Assembly: GCA_951812955.1 (NCBI GenBank)
Contig: OX638340.1
Location: forward strand, 608,001-672,000
DNA: 64,000 nucleotides
From: an uncultured Gemmatimonadota bacterium
Lineage (GTDB): Bacteria > JAAXHH01
Direction of reading: 5' to 3'
This document shows positions 1 through 64,000 of this stretch, piece by piece (position 1 is the first letter of the stretch; the number at the start of each line of letters is the position of its first letter). The notes under the pieces were generated by a model. That model had not been told where the DNA came from and ran no database searches. It saw only the letters and a program-made list of their open reading frames with translations. The translations under genes were made by a program, and so were the position numbers.

Positions 1-1
1 T

Positions 2-1033
2 GGGGATACGCACGTCACGCTGCTGTCCGGCGACACGAACCTTGTGGAGGTGGATGTGGCCGTGCAGTACAAGATAGACAACCTGCGAAACTATCTCTTT
101 GCGGTTTCGGACCCGACGATGTTGATGACCATGATCGTACGGGAAGAAATGGTCAATATCGTGGGGCAGAATTTCATCGACCTTATACTCACGTCTAACC
201 GGAACATCATCGAACGTCATCTCCACGACTTCCTCGCCGGACGTCTCGAAACGATTGACATCGGTATCGAACTCGTCGACCTGAACATCCTGGACATCCG
301 CCCCATCGAAGAGACCGTAGAGGCCTTCCGGGACGTCAACGATGCCATTTCCGAGCGCATGCAGTCCATCAGCAACGCCAACCTGCGCAGGGAGAAACTG
401 GTCGCCCGCACGAAGGGCCAGACGGAAGCGATTGTCATGGATGCGAAAGCCACGGCGAGAGAACGCGTTCTGCAGGCCGAAAGCAGTGCCGGCGCATTCT
501 CGAAACTGCTAGACGAATACGCCAAGCAACCGGCCCAGGTGGGCATTACCCGTTACTGGCAGCGGATGCGAACGATTTTCGCCGAAGCGAACCTGGCCGC
601 GGTTAATCCCGGCAACGACGCGAATATCGAAGTCAACCTGGTAGACAGCGGCACGGCGTTGACGCCGGTGGAAATGGCTTTCGATTCGCCGGAAGCGTTG
701 TCGGCCGCCGGCCCCGATTCGCTGGACAGGCCGGTTTATTCGACCTTGCCCCCGGATATTCATCGATATGAGAACATCGACAGGGACGGTTTCCTGATCG
801 AAGGCAGATTCCATAGCAGGAACACCGAACGGGATCACCTTCCCGTCGCCAGGCCTCGATCGCTCATTTTCGACACGCCTTCCATCTTCAGCCATGGACA
901 CGTGGCGACAAGCAGCACGGACACGGCGAATCAATCAGGCGAGAAGGCCATGGTCGATACCATGCACGACGAAGAAAGCGAAGAAGAATCTAAAGAGGGC
1001 ACGGAAGGGAGCCAAAGTGATCCGAAGCAATAA
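2..1033 (+). CDS. SPFH/band-7 (HflK/HflC-family) membrane protease modulator, 5'-truncated by the window edge. It has an acidic C-terminal tail (DEESEEESKEGTEGSQSDPKQ).
   Basis: The frame is open from nt 2. The translation shows the band-7 core (NLVEVDVAVQYKIDNLRNYLF...IRPIEETVEAFRDVNDAISERM...) followed by a coiled-coil C-terminus. The stop is at 1031-1033. Confidence 0.7.
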   Translation, partial: GDTHVTLLSGDTNLVEVDVAVQYKIDNLRNYLFAVSDPTMLMTMIVREEMVNIVGQNFIDLILTSNRNIIERHLHDFLAGRLETIDIGIELVDLNILDIRPIEETVEAFRDVNDAISERMQSISNANLRREKLVARTKGQTEAIVMDAKATARERVLQAESSAGAFSKLLDEYAKQPAQVGITRYWQRMRTIFAEANLAAVNPGNDANIEVNLVDSGTALTPVEMAFDSPEALSAAGPDSLDRPVYSTLPPDIHRYENIDRDGFLIEGRFHSRNTERDHLPVARPRSLIFDTPSIFSHGHVATSSTDTANQSGEKAMVDTMHDEESEEESKEGTEGSQSDPKQ

Positions 1034-2180
1034 ATCGCCCGGTCTTGCCTCGCTGGCAGCCGCCATTTTCATCACATTGCTGGCACACCCCTTGCCGGCC
1101 AGGGCGGAAACAGGCATATCCTCGGATGCCATCGTATTCGGTCAAAGCGCATGCTTTACGGGTCCCAACCGGAATCTGGGACTGTACTACAGGGCAGGCA
1201 TTCTTTCCGCATTCGAGGAACGGAACCGAGAGGGCGGGATCAACGGAAGGACGTTAAGGCTGCTTTCGCTGGATGATGGATATGAGCCGGAACAGGCCGC
1301 AGCGAACGCGGAGCGGTTTGCGGCGGAAAATGACGTCTTCGCGGTAATCGGCGGCGTGGGGACGCCGACTGCAAAGCGCATCGCCCCCGTTCTCCGCTCA
1401 GCCGACATACCCTTCGTCGGTCCTTTCACTGGCGCGGATTTCCTGCGTAATTTCGACCGGTTCCCCAACGTCATCAACCTCCGGGCCGCGTACCTGGATG
1501 AAGTCGTGACCATGGTTGATTATATCGTAAATGATCTGGGAAAGAACCGGTTCGGCGTCATCTACCAGGACGACGCCTTTGGACGCTCTGTACTTCGAGA
1601 CTTCCAGATTGCGCTCAACGCCCATGACCTGCCAATCCTTGCAAAGACCGCCCATTCCCGGAACACCCACGCGGTACACGCGGGGTTGTTTATGATCTCC
1701 AAGGCGGACCTCGATGCCATTCTGATTGTGGGATCGTATGCCGCAAACTCTGAGATCATCAACCTGTCCCACTCCCTGGGTCATGACTACATCGTTGCGA
1801 ATCTTTCTTTTGTCCTTTCCCACGAACTGAAGAAGCTGGTCGAAAACCATTCGAACAAAATCCTGGTGACCGAGGTAATACCGGATCCGAACAGCACTTC
1901 CAGCCTGGTAGTCCAGCGTTTCCTGGACGCGTTGCGGCCGGAATACGGAGAGGCCGAGACTGTCACGGCCCTGGTGAACGAAGTGGCCCTGGAAGGCTAC
2001 ATCCTCGGACGTTTCGTAATTGATGTGCTGGAGCGCATGGAAGGCGTTTTGACACGGGAACAATTCATGAACGTCGCGCTGTCTCCCGATAAAGTCATGA
2101 TCGACGACTGGACCCTGGAGTTCGCGCCCGGTACGAATACGGGGTCAAGATACATCCGGCTTACCAATCTGGGCGAATAG
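1017..2180 (+). CDS. Periplasmic binding protein type 1 (Leu/Ile/Val-binding LivJ-like ABC substrate-binding fold). Orphan: no permease or ATPase genes nearby. Paralog of the gene at 8113-9327.
   Basis: A GTG at 1017 sits in frame just before a signal peptide (VIRSNKSPGLASLAAAIFITLLAHPLPARA). PBP1 motifs are present (FGQSACFTGP, GINGRTL, DDGYEP, VIGGVGTPT). The start overlaps the 3' end of the upstream gene by 17 nt. Confidence 0.75.
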   Translation: MIRSNKSPGLASLAAAIFITLLAHPLPARAETGISSDAIVFGQSACFTGPNRNLGLYYRAGILSAFEERNREGGINGRTLRLLSLDDGYEPEQAAANAERFAAENDVFAVIGGVGTPTAKRIAPVLRSADIPFVGPFTGADFLRNFDRFPNVINLRAAYLDEVVTMVDYIVNDLGKNRFGVIYQDDAFGRSVLRDFQIALNAHDLPILAKTAHSRNTHAVHAGLFMISKADLDAILIVGSYAANSEIINLSHSLGHDYIVANLSFVLSHELKKLVENHSNKILVTEVIPDPNSTSSLVVQRFLDALRPEYGEAETVTALVNEVALEGYILGRFVIDVLERMEGVLTREQFMNVALSPDKVMIDDWTLEFAPGTNTGSRYIRLTNLGE

Positions 2181-2204
2181 CAACCTTTACACGAGGACTG
2201 ACCT

Positions 2205-2693
2205 GTGAAGAAGGTGGATGAGTTTACGGTCGAGGAAATCGGCGAGGAGTGGTTGCGCGAGCTTTACAAGGTCGTCGCGCTCCGGCGCGGTACCATGTTC
2301 AGGATGATTACTGAATCGACCCGTCTTCTCTTGTTCGGTAACGCGGGTGGCGCGGCGCTGATCATCGGCTTCATGAGCGCGGCAACGGGCGACCAGGCGT
2401 CCTCCTACCACTGGTTCAGCTTGTTTTCACTGCTCTCGTTCGCGCTAGGCACCCTTGCCTCCGCCCTGACGATGATCCTGGTGGCCGTAGTCTCGGTAAA
2501 AGAAGCCCACGGCGCCGAGAACGCGCTGAAACGTTTCGTCGATGGAGAAATCAACCGGTCACAGGTCATGTTCACCGTTGAAGAGCAAACCTTCCGTCTC
2601 GCCGATTCGGCCACCGTATCGGGTATTGTGAGTGCACTGGGGTTCATGGTGGGCGGGTTGGTCACGATAGCACTGCTTACGATTTTCTTCTAA
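2205..2693 (+). CDS. Hypothetical small integral membrane protein with about 3 TM segments. It is the first gene of a putative operon with the ZIP and CopA genes.
   Basis: GTG start at 2205, 162 aa, three hydrophobic helices. It is co-directional with the ZIP gene 74 nt downstream. No recognisable family. Confidence 0.4.
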   Translation: MKKVDEFTVEEIGEEWLRELYKVVALRRGTMFRMITESTRLLLFGNAGGAALIIGFMSAATGDQASSYHWFSLFSLLSFALGTLASALTMILVAVVSVKEAHGAENALKRFVDGEINRSQVMFTVEEQTFRLADSATVSGIVSALGFMVGGLVTIALLTIFF

Positions 2694-2766
2694 ATCGGCA
2701 CGCCGCAGTATAGCATACGTCCTCGCAGGAACATACACGCACATAGATGGTTAGGACGCTTCCGCT

Positions 2767-3642
2767 GTGTTGAATGATATTGTATTGCTTCTCCTGACCT
2801 ACTCGGCGGCGATCTTTGCCGTATCCCTTCTGGGCGGCAAACTTTCGGCCATCGTCACCATGACCCATTTCCGCACGCAACTGGTCATGAGTCTCGTGGC
2901 GGGGTTTCTGCTGGGCGTCGCCATGTACCACCTCCTGTTGCACAGCCTGGAGGATATCCCCGGACCGTATGCCGGTGAAATCGCCGTGGGGTGTGCGGTA
3001 CTTGGCGTCATCATGATTATCGTGCTGCTGCGAATATTCCGGTTTCATCAACACGAATTCGATCACGAAGCAGTGGAGACGCCGGACCAGCATGGCCACC
3101 ACGATCATCATGGTTCGGTAAACGTCAACCCCCGCAGCGTGTTCGGTGTCGCCACGGGTCTCGGGCTGCACACGGTAACCGAAGGTATCGCCCTCGGCGC
3201 GAGCATGCGTATCGGTTTGATTCATGAAGGGGAAACGATTCTTGTCGGCCTGGGGGTATTTCTGGCGATCATGCTGCATAAGCCGTTGGACGCGTACTCC
3301 ATTATAGGATTGATGAGAGTGTCGGGCTACGGCGACCGGGCTTGTACGTTGACTAACGTCGGTTTCGCCCTGTTGTGTCCGCTCATTACGATATTGACCT
3401 ACCTTGGCGTCGGCGTGTTGAGTGAACTCAACGAGCTGCATGTCGTGGGATACATCATGGCCTTCGCCGCCGGAGTCTTTCTGTGCATCTCCCTGAGCGA
3501 TCTGCTGCCCGAGATACAGTTTCACACTCACGACCGCGGAATACTCGCCGTCGCCTTCCTCATCGGGATCGGTCTCGCCTACGCCCTGTTCTATTTCGAA
3601 TCCGACACCATGCATGGGCTGGAGACGCTGGACACCCATTAG
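2767..3642 (+). CDS. ZIP-family divalent metal (zinc) transporter, ZupT-like, with a His-rich cytoplasmic loop.
   Basis: ZIP signature HTVTEGIALGAS. His-rich loop HQHEFDHEAVETPDQHGHHDHHGS. About 8 TM helices. 291 aa. Confidence 0.8.
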   Translation: MLNDIVLLLLTYSAAIFAVSLLGGKLSAIVTMTHFRTQLVMSLVAGFLLGVAMYHLLLHSLEDIPGPYAGEIAVGCAVLGVIMIIVLLRIFRFHQHEFDHEAVETPDQHGHHDHHGSVNVNPRSVFGVATGLGLHTVTEGIALGASMRIGLIHEGETILVGLGVFLAIMLHKPLDAYSIIGLMRVSGYGDRACTLTNVGFALLCPLITILTYLGVGVLSELNELHVVGYIMAFAAGVFLCISLSDLLPEIQFHTHDRGILAVAFLIGIGLAYALFYFESDTMHGLETLDTH

Positions 3643-3669
3643 CGTTCCCCCGCACTGCGAGTACTGGAG

Positions 3670-5898
3670 ATGACGACAAACTCCACGCAAGCGCAGCACT
3701 TCGACGTGGATACCGAAACCCGCGTATTCCACGTAGAGGGCATGACCTGCAGCGCGTGTTCCGCGCGGGTTGAGAAAATCCTTTCCGATGTCCCGGGTGT
3801 CGCCGCCGCCCACGTAAACCTTGCCCTTGAACGTGCGACACTTACAGTCAGGCCAACCCTGGATGTTGACACGCTGGCCGGGCCCGTGGCCGATGCCGGA
3901 TACAGGCTGACTCCCGTACAGGATGATCGATACGAACCTGAAATGGCACGCGGTCAGGCAAGCCGGGATCGTGTCGCCATGATCACCGCGATCATCGTGA
4001 CCTCCCCCTTTCTTCTGCAGATGCTGAGCAGACTGCTGCAAAGCTGGACCGGCATCGAATGGCATATGCCGGTCTACGCGGAAGCGCTGGCGGCTACTGT
4101 TCTGCAGATCGGTATCGGCGCCCGTTATTACCGGAGCGCTTTTCACGCGTTGCGCGGCGGCGGCGCGAACATGGACGTCCTGGTGGCCCTGGGCACGTCG
4201 TCCGCCTTCGCATACAGCTGGTACCTGGTGATCAGTCAGGGTTCCGGCGCGTCGGGGCAACTCTACTTCGAAGCCTCGGCGATCATCATTACTCTCGTGC
4301 TCGTCGGCAAGCACATCGAAACCCGTGCGCGGCGAAGCGCGGGCCGTGCGATACGCGAGCTGCTCGCCATCCGGCCGGTTACCGCGCAGATACGAACGGC
4401 GGACGGTACGGAGTGGGAAATGCCGGTGCACGCTTTGAAGGTGGGTGACGTCGTGATCTGCCGCCCCGGCGACCGGGTAGCCGTGGACGGCGTCGTGCTG
4501 CGGGGAGAGGCCGAAGTCGACGAGGCCCTCATCACCGGCGAGAGCGTACCCGTTCCGAAAAGCCCTGCCGACACCGCGATTGCCGGATCGTTGAATATCA
4601 ACGGCTTCATGGAAATCGAGGCCCGAGCCGTCGGAAGTGATTCGACCCTGGGCCGGGTGATCCGCCTGGTCGAAAACGCCCAGGCCGCCAAACCAGCCAT
4701 CCAGCGCCTGGTGGATCGAATCAGCGGCGTATTCGTACCTGTTGTCGTAGGCCTGGCCGTGATCACTTTTGCCGGGTGGATCCTCGCAGGGGGCGATCTT
4801 GAAACTGCTTTGATAAATGCCGTTTCCGTCCTCGTCATCGCCTGTCCCTGCGCGCTGGGACTGGCGACACCGACGGCGATCGTGGCCGGCGCCGGAGCGG
4901 CGGCCCGGGCAGGTATCCTGGTTAAGGACATCGAATCCCTGGAACAGGCTCACGGGCTGACTCACATCGTATTCGACAAGACGGGAACGCTGACCGAAGG
5001 CAGGTCAGTCCTCGCGTCCCTGGTTCCCCTGGCCGACCGAGGCGAAGAGGAGTTGCTTTCAATCGCCGCGGGGCTGCAGCAGGGCAGTGAGCATCCCTTC
5101 GCCAGGGCATTCAAGTTGGCCGCGGCCGGACGGAGCGTGTCACCCGCCGGGGTTGAACGATTCAGAAGCGTGGTGGCGCGCGGCGTCGAGGGCGAAGTCG
5201 AAGGGACGCGTTACCTGCTCGGCAACCGAAGACTCTTCCACGAGGCCTGCGGGGATACGCCACCGCCAGATTCCCCGCAATCCGGCGGCGTGTCCGCGGT
5301 CTGGCTGGCCGCCCGAGGAGATGCCGGATGCGAATACCTGGCTCGCTTCGATCTCGTCGATGCATTACGCGCCGACGCGGCTGAAGTGGTTGACAGGCTC
5401 AGGAAGCTCGGGGTAAGGATCTTGCTCGTATCGGGCGATGCGGAATCCGTAGTGGCGCAGATCGGCAGCGCGGCGGGTGTCGACGAATCGTACGGCGGCG
5501 CCACGCCGGAAGACAAGGAGCGTATCGTCGGACGATTGACGGAGAGCGGGGCGAAGGTCTGCATGGTCGGCGACGGGATCAACGACGCGCCGGCCCTCGC
5601 CCGCGCAACCGTGGGTATCGCCATGGGTTCCGGTACGGACGTGGCGATGGAAACGGCAGCGATCACGCTGATGAGACCCGAACCGGTCCTGGTGGCCGGC
5701 GCCATCGACGTGAGTCGAAGGACAATCCGGAAAATAAAGCAGAATCTGTTCTGGGCGTTTATCTACAACGTAATCGGACTTCCGCTGGCCGCAACGGGAT
5801 TCCTCTTCCCGGCGCTCGCCGCGGCCATGATGGCCTGCTCCAGCATCAGCGTCGTGCTCAACTCTATGACGCTCCGCGCATGGCGGCCCGATTCGTAA
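3670..5898 (+). CDS. copA: Copper-translocating P1B-type ATPase.
   Basis: N-terminal HMA domain (GMTCSACSARVEKIL). CPC metal-binding motif in a TM helix (IACPCALGLATP). DKTGTLT phosphorylation site. GDGINDAPAL hinge. 742 aa. Confidence 0.9.
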   Translation: MTTNSTQAQHFDVDTETRVFHVEGMTCSACSARVEKILSDVPGVAAAHVNLALERATLTVRPTLDVDTLAGPVADAGYRLTPVQDDRYEPEMARGQASRDRVAMITAIIVTSPFLLQMLSRLLQSWTGIEWHMPVYAEALAATVLQIGIGARYYRSAFHALRGGGANMDVLVALGTSSAFAYSWYLVISQGSGASGQLYFEASAIIITLVLVGKHIETRARRSAGRAIRELLAIRPVTAQIRTADGTEWEMPVHALKVGDVVICRPGDRVAVDGVVLRGEAEVDEALITGESVPVPKSPADTAIAGSLNINGFMEIEARAVGSDSTLGRVIRLVENAQAAKPAIQRLVDRISGVFVPVVVGLAVITFAGWILAGGDLETALINAVSVLVIACPCALGLATPTAIVAGAGAAARAGILVKDIESLEQAHGLTHIVFDKTGTLTEGRSVLASLVPLADRGEEELLSIAAGLQQGSEHPFARAFKLAAAGRSVSPAGVERFRSVVARGVEGEVEGTRYLLGNRRLFHEACGDTPPPDSPQSGGVSAVWLAARGDAGCEYLARFDLVDALRADAAEVVDRLRKLGVRILLVSGDAESVVAQIGSAAGVDESYGGATPEDKERIVGRLTESGAKVCMVGDGINDAPALARATVGIAMGSGTDVAMETAAITLMRPEPVLVAGAIDVSRRTIRKIKQNLFWAFIYNVIGLPLAATGFLFPALAAAMMACSSISVVLNSMTLRAWRPDS

Positions 5899-5959
5899 TG
5901 GTAATACGCTGTTCCCGCGATGATCCGGTCATCCGACCGTTCGCCGTACTGATGAAACG

Positions 5960-8116
5960 CTAGGAGGATTCCTGCGGGGCTACGGCAGGTTCGAACGGAA
6001 GGCTAATGGCCATCTCGGTGTACTCCCCCGGTTCGGAATCCACCTCGATGTTACCCCCGTGCTCGCGGACGATATCGTTGGAGAGCGCCAGACCGAGGCC
6101 TGTGCCCTGGTCGGTAGGCTTGGTGGTAAAAAAGGGATTGAAGATCTTCTCCCGCACGTGGGGCGGTATCCCCTTGCCATTGTCCTTTATGCGCACGACG
6201 ATATGATCTTCCTCGCGGCGGGTGGACAGCCAGATCGCGGGTACGTATCCGCTTTCCGTATCCGGGTCTTCTCTTTTCTCGTTGGTCGCATGGCAGGCAT
6301 TGTTCACCATATTCAGAAACACACGGGCCATTTCCTGCGAAACGATCTCAATCTTTCCGAGATCGGGGTCGAAGTCCTCGTTGATTTCGAGTTGAAAATC
6401 CGGGTTGGATGCCCTGGCGGCGTGGTACGCCAGCCGGGCATGTTCTTCCAGTAACGCGTTTACGTCCGTGGACTGCTTGTCTCCCGATCCGCGCCCCATC
6501 TGCAACATGTCCCGCACGATCCGGTTGGCCCGTTCGCCGTGTTCCCTGATCCGGCGCAGATTATCCGTAAGATCACCGCCGATTTCCCGGATGAGATCGT
6601 TCTGCGCTTCGTCGAGCGAACCGCCGCCTTCAGGCAGTTCTTCATGCAGTTCCTCCAGCAGTTCTTCCGACGACTCCGCGAAGTTTTTTACGAAGTTCAG
6701 CGGGTTCTGGATTTCGTGGGCAACGCCTGCAGTTAGTTCGCCGAGGGCCGCCAGCTTTTCCCGCATGACGATCTGGTTCTGCGCCCGCTGCAGTTCGCCC
6801 AACGTTTCTTCCAGTTTGTCGTTCTTGCCCCGCAATTCCTCCGCGAGTTTTTCCACGAGGTTCAGCCGTTGCGCTTCGATCGAATGCAACCTGAACACTT
6901 CAAGCGCCGAGGCCATGTCCGCCACCTCGTCGCGGCCGTCCAGCTCCACTTTTTGTTTCAAGTCGCCCCCCGCCATGCGCCGCATGTGTTCGGACAGAAA
7001 ACCCAGGCGACGCAGCAGGACTTTTCCCACGAACAACCAGGCGATCAGCAAAGCGCCAATCAGGCTGACCGCGTTCAGAGCGAGCAGGAGCTGTCTTCCC
7101 ACCTGGATCGTCCGGGTCGACGCGACCGTCGCGGCCTGGGTGCTTGTCTGCGCCGAGTTTACGAGATTTTCCACCTCAGCAACCAGATCGACCGCGATAT
7201 TCCGATTGTTCTCTATCAGTGCTCGCTGCTGGTCAAGGAGTTCCAGATCTTCCGCACGAATCTGAAATATCTGCTCGTTTCCGCTTCCCAGTTCAAACAA
7301 TTGAGCGAATACCGGTTCGAGCCTCTGTCTCAGTGAAGACGTACCCAGGCCGGCGAGACTTCTTTCCACTCCCCCGCTGGCCGATTCGAACCGTTCCAGC
7401 AAGGGCTCTATCCTGTCGGCGTCGACGAGATTGAAGACATTCGACAGGATCCGGGTACTGACAGTCGCCTCGGTCTGCAATTCAGCGAGGTGGCGGTACC
7501 GCTGAAGTTCCAGCTCGGAAAGATACTCCGAACGGGGCGCCGCGGGCTCGTCGATGTTCCGGTAACCCGTCGTCGTGTAAAACAGCTGGTCGTCCAGGGC
7601 CGGGACAAGAATACCGGTCAGTTCGGATTGCAGCCGCCCCAGTTCCCTTCGTAACAACTGGCTTTGTTCTTCAAGGATGAAACGGCGCGCCACAGACTCC
7701 TCGATCATCCTGATGTTGGACATCAGCGTATTCCCGCTTTCGCTGATGCGTTGAAAGCGCTCGTTTTCCATGCTGTACGCGGCGATTGCCTCCAACTGAT
7801 CCGCGAAACTCTCCCGCTCGTTGGCAATACTCGCGGTCACGGCTTCGAAAGCCTCGGGGGTCTCCGCGGCCGCCAGACGAGGAGCGGCCGCCGCCAGCGT
7901 TCCGCTCCGCTGCGCCACCCCGAAGGCCGCGGCGATTTCGGGTACGGCTACCTCGTTCACTTCGCGCTGTGCTTCACCTACCTCGTTGAAGGCGAACCAC
8001 GCCACCAGACTTGCGAACATGGTGATCGCTACCGCAGTCCCGATACCCAGGTACAGCTGCCCCGAAATTCGGGACGGGCCCTTGTCGTATAACCACAGCA
8101 GCCACTTTTTGATCAT
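5960..8116 (-). CDS. Membrane sensor histidine kinase: TM1, an extracytoplasmic domain of about 300 aa, TM2, HAMP, coiled coil, HisKA, HATPase. No receiver domain.
   Basis: H-box ELTAGVAHEIQNPLNFV. G-boxes DNGKGIPPHVREKIFNPFFTTK...GTGLGLALS. HAMP segment RRLGFLSEHMRRMAGGDLKQKVEL. Its ATGA start overlaps the upstream PBP gene. Confidence 0.85.
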   Translation of the reverse strand: MIKKWLLWLYDKGPSRISGQLYLGIGTAVAITMFASLVAWFAFNEVGEAQREVNEVAVPEIAAAFGVAQRSGTLAAAAPRLAAAETPEAFEAVTASIANERESFADQLEAIAAYSMENERFQRISESGNTLMSNIRMIEESVARRFILEEQSQLLRRELGRLQSELTGILVPALDDQLFYTTTGYRNIDEPAAPRSEYLSELELQRYRHLAELQTEATVSTRILSNVFNLVDADRIEPLLERFESASGGVERSLAGLGTSSLRQRLEPVFAQLFELGSGNEQIFQIRAEDLELLDQQRALIENNRNIAVDLVAEVENLVNSAQTSTQAATVASTRTIQVGRQLLLALNAVSLIGALLIAWLFVGKVLLRRLGFLSEHMRRMAGGDLKQKVELDGRDEVADMASALEVFRLHSIEAQRLNLVEKLAEELRGKNDKLEETLGELQRAQNQIVMREKLAALGELTAGVAHEIQNPLNFVKNFAESSEELLEELHEELPEGGGSLDEAQNDLIREIGGDLTDNLRRIREHGERANRIVRDMLQMGRGSGDKQSTDVNALLEEHARLAYHAARASNPDFQLEINEDFDPDLGKIEIVSQEMARVFLNMVNNACHATNEKREDPDTESGYVPAIWLSTRREEDHIVVRIKDNGKGIPPHVREKIFNPFFTTKPTDQGTGLGLALSNDIVREHGGNIEVDSEPGEYTEMAISLPFEPAVAPQESS

Positions 8117-9327
8117 GGCATTACGTCCCGGAGGGTATTGATGGGATGGTAACGGCCATCCTTTCCGATCACCGTGAGGAAAACGGCGTCGGAACCCTGG
8201 TTGTCCCCGGCTCCGAATTCAAGACGAAGACCGCCCATATCGATGGTCCCGGCCTGGTTCAGACTTTCCACGAGACAAGTCCGCCTTACGTCGGGACCGC
8301 AGCCTTCGAGCGCGGTGATGGCCAGTCTGCCCGCCAGGTATCCTTCGAAAGAAACGAATCCGGGTGTGGAGCCGGGCGCGTGCGCGGCGAGTGCGCGGCG
8401 ATACCGCACTGCAATGGCAATATTGCCGGCTGCAGGGAAGGGTACTACCTGGGAAACCAGTACACCCTGGCCATCGGGACCCAGCTCACCGGCCAGGGCG
8501 TTGCTTCCCACGAAGGAGATCGTCGCGAACACCGGGTTGAATCCCACGTGCCGCGCCCATGAGATGAGCGTAGCGACCGGATGGTACGCGCCGATGACGA
8601 CCACGGCGTCCGGCTTGCCGGCCTGCAGATCTAGCAGCCCCGCCTTGATCGCCGTGGTGTTCCGGGGATACACGCCGATCGCCACCGGATCCAGGTTCCT
8701 TCGATCCAGCGCTCGCCGCACACCCCGGTAACCCACCCGGCCGAAGGAATCGTTCTGGTACATCACGCCTATGCGCGTGATCCCCAGATCGCGCGAAAGG
8801 CGGTCGACGATTTCCTCGGTTTCCTGGAAATAGGAGGCGCGTAGATTGATGACGCCGGTTTCCGTGTTGTCCCTTAGGAAGATCGCGCCGGTAAATGGCG
8901 CGATATAGGGCACACCGGCCTGCGACGTGATGGGAACGGCCGAACGGGAAGTCGGCGTGCCGACCGCGCCGATCAGCGCGAATACGCCTTCGTCCTCAAT
9001 CAGCTTGCGCGTGTTTGCGATGGCGGCTTCGGGTTCGTAGGCGTCGTCGAGCGTAATGAGCGCAAGCCGCCGTCCATGTACGCCGCCCCTGCGGTTTGCT
9101 TCCTGGAAGGCCGCCTCGATGCCGAGGTTCATGTTGCGGCCGAGTTCCCTGGCAGGACCGCTGAACGCCGCCGACTGTCCGAACAGAATTTGTTCGTCCG
9201 TTACGCCGGGTTCTTCGATCTGGGAGGCGTTCGCGCCGCTGTGTGCTGGAATTAAAGCGGGAGAGAACGCCGTCGCACCAAGGGCGAGTAGTATGGCGAC
9301 CGCCCAGTGGTCACGCGTTCGTCTCAT
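8113..9327 (-). CDS. Periplasmic binding protein type 1 (LivJ-like), translationally coupled to the sensor kinase. Putative ligand-sensing partner.
   Basis: Signal peptide MRRTRDHWAVAILLALGATAFSPA. About 50% identity by eye with the PBP at 1017-2180 (FGQSAAFSGPA, GVHGRRL, DDAYEPE, LIGAVGTPTS). Four-nt overlaps with both neighbouring genes. Confidence 0.75.
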   Translation of the reverse strand: MRRTRDHWAVAILLALGATAFSPALIPAHSGANASQIEEPGVTDEQILFGQSAAFSGPARELGRNMNLGIEAAFQEANRRGGVHGRRLALITLDDAYEPEAAIANTRKLIEDEGVFALIGAVGTPTSRSAVPITSQAGVPYIAPFTGAIFLRDNTETGVINLRASYFQETEEIVDRLSRDLGITRIGVMYQNDSFGRVGYRGVRRALDRRNLDPVAIGVYPRNTTAIKAGLLDLQAGKPDAVVVIGAYHPVATLISWARHVGFNPVFATISFVGSNALAGELGPDGQGVLVSQVVPFPAAGNIAIAVRYRRALAAHAPGSTPGFVSFEGYLAGRLAITALEGCGPDVRRTCLVESLNQAGTIDMGGLRLEFGAGDNQGSDAVFLTVIGKDGRYHPINTLRDVMP

Positions 9328-9749
9328 CCATTTTCCTTCCGCTTGACGATCGTCAGGACGTTCTTGTCGTTTTCCCGGCGGTAGCTCAGTTCATCCATCA
9401 TGGTCCGAACCAGATAGATGCCGAGACCGCCGACGGGCCGGTCTTCAACCCCAGACTCGATATCCGGTTCCGGGGAGTCGGTAAGCGGGTTGAACGCCGG
9501 GCCTTCGTCCCGCAACTCGATGGTCAACGTTTCGGAATCGGAGTCCAGTACCACTTCGAATTCGTGTTCCGGGTCGTTGGCGTGGCCGTGGGTAACGATG
9601 TTGACGCCCAGTTCCTCAAGGACCAGCTTGACCTGGTACACCATGCCCGGCGGCCATTCTTCCGACTCGCCAAGTTCGTCCACGGCCTCGTAAATCCGTT
9701 CGAGTTGGTCCAGTCTGGTAGGCAGGCGAAGAGAGAGTTTTCTACGCAT
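9324..9749 (-). CDS. RsbW/SpoIIAB-like anti-sigma factor serine protein kinase (HATPase_c_2).
   Basis: 141 aa. GHKL ATPase motifs (EELGVNIVTHG, DEGPAFNP, GGLGIYLVRTMMDEL), typical of partner-switching kinases. Confidence 0.7.
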   Translation of the reverse strand: MRRKLSLRLPTRLDQLERIYEAVDELGESEEWPPGMVYQVKLVLEELGVNIVTHGHANDPEHEFEVVLDSDSETLTIELRDEGPAFNPLTDSPEPDIESGVEDRPVGGLGIYLVRTMMDELSYRRENDKNVLTIVKRKENG

Positions 9750-9757
9750 GGGCGAAC

Positions 9758-10915
9758 CTAGCGTTGAAGCACGGTGACACAGGTTATATCATCCGACTGC
9801 GCCGTCTCCCCCGCGAAATCATGAACCGCTTTGAACACGGCCTTGTTCGCTTCTTCCGTGGTGGCGGGAGGGGAATCCGAGAATACCGCCTGCAGGCGAT
9901 CCATACCGAATTCCTCGCCGTCGGCGTTCATGGCTTCGGTAACTCCGTCCGTGTAGAGCACAAGCAAATCGCCGGGCGAGACCGAGATGGCAGACTGGCC
10001 AAACTCGACGCCGGGGAAGACCCCGAGGGCCATCCCGTCGGTTCCGGGGAGCAGGGTCGAAGAGCCATCGGGATGGACTACGAGCGGGGGATTGTGTCCT
10101 CCATTGGCGTAGTCGACCTGGCCGGTTTCGGGGGTGTACACCGCGTAGAACGTGGTGACGAACATAGCCGCTTCGTTTTCTTCAGTAAGGAGATCGTTGA
10201 CTTCCTTCAATACGGCGCCGGGATCCATGGCCCCGATTGCCGATCCCTTCAGCAGGGTCCGGCTCGACATCATGAACAGGGCCGCCGGCACGCCCTTGTC
10301 GGATACATCGGCGATGGCCAGGCCGATTCTACCGCCAGGCAAGGGAAAGACGTCGAAAAAATCGCCGCCGACTTCTCGGGCGGGCTCCATGTTCGCGAAG
10401 ATCGTGCAGTGATCGGAATCGGGAAACTCGGTCGGCAGAATCGACTGCTGCATCTTGCTGGCCACGTTCAGTTCGTTCTGCAGCCGAACCAGCTTATCCC
10501 GCGACTCCAGGGCTTCGCGCCATTCCTCCATGTTCTTCAGGGTGCGTTCGATGGTTACACGAAGGTCCTGGAAATCGATAGGCTTGGTAATGAAGTCGAA
10601 AGCACCCCGGTTCATGGCCGTCCGGATGTTCTTCATGTCCCCGTATGCGGATACCACGACGGCGCGGATGTCGGGGGCGATGTTCGGTATCTGCGCCAAC
10701 AGGGTCAGACCGTCCATCCTGGGCATGTTGATATCCGATAACACCATATCGATATCGGGGATCTCGCTCAGACGTTCCAGGGCTTCCACGCCGTTCTGGG
10801 CGAAAAACAGGGTGTATTGGCCGGAACGGACATCACGGCGCAATCGCTGACGCATGAGGTGTTCGAGATCCGGCTCATCGTCCACTACAAGGATTTTATA
10901 CGGTGTCTGCGTCAT
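9758..10915 (-). CDS. Response-regulator receiver fused to a PP2C/SpoIIE serine phosphatase (RsbU-like phosphatase of a partner-switching system).
   Basis: Receiver motifs ILVVDDEPD...DMVLSDINMPRMDG...TKP. PP2C motifs (GGDFFDV, AIADVSDKGVPAALFM, YTDGVTEA, ITCVTVLQ). Confidence 0.8.
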   Translation of the reverse strand: MTQTPYKILVVDDEPDLEHLMRQRLRRDVRSGQYTLFFAQNGVEALERLSEIPDIDMVLSDINMPRMDGLTLLAQIPNIAPDIRAVVVSAYGDMKNIRTAMNRGAFDFITKPIDFQDLRVTIERTLKNMEEWREALESRDKLVRLQNELNVASKMQQSILPTEFPDSDHCTIFANMEPAREVGGDFFDVFPLPGGRIGLAIADVSDKGVPAALFMMSSRTLLKGSAIGAMDPGAVLKEVNDLLTEENEAAMFVTTFYAVYTPETGQVDYANGGHNPPLVVHPDGSSTLLPGTDGMALGVFPGVEFGQSAISVSPGDLLVLYTDGVTEAMNADGEEFGMDRLQAVFSDSPPATTEEANKAVFKAVHDFAGETAQSDDITCVTVLQR

Positions 10916-11007
10916 CGCATCCCTGGACGCCGGCGCATCCGTTCGCTATCGACGCGCCCGGCATTTGAGCAGGTTTCTACCGTGAAGCGATCGGCCCGCA
11001 CGGCTAC

Positions 11008-11346
11008 TTACTGACCGATCTTATCCACGGCTTCCGCCTGGGTATCGTGGATGGAAATGATCTTGTCAAATCCGCTGATTTCGAAGACTTCACGGATCGG
11101 GTCCGACAGGGAGCACAGCGCGAAAGCGGCATTCCGCTTCTGAAGCAATCTAGCGATCAGCAGGATGACCCTCAGCCCGGCGCTGCTTATATAGGACAGC
11201 GCTCCGAAATCAAGCAACACCTTGCTGTCGTCTTCCGCAATGGCGCCGTTAAGCGCATCCTCGAATTCCCGGGCGTTCGCACCGTCGATTCGACCTTCAA
11301 CCTTCGCAATCAGTACCTCGTTTGCTCGGTCGACACTGATCTCCAT
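11008..11346 (-). CDS. STAS-domain anti-sigma-factor antagonist (SpoIIAA/RsbV-like).
   Basis: 112 aa. The conserved phosphorylatable Ser context is LDFGALSYISSAGLRVIL, matching the DSSGL motif. A strong SD (AGGGGGA) lies 9 nt before the ATG. Confidence 0.8.
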   Translation of the reverse strand: MEISVDRANEVLIAKVEGRIDGANAREFEDALNGAIAEDDSKVLLDFGALSYISSAGLRVILLIARLLQKRNAAFALCSLSDPIREVFEISGFDKIISIHDTQAEAVDKIGQ

Positions 11347-11485
11347 GAAACCATCCCCCTTTATCAGGTTTATAAAATCACCCTATTTGGCAAAAAGGCT
11401 TTATGTACTCCAATGGTAAAACTCGGTTGCGTATCCGGCAGGTGACCCATTGCCGGCCTGATCAATTCCCTGATACGGTACCTAC

Positions 11486-12277
11486 CTATCCCGAGGCGAG
11501 AATGGGATGCAACGGTCCACCGAACGGCTCGCCCGGTTTCAGTGTCTGGTCGCCTCCTGCGTCCCATCGGCCGTTGTAGTTCACGTATTCGGGAATATAG
11601 ATGATCGCCAGGGCTCTCCTGGGCGAATCGGTACGGTTCGATGTGGCGTAATGGAACGTGCATCCGTGATGAAAGGTGACGCCGCCTGCTTCCATTTCCA
11701 TTATGACGGGTTCAACCTCGTCATCGACGTCCGTACCTTCGATTTCTTTCAGTACGCTCGCACCCTCCGTACTCAAGGGCACGGGCGCCAGCCGGCCGTA
11801 TTGGTGCGAGCCTGGTATGAACTGCATGCAGCCGTTGTCTACAGTGACATCGTCCACGGCGATCCAGGCCGACAGCGCACCCACCTGCTCCATGGGCCAG
11901 TAAGGAGCGTCCTGATGCCAGTTGGTTTCCTTGCTCCGCTCGCCACCAGGCTTGATCAGTCCATGGTCATGGTAGATGACCAGGCGTTTGCACTTCGATA
12001 TCTTACGGGCGATCTCCGCCAGGCGCGCGTCAAAGGAATACTTGCGGATTACTTCGTGGTCCACCCACAGGTTGACCATCTGGTTGAATACGCGGTTGTA
12101 ATCCTCGTCCGTTTCACGCCCGCCGCCCAGTATGCGTTCCCTCTTCTCCGCTACCGTTTTGTCCAGCGCTTCTCTCAGTTCCGTCACTTCATCCTTCGAG
12201 AAGAACCTCGGAATCCGGAGATAACCATTCTCCTGAAAAAACTCAACCTCTTCGGCGCCAATGTGATTTGGATTCAT
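11486..12277 (-). CDS. PhyH-family Fe(II)/2-oxoglutarate-dependent dioxygenase (paralog 1 of 4).
   Basis: HxD facial-triad motif in WHQDAPYW and a distal His in FHHGCTFH. 263 aa. Confidence 0.7.
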   Translation of the reverse strand: MNPNHIGAEEVEFFQENGYLRIPRFFSKDEVTELREALDKTVAEKRERILGGGRETDEDYNRVFNQMVNLWVDHEVIRKYSFDARLAEIARKISKCKRLVIYHDHGLIKPGGERSKETNWHQDAPYWPMEQVGALSAWIAVDDVTVDNGCMQFIPGSHQYGRLAPVPLSTEGASVLKEIEGTDVDDEVEPVIMEMEAGGVTFHHGCTFHYATSNRTDSPRRALAIIYIPEYVNYNGRWDAGGDQTLKPGEPFGGPLHPILASG

Positions 12278-12501
12278 GTTAACGTAGAACCCGGGATTTA
12301 ATCGAATAAATCATATATAATCCTGGTCAACACAAATCAACAATAATAAACGTTTCAATGTCACAATCCGCACAAATCAAGTAATTTAACATTCGGTCTA
12401 TATTTATCAACCCTTTTCAAGTAGAAAGGGATATTTTACTTTATTGAACCGTACCGAAAACGCTTCGAATTTCGAATTCGTACCGCCGCAAGGAGCCGAC
12501 C

Positions 12502-13479
12502 ATGCCGCAAGACCGTTATCAAATCGGTGTCCAGGACTATATCGACTACCACCGGGATGGCTACCTGGTTGCCCGGGGACTCGTACCCGACACGGAAGTG
12601 GAGGAAATCCGCCGCCATACCGAGGAACTGATGCATGGCAGGATCATCATCGACGGTGTTGAGCCACCGCCGCCTGGCCTTACTCCCGAGCAGATGGGGC
12701 AGCACTGGCTGCGTATACACATGCTCCACCGGAAGCATGAACTGCATGAACGGTACCTGCTGCAACCCCGGATTCTGGATGTGCTAGAAGCCCTGATCGG
12801 TCCCGATGTGTCGGCGCTCCAGACCATGTTGTTTCTCAAGCCGCCGGGACGTGAGGGCCAGGGTTACCACCAGGACGCCTACTATATCCCCACCTATCCC
12901 GATACGCTGATCGGTTCGTGGCTGGCCGTGGATCCGGCGGATGAAGAGAATGGCTGCATGAAGGTCATACCGGGATCACACCATGAACCAATCTATCCGG
13001 ACGAAAACAAGCTGGGCCAAAACCATACCGACGGATCCATCGAGGATCTTGCCGTGATCGCGGGCGCCAGCGCGACGGATGAATCCGTGAACGGACTGAC
13101 GCCTGTCGCGGCAAAATACGGTGGCCGCGAGGTGGCTGCCTGCATGGCCCCGGGCGACGTCCTGTTCTTCCACAGCCATCTCCTGCACCGGTCGCACGCC
13201 AACCGGACGCAGACGCGTTTCCGCAGGGCCTTTGTAAGCCACTATTGTAACGCGAGGTCATTGGTGCCGTGGAACCACGGCGCCGAATTCGAGGGGACGA
13301 CCGCGAACAATCTCCATATCCTCGCCCGGGGAAATACTCACCTTGACTACGCGTTGCCGAAGTTCGGCACCCCGTGCGACGCGCTCAATCCCAGGGAGAC
13401 GGCCCGGGGTGTCCGCCCGGCGCGCATGATGGGCGGCATGCCTGCTTCGACCGTAAAGGGTGTTATGGTAACACGCTGA
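12502..13479 (+). CDS. PhyH-family Fe(II)/2-oxoglutarate-dependent dioxygenase (paralog 2), divergent from paralog 1.
   Basis: GYHQDAYY (HxD) and FHSHLLHRS (distal His). 325 aa. Confidence 0.7.
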   Translation: MPQDRYQIGVQDYIDYHRDGYLVARGLVPDTEVEEIRRHTEELMHGRIIIDGVEPPPPGLTPEQMGQHWLRIHMLHRKHELHERYLLQPRILDVLEALIGPDVSALQTMLFLKPPGREGQGYHQDAYYIPTYPDTLIGSWLAVDPADEENGCMKVIPGSHHEPIYPDENKLGQNHTDGSIEDLAVIAGASATDESVNGLTPVAAKYGGREVAACMAPGDVLFFHSHLLHRSHANRTQTRFRRAFVSHYCNARSLVPWNHGAEFEGTTANNLHILARGNTHLDYALPKFGTPCDALNPRETARGVRPARMMGGMPASTVKGVMVTR

Positions 13480-13564
13480 TCACTGGCAGGCCGGGCCGGT
13501 GATGGCTTTTAATGTAAACGGTGACCGGAAAGATCGTTTCAACGCGGTCGGAATGCCGCATGCC

Positions 13565-14845
13565 CTAAGCCCTGAAGAGATTCCGCGCCTTGTGAATGGC
13601 GGCGATCATGACATCGATCTCTTCGGAGGTGTTGTAGAAGTAGACACTTGCGCGCGCCGTAGCGCCATAGGGCGTGCCGAGTCGCCGCATCAGCGGTTGC
13701 GCGCAGTGATGACCCGCGCGGATGGCGACCCCCTGCCGATCCAGCACGGTGGACAGATCGCTGGGATGCATGTCTTCCAGGTTGAAAGAAACGGCGCCTC
13801 CCCTGCCCGGCGCGTGGCCGTAGACGGTCAGGCCGTCAATTTCCTCGAGCCGTCCGACCATGTAGTCCGTCAGCGCTCTTTCATGGGTATGAATCTGCTC
13901 CATGCCGACAGCTTCGAGGTAATCCACCACGTCTCCGAACACGATGGCATGGGCGATATTCGGGGTGCCTGCTTCGAATTTCTCTGGTATGTCCGCACAG
14001 GTAAACCCATCGAGGCGGACTTCGTCGATCATCGATCCCCCGCCCATGTACGGATCCATGGCTTCCAGCAGTTCCTCACGCCCGTAGAGTCCGCCGATAC
14101 CGGTCGGACCGCACATCTTGTGGCCGGAGAAGGCAAAGAAGTCGCAATCCAGACGCTGTACGTCCACCGGCATGTGAGGAACGCTTTGCGCGGCGTCTAA
14201 GAAGACCAGCGCGCTGGCCTGGCGGGCCCGCGTTACGATGTCGTCGATGGGGTTGACGGTACCGAGTACGTTCGACATGTGTGCGAGGGCGACGATGCGC
14301 GTCTTCTCCGAGATCAGCCGGTCCGCCTGTTCCATGTCGAGGGACCCGTCGTCTCGAATGTCGAAATACCGGATGACAGCGCCGGTTTCCTTCGCGAGCA
14401 TCTGCCAGGGCACGATATTGCTATGGTGCTCCATGACGGACAGCACGATTTCGTCCCCTGCCCGGACGTTCTTCCGGCCCCAGGCAGTGGCGACCAGGTT
14501 TATGCCTTCGGTGGTGTTGCGGACGAACACCAGGTTCCGGGCCGGCGCGTTGATGAATCGAGCCACTCGCTCCCGGGCGCCTTCGTAGGCATTGGTCGCT
14601 TCCTCGCTGAGCGTGTGGAGGCCGCGGTGTACATTGGCGTTGAGCCTGGTATAGTAATCGTCGAGGGCGTCGAGTACGACCCGGGGTTTCTGCGACGTCG
14701 CGCTGTTGTCCAGGTAGACCAGCGGTTTCCCGTGTATCCTGCGATCTAGAATTGGAAAATCACCGCGGTACCGCAGGGCGTGTTCGTCCGACCGGCGTAC
14801 CGCTTCATCCAGTTCTCGTGGCGTCTCAACCAGCGTTTCCGACAT
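13565..14845 (-). CDS. sufS: Cysteine desulfurase SufS (class V aminotransferase, group II).
   Basis: PLP-Lys context FSGHKMCGPTGIGGLYG. SufS active-site signature RAGHHCAQP. The ORF extends to 14890, but the ATG at 14845 (MSETLV) avoids overlap with the upstream gene. Confidence 0.9.
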   Translation of the reverse strand: MSETLVETPRELDEAVRRSDEHALRYRGDFPILDRRIHGKPLVYLDNSATSQKPRVVLDALDDYYTRLNANVHRGLHTLSEEATNAYEGARERVARFINAPARNLVFVRNTTEGINLVATAWGRKNVRAGDEIVLSVMEHHSNIVPWQMLAKETGAVIRYFDIRDDGSLDMEQADRLISEKTRIVALAHMSNVLGTVNPIDDIVTRARQASALVFLDAAQSVPHMPVDVQRLDCDFFAFSGHKMCGPTGIGGLYGREELLEAMDPYMGGGSMIDEVRLDGFTCADIPEKFEAGTPNIAHAIVFGDVVDYLEAVGMEQIHTHERALTDYMVGRLEEIDGLTVYGHAPGRGGAVSFNLEDMHPSDLSTVLDRQGVAIRAGHHCAQPLMRRLGTPYGATARASVYFYNTSEEIDVMIAAIHKARNLFRA

Positions 14846-14867
14846 AGATCCCTTACCAGCCAGGTGT

Positions 14868-15182
14868 TCAGTAGTCGATGCCAAGTTCAAGCTTGGCGTC
14901 TTCGGTCATCATGTCGATATGCCAGGTCGGTTCCCAGACGATCTCGATCAGCGCGTCCGAGACCTGTTCCAGGTCCTTCACCTTGGTCTCCACCTCGGCG
15001 GGGAGCGACTGGGCCGCCGGACAGTTCGGCGAGGTGAGCGTCATCTTGATGTTCGTCATACCGTCCTGTTGCACGTCGATCTCGTAGATCAGTCCCATTT
15101 CGTAGATGTTGACCGGGATCTCGGGATCGTAACACGACTTCAATACGTCCACGATCTGCTCTTTAACGGCATCCGTATCCAT
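14868..15182 (-). CDS. DUF59 / MIP18-family Fe-S assembly protein (SufT-like).
   Basis: 104 aa. DUF59 motifs (VLKSCYDPEIPVNIYEMGLIY...TLTSPNCPAAQSL). Embedded between sufD and sufS. Confidence 0.7.
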   Translation of the reverse strand: MDTDAVKEQIVDVLKSCYDPEIPVNIYEMGLIYEIDVQQDGMTNIKMTLTSPNCPAAQSLPAEVETKVKDLEQVSDALIEIVWEPTWHIDMMTEDAKLELGIDY

Positions 15183-15213
15183 CCATAGACTCCTGTAAGC
15201 GTGAATGCGCCGG

Positions 15214-16584
15214 TTATCTTCCCGCCTTGTCCCTGGCCAACGAAAGATCCCGGATCGTGGTCTCGAAAAGCGTATCCAGCGAGGACCTGACCGCGTCGAT
15301 CCTGAGACGCCGTATCAGGTCCGCCGCAAACCCGTAGGTGAGTAGACTGCATGCGCTGTCGTGTGACAGACCGCGGGTTCGCAGGTAGAAAATCTGGTCT
15401 TCGTCGAGCTGGCCCACGGTGGCGCCATGGGTGCATTTCACCTGGTCCGCGTAGATTTCGAGCTGCGGCTTGGTGTGTATCATCGCATCGGGCGACAGCA
15501 TCAGATTCTTGTTCAGTTGCTTGGCATCCGTTTCCTGGGCGTCCTGGTGGACGAACACTTTGCCGTTGAATACTCCGCGCGACCGGCCTTCAAGGATGCC
15601 CTTGTAAACCTCGTAGCTATCGCAGTTGGGTACGGCATGATCAATCGCGGTGTGATTGTCCACATGCTGATTTCCCGTAACCAGGAACAGTCCGTTCATG
15701 CGAACCACCGCGTGCTCGCCGTCAAGTCGGGCATTGGTGTCGTTGCGGGTCAACGCGCCGCCCATGCACATGTTGAAGGTTGAGATCCGGCCGTTCCCTT
15801 CCAGGTGCAGTTGTGTGGTGGAAAGGTGCGCGGCTCCGGCGCCTTCCCGGTTGATCCGGTAGTGATCCACGTTGCCGTCCCGGCCCACGGCGATCTCAGT
15901 CACCGCGTTGGTCAGGTAAGCCTGTTCGGTGAGCCCGGTATAGCTTTCGACCACTTTGAGGCTCGCGCCGTCGCCCGCCGCGATGAGCGTACGCGGCTGC
16001 GTGGCCAATGGCGTATCATGACCGGCGGTGACGTAGTGGACGTGCACGGGCGTTTCAAGGTGCCCGCCACGGGGTACATAAACGAACAGCCCATTCTCGA
16101 AGAGTGCCGAGTTCAAGGCCGTCAGGCCGGTTCGTTCAAACTCGGCATATCGTGCAAGGTGAGGACGAACCAACTCCGGGTGTTCGACCAGCGCTTCGGC
16201 AAGGGTGCTCACCACGGCGCCACCGGGCAGGCCGTCTACACGCGACAACGCGGGCGAGAACACACCGTTCACAAAAACCAGCCGGTGCCAGTCGTCCTGA
16301 CCGAATTCGTAAGGCGCAAGCGCGGCCTCATCGAGTCGAGCTTCTACCGGCCCTGCGTGATAGGATGTTTCCGCGATGCCTCGAAGATCGGTGTATACCC
16401 AGTCTTCCCTGAGCGGGAAGGCAATCTCACGTGCGACCGGCATCCCCAGTTCCCTGAAGTGCGCCATGGCATCCGAGCGAAGCCGGTGCAGCCACAACGG
16501 CGCGTCCTGGGACAGGACACGGTCGAAAGCATCATAGAACGTGGTGTAACGAGCCGTCTCTGCCTGTTTTATTGCTTCTGTCAT
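15214..16584 (-). CDS. sufD: Fe-S cluster assembly protein SufD.
   Basis: SufBD beta-helix domain. Start chosen at the internal ATG (MTEAIKQ), which gives a 28-nt gap to sufC. The longer ORF would overlap sufC. Confidence 0.8.
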   Translation of the reverse strand: MTEAIKQAETARYTTFYDAFDRVLSQDAPLWLHRLRSDAMAHFRELGMPVAREIAFPLREDWVYTDLRGIAETSYHAGPVEARLDEAALAPYEFGQDDWHRLVFVNGVFSPALSRVDGLPGGAVVSTLAEALVEHPELVRPHLARYAEFERTGLTALNSALFENGLFVYVPRGGHLETPVHVHYVTAGHDTPLATQPRTLIAAGDGASLKVVESYTGLTEQAYLTNAVTEIAVGRDGNVDHYRINREGAGAAHLSTTQLHLEGNGRISTFNMCMGGALTRNDTNARLDGEHAVVRMNGLFLVTGNQHVDNHTAIDHAVPNCDSYEVYKGILEGRSRGVFNGKVFVHQDAQETDAKQLNKNLMLSPDAMIHTKPQLEIYADQVKCTHGATVGQLDEDQIFYLRTRGLSHDSACSLLTYGFAADLIRRLRIDAVRSSLDTLFETTIRDLSLARDKAGR

Positions 16585-16612
16585 TTCGTGTTCCCGTTCT
16601 CCCTGTGATCGC

Positions 16613-17377
16613 TTAACCGGCTGCTTCCACTTCCTCCCGAATCCACTCGTAACCTCGTTCTTCCAGCTGGAGAGCGAGGTCTTTTTCACCAGACTTGACG
16701 ATCCGGCCCTCGTACATGACGTGCACGTAGTCCGGCACCACGTAATCCAGCAGTCGCTGGTAGTGGGTGATGACGATCATCGCATTGTCGGCTGATCGCT
16801 GCTGGTTGATCCCGCGCGCCACGATCCGCATGGCATCGATGTCCAGGCCGGAATCGGTCTCGTCCAGTATGGACAGAGTCGGCTCGAGCACGGCCATGTG
16901 GAAGATCTCGTTGCGTTTCTTCTCGCCGCCGGAGAAGTCCTCGTTCACCGGCCGCCTCGCCAGATCGGGGTCCATGTCGACCTGCTTCATCTTTTCGTTC
17001 ATCAACCGGCGGAACGCACCAGCGCTCATCTCCGACTCGCCCCGGTACTTCAGGCGCTCGTTCAGCGCGGCCCGCAGGAAGTAGGCATTGCTTACGCCGG
17101 GAATCTCGACGGGATACTGAAAGGCCAGGAACATGCCCTCGTTAGCCCGCTCCTCGGGTGTCAGCTCGAAGAGGTCCTTGCCATGGAACCGTACCGTGCC
17201 ACCGGTCTCCGCGTATTCCTCGTGGCCGGCCAGGATTTTGCCCAGGGTACTTTTGCCGGATCCGTTGGGACCCATGATCGCGTGCACCTCGCCCCGGTTG
17301 ACCGTCAGGTCGATCCCGTTTATGATGTCCAGGTCCTTGATGCCGCCGCGCAGATTTCTGATTTCCAGTAATGCCAT
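16613..17377 (-). CDS. sufC: Fe-S cluster assembly ATPase SufC.
   Basis: Walker A GPNGSGKST. ABC signature FSGGEKKR. 254 aa. Confidence 0.9.
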   Translation of the reverse strand: MALLEIRNLRGGIKDLDIINGIDLTVNRGEVHAIMGPNGSGKSTLGKILAGHEEYAETGGTVRFHGKDLFELTPEERANEGMFLAFQYPVEIPGVSNAYFLRAALNERLKYRGESEMSAGAFRRLMNEKMKQVDMDPDLARRPVNEDFSGGEKKRNEIFHMAVLEPTLSILDETDSGLDIDAMRIVARGINQQRSADNAMIVITHYQRLLDYVVPDYVHVMYEGRIVKSGEKDLALQLEERGYEWIREEVEAAG

Positions 17378-17434
17378 GTTACGTTCCGTCTCCCGTTAAT
17401 GTATTGAACAGATTCCCGACTGCCGTCCGCTCCG

Positions 17435-18868
17435 TTAGCCTACGCTGCCTTCCAAGCTGATCCCCAGCAGCTTCTTCGCCTCCACGGCGAATTCCATGGG
17501 CAGTTCCTGAAACACTTCCTTGCAGAACCCGTTGATAATCATGGAAATGGCGTCTTCCGTGGATATGCCCCGGGTCTTGCAGTAGAATAACTGGTCTTCG
17601 CTGATCCGCGCCGTAGACGCTTCGTGTTCCACGCTCGCGGTGTTATTGCCCACGTCGATATAGGGGAAGGTGTGGGCACCGCAGCGGTCGCCGATGAGCA
17701 TCGAATCGCACTGGGTATAGTTCTTGGCTCCATCGGCCTTCTTCAGTACCTGGATCCGGCCCCGGTATACGTTCTGGCCGTTTCCGGCGGATATCCCTTT
17801 CGATACCACCGTGCTGCGCGTGTCCTTTCCCACGTGGATCATCTTGGTTCCCGTATCGGCCACCTGCTTGTTGCGGGTCAGCGCCACGGAATAGAACTCG
17901 CCGATCGAATGGTCGCCCTGCAGGATCACGCTGGGGTACTTCCAGGTGATGGCGGACCCCGTTTCCACCTGCGTCCAGGAGATCTTGGCGTTGTCCCCCT
18001 TGCAGATTCCGCGCTTGGTCACGAAGTTGTATACGCCGCCCTTTCCCTCTTCATTGCCGGGATACCAGTTCTGCACCGTGGAGTACTTGATCTGGGCGTC
18101 CTTCAGCGCAACCAGTTCCACGACGGCCGCGTGCAGTTGATTCTCGTCGCGCATCGGCGCGGTACAACCCTCGAGGTAGCTGACGTAGGAGCCCTCGTCG
18201 GCAATGATCAGCGTACGCTCGAATTGTCCCGTTCCGGCCGTGTTGATCCGGAAATAGGTGGACAGTTCCATGGGACACCGTACGCCGGGAGGGATGTAGC
18301 AGAAGGAACCGTCGCTGAAGACGGCCGAGTTCAGCGATGCAAAGTAGTTGTCCCTGTAGGGCACCACGGTACCCAGGTACTTCTCCACCAGGTCGGGATG
18401 TTCCTGCGCCGCTTCCGAGAAGGAACAGAAGATGATGCCCAGTTCTGCCAGCTTGTCCTTGAAGGTCGTGTGGACCGACACGCTGTCGAAAACCGCGTCC
18501 ACGGCCACGCCCGCTAGCATCTTCTGTTCCTCCAGCGGTATACCGAGCTTGTTGTAGGTTTCCAGCAGCTCGGGATCCACCTCGTCAAGGCTGTTGAATT
18601 CCGGCGTGTTCTTCGGCGCGGCGTAATAGACGATGTTCTGGTAATCGACCGGCGGATAGGCCATGTACTGCCAGTTGGGCTCCTTCATCTTGAGCCAGTG
18701 GCGATACGCCTTCAGACGCCATTCCAGCAGGAACCCGGGCTCATTCTTCTTTGCGGATATGAACCGGACTATATCCTCGTTGAGTCCCGGCGGCGCCGTT
18801 TCCATCTCGATATCGGTAACCCAGCCTTCTTTGTATTCCTGTTGGGCCAGGGTCTCAATGGCTTCCAT
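17435..18868 (-). CDS. sufB: Fe-S cluster assembly scaffold SufB.
   Basis: 477 aa. Characteristic SufB N-terminus ([28 protein letters not shown]) and the C-terminal SufBD domain. Confidence 0.9.
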
Positions 18869-18901
18869 TTTCTCTCCTTGAAACGAATGTAACCCGCCGC
18901 G

Positions 18902-19420
18902 CTAGCGGCCTATCTTGATCGTACTGCCCATCGCCTGGTCCCGCGAGGTATCCTGGGAGACCTGCTCCACCACCTCGAGTACCTGGAATTCCGTCTGCAG
19001 CAGGTCCGACAGGGATATGTGATCGAGCACACCGGACAGGTACCGGGCCAGCACCGTCCAGACGGGACGGATGGCGCATGCGTTCAGGTGCGTGCACGCT
19101 TCCAGGTGACCGGAGAAATGTTCGCACATGTGGCTGTCCGGGCTGGTGAGCACAACCCCGTCTTCCGAACTCAGGGCGCGCATGACTTCGCCCAGCGAAA
19201 TGGTGTGCGGTTCCTTCTCCAGTGCGTAGCCACCCCTGATACCCCTTACGCTTCGTACAAGACCTGACCGCCTGAGGATCATCAGCAGTTTCGAGACGTA
19301 GTCCAGGGAAATGCCTTCCGATTCTGCGATTTGACGGCCCGTGACCGGGTCACGGGAATGGTGCCGTGCCAGCTGCAGAATGCAACGAAGGCCATATTCT
19401 TCCTGGGCGGTCACTTTCAT
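18902..19420 (-). CDS. Rrf2-family Fe-S-binding transcriptional regulator (IscR/SufR-like). First gene of the suf operon.
   Basis: N-terminal wHTH (EEYGLRCILQLARH...GRQIAESEGISLDYVSKLL). Three-Cys cluster CEHFSGHLEACTHLNAC. Confidence 0.8.
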   Translation of the reverse strand: MKVTAQEEYGLRCILQLARHHSRDPVTGRQIAESEGISLDYVSKLLMILRRSGLVRSVRGIRGGYALEKEPHTISLGEVMRALSSEDGVVLTSPDSHMCEHFSGHLEACTHLNACAIRPVWTVLARYLSGVLDHISLSDLLQTEFQVLEVVEQVSQDTSRDQAMGSTIKIGR

Positions 19421-19460
19421 GCCTTTGTCTCCTCTTTCCGTTCAATTTGCCTAACTGAAT

Positions 19461-19489
19461 ATAGCAAACCGGACTTTTATGTCAAGTAT
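19461..19489. promoter_or_regulatory. Candidate Rrf2/IscR-type operator in the AT-rich divergent promoter upstream of the Rrf2 gene.
   Basis: ATAGCAAACCGGACTTTTATGTCAAGTAT starts ATAG and ends AGTAT with internal GAC...GTC. This is reminiscent of the IscR type-1 site. Judged by eye only. Confidence 0.25.
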
Positions 19490-19675
19490 TAAATCCGCAG
19501 CAGTCGGCTGGGTATCCCGTGCGTGATTTGCCTGTAACGTGTGACGACGAAGCCGGATCTGCAACGGCATGCGGAATGACCTGTTCTATCTCCTTGACAT
19601 GGGGGACATCAGAAGTTACCGTCGATCCCAATCCACTTTAATCCCACTAAGCTACTAAAAGGACATTCTCATCAA

Positions 19676-20758
19676 ATGCCCAAGAAACTGGATGTACGCA
19701 TGATACCCGGCACCCGTTCCGTCGACGCGCTGACTGGCGAAGGCTATTTCCCTGTCATCACCTGTCTGGGTGGCAATGAACTGCTCCTGGCCTACCGGGC
19801 CGGCGCAGCGCACATGGGCCTGGGCGGCCGGCTGGACGTGAGACGGTCGGTCGACGGGGGCCTTAACTGGACTGCGCCTGTGACCGTGGCCGACAGCGAA
19901 AGGGACGACCGTAACCCCGCGCTGGGTCTGGCGCCGGACGGTACGCTTGTACTGGCCTATCACTGGCAGGGGTCCTACGATGACGAAGGCGCATGGAAAC
20001 TGGAATTGGGCAGGGCCGATACTCGGGTCGTATTCTCCGAGGATGGCGGCCATACCTGGACCGGTGACGAGCTCATCGATTTCACTCCGATCAACGGCGC
20101 CTCGCCCTTCGGCAAGATCTTCACGGTAGACGGCGTCATGCACATGCTGATCTATGGCGGTTCGCCCTGCTGCGAGGCCGGATCTGGAACGGTCAGGGTC
20201 GGGCCGGCTTCGACGCCGACGTACATCCTCAGATCCAGGGACAACGGGCGATCCTGGGGGGATCCCACGCTGGTCGCACTGGGACTCAACGAATCGGACG
20301 CAGCCATCCTACCCGACGGCCGCTGGCTCTTCGTCGCCCGTTCCGAGGACCGCGCCGAACAGGCGCTTTATGCCTGCGTTTCTGAGGACGGCGGGTACAC
20401 ATGGCGCAACGTGGGACGGGTCACGGACGCAAAGGAACATCCGCCGGACATCACCCTGATGTCCAACGGATGGCTGCTGCTGCTCTTCGGGCGACGGCAT
20501 CCTCCCTTCGGCGTGGAGGGCCTGATCAGCCGGGACGGCGGGATGACCTGGGATGATCGAAGACTGGTTCTGGACGACTCCCTGCCCGGCGGCGACATCG
20601 GTTATCCCTCCACTGCCCGCCTCGAAGACGGTCGTCTGGTTACCGCCTATTACACCGCGGGAACAGCGGAGAGAAAGTGGGAGATGTTCCGTGCCGCAGA
20701 CGTAGCATGCAAGGTCGTGTCTTACGACGAGTCCAGCCTTATTGATCACTGGAGCTAA
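19676..20758 (+). CDS. BNR/Asp-box repeat sialidase-fold (six-bladed beta-propeller) glycoside hydrolase-like protein with no signal peptide.
   Basis: Five Asp-box SxDxGxTW repeats (SVDGGLNWT, SEDGGHTWT, SRDNGRSWG, SEDGGYTWR, SRDGGMTWD). 360 aa. The N-terminus is not hydrophobic. Confidence 0.65.
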   Translation: MPKKLDVRMIPGTRSVDALTGEGYFPVITCLGGNELLLAYRAGAAHMGLGGRLDVRRSVDGGLNWTAPVTVADSERDDRNPALGLAPDGTLVLAYHWQGSYDDEGAWKLELGRADTRVVFSEDGGHTWTGDELIDFTPINGASPFGKIFTVDGVMHMLIYGGSPCCEAGSGTVRVGPASTPTYILRSRDNGRSWGDPTLVALGLNESDAAILPDGRWLFVARSEDRAEQALYACVSEDGGYTWRNVGRVTDAKEHPPDITLMSNGWLLLLFGRRHPPFGVEGLISRDGGMTWDDRRLVLDDSLPGGDIGYPSTARLEDGRLVTAYYTAGTAERKWEMFRAADVACKVVSYDESSLIDHWS

Positions 20759-20806
20759 ATATCGTAATGCGCTGTCCAAGAGCAGGTTACGTATCAGGAA
20801 CCTTGT

Positions 20807-21937
20807 GTGAGACTCGTTGATTCCGGTGAAATCCGCGACGGCCGTGCCATCCCGGATCACCGCAGGAACTGCGCCTTCACCACCATCAACAGGCTGAACG
20901 ACGGCACGATCCTCGTTTCAGGCCGGTGGGGAACGGCGCGGGATTCGGTGGACGGGCACGCCTGCATCTGGGCCACGTCGGACACCGGCCGTACCTGGCG
21001 CCTTCGATATGACGGAAACGGGAAGGGGACTTGGGACGGAACAGCGGGTGAAGTCAAGGGACTGACGAGTACGGAGCTGTCCCCAGGCACGCTCACGGCG
21101 ACGGCCCTGTGGGTCGACCGTTCCAATCCGGATCTTCCTTTCATCCATCCGGAAACGCAGGGCCTGCTGCCCATGCGCATCATGCACGTCGACTCGGGGG
21201 ACGGTGGCCGCACATGGGGTCCGCCGCGCCGAATGGACACAACGCCCCACCTCGCCGCTTCCCCCTGTTCACACCATATCATCCGGTTGTCCGGCGGTAC
21301 CCTTGTCCAGCCCTACGAACAGTGGAAGGAATACGGGGACACGTCGCCGGGCCGGCCCGCCGCGAGGCTGCGGTTATCACGGGACGGTGGGCGTAGCTGG
21401 CCGGATTTCGTCACCGTGGCCCGGCATCCGGACAACAAGCTCGCCTACTGGGACCAGCGGCTGGCTGTCCATCCCGTTGACGGCCGCCTGGCCGCCACCT
21501 TCTGGACCCACGATTTCGATGCGGGCGTCGACATCGACATCCATATCGCCTACGGGTCGCCGGACGGCCGTGCGTGGACGATCCCCCGCGGCACCGGACT
21601 TCCCGGCCAGCACTGCCAGCCCCTCGCCCTTGGTGGGGATCGCCTGCTGGCCGCTTATCCGCGACGCGGGGATCCTCCCGGCATCGTGCTTTCCATCAGC
21701 GAGGATTTCGGCGAAAGCTGGGACCGGAGCCGGGATCTCCTAGTCTACGACAGCATCGCCGGCAATGAGTCCGGATCCCGCGGCAGCCGTACGCAGTCCG
21801 AATTGTGGGGTGACATGGAGCGCTGGCGCTTCGGACATCCCCGGATGGTGCGATTGCCGGACGACGAGGTGTTCGTCGTCTACTACGCGGGAGATGATGC
21901 CGTCAAGACCGCGCGGTGGGCGAGGGTCCGCGTTTAG
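20807..21937 (+). CDS. Second BNR/Asp-box sialidase-fold protein, tandem to the first, also without a signal peptide. GTG start.
   Basis: Asp boxes SDTGRTW, SGDGGRTWG, SRDGGRSWP, SPDGRAWT, SEDFGESWD. 376 aa. Confidence 0.65.
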   Translation: MRLVDSGEIRDGRAIPDHRRNCAFTTINRLNDGTILVSGRWGTARDSVDGHACIWATSDTGRTWRLRYDGNGKGTWDGTAGEVKGLTSTELSPGTLTATALWVDRSNPDLPFIHPETQGLLPMRIMHVDSGDGGRTWGPPRRMDTTPHLAASPCSHHIIRLSGGTLVQPYEQWKEYGDTSPGRPAARLRLSRDGGRSWPDFVTVARHPDNKLAYWDQRLAVHPVDGRLAATFWTHDFDAGVDIDIHIAYGSPDGRAWTIPRGTGLPGQHCQPLALGGDRLLAAYPRRGDPPGIVLSISEDFGESWDRSRDLLVYDSIAGNESGSRGSRTQSELWGDMERWRFGHPRMVRLPDDEVFVVYYAGDDAVKTARWARVRV

Positions 21938-22009
21938 CCCGGCTTCGACACTGTCTGCAGGGCAGTGCCGCTGAGGATACGGTCCGACGATCAGTGCAGC
22001 GCCTGGGGT

Positions 22010-22083
22010 GAACGACTCTGGCTCAGCCTCGCACATCCCGCCAGAGCCGCGCTTGCGGCGTTCGATCCGGGCTCAGCCCCTCA
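22010..22083. repeat. Two copies of an imperfect 25-bp direct repeat 49 bp apart. Copy 2 is the 3' end, including the stop codon, of the enolase-superfamily gene. Copy 1 is intergenic.
   Basis: ggctcagcctcgcacatcccgccag (22010-22034) versus ggctcagcccctcacatcccgccag (22059-22083). A small hairpin (gccgcgcttgcggc) lies between them. Confidence 0.6.
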
Positions 22084-23263
22084 CATCCCGCCAGGGACGA
22101 ACCATAATCCGCTCGAAACCTGCCGGATCGATGTCCACGCCGAGTCCCGGGCCCGGTGGTACCGCCACGCAGCCGTCCTCATCCAACACAAAAGGCTCGG
22201 CGAAATAACCCTTGCCGATGAACGTCCGCCCATCCTCGCGCCAGCAATTCACTTCATTGTGTTCCTGGACCAGGAAGTTCGACGCGCAGGCGTCGATCTG
22301 AATGGATGCGGCGAGGGCCAGCGGGCTTAAGGGGCAGTGCAGGGCGAGTTTCGCATAGGCGCTTTCACCCATCACCGCGATCTTGTGACACTCGGTGATG
22401 CCGCCGGCGTGGCACAGGTCCGGCTGCATCACGGACAGGGCGTTCTTGCGCAGGGCGTCGTAGAAGATCCACTTGCCCATCCAACGTTCGCCGGCTGCGA
22501 TAGGGATTTCGCTGTTGCGCGCGATGTCCGCGAGCACGTCGACCCGTTCCACGGGCATGGGTTCCTCGATGAACAGGGGCCGGTGCGGCGTCAGGGCCGA
22601 TATCATCTGTTTGGCCATCACGGGGTGTGGATTATGGATATCCACGGCCACTTCCACATCGGGCCCGGCGCCCCTGCGCACGGCGGCGAAGGCTTCGGCG
22701 ATCCGCTCCACCTCCGAGGTGGGTTCCAGTCCGGTGCCCATGCCCACGTGCAGCTTCATGCACCGGAAGCCCCACTCCTCGACAATGACCCTGGCCGCCT
22801 CCTCATGCGCCCCGGGAAAATCCACGTCCGGGTCATACGAAGGATGATAACCCGCGTCGTAGGGCTGCCCGGGTTCCACGTACCAGGGCAGTTGTCCCCC
22901 CACAGCGCGGTACATGCGTATCCGGTCGCGGCAGGCTCCGCCAAGCATGGCATGGACCGGAAGCCCTGCGGCTTTGCCGGCAAGGTCCCAGAGCGCCATG
23001 TCGATTCCGCTGATCGCGCTCATCTTCACCGGTCCGCCGACATATCCCGAACCGCCCTCGTACATGGTATGCCAGAGCGACTCGACGCGGCAGGGGTCTT
23101 TCCCGACAAGCAACGGCTCCAGGCGCCGCACCTCGGCGATGACGCTTTCCGGGTGGTTTTCCAGGTAGGGTTCGCCCCAGCCGAACAGTTCGGTGTCCGT
23201 GTGGATCTTCAGCCATACCCAACTCGGCGGAACGCGCAGGATTTCGAAGTGAGTGATTCGCAT
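22073..23263 (-). CDS. Enolase-superfamily (mandelate racemase/muconate lactonizing enzyme) sugar-acid dehydratase, D-mannonate/D-galactonate dehydratase-like.
   Basis: 396 aa. MR/MLE N- and C-domain motifs (GWGEPYLENH, MKLHVGMG, VDIHNPH, FIEEP, MQPDLCHAGGITE). Confidence 0.75.
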   Translation of the reverse strand: MRITHFEILRVPPSWVWLKIHTDTELFGWGEPYLENHPESVIAEVRRLEPLLVGKDPCRVESLWHTMYEGGSGYVGGPVKMSAISGIDMALWDLAGKAAGLPVHAMLGGACRDRIRMYRAVGGQLPWYVEPGQPYDAGYHPSYDPDVDFPGAHEEAARVIVEEWGFRCMKLHVGMGTGLEPTSEVERIAEAFAAVRRGAGPDVEVAVDIHNPHPVMAKQMISALTPHRPLFIEEPMPVERVDVLADIARNSEIPIAAGERWMGKWIFYDALRKNALSVMQPDLCHAGGITECHKIAVMGESAYAKLALHCPLSPLALAASIQIDACASNFLVQEHNEVNCWREDGRTFIGKGYFAEPFVLDEDGCVAVPPGPGLGVDIDPAGFERIMVRPWRDVRG

Positions 23264-23340
23264 GCTCGGCTTTGCTCCCTGTTCTTGATGGCATCATGTT
23301 CTGACGGTATCACAAATCGTGCAATGGCCAGGACGCCTAC

Positions 23341-24318
23341 CTATCGGCCATAGACCGTCTGGATCATCGCACGGATGTAGCCGTTCGCGTAGGCCTTGCC
23401 TGCCGGACCAGCCATTGATTGGGGGAAGCCCGGTGTGTGGTCCATGCCGAAGGGGCCGCTGTACCCGTTATCGCGGTAGGTTTCCATGGCCCGGCGCATA
23501 TCCACTTCGCCCTCGTCGATGAAAACCTCCGCGAACCTCGGCAGCCGGCCTCTGACGTTCCGGAAATGGACCAGGGCGATCTTTTTCCGGGAGGCCATCT
23601 CGGCGATGATATGGTAGACGTCCTGTGGACCCGCCAGTTCGGTCATGCAACCCTGGCAGAAGAGCATCCTGTGATATGCGCTGGGTACCGCGTCGAAAAT
23701 CCGGCGGAAATGCTCCACCGTGGAGCAGATCTGCGCGACGCCGCCCAGAGGCTCCGGTATGGGCGGGTCGTCCGGGTGGAGCGCCAGGTTTACCCCGGCC
23801 TTTTCGGCCGCCGGGACCGCGGCGCGCATGAAGGCGACCATGTTGTCCCACATCACCTCGGCCGAGACGGGCGGCTCGTGGGGCTGCGGGCGGCTCCGGT
23901 CGAATTCGGCATAATCGAAGGTACTGTACACCGCGCCGCCGCGGCCGATGTCGGAAATGGTGCGGAAGTTGCCCATGGGCTTGAAATTCCAGGCCAGGGT
24001 CGGTATCCCTGCCTTGCCCAGGCATTCGATAAGCCGGACGAAAGCGCCCAGTTCTTCGTCCCGTTCCGCCGTGGCCAGCGTGATCCCCTCCAGGACCGGC
24101 ATGAAGACGGTCTGCAGTTTCAGCCCATGGGACTCGGTCTTTTCCCGGGCCTGTTCGAAAAGCTCGGTACTGTCTTTGCCCGCACGAACGTGCCGTTCCG
24201 CTTCGACCTTCCCTCCGGTCCTCAGGTCCAGCTGGATCATGTCCACGCTGATCGCGCGATAGAAACTAAGGGTCTCGTCGTTGAAATCGGACCAGTTTAC
24301 GACATCATGCAGGTACAT
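23341..24318 (-). CDS. uxuA: D-mannonate dehydratase (UxuA family, xylose-isomerase-like TIM barrel).
   Basis: Matches UxuA blocks: FMPVLEG (cf. FMPVLDW), LALHPDDPPIPEPLGGVAQICSTVEH (cf. [24 protein letters not shown]), HFRNVRG, GMDHTPG. Confidence 0.7.
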   Translation of the reverse strand: MYLHDVVNWSDFNDETLSFYRAISVDMIQLDLRTGGKVEAERHVRAGKDSTELFEQAREKTESHGLKLQTVFMPVLEGITLATAERDEELGAFVRLIECLGKAGIPTLAWNFKPMGNFRTISDIGRGGAVYSTFDYAEFDRSRPQPHEPPVSAEVMWDNMVAFMRAAVPAAEKAGVNLALHPDDPPIPEPLGGVAQICSTVEHFRRIFDAVPSAYHRMLFCQGCMTELAGPQDVYHIIAEMASRKKIALVHFRNVRGRLPRFAEVFIDEGEVDMRRAMETYRDNGYSGPFGMDHTPGFPQSMAGPAGKAYANGYIRAMIQTVYGR

Positions 24319-24380
24319 CGATCGCCTCCAATGCTGGCGCTACGGGTTGGACGACTTCCGCTTCGACCTGACCTACGGGA

Positions 24381-24428
24381 TGGTGATCTGGTGATCTGGT
24401 GATCTGGTGATCTGGTGATCTGGTGATA
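24381..24428. repeat. Perfect 8-bp microsatellite (TGGTGATC)x5 plus one variant copy (TGGTGATA). It lies in the divergent promoter between uxuA (-) and the HpcH aldolase gene (+). Every full unit contains GATC.
   Basis: Read directly from the sequence: tggtgatctggtgatctggtgatctggtgatctggtgatctggtgata. Confidence 0.9.
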
Positions 24429-24518
24429 AGATAACCCCCCGGGCCAGTGCAGCAATTCGAAAATCGATCAGACACCACGTATATCCATATTGGGCTAACG
24501 CAAAGCGGAATCATGTAT

Positions 24519-24524
24519 TATAAT
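24519..24524 (+). promoter_or_regulatory. Candidate sigma70 -10 hexamer TATAAT, preceded by TG-T, oriented toward the HpcH aldolase gene.
   Basis: catgTATTATAATcgg in a locally AT-rich stretch. The best -35 candidate (TTGGGC at 24490-24495) has poor spacing, so confidence is low. Confidence 0.3.
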
Positions 24525-24550
24525 CGGTAGTCCGGCGCACCCGTAGGCAT

Positions 24551-24618
24551 AGCGCATCCATAGGCTAAGCGCATCCGTAGACTGAGCGCATCCGTAAGCC
24601 GGCGCATCCGAATATCGC
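24551..24618. repeat. Four tandem degenerate 17-bp direct repeats (core AGCGCATCCGTA) between the putative promoter and the HpcH aldolase start.
   Basis: agcgcatccataggcta / agcgcatccgtagactg / agcgcatccgtaagccg / gcgcatccgaatatcgc. Confidence 0.8.
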
Positions 24619-24687
24619 GTACGGAAACACGGAGTCAATCCCATCCCATTTCAATCTCGGCAGGCAAACGACACAGGAGCCCTTCCA

Positions 24688-25413
24688 ATGGCGGAACGCA
24701 ACTTGAAACAGCGCATCGGCGCGGGAGAACAGGTCATCGGCGCTAACGTCGGCATGTCCCATACAAGGGAACAGCTTAAAAAGGTAGTAGAGTCAGGTGA
24801 GTACGACTTTCTCTGGGTAGACGGACAGCACAGCGCTTTCAGCGAAGACTCCCTGGTGGAATTCTGCGACAGGGCCGATGCGCTGGATGCCGACGTCATG
24901 TTCCGCATCAAGCACACGTTTCACAGCTACCTGGTCGGTAACCTGCTCGACCTTGGGCCCGCCGGGATCGAAGTGCCCCAGGTCGAATTGGAATCAACGG
25001 TGGATGAGGCGGTCGACTTCTTCTACTATCCTCAGCAGGGCATGCGGAGCTGGGGAGGCGGAGCGCGGCGTAAAGTGGATGAACAGGGCGGCGACCGGCT
25101 GGGCTATGCCGAGTGGTGGAACAACTACGGCGTGCTGATGATGCAGCTTGAATCGATACCCGCGGTGACAGGTGCGCGGAGACTGGCCAAAGCGGGGGTA
25201 GACTGCCTGTCCTTCGGTCCAAACGATCTCATGTACAGTATCGAGGCCCATCCGCACCATCCGTTCCGCGACGTGGACGATTGCGTTCGCCACGTGGTCG
25301 AACAGCTCGCCGGTTCCGGTACGAGGGTGTGTTTCCGGAACCACCCGGCCAGCATGCGGCAGCGGTACGTTGACATGGGTGTAACGGTGTTTCTGGAGAG
25401 TCCGTCGCTGTAG
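24688..25413 (+). CDS. HpcH/HpaI-family 2-keto-3-deoxy-sugar-acid aldolase.
   Basis: 241 aa. Family blocks GANVGMSHTRE, DFLWVDGQHSAFSE, MFRIKHT, ESIPAVTGA, CLSFGPNDL. Confidence 0.7.
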   Translation: MAERNLKQRIGAGEQVIGANVGMSHTREQLKKVVESGEYDFLWVDGQHSAFSEDSLVEFCDRADALDADVMFRIKHTFHSYLVGNLLDLGPAGIEVPQVELESTVDEAVDFFYYPQQGMRSWGGGARRKVDEQGGDRLGYAEWWNNYGVLMMQLESIPAVTGARRLAKAGVDCLSFGPNDLMYSIEAHPHHPFRDVDDCVRHVVEQLAGSGTRVCFRNHPASMRQRYVDMGVTVFLESPSL

Positions 25414-25486
25414 AGGCTGCCGCCAGATAGAATTTGCCGATGCCGGCGGAGTTTTTCCCATTGCGGACGCGGTCCCCACGAATCTG

Positions 25487-27316
25487 TTATGCGCCGGGAC
25501 GCCCTCCGGCAATGTCGGATTTCGCATCGAAATCCAAAGACTGAGCCTCGTACATCTTCGCGAATAGACCACCCTGTTCTACCAGTTCCTTCGGCGTACC
25601 CGATTCGGCCAGTCGGCCCTCACTGATAACCAGGATGCGATCCGCGTGCCGGATCGTCGAGAGTCTGTGGGCGATGACCATGATGGTTCGGCCGGTCCTT
25701 GCCCGTTCGACGGCGATTCGGATCTCTTCTTCGGCCAGTGCATCCAGGGCCGAAGTGGCCTCGTCAAGCACGAGAATACAGGTCGAGGTCCGCATGAGCG
25801 CACGGGCCATGGCGATGCGTTGCTTTTCACCACCGGATAGCAGGATACCGTCTTCTCCCGCCTCGGTAGCGTACCCTTCCGGCAGATTCTCAACGAATTC
25901 GTGCAGTGCGGAAGAACGCGCGGCTCGCTCCACCGCCTCAATTTCATAGTCCGCAACGGGGTAAGCGATGTTGTCGGCAAGCGAAGCGTTCCACATGAAA
26001 ACATCCTGGGGCACGACGGCGATTCGCGACCTGAGAGAGGCCAGCGTCATCTCGCGTACATCCGTTCCGCCAATGGAAATGCTTCCGCTTTCTGGTTCCT
26101 GCATACGGGTCAGCAGGTCGATGATCGTGGTCTTCCCGCCGCCGCTCGGCCCCACGATGCCGACGAACTCACCCCCGTTGACCGTGAAGGAGAGATCTTT
26201 CACCTCGTATCCCCGTTCATAACTGAACCAAATGTCGGAAAACTCGATAGTCGGAGGCGTGATGTCGATCCGTTCCACCGGGCGTCCACGGCCGAATCCT
26301 TCCTCAGCGGGAAGCGCGAATAATCCGTCCAGGCTCTTCACGGAGACGTCGATGAGTTTTGTGCCGGTATAGGTCGCAATTACGGACCGCAACGCGGCGG
26401 AGGCTCTCGGCGTATAGGCCATGACGGCCACGAGACTGCCGATGGTGATATCACCGGCCATGGCCTGGAAAGCGCCATATCCGAGGAGGACGCCCAGGAC
26501 CAGTCCGCTGATCACTTCGTTCGGAAAGTTGAGCACGATATCGTGGAGGGCCGCACCACGCATCTTAACCCGGGCGTGTTTTTCTAATAGCCCCCCACAT
26601 CGCTTCCTGGTATGCGTTTCCCCATTGAACAGGCGTATCGTACGAAACGCGCCGACCATCTCGTAGAGGAAGCTCTCGACGGCCTTGCTCTGTTCGTTCG
26701 AACGGCGGTCCATTTCCTTCGAGTACCTGGACAGGAACCGGGTGGCCAGGTACGTCGCCGGCATCGCGACACAGAAAATCACCGCGAGTTCGACATTTAG
26801 CAGGAACACCATGATCAGCGTCCCCGCCAGCATGATCGAGCTTGTAAAGACGGGGAGCAGTTCCTGCGCGATGTACATCTCGCCGATCCGGCCGGTATCC
26901 CGCGTAACGCGAAAGACGATGTTCCCCCTGGGGATCTTTTCCAGGGCGTCCAGCCTGACATGCAGAAGGTGGTTCAGGACCGCCTTGCGCAGGGCAAGGG
27001 TAACCGACGCACCGATGCGGACCCGCAGATGTCCCTGTACGTAGGAGAAAGCGATCGCCACCAGCGGCGTGGCGACCATGGCCACCAGCAGTCTCCACGC
27101 CAGTGTTGTATCCGACTCCGGGATCGCCGTGTCGAAGAGCATTTTGAAGAACAGGGGCTGGATCAGCATGACCGCTGATCCAGCGAGCATCATGATAACC
27201 GCGGCGCCAATAGTATACTTATGTTGATACAGCGTCTGCCGAACGACTTTGGCGGCATGTGCCACCGGTTCTTTGTTCCTGTGGACTCGATTGGCTTTCC
27301 GATCGTCTGATGGCAT
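25487..27316 (-). CDS. ABC exporter, fused permease and ATPase (MsbA/type-I exporter-like).
   Basis: 609 aa. Six N-terminal TM helices. Walker A GPSGGGKTT. Signature LSGGEKQRIAMARA. Walker B ILVLDEATSALD. Confidence 0.85.
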   Translation of the reverse strand: MPSDDRKANRVHRNKEPVAHAAKVVRQTLYQHKYTIGAAVIMMLAGSAVMLIQPLFFKMLFDTAIPESDTTLAWRLLVAMVATPLVAIAFSYVQGHLRVRIGASVTLALRKAVLNHLLHVRLDALEKIPRGNIVFRVTRDTGRIGEMYIAQELLPVFTSSIMLAGTLIMVFLLNVELAVIFCVAMPATYLATRFLSRYSKEMDRRSNEQSKAVESFLYEMVGAFRTIRLFNGETHTRKRCGGLLEKHARVKMRGAALHDIVLNFPNEVISGLVLGVLLGYGAFQAMAGDITIGSLVAVMAYTPRASAALRSVIATYTGTKLIDVSVKSLDGLFALPAEEGFGRGRPVERIDITPPTIEFSDIWFSYERGYEVKDLSFTVNGGEFVGIVGPSGGGKTTIIDLLTRMQEPESGSISIGGTDVREMTLASLRSRIAVVPQDVFMWNASLADNIAYPVADYEIEAVERAARSSALHEFVENLPEGYATEAGEDGILLSGGEKQRIAMARALMRTSTCILVLDEATSALDALAEEEIRIAVERARTGRTIMVIAHRLSTIRHADRILVISEGRLAESGTPKELVEQGGLFAKMYEAQSLDFDAKSDIAGGRPGA

Positions 27317-27470
27317 GCCCTCGCTCTCCTATGGTCGTCGATTCTCACCAGTAGAGTACGAAATCGTACACGGACAGGGATCGTTCCGGCAGATTCCACA
27401 AAAAGGCAAAGCCCCCGGCGGCATTTACCACCGGGGGCCTGGATCTGCATACCTCTGGAGCGACCTGCGT

Positions 27471-28742
27471 CTATCCCTGCCCCGATCCGCCGAGGACGTC
27501 TTCCAACTCGTTCACGAACACCTCGAGTTCGTCCGGCTTCCCGATGGTTACCCGCAGGTGATTGCTCAGGAGATTGATCTCCCTCGTCCGGTACCCGGAA
27601 CCGCCCCGTACCATCACGCCGCGTTCCATAAGCGCGGAGCCCATGCGGCGGCTGTCCCGCTTGACGTCCACGATCATGTAATTGCCGTGGCTCGGTGTGT
27701 ATGCCAGTCCCAGACGGTCGAATTCGGCGGACAGGTAGTCCTTGCCGTCGCTCACGACCTCTTTCGTACGGGCTACGAATTCGTGATCGTCCAGGGCCGC
27801 GAGGGCCGCGTGCATGCCCAGGGTGCTCAGTCCGCCGCCGAAGAACCCCATGTGCGCCATCAGCATATCCATCATGCGCTGGCTGCCGATCGCGTACCCG
27901 ATTCGCATGCCGGCCAAGCCGTAGATCTTGGAAAAAGTACGGGCGACGACCACATTGTCTCGCTCCAGGGCGAGTTTCGCGGCATCCCGGTAGTCCGGAT
28001 CCCGGACGAAGTGGATGTAGGCCTCGTCGATGAGGACGATGGCCTGCGCTGGCGCCGCGTCTACGAGGGACACCAGGTCCTCGTAGGGCACGATCGTTCC
28101 CGTGGGATTGTTGGGATTGGTGACGACGATCAGGGATGTTCTTGGAGTGATTGCCGCCTTCATGGCGTCGAGGTCGTGAACGAAGTCAGCCGTCGTGGGA
28201 ACGCGGACGGTACTGACGTCCTTGCCCATCATCTGATAGGTTTGAAAACCACGCGCGACCGATCCATAACCCGGGACCGCCTCGATGCACTCCCCGCCAT
28301 TGCTCGCGGCTATTACGGCCAGCGCCTGTAGTATCGGACCGGAACCAGGCGTGACCATTACCCGGTTCAACTCCCTGAAACGCATGAATGACCGCATGTC
28401 GCTAAAGCTCAGTTCGAAATCCTCGACACCCGGAACGCCGTGTAATTTGTTGAGACGAACGGGCAGATCGACACCGAAATCGTACCGGTTGATCTTGTGC
28501 AGGTTTTCGGCAATGGCCGCAACGGCGCGTGGCGAAGCGCCCAGGGGATTCTCGTTGGCTCCAATCTGGACCCGGCCCGGTTCCACGCCGTATCCGCGGA
28601 CGTCGCCGGCCTTCTTACCGGTCGCCATGGCCTGCGCGATCTCCCAGGCCGAACCTGAGGCGAGGGCGCCGGCACCCAGCAGGGCGCCTTTCATGAATCG
28701 ACGCCGCGTAAACCCGTTTTTTAATACACTCCCGAAACCCAT
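27471..28742 (-). CDS. Class I/II PLP-dependent aminotransferase (histidinol-phosphate/aromatic aminotransferase-like) with an N-terminal twin-arginine (Tat) signal peptide. Putatively periplasmic.
   Basis: Tat motif TRRRFMKGALLGAGALASGSAWE. Aminotransferase blocks GANENPLGASP, NPNNPTG. PLP-Lys context TFSKIYGLAGMRIGY. Confidence 0.75.
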   Translation of the reverse strand: MGFGSVLKNGFTRRRFMKGALLGAGALASGSAWEIAQAMATGKKAGDVRGYGVEPGRVQIGANENPLGASPRAVAAIAENLHKINRYDFGVDLPVRLNKLHGVPGVEDFELSFSDMRSFMRFRELNRVMVTPGSGPILQALAVIAASNGGECIEAVPGYGSVARGFQTYQMMGKDVSTVRVPTTADFVHDLDAMKAAITPRTSLIVVTNPNNPTGTIVPYEDLVSLVDAAPAQAIVLIDEAYIHFVRDPDYRDAAKLALERDNVVVARTFSKIYGLAGMRIGYAIGSQRMMDMLMAHMGFFGGGLSTLGMHAALAALDDHEFVARTKEVVSDGKDYLSAEFDRLGLAYTPSHGNYMIVDVKRDSRRMGSALMERGVMVRGGSGYRTREINLLSNHLRVTIGKPDELEVFVNELEDVLGGSGQG

Positions 28743-28903
28743 GGTATGAACCTCCATTCAATGATTACTCGTAAATTGCATCGTATCTACAAAGTGTACA
28801 CCACCTAAGAGTCTGAACCTCCAACTAAAGATTGCCTGCGGATTTCCCACCATCCAAATGTGTAACGCCTGAATTCGAAACCTTATTTCGCTACCTTATT
28901 TCG

Positions 28904-30568
28904 TTACCTGATGTTGAGCCTTGCCATTTGCGTGACGATGTAGTCGGCGCAGCGGAACGCGAGCGCCTGTATGGTTAGCGTCGGGTTGCTCTTGCCGCTG
29001 GTGACGAAGGACGAACCGTCGACGATGAACAGGTTGTCCACGTCGTGGGCCTGGTTGAACTTGTTCACGACCGACGTCGCCGGATCGTTGCCCATTCGGC
29101 AAGTGCCCATGAGATGGGCGTCGCCATGGGGCACGAAATTCGGAGAGGCCACGATCCCATGGGCGCCGGCGGTGTCCAGCAGTTCGCGTGCGCGGTCCCG
29201 AAAGAAGTCGCCGAGTTTGTGCTCGTTCGGATGCACGTTGTACGTCACACGCGGTACCGGCAGGCCCCACTTGTCGTTTACGTCCGGGTCCAGGTCGATC
29301 ATGTTGGATTCCTGGGACATGGACTGCATGCTGGTAAGGGCGACCATGTACCGGGTGTAATTGTCCATGATCCATTTCTTGCGGCGGGCGCCCCACCTGC
29401 GGAGCCGGGGCATGTTCAGGTTGGCGAAGGAAATGGTTTCGCCGTCACCCCGCGGTTCCAGCACGCCTCCGCCGAAGAAACCGTACTTGTCCGGATCCGG
29501 GTCGTAGAAATCCTGGATAATGCGTGAATCCATGACGCCTTTGTACTCGTTGAGATCCTTTTCGTAGAATCCCCGGGCGGACTGGTAGTAGTTGAACATC
29601 AGGTGCCTTCCCACCTTGCCGCTGCTGTTGGCGAGGCCGTCCGGAAAGAGATTGGACTTCGACATGAGCAGCAGGCGCGGCGTATGGACGCCGTTACAGC
29701 AAACGATTACCGCGCGGGCTTCCAACCGGTGTTCACGCAGGTCTTTATCCAGATAGATCACTCCCTCGGCCCGGCCATCCTCGTCGACCACGATCTCCCG
29801 AACGCAGGCATCGGCCCGTATCTGGCAGTTGCCCGTCCTCAGCGCCTGGGGAATCATGGTAACCAGCATGCTGGACCGCGCGCCGATGGTACAGACGTAA
29901 CTTTCGCAGAAACCGCAATTCATGACCGGCGGCCGGCCTCCGTATTCCCGCGAGTTGATTGCCAGCGGCGCCGGATACGAGTGCCATCCCAGCTTCTGGG
30001 CGGCCATGTCTGCCAGGGCGCCCGAACTGGTTCGCGGCACCGGCGGCATGGGGTAGGGACGGCGTCGCGGCGGATCGAAGGGATTGGCGCCCGCCAGGCC
30101 GGATATCCCGACTTCGTATTCGGCCTTCTCGTAGTAATGTTCCAGGTCCCAGTAGTCGATGGGCCAGTCCTGCACGTCCGCGCCGTCCAGGTCGCCGAAA
30201 AGGCTTCTTTCCTTGAAATCGTTCTCGTGCAGCCGCCAGGAAATACCGGTGTAATGGAGCGTGCTGCCGCCCACCGTGCTTTGCATGTGAATCCCGTGAT
30301 CTTCAACGGCCTGATCGTCCGACGACTGCCGGTACGTATTGGGCTGATCGTGGCGATAGATGTTGGGATGGTCATGGTTATTGCTGGCGGGATGCATCGC
30401 CTGGAGTTCGTCCTGGTCGAAGTGGCGCGTCTTTTGAAATGATCCCATTTCCATGGCGACCACCTGCAGGCCCTTCGTGCTCAGTTCCTTGGCCATGACC
30501 GCGCCGGCGGCGCCTGTGCCGATGACGATGACGTCCGGTCGTCGAATCGTGGGATTGGGCAGGGACAT
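28904..30568 (-). CDS. GMC-family FAD-dependent oxidoreductase, large subunit (gluconate 2-dehydrogenase / glycoside 3-dehydrogenase-like).
   Basis: Rossmann FAD motif [22 protein letters not shown]-terminal blocks ([33 protein letters not shown]). 554 aa. Confidence 0.8.
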
Positions 30569-30581
30569 GGGGACTCCGAAA

Positions 30582-31262
30582 CTACGCTTCGCCGACGATT
30601 CTACTCTTCATCGGACCGTCATATGGCTTCCATTCGGGGTATTCGATCTCCGGAATGGTCATGTCGAATTCACTGAAAGGGGGATCGTAGCCAAAAGCCG
30701 CGCGACCTGGAAATCGGATCAGCTTCCATCCGGTCTCGCGATAGTTTCCGCCATAGGAGGGATCACTGAACATGCCCTCCATGGTATGCGTGACCAGCAT
30801 GCGCAGGAAATCCCTGGCGCCCATGGGGGCGTCGTCCGGCCAGTTCCGCGGGGACCTTGCACGGTCGATACCCATCAGGGCCCTGCGCTGATTTCTTGTA
30901 TCGAGATCCAGGAAGCCGGCTTCGTGCGAGAGCTGACAGTACCGGTCGAAAGCGGCCAGGCCGGAGACATAGGACTCCTTGTATTCGGCCCGGTGGCTGC
31001 CGAGGGCCCGGTCGATGTATACGATCACGCGGGCTTCCGCCGCACCGGGGTCGTTGTCGTCGGACGGCATGATCATCCGGGTCAGCGCGTCCACGGTACG
31101 GCCCTGGCGGGCGTCCAGGTTCTGCCAGGTGTATTCGAAGGGAGGTGTTTCCTGGGCGTCGATCGCACCGGTACGGGACAGCACGCCAAGTGTTATCACT
31201 CCACCGGTCGCCCGTGCGGTATTGGAAAGAAACGATCGGCGGGAAAACGGCTTTGACGTCAT
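30582..31262 (-). CDS. Small (gamma) subunit of a gluconate-2-dehydrogenase-type GMC oxidoreductase, with a Tat signal peptide.
   Basis: Tat motif SRRSFLSNTARATGGVITLGVLS after the Met at 31262. Lies 13 nt upstream of the GMC large-subunit gene. Confidence 0.6.
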   Translation of the reverse strand: MTSKPFSRRSFLSNTARATGGVITLGVLSRTGAIDAQETPPFEYTWQNLDARQGRTVDALTRMIMPSDDNDPGAAEARVIVYIDRALGSHRAEYKESYVSGLAAFDRYCQLSHEAGFLDLDTRNQRRALMGIDRARSPRNWPDDAPMGARDFLRMLVTHTMEGMFSDPSYGGNYRETGWKLIRFPGRAAFGYDPPFSEFDMTIPEIEYPEWKPYDGPMKSRIVGEA

Positions 31263-31460
31263 GGATTCCAGGCTCCCGACTCTATAGTTTCCATCGTTCG
31301 AATGCACATCAGGACTGTATACACATATCGCGTTGATTTATTCAATCTATCCGCTTCGAAAATACGGTTGAAAACCGGGTTGACAATAGAATTCGGCAGG
31401 GTTCTGATCGCGCGGGCAAAGAGGTTGACGGCAATACCCGCGAATCTATATTCATAAAGC

Positions 31461-32417
31461 ATGAACATTCTGAAGCCGCAGGCCCTCAAACCAGGTGATA
31501 CAATCGGGATCGTCGCACCGGCCAGCCATTCCGCGCTCCCGAGCGCGCTGCTGAACGGCCGCCGTTCACTCGAAGCCCTCGGATTCCACACGGTGACCGC
31601 ACCGCACCTGGCGGACAGGCACGGTTTTCTGGCCGGCCGGGACGCCGACCGCCTGGCCGACCTGGAAGGCATGTTCACCGATCCAGATATCCATGGAATC
31701 GTTTGCCTTCGCGGCGGATACGGGTCCGTCCGCATGCTGCAGCGCATGGATTTCGATATCGTCCGCACCAACCCCAAGGTCTTCGTCGGATACAGCGACA
31801 TAACCGCCCTCCATGGGGCAATCCATCAACGTACCGGCCTGGTCACCTTTTGGGGTCCCATGGTTGCCTCGGATATGAGTCCGGGTTTCCACCCATACAA
31901 CCGGGATGCCTTCATGAAGGCGGTTACAGGAGCCGATTCCATAGGCAGCATCGTGCATCCCGAGGACATGCCTCCCGTGCAGACCATTCATGGCGGCATG
32001 GCCGCGGGCCCTCTGATCGGTGGCACGCTTTCGTTACTCGCGGCCGCGGTCGGAACACCTTACGAATTCGAGTACGACGGTGCGATCCTGTTTTTCGAGG
32101 ACGTAGGCGAGGAGCCCCACCGGATCGACCGGATGCTGACGCAACTGCTTCAGTCCGGCAGGCTGGATTGCCTGTCCGGGATCGTAATCGGAGAATGTGC
32201 CGGGTGTGGCAGCGCGCCTGACAATCCCGCTTTCCCCTATGGCAACTTCAGTATAGAAGAAGTGTTCCTGGACCGGCTTCAACCGCTCGGAATCCCGGTA
32301 ATCTATGGCCTGGGCATCGGTCACGGGACGTTCAAGGCGACCCTGCCTCTGGGGGTACGGGCTACGCTGGACGGGGATGCACGCACCCTCGCAATCGACG
32401 AACCCGGTGTCATTTAG
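31461..32417 (+). CDS. LD-carboxypeptidase (peptidase S66, LdcA/MccF-like).
   Basis: 318 aa. S66 blocks GDTIGIVAPAS, LRGGYGS, GYSDITALH, GIGHGT. Confidence 0.7.
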   Translation: MNILKPQALKPGDTIGIVAPASHSALPSALLNGRRSLEALGFHTVTAPHLADRHGFLAGRDADRLADLEGMFTDPDIHGIVCLRGGYGSVRMLQRMDFDIVRTNPKVFVGYSDITALHGAIHQRTGLVTFWGPMVASDMSPGFHPYNRDAFMKAVTGADSIGSIVHPEDMPPVQTIHGGMAAGPLIGGTLSLLAAAVGTPYEFEYDGAILFFEDVGEEPHRIDRMLTQLLQSGRLDCLSGIVIGECAGCGSAPDNPAFPYGNFSIEEVFLDRLQPLGIPVIYGLGIGHGTFKATLPLGVRATLDGDARTLAIDEPGVI

Positions 32418-32475
32418 TCTCGACGTTCCGCATCGCCTCCCGCGCGGCAAACGGAATGTATGACAGGGAAAACCT

Positions 32476-33417
32476 ATGGTCAGTCACATCTTGCTGGATG
32501 TACCATTGCCGCCCGCCGTGCTGGACCTGTTCGAGCCCGGGGATACATTCCTTCTGCTTGACGATCTGTCCGACGGAGACGACCGGTGGGGTCTCGTCGA
32601 AGCCTATCTTACCTATGGCCATCCTCCGACGGATGGGGAAACAATGGACCGCATGCCGAACCTGAAGGTCATCAGCAACTTCGGGGTTGGTGTCGACCAC
32701 ATCGATACCGAGGCGGCCCGGGGGCGGGGCATTCCCGTAGGCAATACGCCGAACCTGCTCGACGGCGCAACGGCGGACATGACCTTTACCCTCCTGATGG
32801 CGGCGGCACGGCGGGTCGTCATAGGGGACCGGTTCGCCCGCAGCCCCGAATTCATCCATTACGATCCCAGCATTCTGCACGGATTTGAGGTGCACGGCAG
32901 CACCATCGGCATTATCGGCATGGGCAGCATCGGGAAGCAGGTCGCCAGGCGGGCCGCCGGATTCGACATGGAGATCGTTTACCACAATCGCAGGCGGGAT
33001 CCTGACGACCACATCTACCAGGCCCGGTACGTCGCGCTGGAATCGTTGCTCGATGTATCGGACTTCGTGACGTTGAACTGTCCGCTCACCGATCAGACAC
33101 GTGGACTGATCGACGAAGACGCCTTAAAACGCATGAAGAGAACCGCCGTCCTGGTCAACCTGGCGCGGGGCGGCGTAGTGGACCATGACGCCCTTTACAA
33201 CGCACTGAGCAACGACTGGATCGCTGCGGCGGCGCTGGACGTCACCGAACCCGAACCGTTGCCGAGACATCACCCGCTGCTTGGGCTGGACAACCTGGTG
33301 ATCGCACCCCACCTGGGCAGCGCGACTACGCGCACGCGCCACGCGATGGCCCGCTTGACCGTGGACAATCTCAAGGCGGGACTGGCCGGCCGGACACTGC
33401 CCAGCCGCGTCGTCTGA
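32476..33417 (+). CDS. D-isomer-specific 2-hydroxyacid dehydrogenase (glyoxylate/hydroxypyruvate reductase-like).
   Basis: NAD-binding GIIGMGSIGKQVARRA. Catalytic region LVNLARGGVVDHDAL...APHLGSAT. Confidence 0.85.
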   Translation: MVSHILLDVPLPPAVLDLFEPGDTFLLLDDLSDGDDRWGLVEAYLTYGHPPTDGETMDRMPNLKVISNFGVGVDHIDTEAARGRGIPVGNTPNLLDGATADMTFTLLMAAARRVVIGDRFARSPEFIHYDPSILHGFEVHGSTIGIIGMGSIGKQVARRAAGFDMEIVYHNRRRDPDDHIYQARYVALESLLDVSDFVTLNCPLTDQTRGLIDEDALKRMKRTAVLVNLARGGVVDHDALYNALSNDWIAAAALDVTEPEPLPRHHPLLGLDNLVIAPHLGSATTRTRHAMARLTVDNLKAGLAGRTLPSRVV

Positions 33418-33433
33418 GGTTGGTTTTATTCCG

Positions 33434-34183
33434 TTGCGGCCCGAGAGGGATGATATGGTGTTGGACTCCTCGCAGAAAAGATTCTTCATCGATTTCGGTT
33501 ACCTCGTCCTGCCCGGTCTCATGCGTGAGGAGGCACCGTGGATCATCGAAGAATTCGAGCGCGTGTTTGCCCGGGCCGGTGTCGTACATGACGGCAGCAA
33601 GCGGTCGAGCCTGGGACCCTTCATCGAACGCAGCGCCCGCCTGTGTTCGATGCTGGACAACCCGAAGGTCAACGGACTGCTCGCAGGCCTCCTGGGAGAG
33701 GACTTTAACTACCTGGGCAGCGGCGGCGAGTTGTACGTCGGCGACGGCATGTGGCATCCGGACTGTCATGGAGACCCGATACGCCAGCTCAAGTGGGCAA
33801 TGTATCTCGATCATCTGACCCAGAATACGGGCGCCCTGAGACTCGTCCCGGGTTCCCACCGGCACGGATGGCAGGGTAATCTCGACACCCAGGCGCTCTG
33901 GGGCATCGGCATGGAGGATGTCCCCTGCGTCGCCCCCGACAATGCGCCGGGCGACGTGATCGTGTTCAACCAGATGACCCTGCACAATGCCCTTGGCGGC
34001 GGTAATCGCCGGCGCATGTTGAACCTATTGGCCTGCTCATCGTGCCGTACGGAAGCCGAACTGGATTTTCTCAAGCGCAGACTTCCGGCTTCCCGCGCGG
34101 AACTGCATTGGGAGATCATGCGCGGTACCGCGACGGCCGAACGCATGCGCCACCTGGAGCAACCATGGACCCTGCTGAGCTGA
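33434..34183 (+). CDS. PhyH-family Fe(II)/2-oxoglutarate dioxygenase (paralog 3). Its 3' end overlaps the IlvD/EDD dehydratase start by 19 nt.
   Basis: WHPDCHGD (HxD), LRLVPGSHRHGW and a distal His (TLHNALGG). The Met at 33455 is an alternative start. Confidence 0.65.
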   Translation: MRPERDDMVLDSSQKRFFIDFGYLVLPGLMREEAPWIIEEFERVFARAGVVHDGSKRSSLGPFIERSARLCSMLDNPKVNGLLAGLLGEDFNYLGSGGELYVGDGMWHPDCHGDPIRQLKWAMYLDHLTQNTGALRLVPGSHRHGWQGNLDTQALWGIGMEDVPCVAPDNAPGDVIVFNQMTLHNALGGGNRRRMLNLLACSSCRTEAELDFLKRRLPASRAELHWEIMRGTATAERMRHLEQPWTLLS

Positions 34184-35853
34184 CCGGAGTTGACAAGAAC
34201 CTGACCCGGTACGGAGATACGGAGTTCAGCCGGTACATGCGCAGGGCCTTCCTGTCCTCCGCGGGCTACGACGCCGATGATCTCAACCGGCCGATCATCG
34301 GCATCGCCGATACCTCATCGGATTATACGACCTGCCATCGGGACATGCCCGCGCTGTTGGAGGGCGTCCGGAGAGGAATCACCCAGGCGGGCGGACTCGC
34401 CCTCGCATTTCCCACGATCTCGCTGGCCGAAACCCAGTTGTCCCCCACGTCCATGCTGTTCCGCAACCTGATGGCCATGGGCACGGAGGAAATGATCCGG
34501 TCACAGCCAATGGACGGCGTCGTGCTGCTCGGGGGTTGCGACAAAACCGTACCTGCCCAGCTCATGGCCGCCGTCTCCGCCGGTGTCCCCGCGATCTCGC
34601 TCGTAACCGGCGCCATGCGCACGGGCAGCTGGCATGGCGATCGCCTCGGCGCCTGTACGGATTGCCGGCGTTACTGGCTGCGGCATCGCGCCGGCGAGAT
34701 CGACCGGGAGGAAATCGGTGAAATCGAACAGGCCCTGTGCCCAACGGGCGGAACGTGCATGGTCATGGGCACGGCCTCCACCATGGCCTGCATAACGGCC
34801 ACCCTGGGCCTGATGCTGCCCGGAGGAGCCACGCCGCTTTCCGGATCGGCGGACCGACTCAGGCAGGCGGTGATGACGGGGAGACGCATAGTCGAATTGG
34901 CAAGAGACGGCCAGTCACCGGACAGGTTTCTGACCGGGGCTTCTTTCAACAACGCGGCCATCGTACTCGCCGCGCTGGGAGGCTCCACCAACGCCGTGAT
35001 ACATCTCATCGCCATCGCACGGCGGGCGGGGGTCGAACTTACGCTGGAAGACCTTCACGACGCAGCGCGTGAAACCCCGGTGCTGGTGAACTGCAAGCCC
35101 GTGGGTACGGGATACATGGAAGACTTTCACAAGGCGGGCGGCCTGCCCGTACTGTGGAAGGCCTTGCAGTCCAGGCTGAACCTGGATGCGATGAACGTGA
35201 ATGGCTTGGCACTGGGAGAGATGCTGAAGGATACGCCGGCGCCGGCCGGGTGGCAGGATAACATCGGCACGCTGGAACACCCCATCGGCCCGCCCGGTGC
35301 GCTGGTCGTCCTGCGCGGTACACTCGCACCCGACGGTGCGCTGATCAAACGGGCCGCGGCTGCTTCGGACCTGCAGCGGCACCGGGGTCCGGCGGCCGTA
35401 TTCGAGTCACCCGACGACGTTGCGGCCCGGATCGACGACCCGGTATTGGGATTGACCCCCGATCACGTCCTCGTGATGCGGAATGCCGGTCCCGTGGCCA
35501 TGGGCATGCCGGAGGCCGGTTCGCTTCCCATACCGGCCTACCTGGCGAAAAAGGACGTCGTGGACATGGTGCGCGTTTCCGATGCGAGGATGAGCGGCAC
35601 GGCCTACGGCACGGTCGTGTTGCACTGCTGCCCTGAAGCCGCCGTGGGCGGTCCGCTGGCGCTCGTAAGAGACGGAGACCTCATCGAACTAGACGTGGCG
35701 CAACGGCGCCTGGACCTGTGCGTATCCGAGGAAGAATTGACCCGGCGAAAAACCAGTCACGTACCTCCCCCTTCGCCCGAAAGAGGGTGGCGCAGGCTAT
35801 ACGCCGAACATGTCCTTCCCGCGCACCTGGGCGCCGACCTGGATTTTCTCTAG
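34165..35853 (+). CDS. IlvD/EDD-family dehydratase (sugar-acid / dihydroxy-acid dehydratase, e.g. arabinonate/xylonate/gluconate dehydratase-like).
   Basis: Family blocks IGIADTSSDYTTCH, GGCDKTVPAQLMA, CPTGGTCMVMGTASTMA, SDARMSGTAYGTVVLHCCPEAAVGGPLAL. The ATG at 34165 is preferred over the longer ORF. Confidence 0.85.
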   Translation: MDPAELTGVDKNLTRYGDTEFSRYMRRAFLSSAGYDADDLNRPIIGIADTSSDYTTCHRDMPALLEGVRRGITQAGGLALAFPTISLAETQLSPTSMLFRNLMAMGTEEMIRSQPMDGVVLLGGCDKTVPAQLMAAVSAGVPAISLVTGAMRTGSWHGDRLGACTDCRRYWLRHRAGEIDREEIGEIEQALCPTGGTCMVMGTASTMACITATLGLMLPGGATPLSGSADRLRQAVMTGRRIVELARDGQSPDRFLTGASFNNAAIVLAALGGSTNAVIHLIAIARRAGVELTLEDLHDAARETPVLVNCKPVGTGYMEDFHKAGGLPVLWKALQSRLNLDAMNVNGLALGEMLKDTPAPAGWQDNIGTLEHPIGPPGALVVLRGTLAPDGALIKRAAAASDLQRHRGPAAVFESPDDVAARIDDPVLGLTPDHVLVMRNAGPVAMGMPEAGSLPIPAYLAKKDVVDMVRVSDARMSGTAYGTVVLHCCPEAAVGGPLALVRDGDLIELDVAQRRLDLCVSEEELTRRKTSHVPPPSPERGWRRLYAEHVLPAHLGADLDFL

Positions 35854-35949
35854 CATATACAGGAACAGTAAGTTGAATGAGTTAGTTGAGACATTAAATG
35901 CCGGTCTCTTAATGCACACGAACGACGCAATCAGCAAAGGAATACCACC

Positions 35950-36696
35950 ATGGCTGAAAACCGATTTGATCTGAAACTGCGCCGAGATGAACTGGCGCGG
36001 GAAAACGGCTTCGCCGTGTGGAGAACCATCATCACAGATACGACCTGGGACCCGTCACAGACCGCCCTTGTGTTGTGCGACATATGGGATTCGCACTGGT
36101 GCCGCGGAGCAGTCGAGCGGCTGAACGCCATGACCCCTCGGATGAACGACGTGGTGACCGCCTGCCGAGACCGGGGCATTCTGATTGTTCACGCCCCATC
36201 CGACACGCTGGAATTCTACAGGGATGCCCCGGCAAGAAAAAGGGCCGAGTCGGTGCCGGTCGTGCATCCACCGCCGGACCGCGATCTGCCGGATCCCCCG
36301 CTCCCGGTCGATGCATCCGACGAAGGTGCGGATACGGGCGAGACGAAAACCTTCAGCGCATGGTCCCGCCAGCATCCGGATATCTTCATCGACCAGGACA
36401 AAGATCTCATGTCCGACAACGGTCCGCAGATCTATGCCTGCTTCCAGCACTACGGAATACGCAACATGCTGATGATGGGCGTACACACAAACATGTGCAT
36501 CCTCCATCGATCCTTTGGGATAAAGCAAATGGTCCGCTGGGGCGTTCCCGTGGCGCTGGTACGCGACCTCACCGATATCATGTACAATCCCGCGATGCCG
36601 CCCTACGTCAGTCATGAAGAAGGCACGCGCCTGGTGGTATCTTTCATCGAGAAGCACTGGTGCCCCACCGTACACAGTTTGGAAATCCTGCCGTAA
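35950..36696 (+). CDS. Isochorismatase-family (cysteine hydrolase) protein.
   Basis: ALVLCDIWDSHW resembles the LLVIDMQNDF block. GVHTNMCIL resembles the catalytic-Cys block GVxTNxCV. Assignment by eye only. Confidence 0.5.
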   Translation: MAENRFDLKLRRDELARENGFAVWRTIITDTTWDPSQTALVLCDIWDSHWCRGAVERLNAMTPRMNDVVTACRDRGILIVHAPSDTLEFYRDAPARKRAESVPVVHPPPDRDLPDPPLPVDASDEGADTGETKTFSAWSRQHPDIFIDQDKDLMSDNGPQIYACFQHYGIRNMLMMGVHTNMCILHRSFGIKQMVRWGVPVALVRDLTDIMYNPAMPPYVSHEEGTRLVVSFIEKHWCPTVHSLEILP

Positions 36697-36768
36697 TCAT
36701 ACAGCGAGAGACGGGATACGACCTTCCTGTCGCGTTCGTATCCCCGGATCGGATTCAAAGGTGAATCG

Positions 36769-37728
36769 ATGAAGCGCAGGCTGGACCTACTGTCCGTGGG
36801 GGACGGAAATCTTGACGTCTGGATGCGCGTGCCGCGCCATACCGGCGGTCTCACGGGAGGCGTGCGGGAAACCGGCATTGTCGGCGACGCCTGCCGGATC
36901 GGACCTGGGGGAGCGGCCGCGAACGTGGCCATAGGGATGGCGCGGCTCGGCGCGCGCACGGCCTTTGTCGGCGCGATCGGCGACGACACGCCCGGTGCGC
37001 AGTTCGCGGATAACATGCGGGAACACGGCGTTGATGTATCCCATCTCCACGTCATGGCCGGCCAGGCGACTTCCCTGGCCTGCATGTTCGAGACGCCCGA
37101 CCGGGAGTACGCGTTCTACGTGTGCCCGGGTCCCAGGTCCATTCCTTCCCACCGCCTCCCAAGCGGTTTCGTCCGGTCGGCACGTATCCTTTACGTAACC
37201 GGCCATGTGCTTACCGAAGAAGAAGCGACCTGCGATGTCATAATCGACGCGATGGCAACGGCACGCGATGCCGGCGTGACGGTAGCGCTGGACCCTGGAA
37301 AGTACTGGCTCAATCCCTCGCTGGAATCCCGTGTGCATGAGGCTGTGAAGCTGACGGACATCATCCTGCCCAACCGCATGGAAGCGGAGCGACTCACGGG
37401 CCGGCGCACTCCCCGTGACGCCGCCGGCGACCTGCTGGCGGCGGGTGTCGGCATTGTAGCCGTGACGATGGGTGACGGGGGCTGCCTGGCGGCGTGTGCA
37501 GACCGCATGATCGAGCGGTCCGCATACCGAACCGGGATCGTTTCCACGGTAGGCGCCGGCGACGCATTCGCCAGCGGGATGCTCTACAGTTTCCTCGCGA
37601 AGGAGAGCCTGGAGGACATGGCGTCTTTTGCGAATGCCGCGGCGGCCATCAAGATAGGCACACCCGGTGCGGCGGAAGGGATGCCCGGCGCGGATGAGGT
37701 CAGGTCGTTTCTGCGGGTAAACGCTTAA
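36769..37728 (+). CDS. PfkB-family sugar kinase (2-dehydro-3-deoxygluconokinase / ribokinase-like).
   Basis: N-terminal GG motif (IGPGGAAANVA). C-terminal anion-hole motif VSTVGAGDAFASG. Confidence 0.8.
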   Translation: MKRRLDLLSVGDGNLDVWMRVPRHTGGLTGGVRETGIVGDACRIGPGGAAANVAIGMARLGARTAFVGAIGDDTPGAQFADNMREHGVDVSHLHVMAGQATSLACMFETPDREYAFYVCPGPRSIPSHRLPSGFVRSARILYVTGHVLTEEEATCDVIIDAMATARDAGVTVALDPGKYWLNPSLESRVHEAVKLTDIILPNRMEAERLTGRRTPRDAAGDLLAAGVGIVAVTMGDGGCLAACADRMIERSAYRTGIVSTVGAGDAFASGMLYSFLAKESLEDMASFANAAAAIKIGTPGAAEGMPGADEVRSFLRVNA

Positions 37729-37747
37729 CCGGCTTACGTGTTCCGAA

Positions 37748-38845
37748 CTACTTCCTGCTTCCCGCGTAAAAAGGCAGATTCACCACCTCGGCCGGGATGT
37801 GCCTGCCCCTTATAGTCACCGCCAGGACCGTGCCGGGTTCCGCCCGATCAACGGACACGAACCCCGTCCCGATTCCATGTCCCAGCGTGGGCGAAATCGC
37901 GCCGCTGACGACTTGCCCCACCGGGCTTCCGTCGTGAACGATCTCATATCCCTGCCTGGGTATTCCCCTTTCCTGCATCCTCAGCCCGACCAGTTTTCGT
38001 TTCACGCCTGCTCGTTTGAGACGCTTGAGGGCATCCCGTCCGGTAAACGCTGGTTTCTTCAGCCTGACCGTCCATCCCAGACCGGCTTCGAACGGATTGA
38101 TCGATTCGTCGATCTCGTGTCCGTACAGCGCGAGTCCGGCTTCCAGTCGAAGGGTATCTCTTGCCCCCAGGCCGCACGGCTGCAATCCTGCCGAAGCACC
38201 GGAATCCATCAGGAGGTCCCATAGCGCGGCGGCATGCTCGGCCGGATACCAGATTTCGAAACCGTCCTCGCCCGTGTATCCGGTCCGAAACACCCTGGCT
38301 TCAATTCCCCCTATGCGGGTTACAACGAATTCCTGAAACCTTAGCGCGTCCAATCCGGCCTCCGTCAGCGGATCGAGTATTTCCTCGCTGCGGGGTCCCT
38401 GCAACGCGATGAGCATACTCTCCTCGCTCAGATCGCGTATTTCGACGTTGTACGCGGAGACGGACCGGCGAAACCAGGCAAGGTCCTTTTCCCTGTTGCC
38501 CGCGTTGGGAATGACCAGCAGACGGTCCGGCATCCGGTAAACCAGGAAATCATCGATTACGCCGCCGTCGTCAGCGCAGGCCAGGGTATACTGTGACCGA
38601 AAGGGCTTGAGCCGTTCGACGTCGTTTACCGTAATGCGATTCACGAAGTCCACGGCGTCCGGCCCGCATATCTCGACGCGGCCCATGTGGGAAACGTCGA
38701 ACAGGCCGGCCCGGGTGCGAACCGCGTGATGTTCAGTCAGAATCCCCTCGTACTGAACCGGCATCTCCCAGCCGCTGAACGGCACCAGTTTCGCACCCAG
38801 GTCCATGTGGCGCCCATACAGCGCGGTTCTGCGTAGTTCCGACAT
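37748..38845 (-). CDS. gcvT: Glycine cleavage system T protein (aminomethyltransferase). No gcvH or gcvP is adjacent.
   Basis: GcvT blocks GWEMPVQYEGILTEHHAVRTRAGLFDVSHMGRVEI and FRTGYTGEDGFEIW. 365 aa. Confidence 0.85.
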   Translation of the reverse strand: MSELRRTALYGRHMDLGAKLVPFSGWEMPVQYEGILTEHHAVRTRAGLFDVSHMGRVEICGPDAVDFVNRITVNDVERLKPFRSQYTLACADDGGVIDDFLVYRMPDRLLVIPNAGNREKDLAWFRRSVSAYNVEIRDLSEESMLIALQGPRSEEILDPLTEAGLDALRFQEFVVTRIGGIEARVFRTGYTGEDGFEIWYPAEHAAALWDLLMDSGASAGLQPCGLGARDTLRLEAGLALYGHEIDESINPFEAGLGWTVRLKKPAFTGRDALKRLKRAGVKRKLVGLRMQERGIPRQGYEIVHDGSPVGQVVSGAISPTLGHGIGTGFVSVDRAEPGTVLAVTIRGRHIPAEVVNLPFYAGSRK

Positions 38846-38897
38846 GAGATGCTCCCGGCGTCTGAGATGCTCCCGGCGATTGAGATGCTCCCGGCGT
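38844..38897. repeat. Perfect 18-bp tandem repeat x3 (TGAGATGCTCCCGGCG + 2 nt). It directly abuts, and includes, the gcvT ribosome-binding site and start codon.
   Basis: Plus strand: tgagatgctcccggcgtc tgagatgctcccggcgat tgagatgctcccggcgtt. On the gcvT mRNA this gives three copies of CGCCGGGAGCAUCUCA, the last immediately followed by the AUG. Confidence 0.9.
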
Positions 38898-39053
38898 TAA
38901 TACACAACGTTCACCCCTCGCATTTAACGCACGGTCCTTTGACGGTGTCAATACAAAAACGAGATTCGTGATGCGTTTCCGACTGATTGGGACAGACGGA
39001 TATCGCAGGTCAACGAACACGCGTCATCTATCATCAGAAGGAATAACCCGATC

Positions 39054-40841
39054 ATGATAAGAAAACACCATTTTGCCGTCACTGCACTATGCCTGTGTCT
39101 CACCGGAAAAGCCGCGGGTTCGGATGTCGTTATATCGGAGGTCCTGGCCGATCCTCATACAGAATCAAAAGGCGAGTTTGTCGAACTCTACAACGCGGGA
39201 GACGAACCGGTTGATCTCGACGGATGGCCCCTCGGTGATTCAAGGGATGTGAACGATACGATCATGGACTTCACCGGCCCACATGACATCGGCCTCGCAG
39301 GTACCGTACTGGCGCCGGGTGCATACGCGCTCGTCGTGGATCCTGATTACGAAGGAGCATACAACGTCCGGGTCGGCGTGGAAGGCGATCCCGCGAGCCT
39401 CCTTATGCTGACGGTCAAGGGCGACCGTACCCTTGGCAATGGGCTCGGCAACAGCCAGGACCTGGTCTTCATAAAGAAAGACGATATCACGATCGACCAG
39501 TTCGCATGGACCGAATCGGCGGGCGGTAACGGCATCTCCTGGGAGCGGACGCGATTGGACTTGCCCGTGGATGCAGCCAATCTCTTGTCGTCCGAACATC
39601 CCGATGGTTCGACTCCGGGGTTCAGAAACAGCACGTCGAACGATCCGCCTGCCGCACCGGAGCCGGAGGAACCCGGGGAACCGATCGTTCCAGAAGAACC
39701 GCATGAACCTGGCGGACCGGAGGACCCCGCCGAACCGACGGAGCCGGAAACGCCCACCGGGCCTGTTGATCCCGCCGAACCGGACGAGCCTGTCGAGCCC
39801 GGGGAGCCCGACCAGCCTGCTGAACCGACGGAACCCGGGGTGCCCGGGGATCCGGACGAGCCTGTCGAGCCCGGTGAGCCCGACGAACCGAACGAGCCTG
39901 TCGAGCCCGACGAGCCTGCTGAACCGCAGGAGCCCATGGACCCCGAAAAAACCGACGGGCCGACGGAGCCGGAAACGCCCACCGGGCCCGTTGATCCGTC
40001 GGAACCGATGCCTCCTCAGAACGCCGACCGGTCCTTGGAAAACGTGTTTATCAATGAAATCATGTTCAACCCGGGTCCGAACCGAACAGAATGGATTGAA
40101 TTACACAACAGGGGAAGGACCGAGATTGATCTTGCCGGCAGTATGCTGAGGCTGGATCACGTTGACCGGACGCGGCTCATTTCCTCGGATCGCCTCGTGA
40201 TCGAAGGCCAGGGGTTTCTCGTCATTGCGCACGACGCGGTCCTGTTCCATGAGACGTATCCCGGATTCGCAGGAATCGCGGTGGAAGCGGTGGGCGGTTG
40301 GGAGCGACTCCGAAACAGCGGTGCAAGGTTGTTGCTCCTGGATGCAGGTGGCAAAACCATACACGATGCGGAGTACGACGAGGAATCAAATCCCGATCCA
40401 GGCCGTTCCGTGGAACTGGTAAACCCGGACTTCGAGCCACAGATCTGGGGGCCTTCTGCCGATCCCGAAGGGAGCACTCCGGGCCGGAGGAACGCGCTGA
40501 ATGTAACTCATATCCCCGACGGAGTTTCGCTCCACGTCGCCAACAATCCATTCTCCCCGGATGGCGACAATTATGAGGACATTTGCCTGGTGACTGTTGA
40601 ACTGCCCGCATCCCACGGCATTCTGCATGCCATGGTTTTCGATATCAGCGGTCGATTTCTCAAAACGCTCATTAATCAGACTGCCGTAGCCAGCCGGCAT
40701 GTATTCTCCTGGGACGGAACGGATCAACACGGACGCAGCCTGCCCGTCGGTCCGTACATTCTATACGTGGAACAGATGCTGCCCACACTCGACAGGCTGA
40801 CGGCTTCCAAGCACGTGGTTGTGATCGCATCTTCGCCATGA
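39054..40841 (+). CDS. Secreted multidomain protein: signal peptide, lamin-tail domain (LTD), Pro/Glu-rich (EPxEP) repetitive linker, second LTD, and a C-terminal FlgD-Ig-like / T9SS-type (Por) sorting domain.
   Basis: Signal peptide MIRKHHFAVTALCLCLTGKAAG. LTD motifs VVISEVLADP...EFVELYN and VFINEIMFNPG...EWIELHN. A linker of about 110 aa built of PEP/EPT repeats, with a duplicated segment PTEPETPTGPVDP. C-terminus NPFSPDGDNYEDICLVTVELP...VFDISGRFLKTLIN...WDGTDQHGRSLPVGPYILYV. Confidence 0.7.
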   Translation: MIRKHHFAVTALCLCLTGKAAGSDVVISEVLADPHTESKGEFVELYNAGDEPVDLDGWPLGDSRDVNDTIMDFTGPHDIGLAGTVLAPGAYALVVDPDYEGAYNVRVGVEGDPASLLMLTVKGDRTLGNGLGNSQDLVFIKKDDITIDQFAWTESAGGNGISWERTRLDLPVDAANLLSSEHPDGSTPGFRNSTSNDPPAAPEPEEPGEPIVPEEPHEPGGPEDPAEPTEPETPTGPVDPAEPDEPVEPGEPDQPAEPTEPGVPGDPDEPVEPGEPDEPNEPVEPDEPAEPQEPMDPEKTDGPTEPETPTGPVDPSEPMPPQNADRSLENVFINEIMFNPGPNRTEWIELHNRGRTEIDLAGSMLRLDHVDRTRLISSDRLVIEGQGFLVIAHDAVLFHETYPGFAGIAVEAVGGWERLRNSGARLLLLDAGGKTIHDAEYDEESNPDPGRSVELVNPDFEPQIWGPSADPEGSTPGRRNALNVTHIPDGVSLHVANNPFSPDGDNYEDICLVTVELPASHGILHAMVFDISGRFLKTLINQTAVASRHVFSWDGTDQHGRSLPVGPYILYVEQMLPTLDRLTASKHVVVIASSP

Positions 40842-40957
40842 ACAGCCGGATATTCTACTTGACACGGGCTATCAGTGTCCCTTGATTTACAGTGGCTCCA
40901 CGCAAAAATGCTGCTGAACGCCAAGAGCTGAATCGGGTCGCGTACAGAGATAGCTAC

Positions 40958-41905
40958 ATGAACAATATCGTGGTTTTCAGCGGCTCTTCCCATCCTGCTC
41001 TTTCGGAAGAGGTATGCCACTGCCTGAACGTGCCGCTGAGAGCCAGTACCCTGACACGGTTCAGCAATGATTGCCTCCAGGTCCAGTTGAATGCGAACTG
41101 CCGCGAAGGTGATGTTTACATCATCCAGCCGCTGGGTCCCCCCGTGCAGGAAAACCTGGTTGAGCTGCTGTTGATGCTGGATGCCGCGCGCGGTGCGTCA
41201 GCGGCTCGCACCACCGCCGTCCTTCCTTATTACTCCTACTCGAGATCCGACAAGAAGGATGCGCCCCGAATTTCCATCGCTGGACGCCTGGTGGCCGATC
41301 TGCTGGGCACGGCTGGAGCCAATCGCATACTCACGCTGCAAATGCATCAACCGCAGGTACACGGTTTTTTCAGTATACCGGTGGATCATTTGAACGCGAT
41401 CAAAGTCCTTGCCCAACATTTCCAGCAGCGGGATCTGAGCAATACGGTCGTGGTGTCGCCGGACCTGGGTAACGCAAAGAACGCTGCCCATTTCGCGCGG
41501 CAACTGATGCTGCCGGTTGCGGCGGGCAACAAGCGCCGCATATCGGACGAAAAGGTCGTGATCGACATGATTGTGGGCGATGTTACCGGCAAAAACGCGA
41601 TCATCATGGACGATGAGGTCGCGACCGGCGGCAGCATCATCGAGCTGATCCAACGGCTGGAGGAACGCGACGTACAAAAGGTGTCCGTCGCATGTACACA
41701 CGGTGTGTTCAGCGGAAAGGCTATAGAGAGATTCGCAAACTGTTCCCGGATCGATGAGATTGTCACGACCAACACGGTTCCAATAGGCGAAGACAAGCGA
41801 CTTCCCAATATGGTGATTCTATCCGTCGCTTCATTATTGGCCGAGACGATTCGAAGAATCCATAACGGAGAATCGGTGAGCAGCCTGTTTGCCGATACGA
41901 TGTAG
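40958..41905 (+). CDS. prs: Ribose-phosphate pyrophosphokinase (PRPP synthetase).
   Basis: Prs blocks NIVVFSGSSHP, PYYSYSRSDKK, DLGNAKNA, IIMDDEVATGGS. Start at the internal ATG (MNNIVVF). Confidence 0.9.
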   Translation: MNNIVVFSGSSHPALSEEVCHCLNVPLRASTLTRFSNDCLQVQLNANCREGDVYIIQPLGPPVQENLVELLLMLDAARGASAARTTAVLPYYSYSRSDKKDAPRISIAGRLVADLLGTAGANRILTLQMHQPQVHGFFSIPVDHLNAIKVLAQHFQQRDLSNTVVVSPDLGNAKNAAHFARQLMLPVAAGNKRRISDEKVVIDMIVGDVTGKNAIIMDDEVATGGSIIELIQRLEERDVQKVSVACTHGVFSGKAIERFANCSRIDEIVTTNTVPIGEDKRLPNMVILSVASLLAETIRRIHNGESVSSLFADTM

Positions 41906-42001
41906 TTTCCGGCCGGAGGGGTTTCTCCCGGATTGCCGCCCAACGCGGAAAACCGGTCGGAATACCGAACGCGGGATTAACCAGTTTCATGGAGGAAAAG
42001 G

Positions 42002-43120
42002 ATGGATAAGATCAAACGGCGCGAGTTTCTGAAGACGGCATCAACGGCTGGATTGGCCGGTGGTGCCGCGCTTGTTGCTGGTTGCGGGTCCGGACAGGAA
42101 AACAGCGGTCCCGCCATCCGCACGGATAAGAACTACGAATGGAAGATGGTCACTACCTGGACGCCGAATTTACCCATATTGCAGGAGAGTGCGCGGCTGT
42201 TTGCAGAATGGGTGGAGGAAATGTCCGAGGGACGAATGAAGATTACGGTGTATGCGGGTGGCGAGTTGATTCCAGCCCTTGAAGGATTCGAAGCGGTGAG
42301 CCAGGGGGTGGCGGAGTTGGGACACGGCGCCTCGTACTACTGGGCGGGGAAAGCGCCTGCCACCCAGTTCTTCTCGTCGGTACCCTTCGGTATGAACGCG
42401 CAACAGGTTACGGCCTGGCTTTACAGTGGAGGCGGTTTGAAGCTGTGGGAGGAAATCTACGCCCCCTTCAACCTGATACCCATGCCCGCGGGCAATACCG
42501 GATTCCAGATGGGCGGCTGGTTCAGGAAGGAAATCAACACGGCCGACGATCTGCGCGGACTGAAAATGCGCATACCAGGCCTTGGAGGAGACGTGATCAA
42601 GCGGGCGGGTGGTTCTGCCATTTTATCACCCGTTGGAGAGATCTACACCAACCTCGAACGCGGCGTAATCGACGCGACCGAATGGATCGGTCCCTACCAC
42701 GATTACCTCATGGGTTTTTACAGAGCGGCGCAGTACTACTACTATCCGGGATGGCACGAGCCGGGAACCGTGACGGAACTCATGGTCAATAAAAGCGCCT
42801 TCGAGGAACTTCCCGCATATCTGCAGACGGTGATCCGGACCGCGGCGGCCCGCTCGACGCACTGGGTGCTTTCCGAATTCGATGCCAGGAACAACGAATA
42901 CCTTCAGAAACTGATCAACGAAGAAGGGGTACAGCTTCGGCGCTTTCCGGATGCCGTACTAACGACACTCAAGGGTTACTCGGAGGAAGTCATCGCCCAG
43001 TTGATCGAAACCGACGAAGACAGCAAGAAGGTGTACGAATCCTTCACGACTTTTCGGAAGACAGTCAGCGGCTGGACGGACCTTGGGGAGAAGATCTACT
43101 ACTCGGGAGCGATGGGATAG
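42002..43120 (+). CDS. DctP-type TRAP transporter solute-binding protein with a Tat/lipoprotein signal. Orphan: no dctQ or dctM adjacent.
   Basis: RREFLKTASTAGLAGGAALVAGCGS (Tat motif plus lipobox Cys). DctP-type fold blocks. 372 aa. Confidence 0.75.
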   Translation: MDKIKRREFLKTASTAGLAGGAALVAGCGSGQENSGPAIRTDKNYEWKMVTTWTPNLPILQESARLFAEWVEEMSEGRMKITVYAGGELIPALEGFEAVSQGVAELGHGASYYWAGKAPATQFFSSVPFGMNAQQVTAWLYSGGGLKLWEEIYAPFNLIPMPAGNTGFQMGGWFRKEINTADDLRGLKMRIPGLGGDVIKRAGGSAILSPVGEIYTNLERGVIDATEWIGPYHDYLMGFYRAAQYYYYPGWHEPGTVTELMVNKSAFEELPAYLQTVIRTAAARSTHWVLSEFDARNNEYLQKLINEEGVQLRRFPDAVLTTLKGYSEEVIAQLIETDEDSKKVYESFTTFRKTVSGWTDLGEKIYYSGAMG

Positions 43121-43173
43121 GCTGGGACCATAAGCGGAAACGGTAACGTCCGCTGGGACATCTTCCGGCCGAA

Positions 43174-43887
43174 TCATTCGAAGACGCCTGCAATTCGGGC
43201 TATCCACCCGGTCGATGCGTCACAGTACAACAGGTCGTTGCCGCATCGCGCCAAACCGTGCGGTTCCGGAAGGTCCGGAGCGATTTGTATCTCGTCGCGC
43301 ACATCACCGGTTTCGATGTCCAGTTTGGCAACGACACGGTCCATCTTGAAGACCATCCACAGGGCATCGTCCTCGGTCCTTACGACACCGTGACCGGCGT
43401 CGTAAGGCAGTGGGATGACCCTTTTTACCGACCAGTCCGGGATACGGACCTGGGTGAGTGTTTTTTCCTTGAGCGTGCTCAGCCAGATCGTGCCCGTTTC
43501 CACTGAATCATAATCCAGGCCATGGGTGCCGCCAGGCGCGGGAAGCGATCGGCGAAGCAGCGTTGCTCCTGTCAGGGGATCGACCTTGAGGATCTCGCCC
43601 GTACCGGACGGGGCATCCGTATGCTTCGGGAAGCGCCACCGTTCGCCCGGTCCGTTCGCGGCCAGCCAGAGACCGCCCTCGCCAAACGACATACCGCTTG
43701 TATTGGAAGATTCCGTAGGCAACTCGCGGATTATCCTGGAGACTCCGTACTCGTGGGGGGCTTCAAGGGCCAGTAGCGCTACTCGATCGGTTAATTGATC
43801 CACGACCCACAGGCCTTCATCGGTGACCTGCAGTCCATTGGGCGCTCCGTAAGGCGCGCGCATGTAACGGGTGATTTCGGGATTCAT
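43174..43887 (-). CDS. Small beta-propeller protein (SMP-30/gluconolactonase-like or NHL-repeat-like). Function unknown.
   Basis: 237 aa. PNGLQVTDEGLWVVDQ and repeated Gly/Asp-rich strands. No signal peptide. Weak assignment. Confidence 0.35.
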   Translation of the reverse strand: MNPEITRYMRAPYGAPNGLQVTDEGLWVVDQLTDRVALLALEAPHEYGVSRIIRELPTESSNTSGMSFGEGGLWLAANGPGERWRFPKHTDAPSGTGEILKVDPLTGATLLRRSLPAPGGTHGLDYDSVETGTIWLSTLKEKTLTQVRIPDWSVKRVIPLPYDAGHGVVRTEDDALWMVFKMDRVVAKLDIETGDVRDEIQIAPDLPEPHGLARCGNDLLYCDASTGWIARIAGVFE

Positions 43888-43979
43888 GGAATGTTCCGTG
43901 GTTATTGACGCTCGACATTAGATTCCAGGTGCTTCATACGCCCGGATGCCCGACCTGATATTGCACTCGTATGTCCTGG

Positions 43980-44948
43980 TTACTTTCGATCCTTGAGACG
44001 GGTCCAGCCTCTACCCGGGTTATATGGCTTCGCTTCGTGAAAACGGTCTCGTAATTCCTTGAAAGCGTCGGGCGTTCTGACCTCCCGTTCGGGATGACTC
44101 GAATCCCTGATTACGAAGTCCGCCTCGCTCGGATAGCAGGCCATGGTTACCGGGTCCCGTTCCGGAGTATAGGATTCCGGATCCTCCTCCGCGTTATTCG
44201 GCGCATCCATGGACTGATATCTAAGGTCCACGCTCCAGCGTACGATATCGGACCGGTTCACGAAGGAGGCATGAGGCGTCAGATTAGTCATGAACAGGAC
44301 GTCGCCCAGTTTCATCTGCAAAGGTACGGGATCGCGCCCGGGCAATTCGTCGGCCGGGATTTCCAGGTAGCCGCCGTGCCCACCGGTGTAATGTTTGAAT
44401 ACACCATTTTCATGGGCGCGCGGAATCACGTACAGACAGCCGTTTTCTACCGTCGTATCAACCAGCGGGATCCAACAGGTCACGATAAGGTACCGGTCGC
44501 AGTGGGGCAGGAAATAACCCGAGTCCTGGTGCCAGGGTACTTCCGTTCTCGTGTATTCCGGGATCTTCGGACGAATTCTGTACGCGGAAGCGCCCACGAT
44601 GTCCGGCCCGACCAGGTCGTTAACACAATCTACCAGGTTGTCGTTCCGCAACAGACCGAGCATCTCTTCCCCGCTGAATCCGCCCCCTCCCCGTCCCATG
44701 ATCATCTTCATGATCTCCTGCCCGGCTTCTTCGGATTCTTCGTATACACGCGCGAGACGGGTCTCGAATCCTGATGCTTCGTACAGATCGGACAACTTTC
44801 CTTCGCGGTGCAGACGGTGCGCTCCGTCTGCCACTATTTCGCCCAACGCGGCAATCAACGGCCGCAGTTCATCCCGCTCCAGCAGTCCTTCTTTGACCAG
44901 ATATCCCTGCGTGTTGAAATGTGCGATTTCCGTTTGTGCAAGTCCCAT
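43980..44948 (-). CDS. PhyH-family Fe(II)/2-oxoglutarate dioxygenase (paralog 4).
   Basis: WHQDSGYF (HxD), distal LTPHASF. 322 aa. Confidence 0.7.
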   Translation of the reverse strand: MGLAQTEIAHFNTQGYLVKEGLLERDELRPLIAALGEIVADGAHRLHREGKLSDLYEASGFETRLARVYEESEEAGQEIMKMIMGRGGGGFSGEEMLGLLRNDNLVDCVNDLVGPDIVGASAYRIRPKIPEYTRTEVPWHQDSGYFLPHCDRYLIVTCWIPLVDTTVENGCLYVIPRAHENGVFKHYTGGHGGYLEIPADELPGRDPVPLQMKLGDVLFMTNLTPHASFVNRSDIVRWSVDLRYQSMDAPNNAEEDPESYTPERDPVTMACYPSEADFVIRDSSHPEREVRTPDAFKELRDRFHEAKPYNPGRGWTRLKDRK

Positions 44949-45025
44949 GGTGCCTCTCGCTTCTCAAATGTACAGCGCGCGGTGCGCCAGGAAACCCGTC
45001 CGGCGGCTTACTGGCGTACCGAGCT

Positions 45026-46786
45026 TCAGATTCGCATCAGGTCAGAAACGTCCAATTCAGTTCTGGGCTGGTAGGGTTTGAGAAAACGCATGATCTCTTC
45101 CGACGTGGGCAGGTCCAGGGCTTCGCGGGTTATGGTCTTGAGCTCCTCATAGTCCGCCGAACGGATAAGGCTCTTGATCTCGGGGATATCGATCGGACTC
45201 ATTGAAAGCTCGTCAACGCCTAAACCCAACAGTATGCAGGCTGCAAGCGGATGAGCCGCCATGGCGCCGCAGACACCTACCCAGATATCGTTGTCGTGTG
45301 CGGCATCGATAATCGATGCGACCAGGCGGAGAACCGCCGGGTGGCATGGATTATACAGGGAGGCGATGCTCGGATTGCCCCGATCGGCCGCTACCGTGTA
45401 CTGGATCAGGTCGTTCGTGCCGATGCTGAAAAAGTCCACTTCCTTCGCCAGATCCTGGGCCGTCAGCGCGGCCGAAGGGATTTCGACCATGATCCCGATC
45501 GACATCGATTGATCGACAGGCACACCCGCCTCCAGCAACTCGTCCCTCGCTTCGTTAAAAAGTACCTTTGCCCTTCGGAGTTCATTTAATCCGGATATCA
45601 TTGGAAACATCAGACTTACGTTACCCTCTACACTGGCCCTCAGGATGGCTCGTAACTGTACCTTGAACATTTCCGGCCGATCAAGGCAGAGCCGGATGCC
45701 CCGTTGTCCAAGGGCGGGATTGGCTTCGTCAGGCATCTGTTTGGGCATCTTGTCCGCACCGAGATCCAGCGTGCGTATAATCACGGCATGCGGGGCCATG
45801 CGCTGGGCGATTTTCAGATAAGTCCGGGTCTGTTCATCTTCGGAAGGCAATTCGTTACCCACCAGGTACAGGAATTCGGTACGATACAGGCCGATCCCGT
45901 CCGCACCGTGATTCAAGACGTCTTCCAATTCAGCCGGCAGCTCGATATTGGCCGAAAGCTCGATGCGCCTGCCGTCCCGCGTCTCTGCCGGCAGGTCATG
46001 GAGCTCCTGCAGTTCATGCTCCAAAACTGATAACTGGGATTTCGTTTCCCTGTACCGGCTGATCGTTTCCGGATCCGGATCGAGATGGACCAGCCCGCTG
46101 TTGCCGTCGATAATGATCGTCATTCCGTCTGAAATTTCCTGCGTGGCGATGTTCGCGCCTACCACCGCCGGCACGGCCAGACCGCGGGCGACGATCGCCG
46201 TATGGGACGTCTGGCCTCCGGCGTCGGTGATGAAGCCGCACACCGCGTCGCGATCGATTTCCGCGGTGTCCGAAGGGGACAGGCTGTGGGCTACGAGCAC
46301 AGTCTCTCCCTTCATGTTCTCGATCTCCGTGTGCGCGCTACCCGTGAGCTTGGCCAACACCCGGTAGTGAACGTCTTCGAAATCTGCGGTCCGTTCTCGG
46401 AAGAATGGATTCGCAATGGAGGAGTAGCTGGCAATCCATCCTCGCATCACATCGTCGAAAACATACTCCGCGTTGGCCTTCTCCCGACGAATACGCACGA
46501 TGGTGACATCGACGACCTCCGGATCTTCAAGCACGGCCTGGTGGGTACGGAAGATCTTCAGGATGTCCTGGTCGATATCTACCGCGATGCGGCGCTGCAG
46601 TTGGGTCAGGTCGTCCAGGGCCTCATCGACCGCGGTCTTGAAGCGCTTGATTTCCGCTTCAACTTTGTCAGAGGAAATCTGACGCTGGTGAATGGCGGCG
46701 AAGCGGCGATTGTAAACTAAAGCGCGGCCGATGGCTATGCCTGGTGATGCCGGAATGCCTTTCAGCACGCGGTGCTCATCGCTCAT
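45026..46786 (-). CDS. ptsI: PTS Enzyme I (phosphoenolpyruvate-protein phosphotransferase).
   Basis: GGQTSHTAIVARGLAVPAVVG (phospho-His region) and the PEP-utilising TIM-barrel blocks. 586 aa. Confidence 0.9.
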   Translation of the reverse strand: MSDEHRVLKGIPASPGIAIGRALVYNRRFAAIHQRQISSDKVEAEIKRFKTAVDEALDDLTQLQRRIAVDIDQDILKIFRTHQAVLEDPEVVDVTIVRIRREKANAEYVFDDVMRGWIASYSSIANPFFRERTADFEDVHYRVLAKLTGSAHTEIENMKGETVLVAHSLSPSDTAEIDRDAVCGFITDAGGQTSHTAIVARGLAVPAVVGANIATQEISDGMTIIIDGNSGLVHLDPDPETISRYRETKSQLSVLEHELQELHDLPAETRDGRRIELSANIELPAELEDVLNHGADGIGLYRTEFLYLVGNELPSEDEQTRTYLKIAQRMAPHAVIIRTLDLGADKMPKQMPDEANPALGQRGIRLCLDRPEMFKVQLRAILRASVEGNVSLMFPMISGLNELRRAKVLFNEARDELLEAGVPVDQSMSIGIMVEIPSAALTAQDLAKEVDFFSIGTNDLIQYTVAADRGNPSIASLYNPCHPAVLRLVASIIDAAHDNDIWVGVCGAMAAHPLAACILLGLGVDELSMSPIDIPEIKSLIRSADYEELKTITREALDLPTSEEIMRFLKPYQPRTELDVSDLMRI

Positions 46787-47051
46787 TACACGCCTCCCGG
46801 TCCCTGTCGAACATATCGGTTATCGCCTCTATCGCAGCCGTTTCGTCCGGGCCTTCGATTTCCACCGTAATGGAACAGCCGTGTTCTGCAGCCAGCATCA
46901 TTACACCCATGATGCTCTTTCCATTAACCGGCACTTCGTCCTTGACCAGCGTGATATCCGATTCGAATCGGGAAGCCAAGCGGACCAGTTGTTCGGCGGG
47001 TCGCATGTGCAACCCTTTTCTATTCTTAACGGTAACGGTTTTCCGTACCAA
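46776..47051 (-). CDS. ptsH: Phosphocarrier protein HPr with both His15 and Ser46 contexts.
   Basis: GLHMRPA (His15) and NGKSIMGVM (Ser46). 91 aa. Overlaps the ptsI start. Confidence 0.85.
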   Translation of the reverse strand: MVRKTVTVKNRKGLHMRPAEQLVRLASRFESDITLVKDEVPVNGKSIMGVMMLAAEHGCSITVEIEGPDETAAIEAITDMFDRDREACNER

Positions 47052-47089
47052 GGCGCTGCCCGATTCATTCAGACGTAGGTGAGATGCTT

Positions 47090-48073
47090 CTATTCGTAAT
47101 CTTCCCTGCGGTACCTGACACGCTTGCCTTCCTTCATGACCTCCAGCACACGCTGATTCAGTGCCGACGCCGGGTTAATTCCCACTACCTTCAGGAGGTA
47201 CCTGAGCGCGATCACCTCGGATACGACAGTCAGATTCTTACCGGGATTGATAGGTATACGGACAAAGGGAAGTTCCGCGTCGAGTAACGTAGTGGTCTTC
47301 TCATCAAGCGCCGTACGTTCATAGTCGCCGTCGTTGTTCCAGTCTTCCAGATTCACCACCACTTCGATCCGCTTGCGCAAGCGGATGCTCCGGATGCCGA
47401 ACATGCGCGTTACGTCGATAATCCCGACACCGCGAATCTCCATGAAATGTTGCGTGACCGTGTTGCTCGTACCCATGACGATGCCGCGCCGGATTCGGTA
47501 CGCGGTGACCACATCGTCCGCAACCAGCCTGTGACCCCGTTCGACGAGATCGAGGGCCGTCTCGCTTTTGCCGATTCCGCTGCGTCCCGTGAACAGCAGG
47601 CCTACCCCATACACGTCGACCAGGGCGCCGTGTATGGTCGACATCGGCGCGAAATAGGGTTCCAGGTACTCGACCAGGGAATGTACGAAGGCGTCCGTAC
47701 TCAGCGTGGTCCCGAGGACGGCGGTCTCGAATCGCTCGGCGGTTTCGGTCAGTTCCCGAGGCGGATCCATGCCCTTCGTTATGACCATGCAGGGGACGCC
47801 CAGTTCGAACATTCTGTCCAGCGACGTGGACCGCTGTTTCCCGGACAGACTCTTCAGGTAGGTTAATTCGGTTTCTCCCAGGATTTGAATCCTGTTATTG
47901 GAAAACCGCTCGACATATCCCGCCAGCGCGAGTCCCGGCCGGTTCGTCTCCGCGTTTGTGATCTTCCTGGAAAGTCCCGTTTCACCCGTGAGCGGGGACA
48001 GTTTCAGATCGACCTGTTCTACCAGGGTCTTGATCAGCAAGGCGCGCGATTTCAAGGGCGATACCGTGGCCAT
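47090..48073 (-). CDS. hprK: HPr kinase/phosphorylase.
   Basis: P-loop GRSGIGKSE, LVADDVV, EIRGVGIIDV. 327 aa. Confidence 0.85.
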   Translation of the reverse strand: MATVSPLKSRALLIKTLVEQVDLKLSPLTGETGLSRKITNAETNRPGLALAGYVERFSNNRIQILGETELTYLKSLSGKQRSTSLDRMFELGVPCMVITKGMDPPRELTETAERFETAVLGTTLSTDAFVHSLVEYLEPYFAPMSTIHGALVDVYGVGLLFTGRSGIGKSETALDLVERGHRLVADDVVTAYRIRRGIVMGTSNTVTQHFMEIRGVGIIDVTRMFGIRSIRLRKRIEVVVNLEDWNNDGDYERTALDEKTTTLLDAELPFVRIPINPGKNLTVVSEVIALRYLLKVVGINPASALNQRVLEVMKEGKRVRYRREDYE

Positions 48074-48155
48074 CGTTATTTATCAAGGGGAAAGGTATGT
48101 ACCTGGTCCGGCATGGCAAATCCGGCTATATCGATACCGGCGCATGCCTGTCCGC

Positions 48156-48461
48156 TTACTGATTACGCCTAGTCCTGTGATCGTGCAACTTGCCATTGTG
48201 TTTTTTTATCTGGCTTTCCATCTTGTTGACCGCCTGATCGAGTGCGGTGTAGGCTTCGGCGTTCTCCTCCTTGCTGGTCAGGATGTGTCCCCCGACGTGT
48301 ACGTTCAGCTCAACCATATACCGGTATTTTTCCTGTGAGACGATAAGATCCGCACTCAGGATATTGTCGCTGTAACGGTTTAAACGGTCGATCTCTCTAT
48401 CCGCGTGCTGCTTGTATTCCTCTGCCAATTCGCAGTGGCGGGCCGTCATGGTTTTCTGCAC
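48156..48461 (-). CDS. hpf: Ribosome hibernation-promoting factor / sigma-54 modulation protein (short HPF/RaiA type).
   Basis: 101 aa with the HPF fold pattern. Sits immediately downstream of rpoN, as in the canonical locus. Confidence 0.8.
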   Translation of the reverse strand: MQKTMTARHCELAEEYKQHADREIDRLNRYSDNILSADLIVSQEKYRYMVELNVHVGGHILTSKEENAEAYTALDQAVNKMESQIKKHNGKLHDHRTRRNQ

Positions 48462-48493
48462 GTTCGCCTCCCTTCCCTGTGTTGCCGATCCGG

Positions 48494-49951
48494 TCAGATC
48501 CTTCTGCGCATTCGCGCAATGGGTATTCCCAGGTTCTCGCGGTACTTCGCCACCGTTCGCCGCTTGATCTGCACGCCCTCCTTCGATCGCAGGATGTCCT
48601 CGATAGCCTGATCACTCAGTGGCGCGTGCGCGTCTTCTTCATCGATGATCTGTGCGATCCGGTCCTTGACAGTCTTTGTTGCCAGTTGGCCGTCCGGGAC
48701 GTCTTCGGCGTTATTCGACGTTTTTTTCTTCAATCGACCATCGAAGAAAAACCTCAGCGCGTAAATCCCTCGGGGAGTCTGTACGTACTTGCCTTGCGTC
48801 GCCCGGCTGACGGTCGTTACATGCAGGCCTGCCTCGTCTGCCACCTCCTGAAGAATCATCGGTCTGAGAAAGGACAGGCCCGCATCCAGGAACTCGCGCT
48901 GGGCTTTAACGATGCAGTTCGTCACTTTCAACAAGGTAGACCGACGTTGTTCAATGGAGCTCACGAAGTGATTCGCTTCGGTCAACTTTCGCCTCACGTA
49001 CCGCCGATCCTCTTCTGTGGAATGCTCATGACGGCTCAGGATGACCTGGTACGCACGGCTGACTCGCACCCGGGGGAGGTTGCGGTCGTTGAGATACGCG
49101 ATGTATTCTCCCTCCACTTTTTCAACAATCAGGTCGGGGTGAATGGCAATTACGGATGAATCCCCGTAGGCAAGCCCGGGGTGGGGATTGAGTCCCGCGA
49201 CCACATTCAAGGCATCCCCGATTTCTTTCTCGGATGCCCCCATCTTCTTGCGAATCGAAGCGATGCGCCGCAATTTGACGTCGCGCCAGTTTTCGGAAAT
49301 CATCCGGAACGCGAGCGTATCATGCAAGTCCAGTGCATCCAACTGAAGCATGAGACACTCTCGCAGGTCTCGCGCGCCCACACCGGTAGGTTCGAGGGTC
49401 TGTACGATCTTCAGGACCCGTTCCGCCTCGTCGAACGGTAAGCCAGACTCCAGCGCCAGGTCAAGCAACGGAACATCGAACAGGCCGCTGTCGTTCAGAT
49501 TTCCGATCAGGTATTCACCGATCTCAAGATCCCGTGTGGACAGATCCAGGAGACGCAATTGCTCGACGAGGTACTGTGTGAGCGTTGCCCCCGACTTCCC
49601 CTCGCGTTCAAGGATGTTTTGATCTTCCCGTTTTTCAGACTCTTCGCGGGAATCCATCTGGTTGTGCATGCCGTCTTGTATATAGGCATCCCAGTCGATT
49701 TTATCCCGATCGGACGTCATTTCTCCAGGGTCGTCCTCACGCGTCGCATCCGGTTCCTCCGCCAGAGATTCGCCCGCTGAATCTTCCTCCGCCTCACGTG
49801 TCTCGTCTTCAAGTTCCAGCAGCGGATTCTCCTCGATTTTCGCCTTGATCTCCTGTTCGAGTTCCACCGTGGTGTACTGCAGCAGTTTGAGCGAGTACAT
49901 CAACTGTGGAGAAAACTGCTGTCTTGTCTGCGGCTGAAGCTGGAATTCCAT
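48494..49951 (-). CDS. rpoN: RNA polymerase sigma-54 factor.
   Basis: N-terminal Gln/Leu-rich activator-interacting region (MEFQLQPQTRQQFSPQLMYSLKLLQ). C-terminal RpoN box ARRTVAKYRE. 485 aa. Confidence 0.9.
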   Translation of the reverse strand: MEFQLQPQTRQQFSPQLMYSLKLLQYTTVELEQEIKAKIEENPLLELEDETREAEEDSAGESLAEEPDATREDDPGEMTSDRDKIDWDAYIQDGMHNQMDSREESEKREDQNILEREGKSGATLTQYLVEQLRLLDLSTRDLEIGEYLIGNLNDSGLFDVPLLDLALESGLPFDEAERVLKIVQTLEPTGVGARDLRECLMLQLDALDLHDTLAFRMISENWRDVKLRRIASIRKKMGASEKEIGDALNVVAGLNPHPGLAYGDSSVIAIHPDLIVEKVEGEYIAYLNDRNLPRVRVSRAYQVILSRHEHSTEEDRRYVRRKLTEANHFVSSIEQRRSTLLKVTNCIVKAQREFLDAGLSFLRPMILQEVADEAGLHVTTVSRATQGKYVQTPRGIYALRFFFDGRLKKKTSNNAEDVPDGQLATKTVKDRIAQIIDEEDAHAPLSDQAIEDILRSKEGVQIKRRTVAKYRENLGIPIARMRRRI

Positions 49952-49966
49952 GGTCTTGCCTTCCGG

Positions 49967-50740
49967 TTACTCCAGGCGGAACCGCTCGCCGAGATAAATA
50001 CGGCGCGCTTCTGGGTCATCGGCCAGGTGTTCGGCCGTTCCGGACACGTAAATCCGCCCTTCGGCCATGATATAGGACCGGTCCGTGATCTGTAACGTTT
50101 CCCGGACCATGTGATCCGTGACCAGTATGCCCAGGTTTCTTTTCTTCAGGCGCCCGATGATCTCCTGTATATCCTCCACGGCAATGGGATCGATGCCGGC
50201 AAATGGCTCATCGAGCAGTATGAATTTCGGTTCGGTTACCAGTACCCGGCTGATTTCGGTTCTACGCCGTTCGCCCCCCGATAGGGTGTAAGCCTTGTGC
50301 TTGGCCAGGTGCGCAATGCCGAAATCCTCCAGTAATGCCTCCATCTTCTGTCGCCTGGCCTTGCGGGACATGGGCAGGGTCTCGAGAATGGACATCAGGT
50401 TCTGTTCCACCGTCATCCGGCGAAAGATCGAGGGTTCCTGGGCCAGATACCCAATCCCGACGCGGGCCCTGCGGTACATGGGCCAACGTGTGATTTCCCT
50501 GCTCTTCCCGGTTTCCAGGTCATCGATCAGTACCCGTCCCGATCCCGGCTTGATCATGCCTACGATCATGTAAAACGAGGTGGTCTTCCCTGCTCCGTTG
50601 GGCCCGAGCAGTCCGACCACCTCGCCCTGGTCTACACGTAAGCTCACATCGTCGACCACGCGGTGATTCTGATAGGATTTGACCAGGCTCTCAGCTCGCA
50701 GGCACCGCACGAACCCTCCGTTTTCAACGGCTTCCGTCAT
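49967..50740 (-). CDS. lptB: LPS export ABC transporter ATPase LptB.
   Basis: Walker [10 protein letters not shown]. Signature LSGGERRR. Position within lptC-lptA-lptB-rpoN. Confidence 0.9.
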
Positions 50741-52037
50741 CGTCTTCCGGTGTGAGATAGGTCCCGTCGACCCCGCCGTCCGCGTTCACCTTGACCGGCT
50801 CGCCGCCATCCAGTTCAATCACGATTTCTTTCGCCCGGACCACGTTGTGGCCGGACGGCCCGCTTTCGAGCGTAGACGGATTGTAGTTGCTCACCGCATT
50901 CCCGTTCGCAGTTATGGTCCTGACCGCTTCGTCGTCGAAATCCACGATCATGCTACGGCCTTCAATAGTGCTGCGGTCCGTTCCTTCCGTCTTCTCCACG
51001 GCATAGGTACCCTTGGCGTTCCCGGTTACCAACGCTTTTGTAACCTTGCCGTCTTCCATTTCGAGGACGATTTCATCCCCGGCGATCTCGCTGTGGACGC
51101 TCCGAATCACCGGATTCCCGATCAGATCGATCTTCAGGCCTTCGCCGTCGAAGCGCAAGGTATCGCAAATCCCTTCCAGCGTACCCTTCACGACTTTGAC
51201 CGAATCGAACACATCGGCAGTTCGATCTTCGAATCCATAGGTCATTCCGTTCCCCGTCACCTCGATTTCGCCTTCGTCGCTTCCCAGACTCCTTACCATT
51301 CGGGGCGAGCCACTGAATCGCGCGTTTTGCGTGGCTTTGTAGTACTCCGCGTGGTCGCAGTAAATTGTCACCCCTTCCCCTTCGTCCACCACCACGACGG
51401 AATCCTCAGCCAGCGCTTTCAGCAGGGTGTTGGATTCGGTGAAATAGTACTCGAGACGAAAGCCCTCGATGTTTATCCTGCTGCTGCCCTGTTGCCAGGT
51501 CATAGCCGGCTTGCCCGTCGCGACAGCGCGATGCGGTTCCTGGGTAAATACCATTCTGTGGCCGGTCAGCACCACGCCGTCCAACTCGTCGTCGAGCTTG
51601 ACCCGCCCCGCTCCGATAGCCCGTTGATCCTGTTCGTAGTATACCGCGGCTTCGGCGCTGAACGTACTGGTCTCGCGTACCATGCGCACGTTTCCGGCGA
51701 GATGCACGATTCCGTTCAGGCGGTCATAACGTACCCTGTCACTGGTCAGCACGGTATTTCCGTGCGACAGTCGCACGGAACCGGCCAGGTCGAAAACCTC
51801 ATCGACACCGGTAGCCCGGAGGACGCCCGCTTCTTCGATTTGCACCGGCTCGCGCCGCTCCTGGCCCGCCGCCCGCGGAGTAAATAACGCAGCGAGACAG
51901 CAGACTGAAACCAGCCACGCGACATGCCTGTTTACAAGGTAGAATATACCTGAATTCCGGCTGGACGTCAAGGGTGTCTCCCCGGCGTGACGGCTATGGA
52001 AGCGATCCGAGTCGACGGGGTCATCGCGACTGCGCAT
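50724..52037 (-). CDS. lptA: LptA/OstA-family periplasmic LPS-transport protein. Unusually long, with tandem OstA-like repeats. Start uncertain.
   Basis: Repeated OstA-like beta-jellyroll segments (e.g. [10 protein letters not shown]...GNVRM; GHRMVF). Hydrophobic segment [20 protein letters not shown]. The ATG at 52037 overlaps lptC by 17 nt. The alternative ATG at 52133 would overlap it by 113 nt. Confidence 0.65.
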
Positions 52038-52632
52038 CCGGTAAAAGCTGGCCTTTAATGTTGCGTCGTATAGTCCATTGGTGCATGCCCGGATCGGCTT
52101 CAAAGCCGTCGCCTGATATGATATCCCGGTCACTGGTCAAACGAACCGCGGCATCCGTTTCAATCACGTTCGCCGCGTTTATCCAGGTCAGGGAATCGGT
52201 TTCCAGGGTGCCTCGCTCCAAACTGTAGACGTTTACATCACCCCAGACACGCAGGTCGTGGGTCTGTCCGTCGATTTCACCCCGCTCGGCTTCCAGCGTC
52301 GAGGCCATTCCGCCGTCTTCTTCGAAGAATTCAACGAAAACGCCCTCGTCGATGACGGTTACGTTGGTTTCGGAGTAATACAGCCGGTGTCCGGCCCTGA
52401 TCGTGGCTTCCTGCCTTCCATCCCGGCTAAGGTAGATCGTCGTGTTCCACGCTTCCTGGTCCGGCGACACATCCTCCGTGCCGTTCTCCGGAGCCAGCTG
52501 ATCGACGGGCCGGCAGGCAGTTGAACATATGATCGCAACCACGACCAGACTTGCCAGAAAAAAGCGGGAAAGCCTTTCCGGTGCAGGGAGATTCAGGCGG
52601 GGCCAAACTTGTGAGAGATGCGAATTCGACAT
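52021..52632 (-). CDS. lptC: LptC-like membrane-anchored LPS export protein.
   Basis: 203 aa. Single N-terminal TM anchor (FFLASLVVVAIICSTAC) followed by a beta-jellyroll. Located upstream of lptA and lptB. Confidence 0.6.
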   Translation of the reverse strand: MSNSHLSQVWPRLNLPAPERLSRFFLASLVVVAIICSTACRPVDQLAPENGTEDVSPDQEAWNTTIYLSRDGRQEATIRAGHRLYYSETNVTVIDEGVFVEFFEEDGGMASTLEAERGEIDGQTHDLRVWGDVNVYSLERGTLETDSLTWINAANVIETDAAVRLTSDRDIISGDGFEADPGMHQWTIRRNIKGQLLPDAQSR

Positions 52633-52668
52633 GACGGATTATACGCGATATCATCCGGCCAGGCAAGA

Positions 52669-53622
52669 TCAAGTTGGGCGGTCAGCAACTTGCCCGGCCT
52701 GCCTGGACGCCTTCCACCTGTCGTGCATCCATACCCACTGCGCCGGCGTTCTCCTGATGAACCGTTCCAATTCCGCGGTATACTCGCACGTCGTCCTTTC
52801 TACGTCATCCGGATTTCCTCCGGCGGGCCGGATCGGCGGGCGGACCGTTACGAGATGCGTATCGTCCGGGAGACGATGTATGGCCATGGGAACGATTGGC
52901 GCGCCCGACCGGTAGGCCAGCACCGCGGGGCCGGTGGGGGTTCTCGCGGGCCAGCCGAAAAACGGTACCGTGATGCCGGTTCCCCGTGTATCCTGATCCA
53001 CCAGCAACCCAACAACATGACCCTTCTTCAGCGCGCGAAACACGGCGGTGGCTGCCCTGTCGCGGCTCACGACGTTCAATCCGCCGCGCATCCTGTTTTG
53101 CATCAGGAGCGCGTCCAGCCTGGCATCGTACAGCGGCGCGGCCACCACGGTAACGGCAAATCCCTTGAGCGCCAGGTACGTACCCATCAGTTCGAAGTTC
53201 CCCAGGTGGGCGCTCACCGCCACGACACCTCTCCCCTCGCCAAAGGCCGATTCCAGGTACGGAAGTCCGTCGGCCCTGACCAGGTCGTCCACGTTTTCCG
53301 ACGTGACCCGCGGTATACGGGCGACATCCACGACGTTCCGTCCCAGTTCCCGGAAGACGCTCCGGCCCAGTTGCCTGATCTGCCTGCGGGACTTTTCGTC
53401 ACCGTAGGCCAATGTGAGATTGTCAAGGGTCAGGCGCCTGGACCCGCGGGCGGCCAGGTACGCCACGGCACCGGTCCAGCCGCTGACCGTCAAGGCCCAC
53501 CGTCTTGGAACCGCATTCATCAGGGCGATGAACGCACGCACCGCGTGATAGATGGCAACATTGCGCAGGCGTTTGATCAGGGAGGCCACGGCCGCACCCC
53601 AATGAAATTCAAAAGGCCGCAT
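52669..53622 (-). CDS. Lipid A biosynthesis lauroyl/myristoyl acyltransferase (LpxL/HtrB family).
   Basis: LpxL-family blocks (SAHLGNFEL, LVDQD). Internal ATG (MRPFEF) chosen to avoid overlap with kdsA. Confidence 0.7.
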   Translation of the reverse strand: MRPFEFHWGAAVASLIKRLRNVAIYHAVRAFIALMNAVPRRWALTVSGWTGAVAYLAARGSRRLTLDNLTLAYGDEKSRRQIRQLGRSVFRELGRNVVDVARIPRVTSENVDDLVRADGLPYLESAFGEGRGVVAVSAHLGNFELMGTYLALKGFAVTVVAAPLYDARLDALLMQNRMRGGLNVVSRDRAATAVFRALKKGHVVGLLVDQDTRGTGITVPFFGWPARTPTGPAVLAYRSGAPIVPMAIHRLPDDTHLVTVRPPIRPAGGNPDDVERTTCEYTAELERFIRRTPAQWVWMHDRWKASRQAGQVADRPT

Positions 53623-54439
53623 GGGGCCGCACGACTTCGTCGATCGCCTGCAACCGTTCCAGAAGAGGTTCCAGACGGTCGAGAGGCAACATGCTCGCGG
53701 CGTCGCATAGTGCCTCGGAGACACGGGGATGTGTTTCTATAAAAACGGCGTCACAGCCCGTGGCCACGGCCGCACGGGCGAGTGGCTCGATAAACTCGGG
53801 CGTCCCTCCACTCGGTTCGCTGCTCGGGCGCCCATACAGCCTTACGACATGGGTGGCGTCGAATACCACGGGATATCCGATCCGCCGCATGATGGGCAGC
53901 GACCGCATATCGGCGACGAGATCGTGATATCCGAAAGAGACCCCGCGATCCGTCAGAAGGATTTTCCTGTTACCTGTACTCTCGATTTTTGACACGACCG
54001 AAGCCATGTCTCCCGGGGCAAGAAACTGCCCCTTTTTCACGTTGACGGGTTTCCCGGTGCGGGCCAGGGCAAGGGTCAGTTCCGTCTGCATGGACAGATG
54101 CGCGGGAAGCTGCAGTATATCGAGAACTTCCGCGGCCGCGTCTACTTCCTGGAGACTGTGCACATCCGAGAGCACCGGAACGCCCAGGTCACGCACTTTT
54201 TGCAGCACGCGCAACCCCTCCTGCAGACCGGGGCCCGCGTAATAGTCCACGGAGGAGCGATTCGCCTTCGCGTAAGATGATTTGAAAACGAGCGGCATGC
54301 CCAGGCGGCCGGCTACCGCCATCAGGCGTTCAGCGGTCTCCATGACCACGGCTTCGCTTTCGATTACGCAGGGACCGGCAATCAAGGCCAGTCGCCTTCC
54401 GCCGCCGATGGCCGCGTCTCCGACGAGGATCTCCTTCAT
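53609..54439 (-). CDS. kdsA: 3-deoxy-8-phosphooctulonate synthase (KDO-8-P synthase).
   Basis: KdsA blocks LIAGPCVIES, FKSSYAKANRSS, VHDATH, GLD. 276 aa. Confidence 0.9.
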   Translation of the reverse strand: MKEILVGDAAIGGGRRLALIAGPCVIESEAVVMETAERLMAVAGRLGMPLVFKSSYAKANRSSVDYYAGPGLQEGLRVLQKVRDLGVPVLSDVHSLQEVDAAAEVLDILQLPAHLSMQTELTLALARTGKPVNVKKGQFLAPGDMASVVSKIESTGNRKILLTDRGVSFGYHDLVADMRSLPIMRRIGYPVVFDATHVVRLYGRPSSEPSGGTPEFIEPLARAAVATGCDAVFIETHPRVSEALCDAASMLPLDRLEPLLERLQAIDEVVRPHAAF

Positions 54440-55206
54440 GATGGTCCTTCCTCGGCGGCCAGCCTGCGCTCCGCCTTTTCGAGGTCCCCGGGCACGTCCA
54501 CTCCGAGCGGGGCGTATCCGGTCGGTTTCACCGCGATCCGGTATCCGTTTTCCAGGGCCCGCAATTGTTCCAGTCGTTCGATGCGCTCCAGCGGCGTCGG
54601 TTCCAGCTCGGCGAACGTGAGCAGGAAATCCCGCCGGTATCCATAGAGCCCCACGGTATTGTAGTACCGGTGTTCGCGCAGGTATTCCCCGTCCGGATGC
54701 TCACCCGGCCAGGGCAGCGGTGAGCGGGAAAAGTACAGCGCCAGGCCCTGTCCGTCGAACACCACTTTGCCCATGTGGGGATTGAGCAGGTCCTCCGGCC
54801 TGGTGATCCGGTGTGCGAGGGTCGTCATGGGCACTTCCGGATCATCGACCAGGGGCCTTACCACCGTTTCGATCGCTTCGGGTGTGATCAACGGTTCATC
54901 TCCCTGTATGTTCACGATCACGTCCGAATCCAGACCCCGGACCGCCTCGGCCAGCCTGTCCGTTCCGCTGGGATGGTCGCGCGAAGTCATGATCGGTTCG
55001 CCGCCGAACCCGCGGACCGCGTCAGCGATACGCCGGTCGTCGGTGACGACATATAGATCGGTAAGGCAGCGCGCCCGGACGGACCGCTCATACGTGTGTT
55101 GTATCATCGGTTTGCCCAGCAAGGGGACCAGCGCCTTGCCGGGGAAACGCGTAGAAGCGTAGCGGGCCGGTATGAGACCCGTTATTCTCCGGATTTCGGA
55201 TCCCAT
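54436..55206 (-). CDS. kdsB: 3-deoxy-manno-octulosonate cytidylyltransferase (CMP-KDO synthetase).
   Basis: LIPARYASTRFPGKAL, NIQGDEP. 256 aa. ATGA overlap with kdsA. Confidence 0.85.
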   Translation of the reverse strand: MGSEIRRITGLIPARYASTRFPGKALVPLLGKPMIQHTYERSVRARCLTDLYVVTDDRRIADAVRGFGGEPIMTSRDHPSGTDRLAEAVRGLDSDVIVNIQGDEPLITPEAIETVVRPLVDDPEVPMTTLAHRITRPEDLLNPHMGKVVFDGQGLALYFSRSPLPWPGEHPDGEYLREHRYYNTVGLYGYRRDFLLTFAELEPTPLERIERLEQLRALENGYRIAVKPTGYAPLGVDVPGDLEKAERRLAAEEGPS

Positions 55207-55213
55207 AACACCT

Positions 55214-55498
55214 TCAGATGACCTTGGGTACCGTGAAATGGCCGCGATCGGACGCAGGAGCGTTCCGTAACGCTTCCTCCTGGGTCAGCGACGCCCCGAC
55301 TTCGTCTTCGCGGAATACGTTCTTGAGATGCAATACGTGCGAAGTCGGACCTGCGCCTTTCGTGTCGAGCGTATTCAGCTTCGCCATGTACGCGAGAATG
55401 GCGTTCAGCTGGTCCACCAGCTGTTCCCGGTCTTCATCCGAGAACTTCAGGTGCGCCAGCGTCGCGACATGGTCCACATCCTTGACTGTTACCGTCAT
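55214..55498 (-). CDS. gatC: Asp-tRNA(Asn)/Glu-tRNA(Gln) amidotransferase subunit C.
   Basis: About 95 aa. GatC pattern (VAHLAKLKFSDEE...L...M). Internal Met (MTVTVKDV) chosen as the start. Confidence 0.65.
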   Translation of the reverse strand: MTVTVKDVDHVATLAHLKFSDEDREQLVDQLNAILAYMAKLNTLDTKGAGPTSHVLHLKNVFREDEVGASLTQEEALRNAPASDRGHFTVPKVI

Positions 55499-55540
55499 GG
55501 CATACCTCGTTTCCGGGCATCGTTTCACGAATGACCCGTG

Positions 55541-57751
55541 CTAAATCTTTTCTAACGCCGCGTACTTGACGATTACCTTCTTGGTCGTGTCGGAAAACCG
55601 GATCGTCGCCCTCAGGTCGTCCCCGCTTCCCGCGACCTGTAAGATACGCCCCTTGCCCCAGACGGGGTGTTTTACATCCTGTCCCCGGGATATCCGTATA
55701 CTGCCCGTCGGCGTCTGCACGGTACGGGGCGACGCGATATCGTCTTCGAACGGGGTATCGGAAGCCTTTTCGTCCTGCTGCCACGATGACCGCGTATAAA
55801 ACCGGCCCGTGCTCTCCCGGGTAACGAGCTCTTCGGGAATCTCGTCGATGAAACGGGACCTCAGCGAGGTCGTGGCACCTCCATATCTCCGCCGCAGATT
55901 GGCATGGGTTAGGAACAGTTGCTCCTGCGCGCGGGTGATGCCCACATAGCACAACCGCCGTTCCTCTTCCAGGTCGGCCGGGCTTTCCATCGCGCGCGAG
56001 ATGGGAAACAGGCCATCTTCCAAACCCGTGATGAAGACGATGGGGAACTCCAGCCCTTTGGCGTTGTGCAGGGTCATCAGGGTGACGCATTCAACGGATT
56101 CGTCCCAGCGGTCAATATCGGTTACCAGGGCTACTTCTTCAAGAAATTCGATCAGGCCGGTGACCGGCTGACCCTCTTCGGGCCTTTCGGTCGCCTCTTC
56201 AAGCGCGGCCATCAACTCGTTTATGTTCTGGACACGGGCCTCGGCCTCAACGTTTTTTGCTGCCTCCAGTTCCAGTTCACGAAGGTAGCCGGTCTTCTCG
56301 AGCAGGCTCCTTGCCGCTTCGGCGCCGGATATCTCATCCAGCCGCGACCTGAGGCGTAGCAGAAATTCCCCGAGATCCGCGGCGGCGCGGGCGGCCTTGC
56401 CTGAAAGCTCCTCCTCACCGGCGCGGTACAGCGCCTCCACATAGTCCATGTCCCGTTCAACGGCCAGGCGCTCCACGCGTCCCACGCTGACGGCTCCAAG
56501 GCCCCTGGCGGGTATGTTGACCATGCGACGGAAACTGATGACGTCTCTGCCGTTTACCAGGATCTTGAGATAGGCCAGGACGTCCTTGACTTCTTTCCGT
56601 TCGAAAAATCTCACGCCGCCTACAATCACGTAGGGCATGCCGGCGCGGCGCAATTCGTCCTCCAGCGTCCGCGACTGGGCGTTGGTTCGATAGAGCAGGG
56701 TGAAGTCTCTCAGAGACCTGCCGGCCCCGTTGCGCATCTCCTGGATCTTCCGGGAAATCCACCTTGCCTCGTCCCGTTCGTCCAGCGTCTCCACAAGGCC
56801 GATCTTCTCCCCGGTCGGGTTATCCGTCCACAGCTCTTTGCCCTTGCGGTCCTTGTTGTTTCTGATGACCTCGTTCCCCGCCTTCAGAATCAGCCCGGTG
56901 GATCGGTAGTTCTGTTCCAGGCGGACGACCCGCGCTTCGGGATAGTCTTTTTCAAATTCGAGGATGTTGCGGATATCCGCGCCCCGCCAGGCGTAGATGG
57001 ACTGGTCGTCATCCCCCACCACGCAGAGGTTCCTGTACTTTTTAGCCAATCGGTTGATCCATTCGTACTGGGCGCGGTTGGTATCCTGGTACTCATCCAC
57101 CAGAATGTACTGGAATCGTTCCTGATACCGGCTCAACAGGTCCGGATGCGTCGCGTATCCTTCGGCCAGCCGCATGATCAGATCGTCGAAATCCAGCGCG
57201 TTGCAGTCTTCCAGCGCTAGCTGATACGCATCGTAAACTCGGGAAACCACCTGCTGTTCGAAGAAATCACCGTGCTGATCCTTGTATTCGCCAGGCGGTA
57301 TGAGCCGATCTTTCGCTCCGCTGATATGGTTGCGCACCGCCTCCGGCGCAAAGCGTTTATCGGATATTTCCAGGTCCTTCATCAATCTGCGGATCAGCGT
57401 AAGCTGATCATCGCCGTCATAAATCACGAAATCCCGGCGGAAGCCCAGGGTCTCCGCCTCGCGGCGAAGTATCCGCGCGGAGAGCGAATGGAACGTGCCC
57501 ACCCACTGGGGGACGTCCCCCTGGACGAGCATGCGTTCTATCCGGTCCTTCATCTCCGCGGCCGCCTTGTTCGTGAACGTGACGGCCAGGATGTGATAGG
57601 GATCGATGCCGAGATTTTCGACGAGGTGGGCGATCCGGGAGGTCAACACCCGGGTCTTGCCGCTTCCGGCGCCGGCGAGCACAAGCAGCGGTCCATCGAG
57701 ATGGGACGCGGCCTTGAGTTGAGCGGGATTCAGTTCGCCAGCGAGGTTCAT
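55541..57751 (-). CDS. uvrD: UvrD/PcrA/Rep-family ATP-dependent DNA helicase (superfamily 1A).
   Basis: Walker A AGAGSGKT. Motifs II (VDEYQDT), III and VI. 736 aa. Confidence 0.9.
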   Translation of the reverse strand: MNLAGELNPAQLKAASHLDGPLLVLAGAGSGKTRVLTSRIAHLVENLGIDPYHILAVTFTNKAAAEMKDRIERMLVQGDVPQWVGTFHSLSARILRREAETLGFRRDFVIYDGDDQLTLIRRLMKDLEISDKRFAPEAVRNHISGAKDRLIPPGEYKDQHGDFFEQQVVSRVYDAYQLALEDCNALDFDDLIMRLAEGYATHPDLLSRYQERFQYILVDEYQDTNRAQYEWINRLAKKYRNLCVVGDDDQSIYAWRGADIRNILEFEKDYPEARVVRLEQNYRSTGLILKAGNEVIRNNKDRKGKELWTDNPTGEKIGLVETLDERDEARWISRKIQEMRNGAGRSLRDFTLLYRTNAQSRTLEDELRRAGMPYVIVGGVRFFERKEVKDVLAYLKILVNGRDVISFRRMVNIPARGLGAVSVGRVERLAVERDMDYVEALYRAGEEELSGKAARAAADLGEFLLRLRSRLDEISGAEAARSLLEKTGYLRELELEAAKNVEAEARVQNINELMAALEEATERPEEGQPVTGLIEFLEEVALVTDIDRWDESVECVTLMTLHNAKGLEFPIVFITGLEDGLFPISRAMESPADLEEERRLCYVGITRAQEQLFLTHANLRRRYGGATTSLRSRFIDEIPEELVTRESTGRFYTRSSWQQDEKASDTPFEDDIASPRTVQTPTGSIRISRGQDVKHPVWGKGRILQVAGSGDDLRATIRFSDTTKKVIVKYAALEKI

Positions 57752-58010
57752 TCACCGATCCCAAACGGCCGTGTGAAGGGACAGTAGATCCGGACTTGGG
57801 CTTGCGCCATCCATCTGGAAACCAAGGTGAGTAGCGCGGAAACATAATACACCCCTGTAAGAGACACTGTCAACAGAATCGTGGAACGGAAAGAGGCCGT
57901 CCGCAGTCGTTCCAATCAAAGATTCGTTGAATATACGGGCCAGCCCGGTATATTATGGCGGATCGATTTAAACCCGTATATCCGGAGCAAGAGGCGCAGG
58001 AACTCTGTCT

Positions 58011-59468
58011 ATGCTGGACTGTCTGACGGAACGCGGAACCGTGTCCGCCGACGTTGAAGCCTTCGAAAACGCACTGGCGTGCTCGCCAGAGAGCCCCTAC
58101 GGCCCGCTGGGAGCGCGATTCTCCGTCAAAAAACCGATTTATGTGGTCAGGGCTCCAGCGCGGCTGGACTGCATGGGTGGCATAGCGGACTACAGTGGTT
58201 CACTGGTTTGCGAGATGACACTCGACCAGGCCGTTTTGTTGGGCATCCAGGCACGGGACGACCGGAAGGTGGTCATACACAGCGCGGGCGTCGACGTACT
58301 CGGCATGTCGCCGGACGTTACGCTGGCCCTCGACGACCTGGCACCCGGTGGAAGTACCGTAGACTACGATACCGTAAAACGTAGTTTCTCCCGGACGCCG
58401 GAATCGGCCTGGGCAGCGTACGTGGCCGGGGCTTTCAGCGTGTTGCAGGGGGAAAGGCACGTGGATCGTTTCCCCCACGGCGCCACCATCGTGCTCGTGA
58501 GCGACATCCCGCTTCGGGTGGGCGTCTCTTCCTCAGCCGCGCTGGAAATCGCCGCCATGCAGGGACTGAACCTGCTCTACGGGACCGACCTTGACGGGAT
58601 GACGCTGGCCGTCCTTTCCCAGAAGGTGGAAAACCACGTGGTCGGCGCGGCCTGCGGCATCATGGACCAGGTCACCTGCGCCATGGGGACCCGGGACTGC
58701 CTGCTTTCCCTGTTCTGCCAGCCCCATACCGTACAGGAACAGATTCCCTTGCCGGAAGGGGTTCGTTTTATCGGTATAAACTCCGGCGTCCGTCGGGAGA
58801 TCAAGAGCTCGCGGTATACAAACAGCCGAATCGGCGCGTTCATGGGCCTTGCGATCATACGGGATAACCTGCGTTCCGGCAACGGAACGGCCTCAAATCC
58901 CCGCCTTGGTTACCTGTGCAATCTGTCCACCAGAGAATACGTGGATTTCTACCGATCCCTGCTGCCATCAAGCATCCTGGGGCGGGAGTTTACGCGGCGG
59001 TACGTAACCACGCCCGACCCGGTGACGACCGTTGACCCGGCGGTACGGTATATGGTGCGCAGCCGCGTGGAACACCCGGTTTACGAACACCGCAGGGTGA
59101 AAGAATTCACCGAATGTATCCGTTCGGCAGGAACCACGGACAAACCGGGACTTCTCGAGCGGGCAGGCAGGTTGATGTATGCCTCCGACTGGAGTTACAC
59201 GCACCGCTGCGGACTCGGCTGCGCCGAGACGTCCTGGATCGTCCGCGAGATCAGGAAACTGGGCGTTGAAGCGGGATTCTATGGCGCCAAGATAACGGGA
59301 GGCGGCGCTGGGGGAACGGTCGCCGTAGCCGGAGACGATCGCATGTTCGGCCACCTGGACAACCTGCTCGAGCGCTACGGTGAATCCACCGGTATCGAGG
59401 CACGGCTCTTTAACGGGACTTCGTCGGGCGCACTGGAATTCGGGCACCGAGTCTACCGAATAACCTGA
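58011..59468 (+). CDS. GHMP-family sugar 1-kinase (galactokinase-like). Substrate unknown.
   Basis: Galactokinase-type N-terminal motif APARLDCMGGIADYSG. GHMP ATP-binding motif PLRVGVSSSAALEIAAM. 485 aa. Confidence 0.75.
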   Translation: MLDCLTERGTVSADVEAFENALACSPESPYGPLGARFSVKKPIYVVRAPARLDCMGGIADYSGSLVCEMTLDQAVLLGIQARDDRKVVIHSAGVDVLGMSPDVTLALDDLAPGGSTVDYDTVKRSFSRTPESAWAAYVAGAFSVLQGERHVDRFPHGATIVLVSDIPLRVGVSSSAALEIAAMQGLNLLYGTDLDGMTLAVLSQKVENHVVGAACGIMDQVTCAMGTRDCLLSLFCQPHTVQEQIPLPEGVRFIGINSGVRREIKSSRYTNSRIGAFMGLAIIRDNLRSGNGTASNPRLGYLCNLSTREYVDFYRSLLPSSILGREFTRRYVTTPDPVTTVDPAVRYMVRSRVEHPVYEHRRVKEFTECIRSAGTTDKPGLLERAGRLMYASDWSYTHRCGLGCAETSWIVREIRKLGVEAGFYGAKITGGGAGGTVAVAGDDRMFGHLDNLLERYGESTGIEARLFNGTSSGALEFGHRVYRIT

Positions 59469-59493
59469 GCGGGTTGCACCGGATTCGAGGGAG

Positions 59494-60420
59494 TTGCAGG
59501 CATTGAATCGTATTCGAAAAGCGGTCATACCCATTGCGGGACACGGCATCCGCATGATGCCGGCGACCCGTGCGGTACGCAAAGCGCTGTTTCCCATCGT
59601 GGACGACCGCGGACGGGTACGTCCCGTACTTCAGTTGATCATCGAGGAAGCGCTCAACGCGGAAATCGAGGAAATCGGCCTGGTGATCGCACCGGAAGAC
59701 AAGGCCCATATTGGCGCCTACTTCTCGCGGTTGCCCGGCCCGTTAAAAAAAGTAATTGGAAATCACGAAGAATTGCTGGAAGCGGCCGAGTTGCCGGGTC
59801 GTATTGCGGATAAACTGACCATAATCACCCAGGATCGCCCCAACGGACTCGGCGATGCCGTACTCCGAGCGGCGCCCTGGATCGGCGGCGACCCTTTCCT
59901 GGTCATGCTCGGTGACCACCTGTACCTCAGCCATGAAAAAAGATGCTGTGCGCGCCAGTTGCTGGACGCCTACGCGGATCTGCAGGCCCCGGTATCGGGT
60001 TTGATCCGCAAGCCCGTAGATGCCATCGGACATTTCGGCACGGTTTCAGGTCGACCCGAACCCCGCTCGAAAGGGCTTTATGCCCTTGACGCCGTGGTGG
60101 AAAAACCGGATATAAACCTTGCGCGTGACCGGTTGCGCGTGGAGGGGCTGCCGAAAGATACGTATTACTGCTGGTTTGGCCTGCACGCCATGAAGCCTGA
60201 CATCTTCGACTGCCTGGCGCGGATGGAAAGGGACGGCGCCGCGGATGGCGGAGAACTGCAGCTGACCGGGGCGCAGGCCATGTTATCGAAGCAGCGAACA
60301 ACCTACGGACTGGAAATCAACGGCGAGCACTTCGACACAGGCTCGCCGCGTGGATACGTCGATGCCGTCACGGCTTTCGCCGATCCCGCCGGTTTTTCCG
60401 GGAATCCTGACAACCGGTAA
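59494..60420 (+). CDS. Sugar-1-phosphate nucleotidyltransferase (UTP-glucose-1-phosphate uridylyltransferase / GalU-like fold).
   Basis: N-terminal KAVIPIAGHGIRMMPATRAVRKALFPI (G-x-G-T-R-x-x-P-x-T-like) and the nucleotide-sugar pyrophosphorylase core. Immediately downstream of the GHMP kinase. Confidence 0.75.
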   Translation: MQALNRIRKAVIPIAGHGIRMMPATRAVRKALFPIVDDRGRVRPVLQLIIEEALNAEIEEIGLVIAPEDKAHIGAYFSRLPGPLKKVIGNHEELLEAAELPGRIADKLTIITQDRPNGLGDAVLRAAPWIGGDPFLVMLGDHLYLSHEKRCCARQLLDAYADLQAPVSGLIRKPVDAIGHFGTVSGRPEPRSKGLYALDAVVEKPDINLARDRLRVEGLPKDTYYCWFGLHAMKPDIFDCLARMERDGAADGGELQLTGAQAMLSKQRTTYGLEINGEHFDTGSPRGYVDAVTAFADPAGFSGNPDNR

Positions 60421-60533
60421 AACACCGGAACGTGCGCGACCGATCGCCGACCCTGAATCATTCGAACAGTTAACCCCAAGGCGGCACAGTTCGCCTTTCA
60501 TTTCGTTCAAAACACGAAAAGGAATCCTAGACC

Positions 60534-61250
60534 ATGTCTGTACCGGAAGCTCCATCACGAGAAACGCTCGAATCCCTGCTCATACCGAGCACCGCTACGC
60601 TGACTTCCGTGCTCACGGAGTACGGGCTGTATAACACCTTCATGCACGACGTCACACCGCTCGAACCCGGCGCGCGCATGGCGGGACCGGCATTTACCCT
60701 GCGGTACATACCCGGCCGGGAAGACATCACGCACGTGCCCGTGGACAATCTGACGGATATGCAGCGCATCGGCATCGAAAGCATTCAGCAGGGCGAGGTG
60801 CTCGTGATCGACGCACGGGGTGATACCCGAGCCGGCGTCATGGGCGACATCCTCGCCACGAGAATCCAGCAGCGCGGGGCCGCGGGGGTCGTCAGCGACG
60901 GCGCATTCCGGGATACTCCGGCCATCGTGGAGACCGGAATGGCCGCGTACGCCCGGACCATGAACGCCCATAACAGCAAAAGCGTACATTATCCGAGTGA
61001 CATTCAGCGTCCCATCGCCTGCGGCGGTGTAGCGGTTTTCCCTGGAGATATCGTCGTGGGAGATACAGAAGGCGTGGTGGTCATTCCGCGCCACCTGGCC
61101 GAAGAAGTGGCGGCCAAGGCCGTCGCGCAGGAAGACCGGGAAGTGTTCATCCTGGAGAAAATCCAGCAGGGACACAGCATCATCGGCGTATACCCGCCCG
61201 ATGAGCAAACCCTCGCGGAATACGAGGCGTGGAAGGCTAAAAGGGGCTGA
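60534..61250 (+). CDS. RraA-family protein (RNase E inhibitor RraA / 4-hydroxy-4-methyl-2-oxoglutarate aldolase-like).
   Basis: RraA blocks (GDIL, GAAGVVSDGAFRD, GDIVVGDTEGVVVIP). 238 aa. Confidence 0.7.
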   Translation: MSVPEAPSRETLESLLIPSTATLTSVLTEYGLYNTFMHDVTPLEPGARMAGPAFTLRYIPGREDITHVPVDNLTDMQRIGIESIQQGEVLVIDARGDTRAGVMGDILATRIQQRGAAGVVSDGAFRDTPAIVETGMAAYARTMNAHNSKSVHYPSDIQRPIACGGVAVFPGDIVVGDTEGVVVIPRHLAEEVAAKAVAQEDREVFILEKIQQGHSIIGVYPPDEQTLAEYEAWKAKRG

Positions 61251-61254
61251 ACGC

Positions 61255-63570
61255 TCAGCCGGTGGCCAAATCCGCGATTCGTTGCAGGGCCACCACCGCC
61301 AGCAGTCTCTCCTCGGCGTGCAGGGCCCTGTTCCGGCCTTCGGATTCCAGGCCCGACAGTACCCTGTACGCTAGTTCCACCCCTTCCAAACCCGCCGAAG
61401 AATCTCCCGCAGGCGCCGCATCCACGGCAGAAACGTCCGGTAAATCGGTACGCACCGTGCGAAGTACTTCCCTTGCGATTTCGACGAGTTGCTTCAGCAT
61501 CTCACCGGTTTGTTGCCGTTCGAAAGCGGCCATCGCCCGGTCGACTGCGGCCGTGTACCGATCCCTCGCATCTCGCTCGACATGTGACCAGCCGCCCAGT
61601 TGCCGGCGGACGGACCGGAATAACCGTACCGTCGACCGGTCCTGGTTCATCTCACCGGCCTGAAGCAACTGATACAGGAGATCCGGGGCGCCAAGGAGAT
61701 GCCCCGCCGACATGATCAGTACACCGCGTTCGAGACTGGTTTCGCTGGTCCTGATGAGGTCCTGAAGCCGGCTCAGTATCCCGGTATTGCCCATTCTGGC
61801 CAGCGTTTCCAGGGTAGTCTGGACGATCGCGGGGTCCCGTTCGTGTTCGAGCAGGGCTTCCAGCGCCGTCTCAACGCGCCGGTCCCCGATTCGATCGAGG
61901 GCGATTACGGCGCTTCGCCGGATGCCGGGGCGTTCATCGTGAAGCAGGGTCACCAGGATGTTGAGGCTGAGCGACGACGGCACCGAGCCCAGGGCCTCCA
62001 CGGCCTCCTCGGCGATGTCAGACGATGGGTTTCCCACGCATTCGAGCAGTGGGTTCACGGCCTCTTCCGCGCCGATCCTGCTCAGGGACTGCACTGCTTC
62101 CCGCCGCACGTTGCGATCGCTGTCATCCAGCAACGCGATCAACTCGTCCACAGCCAGGTGACTTCCGGTTTCGCCCAGTTCACGGGCCGCCCGGGCCCGG
62201 ACCGTTGGATTGCTGGATTTTCCCATGCGCACCAGGTGCCAGAGGGTCGCAATGGGATTCCCCTTGCGCACCCGGTTGATCACGTCACGGGGGGAGACCT
62301 GCGAATCGGAGACCAGGCGGGCCAGCAGGCCCATGTAGGATATTCGAAGCACCCCGTTGGCGAGGAAGAGGTATTGCAGTCCCGCGAAGGTGTAGCCGAA
62401 GAAGGATACGGCAGGTATGGAGGTACACAGTTCGGCGGCTATTCCACCGATTATGGCGCCGCACGCCGCGCATCCTCTCGATACCGCGGAGTAGCATCCC
62501 AGGAATGCGGAGCGGTTGGCCGCCGGGGCCGTTTTGACGATGAGATTGAACCGGGCCGTACCCCATCCCGCGCTCATGCTGCCGCCCCAGATCTGCACCA
62601 GCGGCACCATGACCCAGTAGTTGTCCAGCGTTACGAATCCCCATCCCAGCGGGAAAATGGCCAGTCCCGTGGCGGTAAGCGACATGACCGGCTTGTAACC
62701 GTACTTGTCCGCCAGGTAGCCCCAGAATGGATTCATGATGATCGTCGCGATAGTTTGTATTGCCGAGAAAACCGCGATCTGGGCGTAGGATACTTCGAGC
62801 GTCCGCAGCATGTAGACCGTGAAGAATGGCGCGGCGATCTGGGCGATGACGAGCCGCCCTGAAACCAGGAACATCAATTTGCGAAAAGGAGCGTGCCGGA
62901 AGGGGAGACGAAGCAGCTGGTTCGGCGGGACGCGCTCGCCCCTGCTCTTTCGCGGTTCGGGAATGCACGACCAGGCCCAGATCCCGAATCCTGAAAAGAC
63001 CACGGCCACGATGAATATGATACTGAAACCCTCCTGCGAGTCGCCCGCGGCGTATGTACTCAGGAAGAATCCCGCGCACACCGACGTGATCAGGCCGGCG
63101 GACGCCGTCAGGCTGCGCTGGCGCGCGACGAAGCGGCCGCGGATCTCGTCGGGAATCAGGTCGGTCAGCCAGGACTGACGCGCCGGAGAAACCAGGGACA
63201 TGGCGGCTTTCGATAAAGCGATGCAGGCTATGAGCGCCAGTAGTTGGTTCCCTTCGAAGAAGAGAAAGGGAATGAAGGCGATGGGCAGCCAGAGGGATGT
63301 GCTGACGCCATTGGCAAGCAGGCACAGCGTTTTGCGCCGGGGCAGGCGTTCGATAAGTAGCGGAGAGAAAGCCTGTAACAACTGACCGATGGAAATGGAG
63401 GCGGAAATAAAGCCGATCATGGCGGTGGATGCACCGAGATGCAGGGCGTAACCGGTGGTGTAAACGCCGGTGGTTATCGCGGAATGGACCGACTCGAGCA
63501 TGCCGTTCACGTTCCACATGCGCATTCCGCGCGCCGTCTGCAACCGGGTCAGTTTTCTCTCTTGTTGCAC
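61255..63570 (-). CDS. Fusion protein: an N-terminal MFS transporter (about 12 TM helices, about 430 aa) plus a C-terminal HEAT/PBS-lyase-type alpha-solenoid domain of about 330 aa.
   Basis: MFS-like loop motif (GYLADKYGYKP). Repeated HEAT units NPTVRARAARELGETGSHLAVDELIALLDDSDRNVRREAVQSLSRIG, ...DIAEEAVEALG..., ...HDERPGIRRSAVIALDRIGD. Confidence 0.65.
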   Translation of the reverse strand: MQQERKLTRLQTARGMRMWNVNGMLESVHSAITTGVYTTGYALHLGASTAMIGFISASISIGQLLQAFSPLLIERLPRRKTLCLLANGVSTSLWLPIAFIPFLFFEGNQLLALIACIALSKAAMSLVSPARQSWLTDLIPDEIRGRFVARQRSLTASAGLITSVCAGFFLSTYAAGDSQEGFSIIFIVAVVFSGFGIWAWSCIPEPRKSRGERVPPNQLLRLPFRHAPFRKLMFLVSGRLVIAQIAAPFFTVYMLRTLEVSYAQIAVFSAIQTIATIIMNPFWGYLADKYGYKPVMSLTATGLAIFPLGWGFVTLDNYWVMVPLVQIWGGSMSAGWGTARFNLIVKTAPAANRSAFLGCYSAVSRGCAACGAIIGGIAAELCTSIPAVSFFGYTFAGLQYLFLANGVLRISYMGLLARLVSDSQVSPRDVINRVRKGNPIATLWHLVRMGKSSNPTVRARAARELGETGSHLAVDELIALLDDSDRNVRREAVQSLSRIGAEEAVNPLLECVGNPSSDIAEEAVEALGSVPSSLSLNILVTLLHDERPGIRRSAVIALDRIGDRRVETALEALLEHERDPAIVQTTLETLARMGNTGILSRLQDLIRTSETSLERGVLIMSAGHLLGAPDLLYQLLQAGEMNQDRSTVRLFRSVRRQLGGWSHVERDARDRYTAAVDRAMAAFERQQTGEMLKQLVEIAREVLRTVRTDLPDVSAVDAAPAGDSSAGLEGVELAYRVLSGLESEGRNRALHAEERLLAVVALQRIADLATG

Positions 63571-63573
63571 GAT

Positions 63574-64000
63574 CTACAGTCTCCGGTTCCTGGACAGTAT
63601 CCAGCTTACCGCCGTACCGACGGCAAGATTCACGCCCAATGCCATCGGACTGATCCACATGAAGCTGACTGGGTCGCTCCCATCGGGCAGCATGCCGAAC
63701 AGCGGCCCGGAGAAGGCGATCAGCGAAGCGGTGAGGATGCCGCACACGGCGCCCGCGACGACGCCGGCCGGGCGGGCGAACGGCACGAACAACGCGAAGA
63801 CGAACAGGGCGAAAATGGGCGTCGTCAGCAGGTTCGAAGTCTTGTTGGTTACCGCCGTGATGTTGCCGGGCACCAGTTCCATCAGCGAGCTCGCGCCCAC
63901 GACAATGGCGCCGATGACGAATGCGAGCGATTTCGCCGTCCGCGTCAGCTGTTTCTCGGTCGCCGGGGATTTTCTGAACCGGCCGATGAAATCCGTCGAA
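63574..64000 (-). CDS. 3' portion of a polytopic membrane transporter (sodium:solute symporter-like C-terminus). The 5' part lies beyond the window edge.
   Basis: The frame is open to the window end. Hydrophobic helices (TTPIFALFVFALFVPFARPAGVVAGAVCGILTASLIAF...). The family call is tentative. Confidence 0.4.
   Translation of the reverse strand, partial: STDFIGRFRKSPATEKQLTRTAKSLAFVIGAIVVGASSLMELVPGNITAVTNKTSNLLTTPIFALFVFALFVPFARPAGVVAGAVCGILTASLIAFSGPLFGMLPDGSDPVSFMWISPMALGVNLAVGTAVSWILSRNRRL

What the first reader, a model, noticed from the sequence alone, without database searches (positions are those of the whole stretch)
39054..40841. Secreted double lamin-tail-domain protein with a PE-rich repetitive linker and a T9SS/FlgD-Ig-type C-terminal domain
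Reading from the N-terminus: signal peptide, LTD, then a linker of about 110 aa of EPxEP/PTEP repeats (including an exactly duplicated nucleotide block encoding PTEPETPTGPVDP), a second LTD, and a roughly 100-aa C-terminal domain that matches the Por-secretion / FlgD-Ig consensus (NPFSP...V.L...DISGR.L.TL......WDG.D..G...P.G.Y.LYV). LTDs are immunoglobulin-like folds shared with eukaryotic lamins and occur in bacterial surface or biofilm-matrix proteins. The architecture suggests a cell-surface or secreted adhesin exported by a type IX-like pathway. This also hints that the organism lies outside the Proteobacteria, or has acquired T9SS-type cargo.
Basis: partly seen in the sequence, partly recalled or inferred. 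Interest (0 to 1): 0.5.

Follow-up and report, generated by a model that had tools for sequence, protein, structure and literature searches.

The report
Secreted double lamin-tail protein, proline stalk
This gene in a Gemmatimonadota bacterium encodes an exported, very acidic protein with two lamin-tail-type domains held apart by a rigid proline-every-third-residue spacer and ending in a domain related to type IX secretion sorting signals; it is probably a cell-surface protein, and it belongs to an uncharacterised family built from known parts.

Summary
ORF 39054-40841 (+) encodes 595 aa in this order: Sec-type signal peptide, LTD, Pro/Glu-rich linker, LTD, and a 112-aa C-terminal beta-sandwich.

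- **LTDs:** both pass Pfam's cut-off on their own.
- **C-terminal domain:** it only just passes FlgD_ig (27.7 bits against a cut-off of 27). It fails every T9SS sorting-domain cut-off by itself.
- **Family-level support:** 34 of 36 aligned family C-termini hit CHU_C (type B), and 30 of 36 hit the C-terminal domain of the sortase PorU. The domain ends the protein in all 100+ relatives.
- **Link to PorV:** in 30 of 120 PorV-family loci from many phyla, a gene ending in this domain lies next to the PorV-like gene.
- **Caveat:** the same domain type also forms internal tandem arrays in giant proteins, so homology alone does not prove a sorting role.
- **T9SS genes:** none lies in the 64-kb window. 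The rest of the genome could not be searched.

Two new points emerged. The linker is an unbroken (x-E/D-P)x41 repeat whose length varies from 34 to at least 157 aa among close relatives. It also replaces a folded CARDB-like domain that orthologues in other phyla carry at that position.

Verdict: a plausible T9SS-type surface protein of unknown ligand, and a new member of a known kind.

The parts
39038..39042 (+). Shine-Dalgarno-like AAGGA, 11 nt before the ATG
   Evidence: Read from the sequence. Function is inferred only.
39054..39119 (+). Signal peptide (aa 1-22), Sec/signal peptidase I type, no lipobox
   Evidence: Basic n-region, hydrophobic core and an AAG/S cleavage site. The N-terminal pattern is conserved in the clade orthologues shown. 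By inspection; no predictor was run.
39120..39635 (+). LTD1 (aa 23-194), lamin-tail-type Ig fold with insertions; the most conserved part of the family
   Evidence: - Pfam PF00932: 55.9 bits against a cut-off of 34.3.
- AF2 model: pLDDT 93.
- Best PDB fold matches are the lamin B1, B2 and A/C tails.
- About 50 invariant residues across orthologues from several lineages, including the D/N-rich loop LGDxxDxNDxxxD.
39636..40043 (+). Acidic proline-rich linker (aa 195-330). Its core, aa 199-321 (nt 39648-40016), is (x-[E/D]-P)x41.
   Evidence: - Pro fills 39 of 41 third positions with no phase break, and E/D fills 71% of second positions.
- Net charge is -42.
- No Pfam hit.
- TRF finds periods of 9, 18, 27 and 36 nt.
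- Length varies between orthologues: 34-157 aa by the anchor-based measure and 44-188 aa by a Pro-density window.
39735..39773 (+). First copy of the block encoding PTEPETPTGPVDP
   Evidence: 37/39 nt identical to the second copy, with 29 nt exact.
39960..39998 (+). Second copy of the block encoding PTEPETPTGPVDP
40044..40502 (+). LTD2 (aa 331-483)
   Evidence: Pfam PF00932 scores 39.3 bits against a cut-off of 34.3. It shares only the start motif (INEI..P...EW/FVEL.N.G..IDL.G) and the end motif (GSTPG.RN) with LTD1.
40503..40838 (+). C-terminal beta-sandwich domain (aa 484-595), FlgD_ig / T9SS-CTD superfamily, ending the protein
   Evidence: - FlgD_ig: 27.7-29.3 bits against a cut-off of 27. 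CHU_C and TIGR04131 fall below their cut-offs.
- AF2 model: pLDDT 93.5.
- TM-score 0.71 to the PorU CTD and 0.72 to the C5a-peptidase Fn3 domain.
- Terminal in all relatives.

Best explanation
The gene encodes a Sec-exported, non-enzymatic, highly acidic envelope protein of a Gemmatimonadota bacterium.

**Proposed mechanism**
1. The signal peptide takes the protein into the periplasm.
2. The C-terminal Ig-like domain, a member of the FlgD_ig / T9SS-CTD superfamily, is recognised by a type IX-like sorting route: a PorV/PorQ-type outer-membrane partner, perhaps with a sortase.
3. The protein ends up on or outside the outer membrane, held by its C-terminus.
4. LTD2 then sits near the membrane.
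5. The (x-E/D-P)n segment forms an extended, charge-repelling, polyproline-II-like stalk. It would be about 38 nm if fully extended (123 residues x 0.31 nm).
6. LTD1, the most conserved module, is held out as the binding head for an unknown, probably non-nucleic-acid ligand.

**Shown**
- The domain order.
- The homologies.
- The terminal position of the C-terminal domain.
- The periodic linker and its length variation.

**Inferred**
- Export across the outer membrane.
- Anchoring by the C-terminus.
- The stalk geometry.
- Ligand binding by LTD1.
For: **Architecture and export**
- The architecture and signal peptide are confirmed.
- The organism has an outer membrane with LPS: lptA/B/C, an lpxL-like gene, kdsA and kdsB are in the window.

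**Relation of the C-terminal domain to T9SS sorting domains**
- Of 36 diverse family C-termini, 34 hit Pfam CHU_C (best E 8e-11) and 35 hit FlgD_ig.
- On NCBIfam, 30 of 36 hit the CTD region of the sortase PorU, 18 hit PorZ, 16 hit TIGR04131 and 10 hit TIGR04183.
- A profile search of the PDB finds the PorU CTD (6za2, residues 1080-1155) at E 0.003.
- The AF2 model (pLDDT 93.5) superposes on the PorU CTD with TM 0.71.
- The domain lies within 0-22 aa of the C-terminus in all 100+ homologues.

**Genomic link to PorV**
- In 120 PorV-family loci from many phyla, 40 ORFs carry a single copy of this domain, always within 24 aa of their end.
- 30 of these 40 are directly adjacent to the PorV-like gene, and 23 of those are upstream on the same strand. 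If placement within each 8-kb locus were random, about one third would be adjacent (a rough estimate); on that assumption the binomial p is about 7e-8.

**Bridges to real T9SS systems**
- A Rhodothermus marinus protein whose CTD passes TIGR04183 (39 bits against 23) also hits FlgD models, and it matches a family CTD.
- KSB1 and an unclassified MAG have PorV, PorU and T9SS cargo.
- Soil Gemmatimonadota have a PorV/PorQ-family gene (133 bits against a cut-off of 90) directly after a gene for a 1126-1221 aa protein that ends in a T9SS-like CTD.

**Literature**
- Type B CTDs are sometimes labelled as the FlgD_ig superfamily (PMC11611037).
- T9SS 'may be present' in Gemmatimonadetes (PMC11285876).

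**Stalk**
- Proline at every third residue gives extended, compaction-resistant stalks in Aap and SasG (PMC10367597).
- The streptococcal beta-protein XPZ region is a polyproline II helix exposed on the surface (Areschoug 2002, as cited in PMC8013792).
- A linker that varies 34-157 aa (44-188 by the measure) among close relatives fits an unconstrained extracellular spacer better than a periplasm-spanning one.

**Context**
- Zixibacterial orthologues lie next to genes for YadA-head/MAT-like fibres and a VWA protein.
Against: - This protein's own C-terminal domain passes no T9SS model cut-off: CHU_C 14-19 bits against 27, TIGR04131 16 against 35, and no Por_Secre_tail hit.
- The domain type is not signal-specific. 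The profile finds 147,384 representative proteins, and the 150 best are giant proteins with 4-34 mostly internal tandem copies.
- The fold is a generic Ig/Fn3 sandwich. C5a-peptidase Fn3 matches as well as the PorU CTD does.
- No T9SS gene lies in the 64-kb window or next to the orthologues in six other loci, and there is no porP/sprF neighbour as is typical for type B cargo.
- SprA and GldK/L/M/N were not tested in any Gemmatimonadota genome.
- PorV-family genes also occur in phyla not known to have a T9SS, so they are weak markers.
- A systematic survey found T9SS only in Bacteroidetes (PMC4793230).
- The role of bacterial LTDs is unknown (PMC6085458).
Confidence: 0.55

Rival explanations
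1. The protein is periplasmic or attached to the inner face of the outer membrane. The C-terminal domain is just another structural or binding Ig module, not a sorting signal. After Sec export the protein stays in the periplasm.
For: - The same domain is used as an internal tandem repeat in thousands of proteins.
- It is below the T9SS cut-offs in this protein.
- No T9SS machinery has been shown in this genome.
- Bacterial LTDs have been described in 'secreted or periplasmic proteins' (PMC6085458, citing Mans 2004).
Against: - The domain is single and strictly terminal in every family member.
- Single terminal copies cluster next to PorV-family genes.
- A stalk that could reach roughly 10 to more than 50 nm, with freely varying length, fits poorly in a periplasm of fixed width. 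This is an inference.
Confidence: 0.22
2. The protein binds extracellular DNA or is an accessory to nucleases. On this view the LTDs bind DNA, as is assumed for the LTD-bearing extracellular nucleases ExeM and Xds.
For: - LTDs occur in extracellular nucleases (PMC6085458, PMC8289736).
- There is a weak NCBIfam match of aa 20-73 to the LTD region of ExeM (E 0.003).
Against: - No nuclease or OB-fold domain is present.
- The mature protein has pI 4.1 and net charge -79. LTD1 carries -21 and LTD2 -11, which would repel DNA unless cations bridge the two.
- In ExeM the LTD is dispensable for extracellular DNA degradation, and its role is unresolved (PMC6085458).
- No nuclease or nucleoside-uptake genes lie nearby.
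Confidence: 0.05
3. The protein is a eukaryote-like effector. The lamin-tail fold would be displayed to an animal host (for example a sponge) to interfere with host proteins.
For: - The fold matches nuclear lamin tails best.
- The variant with the proline stalk is restricted to one Gemmatimonadota clade.
- From memory only, and not verified with the tools: some MAGs of this clade carry locus tags of the kind used in sponge-metagenome submissions (F4X08_, F4Z81_).
Against: - Orthologues with the same LTD1 signature occur in Zixibacteria and relatives from sediments and other free-living settings, so the family is not host-specific.
- The host association of this organism was not established with the tools.
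- Fold matches to lamins are weak (E 4e-3, TM 0.4-0.6).
Confidence: 0.05
4. The protein is a flagellar FlgD-like hook-capping protein.
For: The best Pfam, NCBIfam and PDB sequence matches of the C-terminal domain are to the Ig-like domain of FlgD.
Against: - Only the Ig-like insert is matched (for example positions 119-174 of a 221-position model).
- No FlgD N-terminal or Tudor-like part is present.
- Scores are 19-24 bits against equivalog cut-offs of 230-383.
- The protein has a signal peptide, and no flagellar genes are nearby.
Confidence: 0.01

Closest known systems
T9SS cargo with type B C-terminal domains (Pfam CHU_C PF13585 / TIGR04131; e.g. Flavobacterium johnsoniae SprB, Cytophaga hutchinsonii CHU_3220)
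   Same: - Sec signal peptide plus a terminal domain of about 100 aa.
- That domain begins with the PNxF(S/T)P(D/N)GDGxND-like motif and contains the WDG...G.Y motif.
- 34 of 36 family C-termini hit CHU_C.
- The literature notes that type B CTDs get labelled FlgD_ig (PMC11611037).
   Different: - This protein is below the CHU_C and TIGR04131 cut-offs.
- No porP/sprF-like gene is adjacent.
- The host is Gemmatimonadota, where a T9SS has not been demonstrated.
C-terminal domains of the T9SS attachment-complex proteins PorU and PorZ
   Same: - They are the most frequent T9SS-related matches for the family C-termini: 30 of 36 for PorU and 18 of 36 for PorZ.
- PDB 6za2, the PorU CTD, matches at E 0.003 with TM 0.71.
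- The C-terminus of Rhodothermus marinus PorZ shares the WDGRD..G..VPSGVY motif.
   Different: Only the terminal domain is shared. There is no C25-like sortase body and no beta-propeller.
FlgD hook-cap protein, Ig-like domain (PF13860; PDB 3osv, 7eh9, 3c12)
   Same: It is the best sequence match for the C-terminal domain (E 5e-8 by profile), and the only Pfam model passed for that domain.
   Different: The rest of FlgD is absent, the protein has a signal peptide, and there is no flagellar context.
LTD-bearing extracellular nucleases (Shewanella ExeM, Vibrio Xds) and other bacterial LTD proteins
   Same: An N-terminal signal peptide is followed directly by an LTD, and the protein is secreted or envelope-associated.
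   Different: There is no catalytic or OB-fold domain, there are two LTDs, and the protein is strongly acidic.
Proline-every-third-residue stalks of Gram-positive surface proteins (Aap/SasG Pro/Gly-rich region; group B streptococcal beta-protein XPZ region)
   Same: Strict three-residue proline periodicity, low complexity, variable length, and a position between a binding head and the anchor (PMC10367597; Areschoug 2002 as cited in PMC8013792).
   Different: - The stalk lies between two folded domains, not next to an LPXTG anchor.
- The second position of each triplet is almost always acidic.
- The organism is a diderm.
- No biophysical data exist for this sequence.
Nuclear lamin tail Ig fold (PDB 3jt0, 2lll, 1ifr)
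   Same: Pfam LTD membership, and the best structural matches for LTD1.
   Different: LTD1 is about 60 aa longer because of insertions. The structural similarity is weak (TM 0.4-0.6), and the proteins share no functional context.

Membership tests
Pfam LTD (PF00932) | HMM score at or above the gathering score (34.3 bits) | tested here: met
   The whole protein scores 95.1 bits. LTD1 alone scores 55.9 and LTD2 alone 39.3.
Pfam LTD (PF00932) | Lamin-tail-type Ig beta-sandwich fold | tested here: met
   The AF2 model of LTD1 has pLDDT 93. The top 12 PDB matches are all lamin tails, but they are weak (E 4e-3, TM 0.33-0.63).
Pfam FlgD_ig (PF13860) | HMM score at or above the gathering score (27 bits) | tested here: met
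   27.7 bits for the whole protein and 29.3 bits for the domain alone, so the pass is marginal. 35 of 36 family C-termini hit at E<0.01.
FlgD flagellar hook-cap protein | Full-length equivalog score, FlgD N-terminal region, flagellar gene context | tested here: not met
   Scores are 19-24 bits against cut-offs of 230-383, and only the Ig insert aligns. No flagellar genes are nearby.
T9SS type B sorting domain (PF13585 CHU_C / TIGR04131) | HMM score at or above the cut-off (27 / 35 bits) | tested here: not met
   CHU_C scores 14.4 bits (18.8 for the domain alone) and TIGR04131 scores 11.6-16.3 bits. At the family level, 34 of 36 hit CHU_C and 16 of 36 hit TIGR04131 at E<0.01.
T9SS type B sorting domain (PF13585 CHU_C / TIGR04131) | Cognate porP/sprF-like gene next to the cargo gene (usual for type B cargo; from established knowledge) | tested here: not met
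   No such gene flanks the window gene or the orthologues in L001, L004, L005, L007, L133 or L134.
T9SS type A sorting domain (TIGR04183 / PF18962) | HMM score at or above the cut-off (23 bits) | tested here: not met
   No hit for this protein. Of the family C-termini, 10 of 36 (NCBIfam) and 3 of 36 (Pfam) hit at E<0.01.
T9SS cargo in general | N-terminal Sec signal peptide | tested here: met
   By inspection and hydropathy, and the pattern is conserved in the clade orthologues shown. No dedicated predictor was available.
T9SS cargo in general | Sorting domain located at the extreme C-terminus as a compact beta-sandwich | tested here: met
   The gap to the C-terminus is 0-22 aa in more than 100 homologues. 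The AF2 beta-sandwich has pLDDT 93.5 and TM 0.71 to the PorU CTD.
T9SS cargo in general | Domain type used specifically as a terminal signal | tested here: not met
   The best 150 of 147,384 profile hits are proteins with 4-34 tandem copies, mostly internal.
T9SS cargo in general | T9SS machinery (SprA/Sov, PorV, PorU, GldK/L/M/N) encoded in the same genome | not testable with these tools
- At phylum level, only a PorV/PorQ-family gene next to a gene for a CTD-bearing protein was found, in soil Gemmatimonadota.
T9SS cargo in general | CTD-dependent secretion shown by experiment | not testable with these tools
   This needs proteomics or genetics.

The most novel reading that the evidence does not exclude
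This protein family would be a conserved single-copy cargo of a type IX-like PorV/CTD sorting route that reaches well beyond Bacteroidota, into Gemmatimonadota, Zixibacteria and KSB1. PorV-plus-CTD gene pairs are even seen in Poribacteria, Nitrospira and Acidobacteriota.

In one marine Gemmatimonadota clade, the folded CARDB spacer has been replaced by a rigid (x-E-P)n polyproline rod whose length changes quickly between strains. That would make it a surface stalk of adjustable length that holds out a lamin-tail-like head, possibly towards a eukaryotic host.
Probability: 0.12. Interest if true: 0.55.

Novelty: new member of a known kind. Interest (0 to 1): 0.3.

Why it matters
- If the sorting inference is right, the gene is a convenient marker cargo for asking whether Gemmatimonadota and neighbouring candidate phyla run a type IX-like export route. 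The literature leaves this open: TXSScan found none outside Bacteroidetes, while a 2024 review says it 'may be present'.
- The replacement of a folded Ig spacer by a strictly periodic, length-variable proline rod within one orthologous family is a clean natural example that either solution can serve as a spacer.
- By itself the protein is an uncharacterised envelope protein made of known modules. Databases already hold many orthologues annotated as 'lamin tail domain-containing protein'.

Tried and rejected
1. **Finding T9SS genes in this lineage.** I took the Rhodothermus marinus PorV sequence from the supplement of PMC7323717 and searched the protein collection with it. All 120 listed hits were Rhodothermales or Bacteroidota, so the search said nothing about Gemmatimonadota.
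2. **DNA motif scan for PorV-family genes.** I scanned the GTDB genomes for the motif R..GMG.A...[D/N]...WNPAG.
   - It was very specific for the family: 119 PorV-family ORF hits across the 120 loci.
   - It also showed that the family occurs in many phyla not known to have a T9SS, so a PorV-family gene alone is a weak marker.
3. **Searching with that Gemmatimonadota PorV/PorQ protein**. This found many soil Gemmatimonadota homologues, but none on the 3.8-3.9 Mb contigs that carry the LTD orthologues. The window's own lineage therefore stays untested.
4. **Literature searches** for T9SS in Gemmatimonadetes/Gemmatimonadota or in sponge symbionts gave only one passing statement. Kulkarni et al. 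2017 is not held.
5. **Fold search of the C-terminal domain.** It cannot separate a T9SS CTD from any Fn3/Ig domain.
6. **Plasmid collection search.** It gave no T9SS core genes. It did give a useful Rhodothermus bridge protein and a Parabacteroides LTD protein with a related C-terminus.
7. **Promoter and terminator scan** around the gene: nothing beyond chance.
8. **Lipoprotein reading of the N-terminus:** rejected, because neither Cys is preceded by G, A or S.
9. **Exact-sequence look-up of the window protein:** not on record.
Full report
**1. The observation**

The ORF at 39054-40841 (+) starts with ATG and encodes 595 aa. An AAGGA motif lies 11 nt upstream of the start.

The N-terminus, MIRKHH-FAVTALCLCLTG-KAAG/SD, has a basic n-region, a 12-residue hydrophobic core and a small-residue cleavage site. 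Neither Cys is preceded by G, A or S, so it does not read as a lipoprotein. This is by inspection; no signal-peptide predictor was available. The same N-terminal pattern appears in the orthologues of the clade.

Pfam finds LTD (PF00932) at E 4e-27 in two stretches. Scanned separately, aa 23-194 scores 55.9 bits and aa 331-483 scores 39.3 bits, both above the gathering score of 34.3. The two LTDs are distant paralogues. They share only the opening motif (I-N/S-E-V/I..P...E-F/W-V/I-E-L.N.G..V/I-D-L.G) and the closing motif GSTPG.RN.

Between them, aa 195-330 is 32% Pro and 32% Glu+Asp and matches no Pfam family.

The peptide PTEPETPTGPVDP occurs twice (aa 228-240 and 303-315). The two DNA copies are 37/39 identical, with 29 nt exact. 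'Exactly duplicated' is therefore true for the protein and slightly overstated for the DNA.

The last 112 aa hit FlgD_ig at 27.7 bits against a gathering score of 27. They hit CHU_C at 14.4 bits against 27 and TIGR04131 at E 0.23. Por_Secre_tail gives no hit.

The description is therefore correct at the stated coordinates and far beyond chance.

**2. Organism and gene family**

The search found 265 homologues at E <= 1e-5.

- **Closest group.** The closest 45 clusters are 51-96% identical. Where a source names them, they are Gemmatimonadetes/Gemmatimonadota MAG proteins, for example MYD25764.1. Several sit on 3.8-3.9 Mb contigs.
- **Synteny.** The order PfkB, gcvT (opposite strand), LTD gene, prs, dctP is kept at 88% and at 51% identity.
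- **The window.** Its other genes are housekeeping and metabolic: the suf operon, rpoN-hpf-hprK-ptsH-ptsI, lptB/A/C, an lpxL-like gene, kdsA/B and uvrD. None is a T9SS gene. The LPS genes show that the organism is a diderm.
- **More distant orthologues.** Proteins of the same length at 31-46% identity over the full length occur in Zixibacteria and in unnamed MAGs. Longer relatives (about 830 aa) occur in KSB1 and Marinimicrobia.
- **Context elsewhere.** In other lineages the gene also stands alone among housekeeping genes. It looks like a conserved single-copy core gene, not an island-borne adhesin.
- **Zixibacteria.** There it follows genes with sub-threshold YadA-head / mosaic-adhesive-trimer matches and a VWA protein.

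**3.

The core of the linker (aa 199-321) is an unbroken tripeptide repeat, (x-[E/D]-P)x41. Proline fills 39 of 41 third positions with no phase shift, and Glu or Asp fills 71% of second positions. TRF sees the matching 9, 18, 27 and 36 nt periods.

Every orthologue of the Gemmatimonadota clade has the same periodicity (median in-phase proline 0.94). Linker length, however, ranges from 34 to 157 aa by anchor-based measurement, and from 44 to 188 aa by a proline-density window. This holds even among proteins more than 88% identical in the folded parts.

Orthologues outside this clade have no such linker. The same position holds a folded segment of about 115 aa with the CARDB signature. P0053 hits CARDB at E 0.004, and several relatives have precomputed PF07705 hits.

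The ancestral architecture was therefore LTD-CARDB-LTD-CTD, and the proline rod is a lineage-specific replacement.

A polyproline II helix has three residues per turn, so a proline at every third residue fits an extended rod with the acidic residues along one face. If fully extended, 123 residues would span about 38 nm (inference). Two experimentally studied analogues exist:

- the Pro/Gly-rich stalks of staphylococcal Aap and SasG, which have proline at every third position and stay extended and resist compaction (PMC10367597);
- the XPZ region of the group B streptococcal beta protein (Areschoug 2002, as cited in PMC8013792).

**4. The C-terminal domain**

I aligned 36 diverse family C-termini (A1). 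The consensus is PNPFSPDGDGxED...LP...v.irIfD..GR.VRtL....G....WDG.D..G..l..G.Yi..lEA.....K..VVLA..L.

*Evidence for a sorting role*

- The domain lies within 0-22 aa of the C-terminus in all 100+ homologues.
- Scanned one by one against Pfam, 35 of 36 hit FlgD_ig, 34 of 36 hit CHU_C (best E 8e-11) and 3 of 36 hit Por_Secre_tail.
- On NCBIfam, 30 of 36 hit the CTD region of the sortase PorU, 18 hit PorZ, 16 hit TIGR04131 and 10 hit TIGR04183.
- A profile search of the PDB gives FlgD first (E 5e-8), then the PorU CTD (6za2, residues 1080-1155, E 0.003). The RgpB CTD follows at a non-significant level.
- The AF2 model is confident (pLDDT 93.5).
- A review notes that type B CTDs are sometimes labelled as the FlgD_ig superfamily (PMC11611037).

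*Evidence against*

- The fold is a generic beta-sandwich. C5a-peptidase Fn3 domains (TM 0.72) match as well as the PorU CTD (0.71) and better than FlgD (about 0.58).
- The A1 profile finds 147,384 representative proteins at E <= 1e-3. The 150 best are giant proteins with 4-34 tandem copies, mostly internal. The domain type is a general-purpose module, and homology alone does not make it a signal.

**5. Is there a type IX system to use it?**

The literature is split. TXSScan found T9SS only in Bacteroidetes (PMC4793230). [quoted passage not shown]

*PorV as a probe.* I took the Rhodothermus marinus PorV sequence from the supplement of PMC7323717. A protein search with it returned only Rhodothermales and Bacteroidota.

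*DNA motif scan.* I then scanned the GTDB genomes for a PorV-family motif.

They contain 119 PorV-family ORF hits.
- They come from many phyla. These include Poribacteria, Nitrospira, Acidobacteriota and Elusimicrobia, so the PorV family by itself is a weak T9SS marker.
- Some loci are clearly T9SS. One has PorU (598 bits against a cut-off of 420) next to PorV. A KSB1 locus has PorV next to a T9SS-dependent M6-like cargo with a type A CTD.

*Association with the C-terminal domain.* Across these 8-kb loci, 40 ORFs in 35 loci carry one A1-type domain, always within 24 aa of their end. Of these, 30 abut the PorV-like gene, and 23 of those lie upstream on the same strand. If placement within a locus were random, about one third would be adjacent (a rough estimate of mine); on that assumption the binomial p is about 7e-8.

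This is the strongest evidence found here that a single terminal copy of this domain works together with PorV-type barrels.

*A Rhodothermus bridge.* A Rhodothermus plasmid protein has a CTD that passes TIGR04183 (39 bits against 23). It also hits FlgD models, and it matches a family CTD by tblastn.

*Gemmatimonadota.* One soil MAG, and many homologues found from it, have a PorV/PorQ-family gene (132-133 bits against a cut-off of 90). It lies directly after a gene for a 1126-1221 aa protein with a sub-threshold T9SS-like CTD and no other family match. A TonB-dependent-receptor-like gene and a GWxTD-domain gene flank the pair. None of these hits lies on the contigs that carry the LTD orthologues. 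SprA and GldK/L/M/N were not tested.

**6. The LTDs**

LTD1 is the most conserved part of the family, with about 50 invariant positions across ten orthologues from Gemmatimonadota, Zixibacteria and unnamed MAGs. These include the Asp/Asn-rich loop LGDxxDxNDxxxD (aa 60-72), which looks like a cation-binding loop (inference only).

Its AF2 model (pLDDT 93) matches nuclear lamin tails best, but weakly (E 4e-3, TM 0.33-0.63).

The mature protein has pI 4.1 and net charge -79. LTD1 carries -21 and LTD2 -11. This argues against direct DNA binding of the kind assumed for the LTD-bearing nucleases. In ExeM, the LTD is in any case dispensable for extracellular DNA degradation, and its role is unresolved (PMC6085458).

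No ligand can be named.

**7. Conclusion**

Best reading, with confidence about 0.55:

1. The protein is exported by the Sec pathway.
2. It is sorted to the outer surface or the medium by a type IX-like route that recognises the terminal domain.
3. LTD2 sits near the membrane.
4. The acidic polyproline rod acts as a spacer of variable length.
5. LTD1 is the conserved binding head.

The main rival is a periplasmic protein whose last domain is simply another Ig module (about 0.22).

The protein is a member of LTD (twice) and marginally of FlgD_ig. It is not FlgD. It cannot be filed as a type A or type B T9SS sorting-domain protein on its own scores, although it probably works like one.

Novelty is low to moderate. 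Many orthologues already sit in databases as 'lamin tail domain-containing protein' or 'hypothetical protein'. The periodic rod replacing a CARDB domain, and the link between this domain and PorV-family genes outside Bacteroidota, are the parts worth remembering.

Noticed in passing
window 39648-40016: The linker is a strict (x-[E/D]-P)x41 tripeptide repeat: proline fills 39 of 41 third positions with no phase break. Its length varies from 34 to at least 157 aa among close orthologues, and it replaces a folded CARDB-like domain present in orthologues from other phyla.
   Followed up: yes
L011-L130 (genome-contig loci): PorV/PorQ-family outer-membrane genes turn up in many phyla not known for T9SS, including Poribacteria, Nitrospira, Acidobacteriota, Elusimicrobia, WOR-3 and Hydrogenedentota. 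In 30 of 120 loci, the neighbouring gene ends in a single FlgD_ig/T9SS-like C-terminal domain.
   Followed up: partly
L131 3064-12918; L132 3095-12954; L053 3-3729: Soil Gemmatimonadota share a conserved gene order: a TonB-dependent-receptor-like gene, a gene for a 1126-1221 aa protein with only a weak T9SS-like CTD match (possibly a very divergent PorU-like protein), a PorV/PorQ-family gene, and a GWxTD-domain gene.
   Followed up: partly
L005 1518-7822; L007 1-7850: In Zixibacteria, the LTD orthologue lies directly downstream of three or four large same-strand genes. These have sub-threshold YadA-head / mosaic-adhesive-trimer matches, plus a VWA + GATase1-like protein, which suggests a surface-fibre gene cluster.
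   Followed up: partly
window 11486-12277 (-), 12502-13479 (+), 33434-34183 (+), 43980-44948 (-): There are four phytanoyl-CoA dioxygenase (PhyH) family paralogues within 64 kb, which is an unusual density. Their substrates are unknown.
   Followed up: no
window 61255-63570 (-): A 771-aa protein fuses an MFS transporter domain with HEAT/PBS-lyase repeats.
   Followed up: no
window 2677-4965 (-): A 762-aa ORF with no family match lies antisense to the P-type heavy-metal ATPase gene (3670-5898 +). It is most likely a spurious ORF of the kind common in GC-rich DNA.
   Followed up: partly
window 5960-10915 (-): A signalling cluster: a TorS-like sensor histidine kinase, a Peripla_BP_6 binding protein, and a response regulator fused to a PP2C (SpoIIE) phosphatase. 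A second Peripla_BP_6 gene lies at 894-2180 (+).
   Followed up: no
window 19676-21937 (+): Two adjacent BNR/sialidase-like repeat proteins lie next to sugar-acid metabolism genes (a mandelate racemase-like gene, a UxuA-like gene and an HpcH aldolase).
   Followed up: no
L133 6659-9704; window 36769-40841: A PfkB-family kinase gene lies immediately upstream of the LTD orthologue in an unrelated MAG, and two genes upstream in the window and its relatives. This may be remnant synteny or coincidence.
   Followed up: no
L010 9868-12240 (Parabacteroides distasonis NZ_OY725749.1); L009 12868-15258 (Rhodothermus marinus plasmid pRHOM17201): - A 790-aa Parabacteroides 'lamin tail domain-containing protein' ends in a related C-terminal domain, yet hits no NCBIfam model.
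- The Rhodothermus plasmid carries a PorZ-like paralogue (184 bits against a cut-off of 260) with a type A CTD.
- The Parabacteroides 'plasmid 4' looks like chromosomal DNA.
   Followed up: partly

What the first reader, a model, noticed from the sequence alone, without database searches (positions are those of the whole stretch)
61255..63570. MFS transporter fused to a C-terminal HEAT-repeat (PBS-lyase-like) solenoid
The 771-aa product has about twelve N-terminal TM helices with MFS-type loop motifs. A cytoplasmic domain of about 330 aa follows, made of repeated HEAT/PBS-lyase units (LAVDELIALLDDSDRNVRREAVQSLSRIG...). Soluble alpha-solenoid extensions on MFS permeases are uncommon. They could mediate protein-protein docking (regulated transport, a scaffold to a cytoplasmic enzyme) or sensing. 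A second transporter, SSS-like, lies immediately adjacent on the same strand.
Basis: seen in the sequence. Interest (0 to 1): 0.55.

Follow-up and report, generated by a model that had tools for sequence, protein, structure and literature searches.

The report
MFS transporter with HEAT-repeat regulatory tail
This is a real, conserved single gene that joins a 12-helix membrane transporter to a cytoplasmic HEAT-repeat solenoid, and in most sister lineages (though not in this genome) the gene sits directly behind a small c-di-AMP receptor whose cellular targets are largely unknown, which makes the family a testable candidate target.

Summary
The ORF at 61255-63570 (minus strand, 771 aa) has a 12-TM MFS domain (residues 1-420), six PBS-type HEAT units of 31 residues (about 451-630) and a family-specific helical tail (631-771). 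It is not a mis-assembly: about 70 full-length homologues in the first search, and relatives in 170 species genomes, keep the fusion, including on complete chromosomes.

New finding: in the subfamily containing this gene, 16 of about 21 distinct loci at 39-61% identity (MAGs labelled Armatimonadota, Latescibacteria and others) have a PF06153 PstA/DarA-type c-di-AMP receptor gene directly upstream on the same strand. It is the only neighbour they share. A tree puts the pairing as ancestral.

The window's own clade lost the adjacency. The gene now sits 3 nt after an SSF symporter gene, and a receptor was detectable only in the most basal clade genome. The HEAT region still evolves under strong purifying selection (dN/dS about 0.08).

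Best reading: a secondary transporter regulated through its solenoid, ancestrally by the c-di-AMP receptor. Direct docking is inferred, not shown. Substrate unknown.

The parts
61255..63570 (-). Complete MFS-HEAT gene, 771 aa plus stop codon (61255-61257), GTG start at 63570
   Evidence: ORF list. The N-terminus 'LTRLQTARGMRxWN' is conserved across the family, which supports this start.
62311..63570 (-). MFS transporter domain, residues 1-420, 12 TM helices. Motif-A-like loops at 74-80 (ERLPRRK) and 284-294 (GYLADKYGYKP). Beta hairpin at 388-395 in the TM11-12 loop.
   Evidence: Pfam MFS_1 97 bits; hydropathy; AF2 pLDDT 86; Foldseek hits to MFSD2A, YegT, MelB, NupG and FLVCR1 with target TM-scores 0.7-0.79.
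62221..62310 (-). Conserved linker, residues 421-450 (two short helices, 'NPIATLWHLVRM')
   Evidence: Alignment A1; AF2 helices 427-435 and 439-451.
61681..62220 (-). PBS-lyase-type HEAT solenoid, residues 451-630: five regular 31-residue units plus one degenerate unit
61258..61680 (-). Family-specific helical tail, residues 631-771: five long helices, a disordered loop at 711-724, conserved Y633 and a C-terminal 'EExLLAV' motif
63571..63590 (-). Junction with the upstream gene: SSF stop TAG (63576-63574), 3-nt spacer, GGAG (63584-63581) 10 nt before the GTG
   Evidence: Sequence read. No promoter-like or minus-strand terminator-like site in 60400-64000.
63574..64000 (-). 3' part of a sodium:solute symporter (SSF) gene, cut by the window end. 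Probably co-transcribed with the MFS-HEAT gene.
   Evidence: Full-length 501-aa orthologue in L001 has PF00474 at 147 bits and TIGR00813 at 210 bits. It lies upstream in 22 of 23 clade-A loci and in L027.
60534..61250 (+). Convergent RraA-like aldolase/decarboxylase-family gene. Its end is 4 nt from the MFS-HEAT stop codon, and it travels with the MFS-HEAT gene in clades A and B.
   Evidence: PF03737 120 bits and PRK08245 283 bits. Present downstream in 27 loci of clades A and B only.

Best explanation
The gene encodes one polypeptide. It is a 12-TM MFS secondary transporter of unknown substrate. Its cytoplasmic C-terminus is a rigid alpha-solenoid (six PBS-type HEAT units) capped by a family-specific helix bundle. 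It belongs to a subfamily whose ancestral gene arrangement is a two-gene operon: a PstA/DarA-type (PF06153) PII-like c-di-AMP receptor followed by the MFS-HEAT gene. The most likely mechanism is regulated transport. The solenoid is the regulatory or docking module hanging under the transporter's cytoplasmic face. In the paired relatives the c-di-AMP receptor binds it (or the transporter's cytoplasmic face) and switches transport according to c-di-AMP level. This would parallel GlnK-AmtB, SbtB-SbtA and the NTT-HEAT-cNBD transporters. In the window's lineage a rearrangement moved the MFS-HEAT plus RraA-like block to a site directly behind an SSF symporter gene. The receptor gene stayed behind and appears to have been lost later in most of the clade. 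The solenoid is nevertheless still under strong constraint, so it still does something: either it is regulated by a partner encoded elsewhere or it regulates the transporter on its own. Shown: the fusion, the folds, the conserved gene pair, the rearrangement and the selection. Inferred: physical docking, c-di-AMP dependence of transport, and the direction of regulation. Unknown: the substrate.
For: Fusion real and conserved: about 70 full-length homologues at 33-99% identity with the same Pfam architecture; 170 species genomes and 388 metagenome stretches encode relatives; every fused relative checked is 750-857 aa. Folds: AF2 pLDDT 86.2 for the full length and 89.1 (pTM 0.81) for the C-terminal domain; MFS and HEAT fold matches. 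Gene pair: the receptor lies directly upstream on the same strand in 16 of about 21 distinct loci of clades B-D, with spacing from a 4-nt overlap to about 120 nt. Receptor identity: PF06153 at 85-116 bits against a cut-off of 27; full-length alignment to L. monocytogenes PstA (4RWW, E=5e-20) with the TGGFLxAGN and GGA c-di-AMP-binding motifs kept (motifs from PMC12435418). Exclusivity: the receptor is in 15 of 15 paired loci, and no other real flanking family is in more than 3. There is none near 23 clade-A, about 48 clade-E or about 48 unfused-MFS loci. Ancestry: on an NJ tree, paired loci occupy nearly all early branches of the subfamily, with three derived losses including clade A. Rearrangement: L088, from the same 1.4-Mb contig as clade-A member P0024, keeps IPPT - deacetylase - aminotransferase - receptor exactly as in L002, but the MFS-HEAT gene lies about 650 kb away. 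Constraint: dN/dS for linker plus HEAT is 0.076-0.093 against 0.089-0.151 for the MFS domain in clade A.
Against: The window (64 kb) has no receptor gene. No receptor was found on the 3.5-3.9 Mb clade-A chromosomes. Even so, only 7 of about 147 positions conserved in paired members differ in clade A, three of them in the HEAT region. The solenoid's conserved features therefore do not depend on a nearby receptor, which weakens 'receptor docking' as its core role. Clade E (about 48 loci) keeps the fusion without any adjacent receptor. Gene adjacency shows functional linkage, not physical binding. The receptor could contact the MFS cytoplasmic face rather than the HEAT domain. PII-like proteins are trimers and usually bind symmetric targets, whereas MFS proteins are typically monomers (established knowledge). 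No c-di-AMP riboswitch or cyclase was found in the loci examined. No structure of a complex could be computed.
Confidence: 0.55

Rival explanations
1. The solenoid acts on its own. It works as an intramolecular plug or sensor (ionic strength, osmolarity, a small ligand bound in the concave face as in bilin lyases, or oligomerisation). The receptor-transporter operon would then reflect only shared physiology, for example both serving osmotic or potassium homeostasis, without direct contact between the two proteins.
For: HEAT constraint and conserved positions are unchanged in clade A, where no receptor is detectable. Clade E keeps the fusion without a receptor neighbour. The closest natural structural relatives, CpcE/F and MpeQ, bind a small molecule. 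Other MFS osmolyte transporters such as ProP use a C-terminal sensing extension (established knowledge).
Against: The tight, often overlapping two-gene arrangement has persisted across lineages while every other neighbour turned over. This is typical of physically interacting pairs such as glnK-amtB and sbtA-sbtB. HEAT solenoids are above all protein-binding scaffolds. The family matches the ProP family only far below threshold (TIGR00883, 38 bits against a cut-off of 443).
Confidence: 0.3
2. The solenoid is a scaffold that tethers another protein encoded nearby: the co-transcribed SSF symporter, the RraA-like aldolase, or another cytoplasmic enzyme. This would form a transport metabolon.
For: A 3-nt gap to the SSF gene in 22 of 23 clade-A loci. 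The RraA-like gene stays next to the MFS-HEAT gene in clades A and B, even across the rearrangement.
Against: SSF adjacency is confined to clade A plus L027 and arose through the rearrangement. RraA adjacency is confined to clades A and B and is convergent in orientation. Neither occurs in clades C, D or E, although the solenoid is conserved there.
Confidence: 0.1
3. Artefact: two separate genes (an MFS gene and a HEAT-repeat gene) joined by a mis-assembly or sequencing error.
For: None found. High-GC DNA does produce long shadow ORFs in this region.
Against: The same continuous ORF occurs in well over 100 independent assemblies, including complete chromosomes. The linker is conserved, and purifying selection acts across the junction.
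Confidence: 0.01

Closest known systems
NTT-HEAT and NTT-HEAT-cNBD nucleotide-transporter fusions (Major, Embley and Williams 2017, PMC5381601)
   Same: A 12-TM transporter with a C-terminal HEAT_2/HEAT solenoid, often annotated 'PBS lyase'. A cyclic-nucleotide sensor module is encoded immediately adjacent or fused. The family is broadly conserved yet functionally uncharacterised.
   Different: The transporter domain there is TLC/NTT (PF03219), which is not detected here even at E<=1. The sensor there is a cNMP-binding domain placed downstream or fused. Here it is a separate PII-like c-di-AMP receptor placed upstream, and it is absent from the window's locus.
PII-family regulator / transporter gene pairs: GlnK-AmtB and SbtB-SbtA
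   Same: A small trimeric PII-type signal protein is encoded next to, and co-transcribed with, the transporter it gates. SbtB also binds c-di-AMP (PMC8654305).
   Different: AmtB and SbtA are trimers with no solenoid, and the PII loops plug them directly. Here the target would be an MFS protein with a HEAT extension. Binding has not been demonstrated, and the window's lineage has lost the adjacency.
PstA/DarA c-di-AMP receptors of Firmicutes (PF06153; PDB 4RWW, 4WK1, 4RLE)
   Same: The neighbour gene in sister clades is a full-length member with the nucleotide-binding motifs conserved.
   Different: It scores below the NCBIfam DarA equivalog cut-off (95-105 bits against 140). In Firmicutes the partner stayed unknown for years (PMC10636490, PMC12802241). 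A July 2026 preprint names GlnR as the first target (PMC13484208). No transporter target has been described.
PBS-lyase HEAT-like repeat proteins (CpcE/F, MpeQ, NblB, YibA, deoxyhypusine hydroxylase; alphaRep designs)
   Same: The same 31-residue repeat type and solenoid geometry.
   Different: Those are soluble stand-alone proteins. All lyase and NblB equivalog models score far below cut-off here (22-42 bits against cut-offs of 220-600). The organism shows no sign of having phycobilisomes.

Membership tests
Major Facilitator Superfamily (Pfam MFS_1, clan CL0015) | Profile match above the curated threshold | tested here: met
   PF07690 scores 97 bits against a cut-off of 33.4.
Major Facilitator Superfamily (Pfam MFS_1, clan CL0015) | 12 TM helices in two six-helix bundles, with both termini cytoplasmic | tested here: met
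   Hydropathy with K/R-rich even-numbered loops; AF2 model; Foldseek target TM-scores 0.7-0.79 to solved MFS transporters.
Major Facilitator Superfamily (Pfam MFS_1, clan CL0015) | Motif A (GxxxD[RK]xG[RK][RK]) in loop 2-3 and/or loop 8-9 | tested here: met
   Loop 8-9 reads WGYLADKYGYKP, nearly invariant in the family. Loop 2-3 reads ERLPRRK, a variant form.
Major Facilitator Superfamily (Pfam MFS_1, clan CL0015) | Assignment to a characterised MFS subfamily or substrate class | tested here: not met
   All NCBIfam subfamily models fall far below cut-off (best: TIGR00883 at 38 bits against 443). Structural neighbours are diverse and only 11-17% identical.
HEAT_2 / HEAT_PBS (PBS-lyase-type HEAT repeats) | Profile matches above threshold, tandem helix-turn-helix units of about 31 residues, solenoid fold | tested here: met
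Phycobiliprotein lyases / NblB (CpcE, CpcF, CpeY, NblB equivalogs) | Equivalog-level HMM score | tested here: not met
   Scores of 22-42 bits against cut-offs of 220-600. This is repeat-level similarity only.
NTT-HEAT fusion family (PMC5381601) | TLC/NTT (PF03219) transporter domain N-terminal to the HEAT repeats | tested here: not met
   No PF03219 match at E<=1. The architecture is analogous, but this protein is not a member.
PII-type-regulated transporter system (receptor gene plus transporter gene operon) | PII-like receptor gene adjacent to and co-oriented with the transporter gene | tested here: not met
   Not met in the window or in its clade. Met in 16 of about 21 distinct loci of sister clades B-D.
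PII-type-regulated transporter system (receptor gene plus transporter gene operon) | Ligand-dependent physical complex between receptor and transporter | not testable with these tools
   No multimer prediction or experiment was available, and model coordinates are not exposed.
PstA/DarA c-di-AMP receptor family (PF06153), for the neighbour gene in related loci | Profile above threshold and conserved c-di-AMP-binding motifs (T-x-L-x3-GGFL-x2-GN-x-T; GGA) | tested here: met
   85-116 bits against a cut-off of 27. The alignment to 4RWW has both motifs intact. It falls below the NCBIfam DarA equivalog cut-off.

The most novel reading that the evidence does not exclude
MFS-HEAT transporters are the membrane targets of PstA/DarA-type PII-like c-di-AMP receptors in Armatimonadota, in Latescibacteria-labelled lineages and in the window's wider lineage. 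The HEAT solenoid serves as the docking adaptor. This would be a third PII-transporter paradigm and, together with NTT-HEAT-cNBD, a general 'transporter - HEAT adaptor - nucleotide second-messenger sensor' design. The window's clade would be a natural experiment in which the receptor was uncoupled or lost while the adaptor was kept.
Probability: 0.35. Interest if true: 0.8.

Novelty: new variant of a known kind. Interest (0 to 1): 0.55.

Why it matters
The targets of PstA/DarA-type c-di-AMP receptors have been an acknowledged open question for a decade. Reviews and papers from 2023 to 2025 state that no partner is known, and a 2026 preprint proposes GlnR in S. aureus. A gene pair conserved across MAGs with different phylum labels, linking this receptor to one specific transporter family, gives a concrete candidate that is cheap to test by pull-down or BLI with and without c-di-AMP. 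It would be the first membrane-transport target. It would also give a function to the widespread but uncharacterised 'transporter plus HEAT solenoid' architecture, including the NTT-HEAT proteins of cyanobacteria and Chlamydia. For annotating this genome, the gene should be described as an MFS transporter with a C-terminal HEAT-repeat regulatory domain, substrate unknown, and not as a PBS lyase.

Tried and rejected
(1) Mis-assembly: rejected on conservation.
(2) c-di-AMP riboswitch (ydaO) or any other Rfam family in the window or upstream of receptor-less loci: none found.
(3) Diadenylate cyclase motif scan in the window and in all fetched loci: nothing convincing. The flanks are too short for this to be informative.
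(4) Receptor gene in the window: tblastn found only chance hits. The ancestral receptor block (IPPT - deacetylase - aminotransferase) is not in the window either.
(5) Substrate inference from structure or profile: only generic MFS matches.
(6) Occurrence of the C-terminal tail in other architectures: none.
(7) Erosion of a binding surface in clade A: not seen, with only 7 switched positions.
(8) Other conserved neighbours: the clade-E neighbours are lineage synteny only (endonuclease IV, a small membrane protein, a lipoprotein). Two apparent clade-D 'families' were antisense shadow ORFs of the receptor gene.
(10) One search was a mis-specified alignment and was ignored.
(11) Literature searches for a link between MFS-HEAT and c-di-AMP or PstA found nothing. 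Selim and Alva 2024 could not be read.
Full report
OBSERVATION. It spans 61255..63570 on the minus strand, has a GTG start and encodes 771 aa. Pfam supports both halves above the curated thresholds: MFS_1 at 97 bits (cut-off 33.4), HEAT_2 at 99.8 (27.7), HEAT_PBS at 48.6 and HEAT at 43.9. Hydropathy gives 12 hydrophobic segments with K/R-rich cytoplasmic loops. An AlphaFold2 model built on a 31-sequence family alignment is confident (mean pLDDT 86.2, pTM 0.68). It shows 12 TM helices within residues 9-416, then an uninterrupted helical domain from 427 to 770 with a single disordered loop at 711-724.

The upstream same-strand gene is a genuine SSF symporter (501 aa in the orthologous locus L001; PF00474 at 147 bits). 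Its TAG stop lies 3 nt before the GTG, with a GGAG 10 nt upstream of the start. No promoter-like or minus-strand terminator-like site lies between them.

NOT AN ARTEFACT. A word-index search returned about 70 full-length proteins (750-840 aa, 33-99% identity) with the same MFS plus HEAT architecture, several on complete 3.5-3.9 Mb chromosomes. A scan of one genome per species found relatives in 170 genomes, and a metagenome scan found 388 stretches. Every fused relative examined is 750-857 aa. The linker is conserved. The window is about 95-96% identical at the DNA level over 11-12 kb to L001 and L008, and over two shorter segments (3.2 and 3.6 kb) to L009. These are MAGs labelled 'bacterium' or 'Gemmatimonadetes bacterium APA_bin_41'. 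Close relatives carry either Gemmatimonadota or Latescibacterota labels, so the phylum name is uncertain.

WHAT THE SURROUNDINGS SHOW. I divided the family into clades by similarity to the window protein. Clade A is the window's clade (at least 79% identity, 23 loci). Clade B is 58-61%, clade C 48-52%, clade D 39-44% (Armatimonadota) and clade E 26-34% (Armatimonadota: Capsulimonadaceae, Fimbriimonadales, Chthonomonadales).

In two distant members the called gene immediately upstream was PF06153 CdAMP_rec, the PII-like c-di-AMP receptor known as PstA or DarA. A systematic search over all fetched loci confirmed this. The receptor is directly upstream on the same strand in L002/L003/L096, L030/L097, L090, L093, L006, L031-L034, L036, L038, L039/L100, L095 and L099. 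In L037 it is followed by two tandem MFS-HEAT paralogues. That makes 16 of about 21 distinct loci in clades B-D. Spacing, where genes were called, runs from a 4-nt overlap (L090) through 23 nt (L093) and 71 nt (L002) to 100 nt (L006). No receptor is present near 23 clade-A loci, about 48 clade-E loci or about 48 unfused MFS relatives.

The receptor assignment is solid. Pfam scores are 85-116 bits against a cut-off of 27. The protein aligns over its full length with L. monocytogenes PstA (4RWW, E=5e-20) and keeps the TGGFLxAGN and GGA motifs that bind c-di-AMP (motifs from PMC12435418). It is below NCBI's DarA equivalog cut-off.

The pair is the only conserved unit. Among 15 paired loci the receptor family is present in all 15. 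The next two 'families' (7 and 6 loci) turned out to be antisense shadow ORFs of the receptor gene. No other family occurs in more than 3 loci. On a neighbour-joining tree of 92 non-redundant fused proteins, paired loci occupy almost every early branch of the subfamily containing the window gene. Adjacency is missing in three derived branches: L007/L035, L004/L098 and clade A. This tree has no bootstrap support values. The pairing is therefore most parsimoniously ancestral.

WHAT HAPPENED IN THE WINDOW'S CLADE. L088 comes from the same 1,408,301-nt contig as the basal clade-A member P0024. It still has the block IPPT - polysaccharide deacetylase - aminotransferase - receptor, exactly as upstream of the pair in L002. 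There, however, the receptor is followed by a GFO/IDH/MocA oxidoreductase gene, and the MFS-HEAT gene lies about 650 kb away. In clade A and in L027 the MFS-HEAT gene and its convergent RraA-like neighbour sit between an SSF gene and a GalU-like / galactokinase-like pair. The simplest history is translocation of the MFS-HEAT plus RraA-like block.

Two word-index searches, one with the clade-B receptor and one with the clade-A receptor, found a receptor only in the P0024-type genome and a few short contigs. Neither found one on the 3.5-3.9 Mb chromosomes whose MFS-HEAT genes are 81-99% identical to the window's. This suggests later loss, with the caveat that the index needs shared 5-residue words. 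The window itself has neither a receptor nor the ancestral block.

IS THE SOLENOID STILL FUNCTIONAL HERE? Yes. Within clade A, Nei-Gojobori dN/dS is 0.076-0.093 for linker plus HEAT, 0.089-0.151 for the MFS domain and 0.20-0.30 for the tail. These values are essentially the same as in receptor-bearing clade B (0.077, 0.063 and 0.28). Of about 147 positions that are at least 87% conserved in 15 paired members, only 7 are fixed differently in clade A. They are A125S, D171S, Q340R (TM10) and Y356F in the MFS domain, and R494Q, G497S and L606I in the HEAT region. This cuts both ways. The domain is clearly functional. But its conserved features do not depend on a neighbouring, or perhaps any, receptor gene.

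MECHANISM. Best supported (confidence about 0.55 for the whole statement) is a secondary transporter whose activity is controlled through a cytoplasmic alpha-solenoid. In the ancestral and most common arrangement the controller is the co-transcribed c-di-AMP receptor. The individual steps carry different confidence. The fusion and the folds are shown (about 0.98). The ancestral operon and its break-up in clade A are well supported (about 0.85). Direct receptor-solenoid docking is inferred by analogy with glnK-amtB, sbtB-sbtA and the NTT-HEAT-cNBD fusions (about 0.35-0.4). The main rival (0.3) is that the solenoid is an autonomous sensor or plug and that the operon reflects shared physiology only. 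The unchanged constraint in receptor-less clades favours that rival. A scaffold for the SSF or RraA-like proteins is unlikely (0.1), because those neighbours are clade-specific. The substrate is unknown. All subfamily HMMs are far below threshold, and structural neighbours (MFSD2A, YegT/NupG, MelB, SPNS2, FLVCR1, NorA) are diverse and only 11-17% identical. The link to c-di-AMP, which controls potassium and osmolyte transport in known systems (PMC10636490), makes an osmolyte-type substrate a reasonable guess, but nothing here tests it.

COMPARISON WITH WHAT IS KNOWN. The closest published analogue for the architecture is the NTT-HEAT family. These are transporters with a C-terminal HEAT solenoid, frequently followed by or fused to a cyclic-nucleotide-binding domain, broadly conserved and uncharacterised (PMC5381601). 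The protein here is not a member, because no TLC domain is detected, but the design logic is the same. [quoted passage not shown] Papers from 2025 still call PstA's partners unknown (PMC12435418, PMC12802241). A July 2026 preprint reports a weak, transient PstA-GlnR interaction as 'the first protein target' (PMC13484208). No searchable paper links PstA/DarA to an MFS or HEAT protein.

NOVELTY AND VERDICT. The gene itself is a member of an uncharacterised but sizeable family that databases label only 'MFS transporter'. Its architecture is a new variant of known kinds: transporter-HEAT fusions and PII-regulated transporters. The new element is the conserved receptor/MFS-HEAT operon in sister clades, together with its dissolution in the window's lineage. 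Interest is moderate to good (0.55). The window's own locus lacks the receptor, and the key interaction is untested, but the family provides a concrete, cheaply testable candidate for a long-standing question in c-di-AMP signalling.

Noticed in passing
window 58011-60420 (+): A galactokinase-like GHMP sugar-1-kinase (485 aa; TIGR00131 152 bits, below cut-off) is followed by a GalU-like UDP-sugar pyrophosphorylase (308 aa; TIGR01099 147 bits, below cut-off). Together they look like a sugar-1-phosphate to NDP-sugar salvage pair. Before the MFS-HEAT/RraA block was inserted they may have been direct neighbours of the SSF symporter gene, which hints at a sugar uptake and salvage cluster.
   Followed up: partly
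window 60534-61250 (+): The RraA-like / HMG-aldolase-family gene (PRK08245, 283 bits) ends 4 nt from the stop codon of the MFS-HEAT gene in convergent orientation. It stays next to the MFS-HEAT gene in all clade A and B loci, even across the translocation.
   Followed up: partly
L037 5210-10331: In a Fimbriimonadaceae MAG, tandem duplication gives receptor (5210-5539), then MFS-HEAT paralogue 1 (about 5490-7877), then MFS-HEAT paralogue 2 (7938-10331).
   Followed up: partly
window 62551-62553 (codon of residue 340), 62089-62091 (residue 494) and 62080-62082 (residue 497), minus strand: Clade-A-specific fixed substitutions occur at positions invariant in receptor-paired relatives. Q340R puts a positive charge in TM10, which could mean a change in substrate or coupling. 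R494Q and G497S lie in helix B of HEAT unit 2.
   Followed up: no
L002 10586-11068: A stand-alone 160-aa response-regulator receiver protein lies between the MFS-HEAT gene and the RraA-like gene in clade B. It is absent from the window's arrangement.
   Followed up: no
window 61699-62862 (+) and 62285-63745 (-): Long ORFs of 387 and 486 aa overlap the MFS-HEAT gene in other frames. They are high-GC shadow ORFs, not genes. The same effect produced false 'conserved families' antisense to the receptor gene in other loci.
   Followed up: yes
window 45026-55528: A housekeeping block typical of diderm bacteria: PtsI (enzyme I), HPr kinase, RpoN (sigma-54), an LptA/OstA-like gene, then, by synteny with L001, a lipid A acyltransferase, KdsA, KdsB and GatC.
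   Followed up: partly
window 39054-40841 (+): A 595-aa protein with N-terminal lamin-tail domains (LTD, 95 bits) and a C-terminal FlgD-Ig-like domain, probably secreted or surface-located.
   Followed up: no
L057, L061, L073, L079, L083 (clade E, Fimbriimonadales): An uncharacterised ORF of about 237-250 aa, which I did not scan against any family library, lies directly upstream of the MFS-HEAT gene in 11 clade-E loci. By longest-ORF coordinates its stop overlaps the MFS-HEAT start by 4 nt in about seven of them (the five named here plus L062 and L068). This is lineage-specific and of unknown meaning.
   Followed up: no
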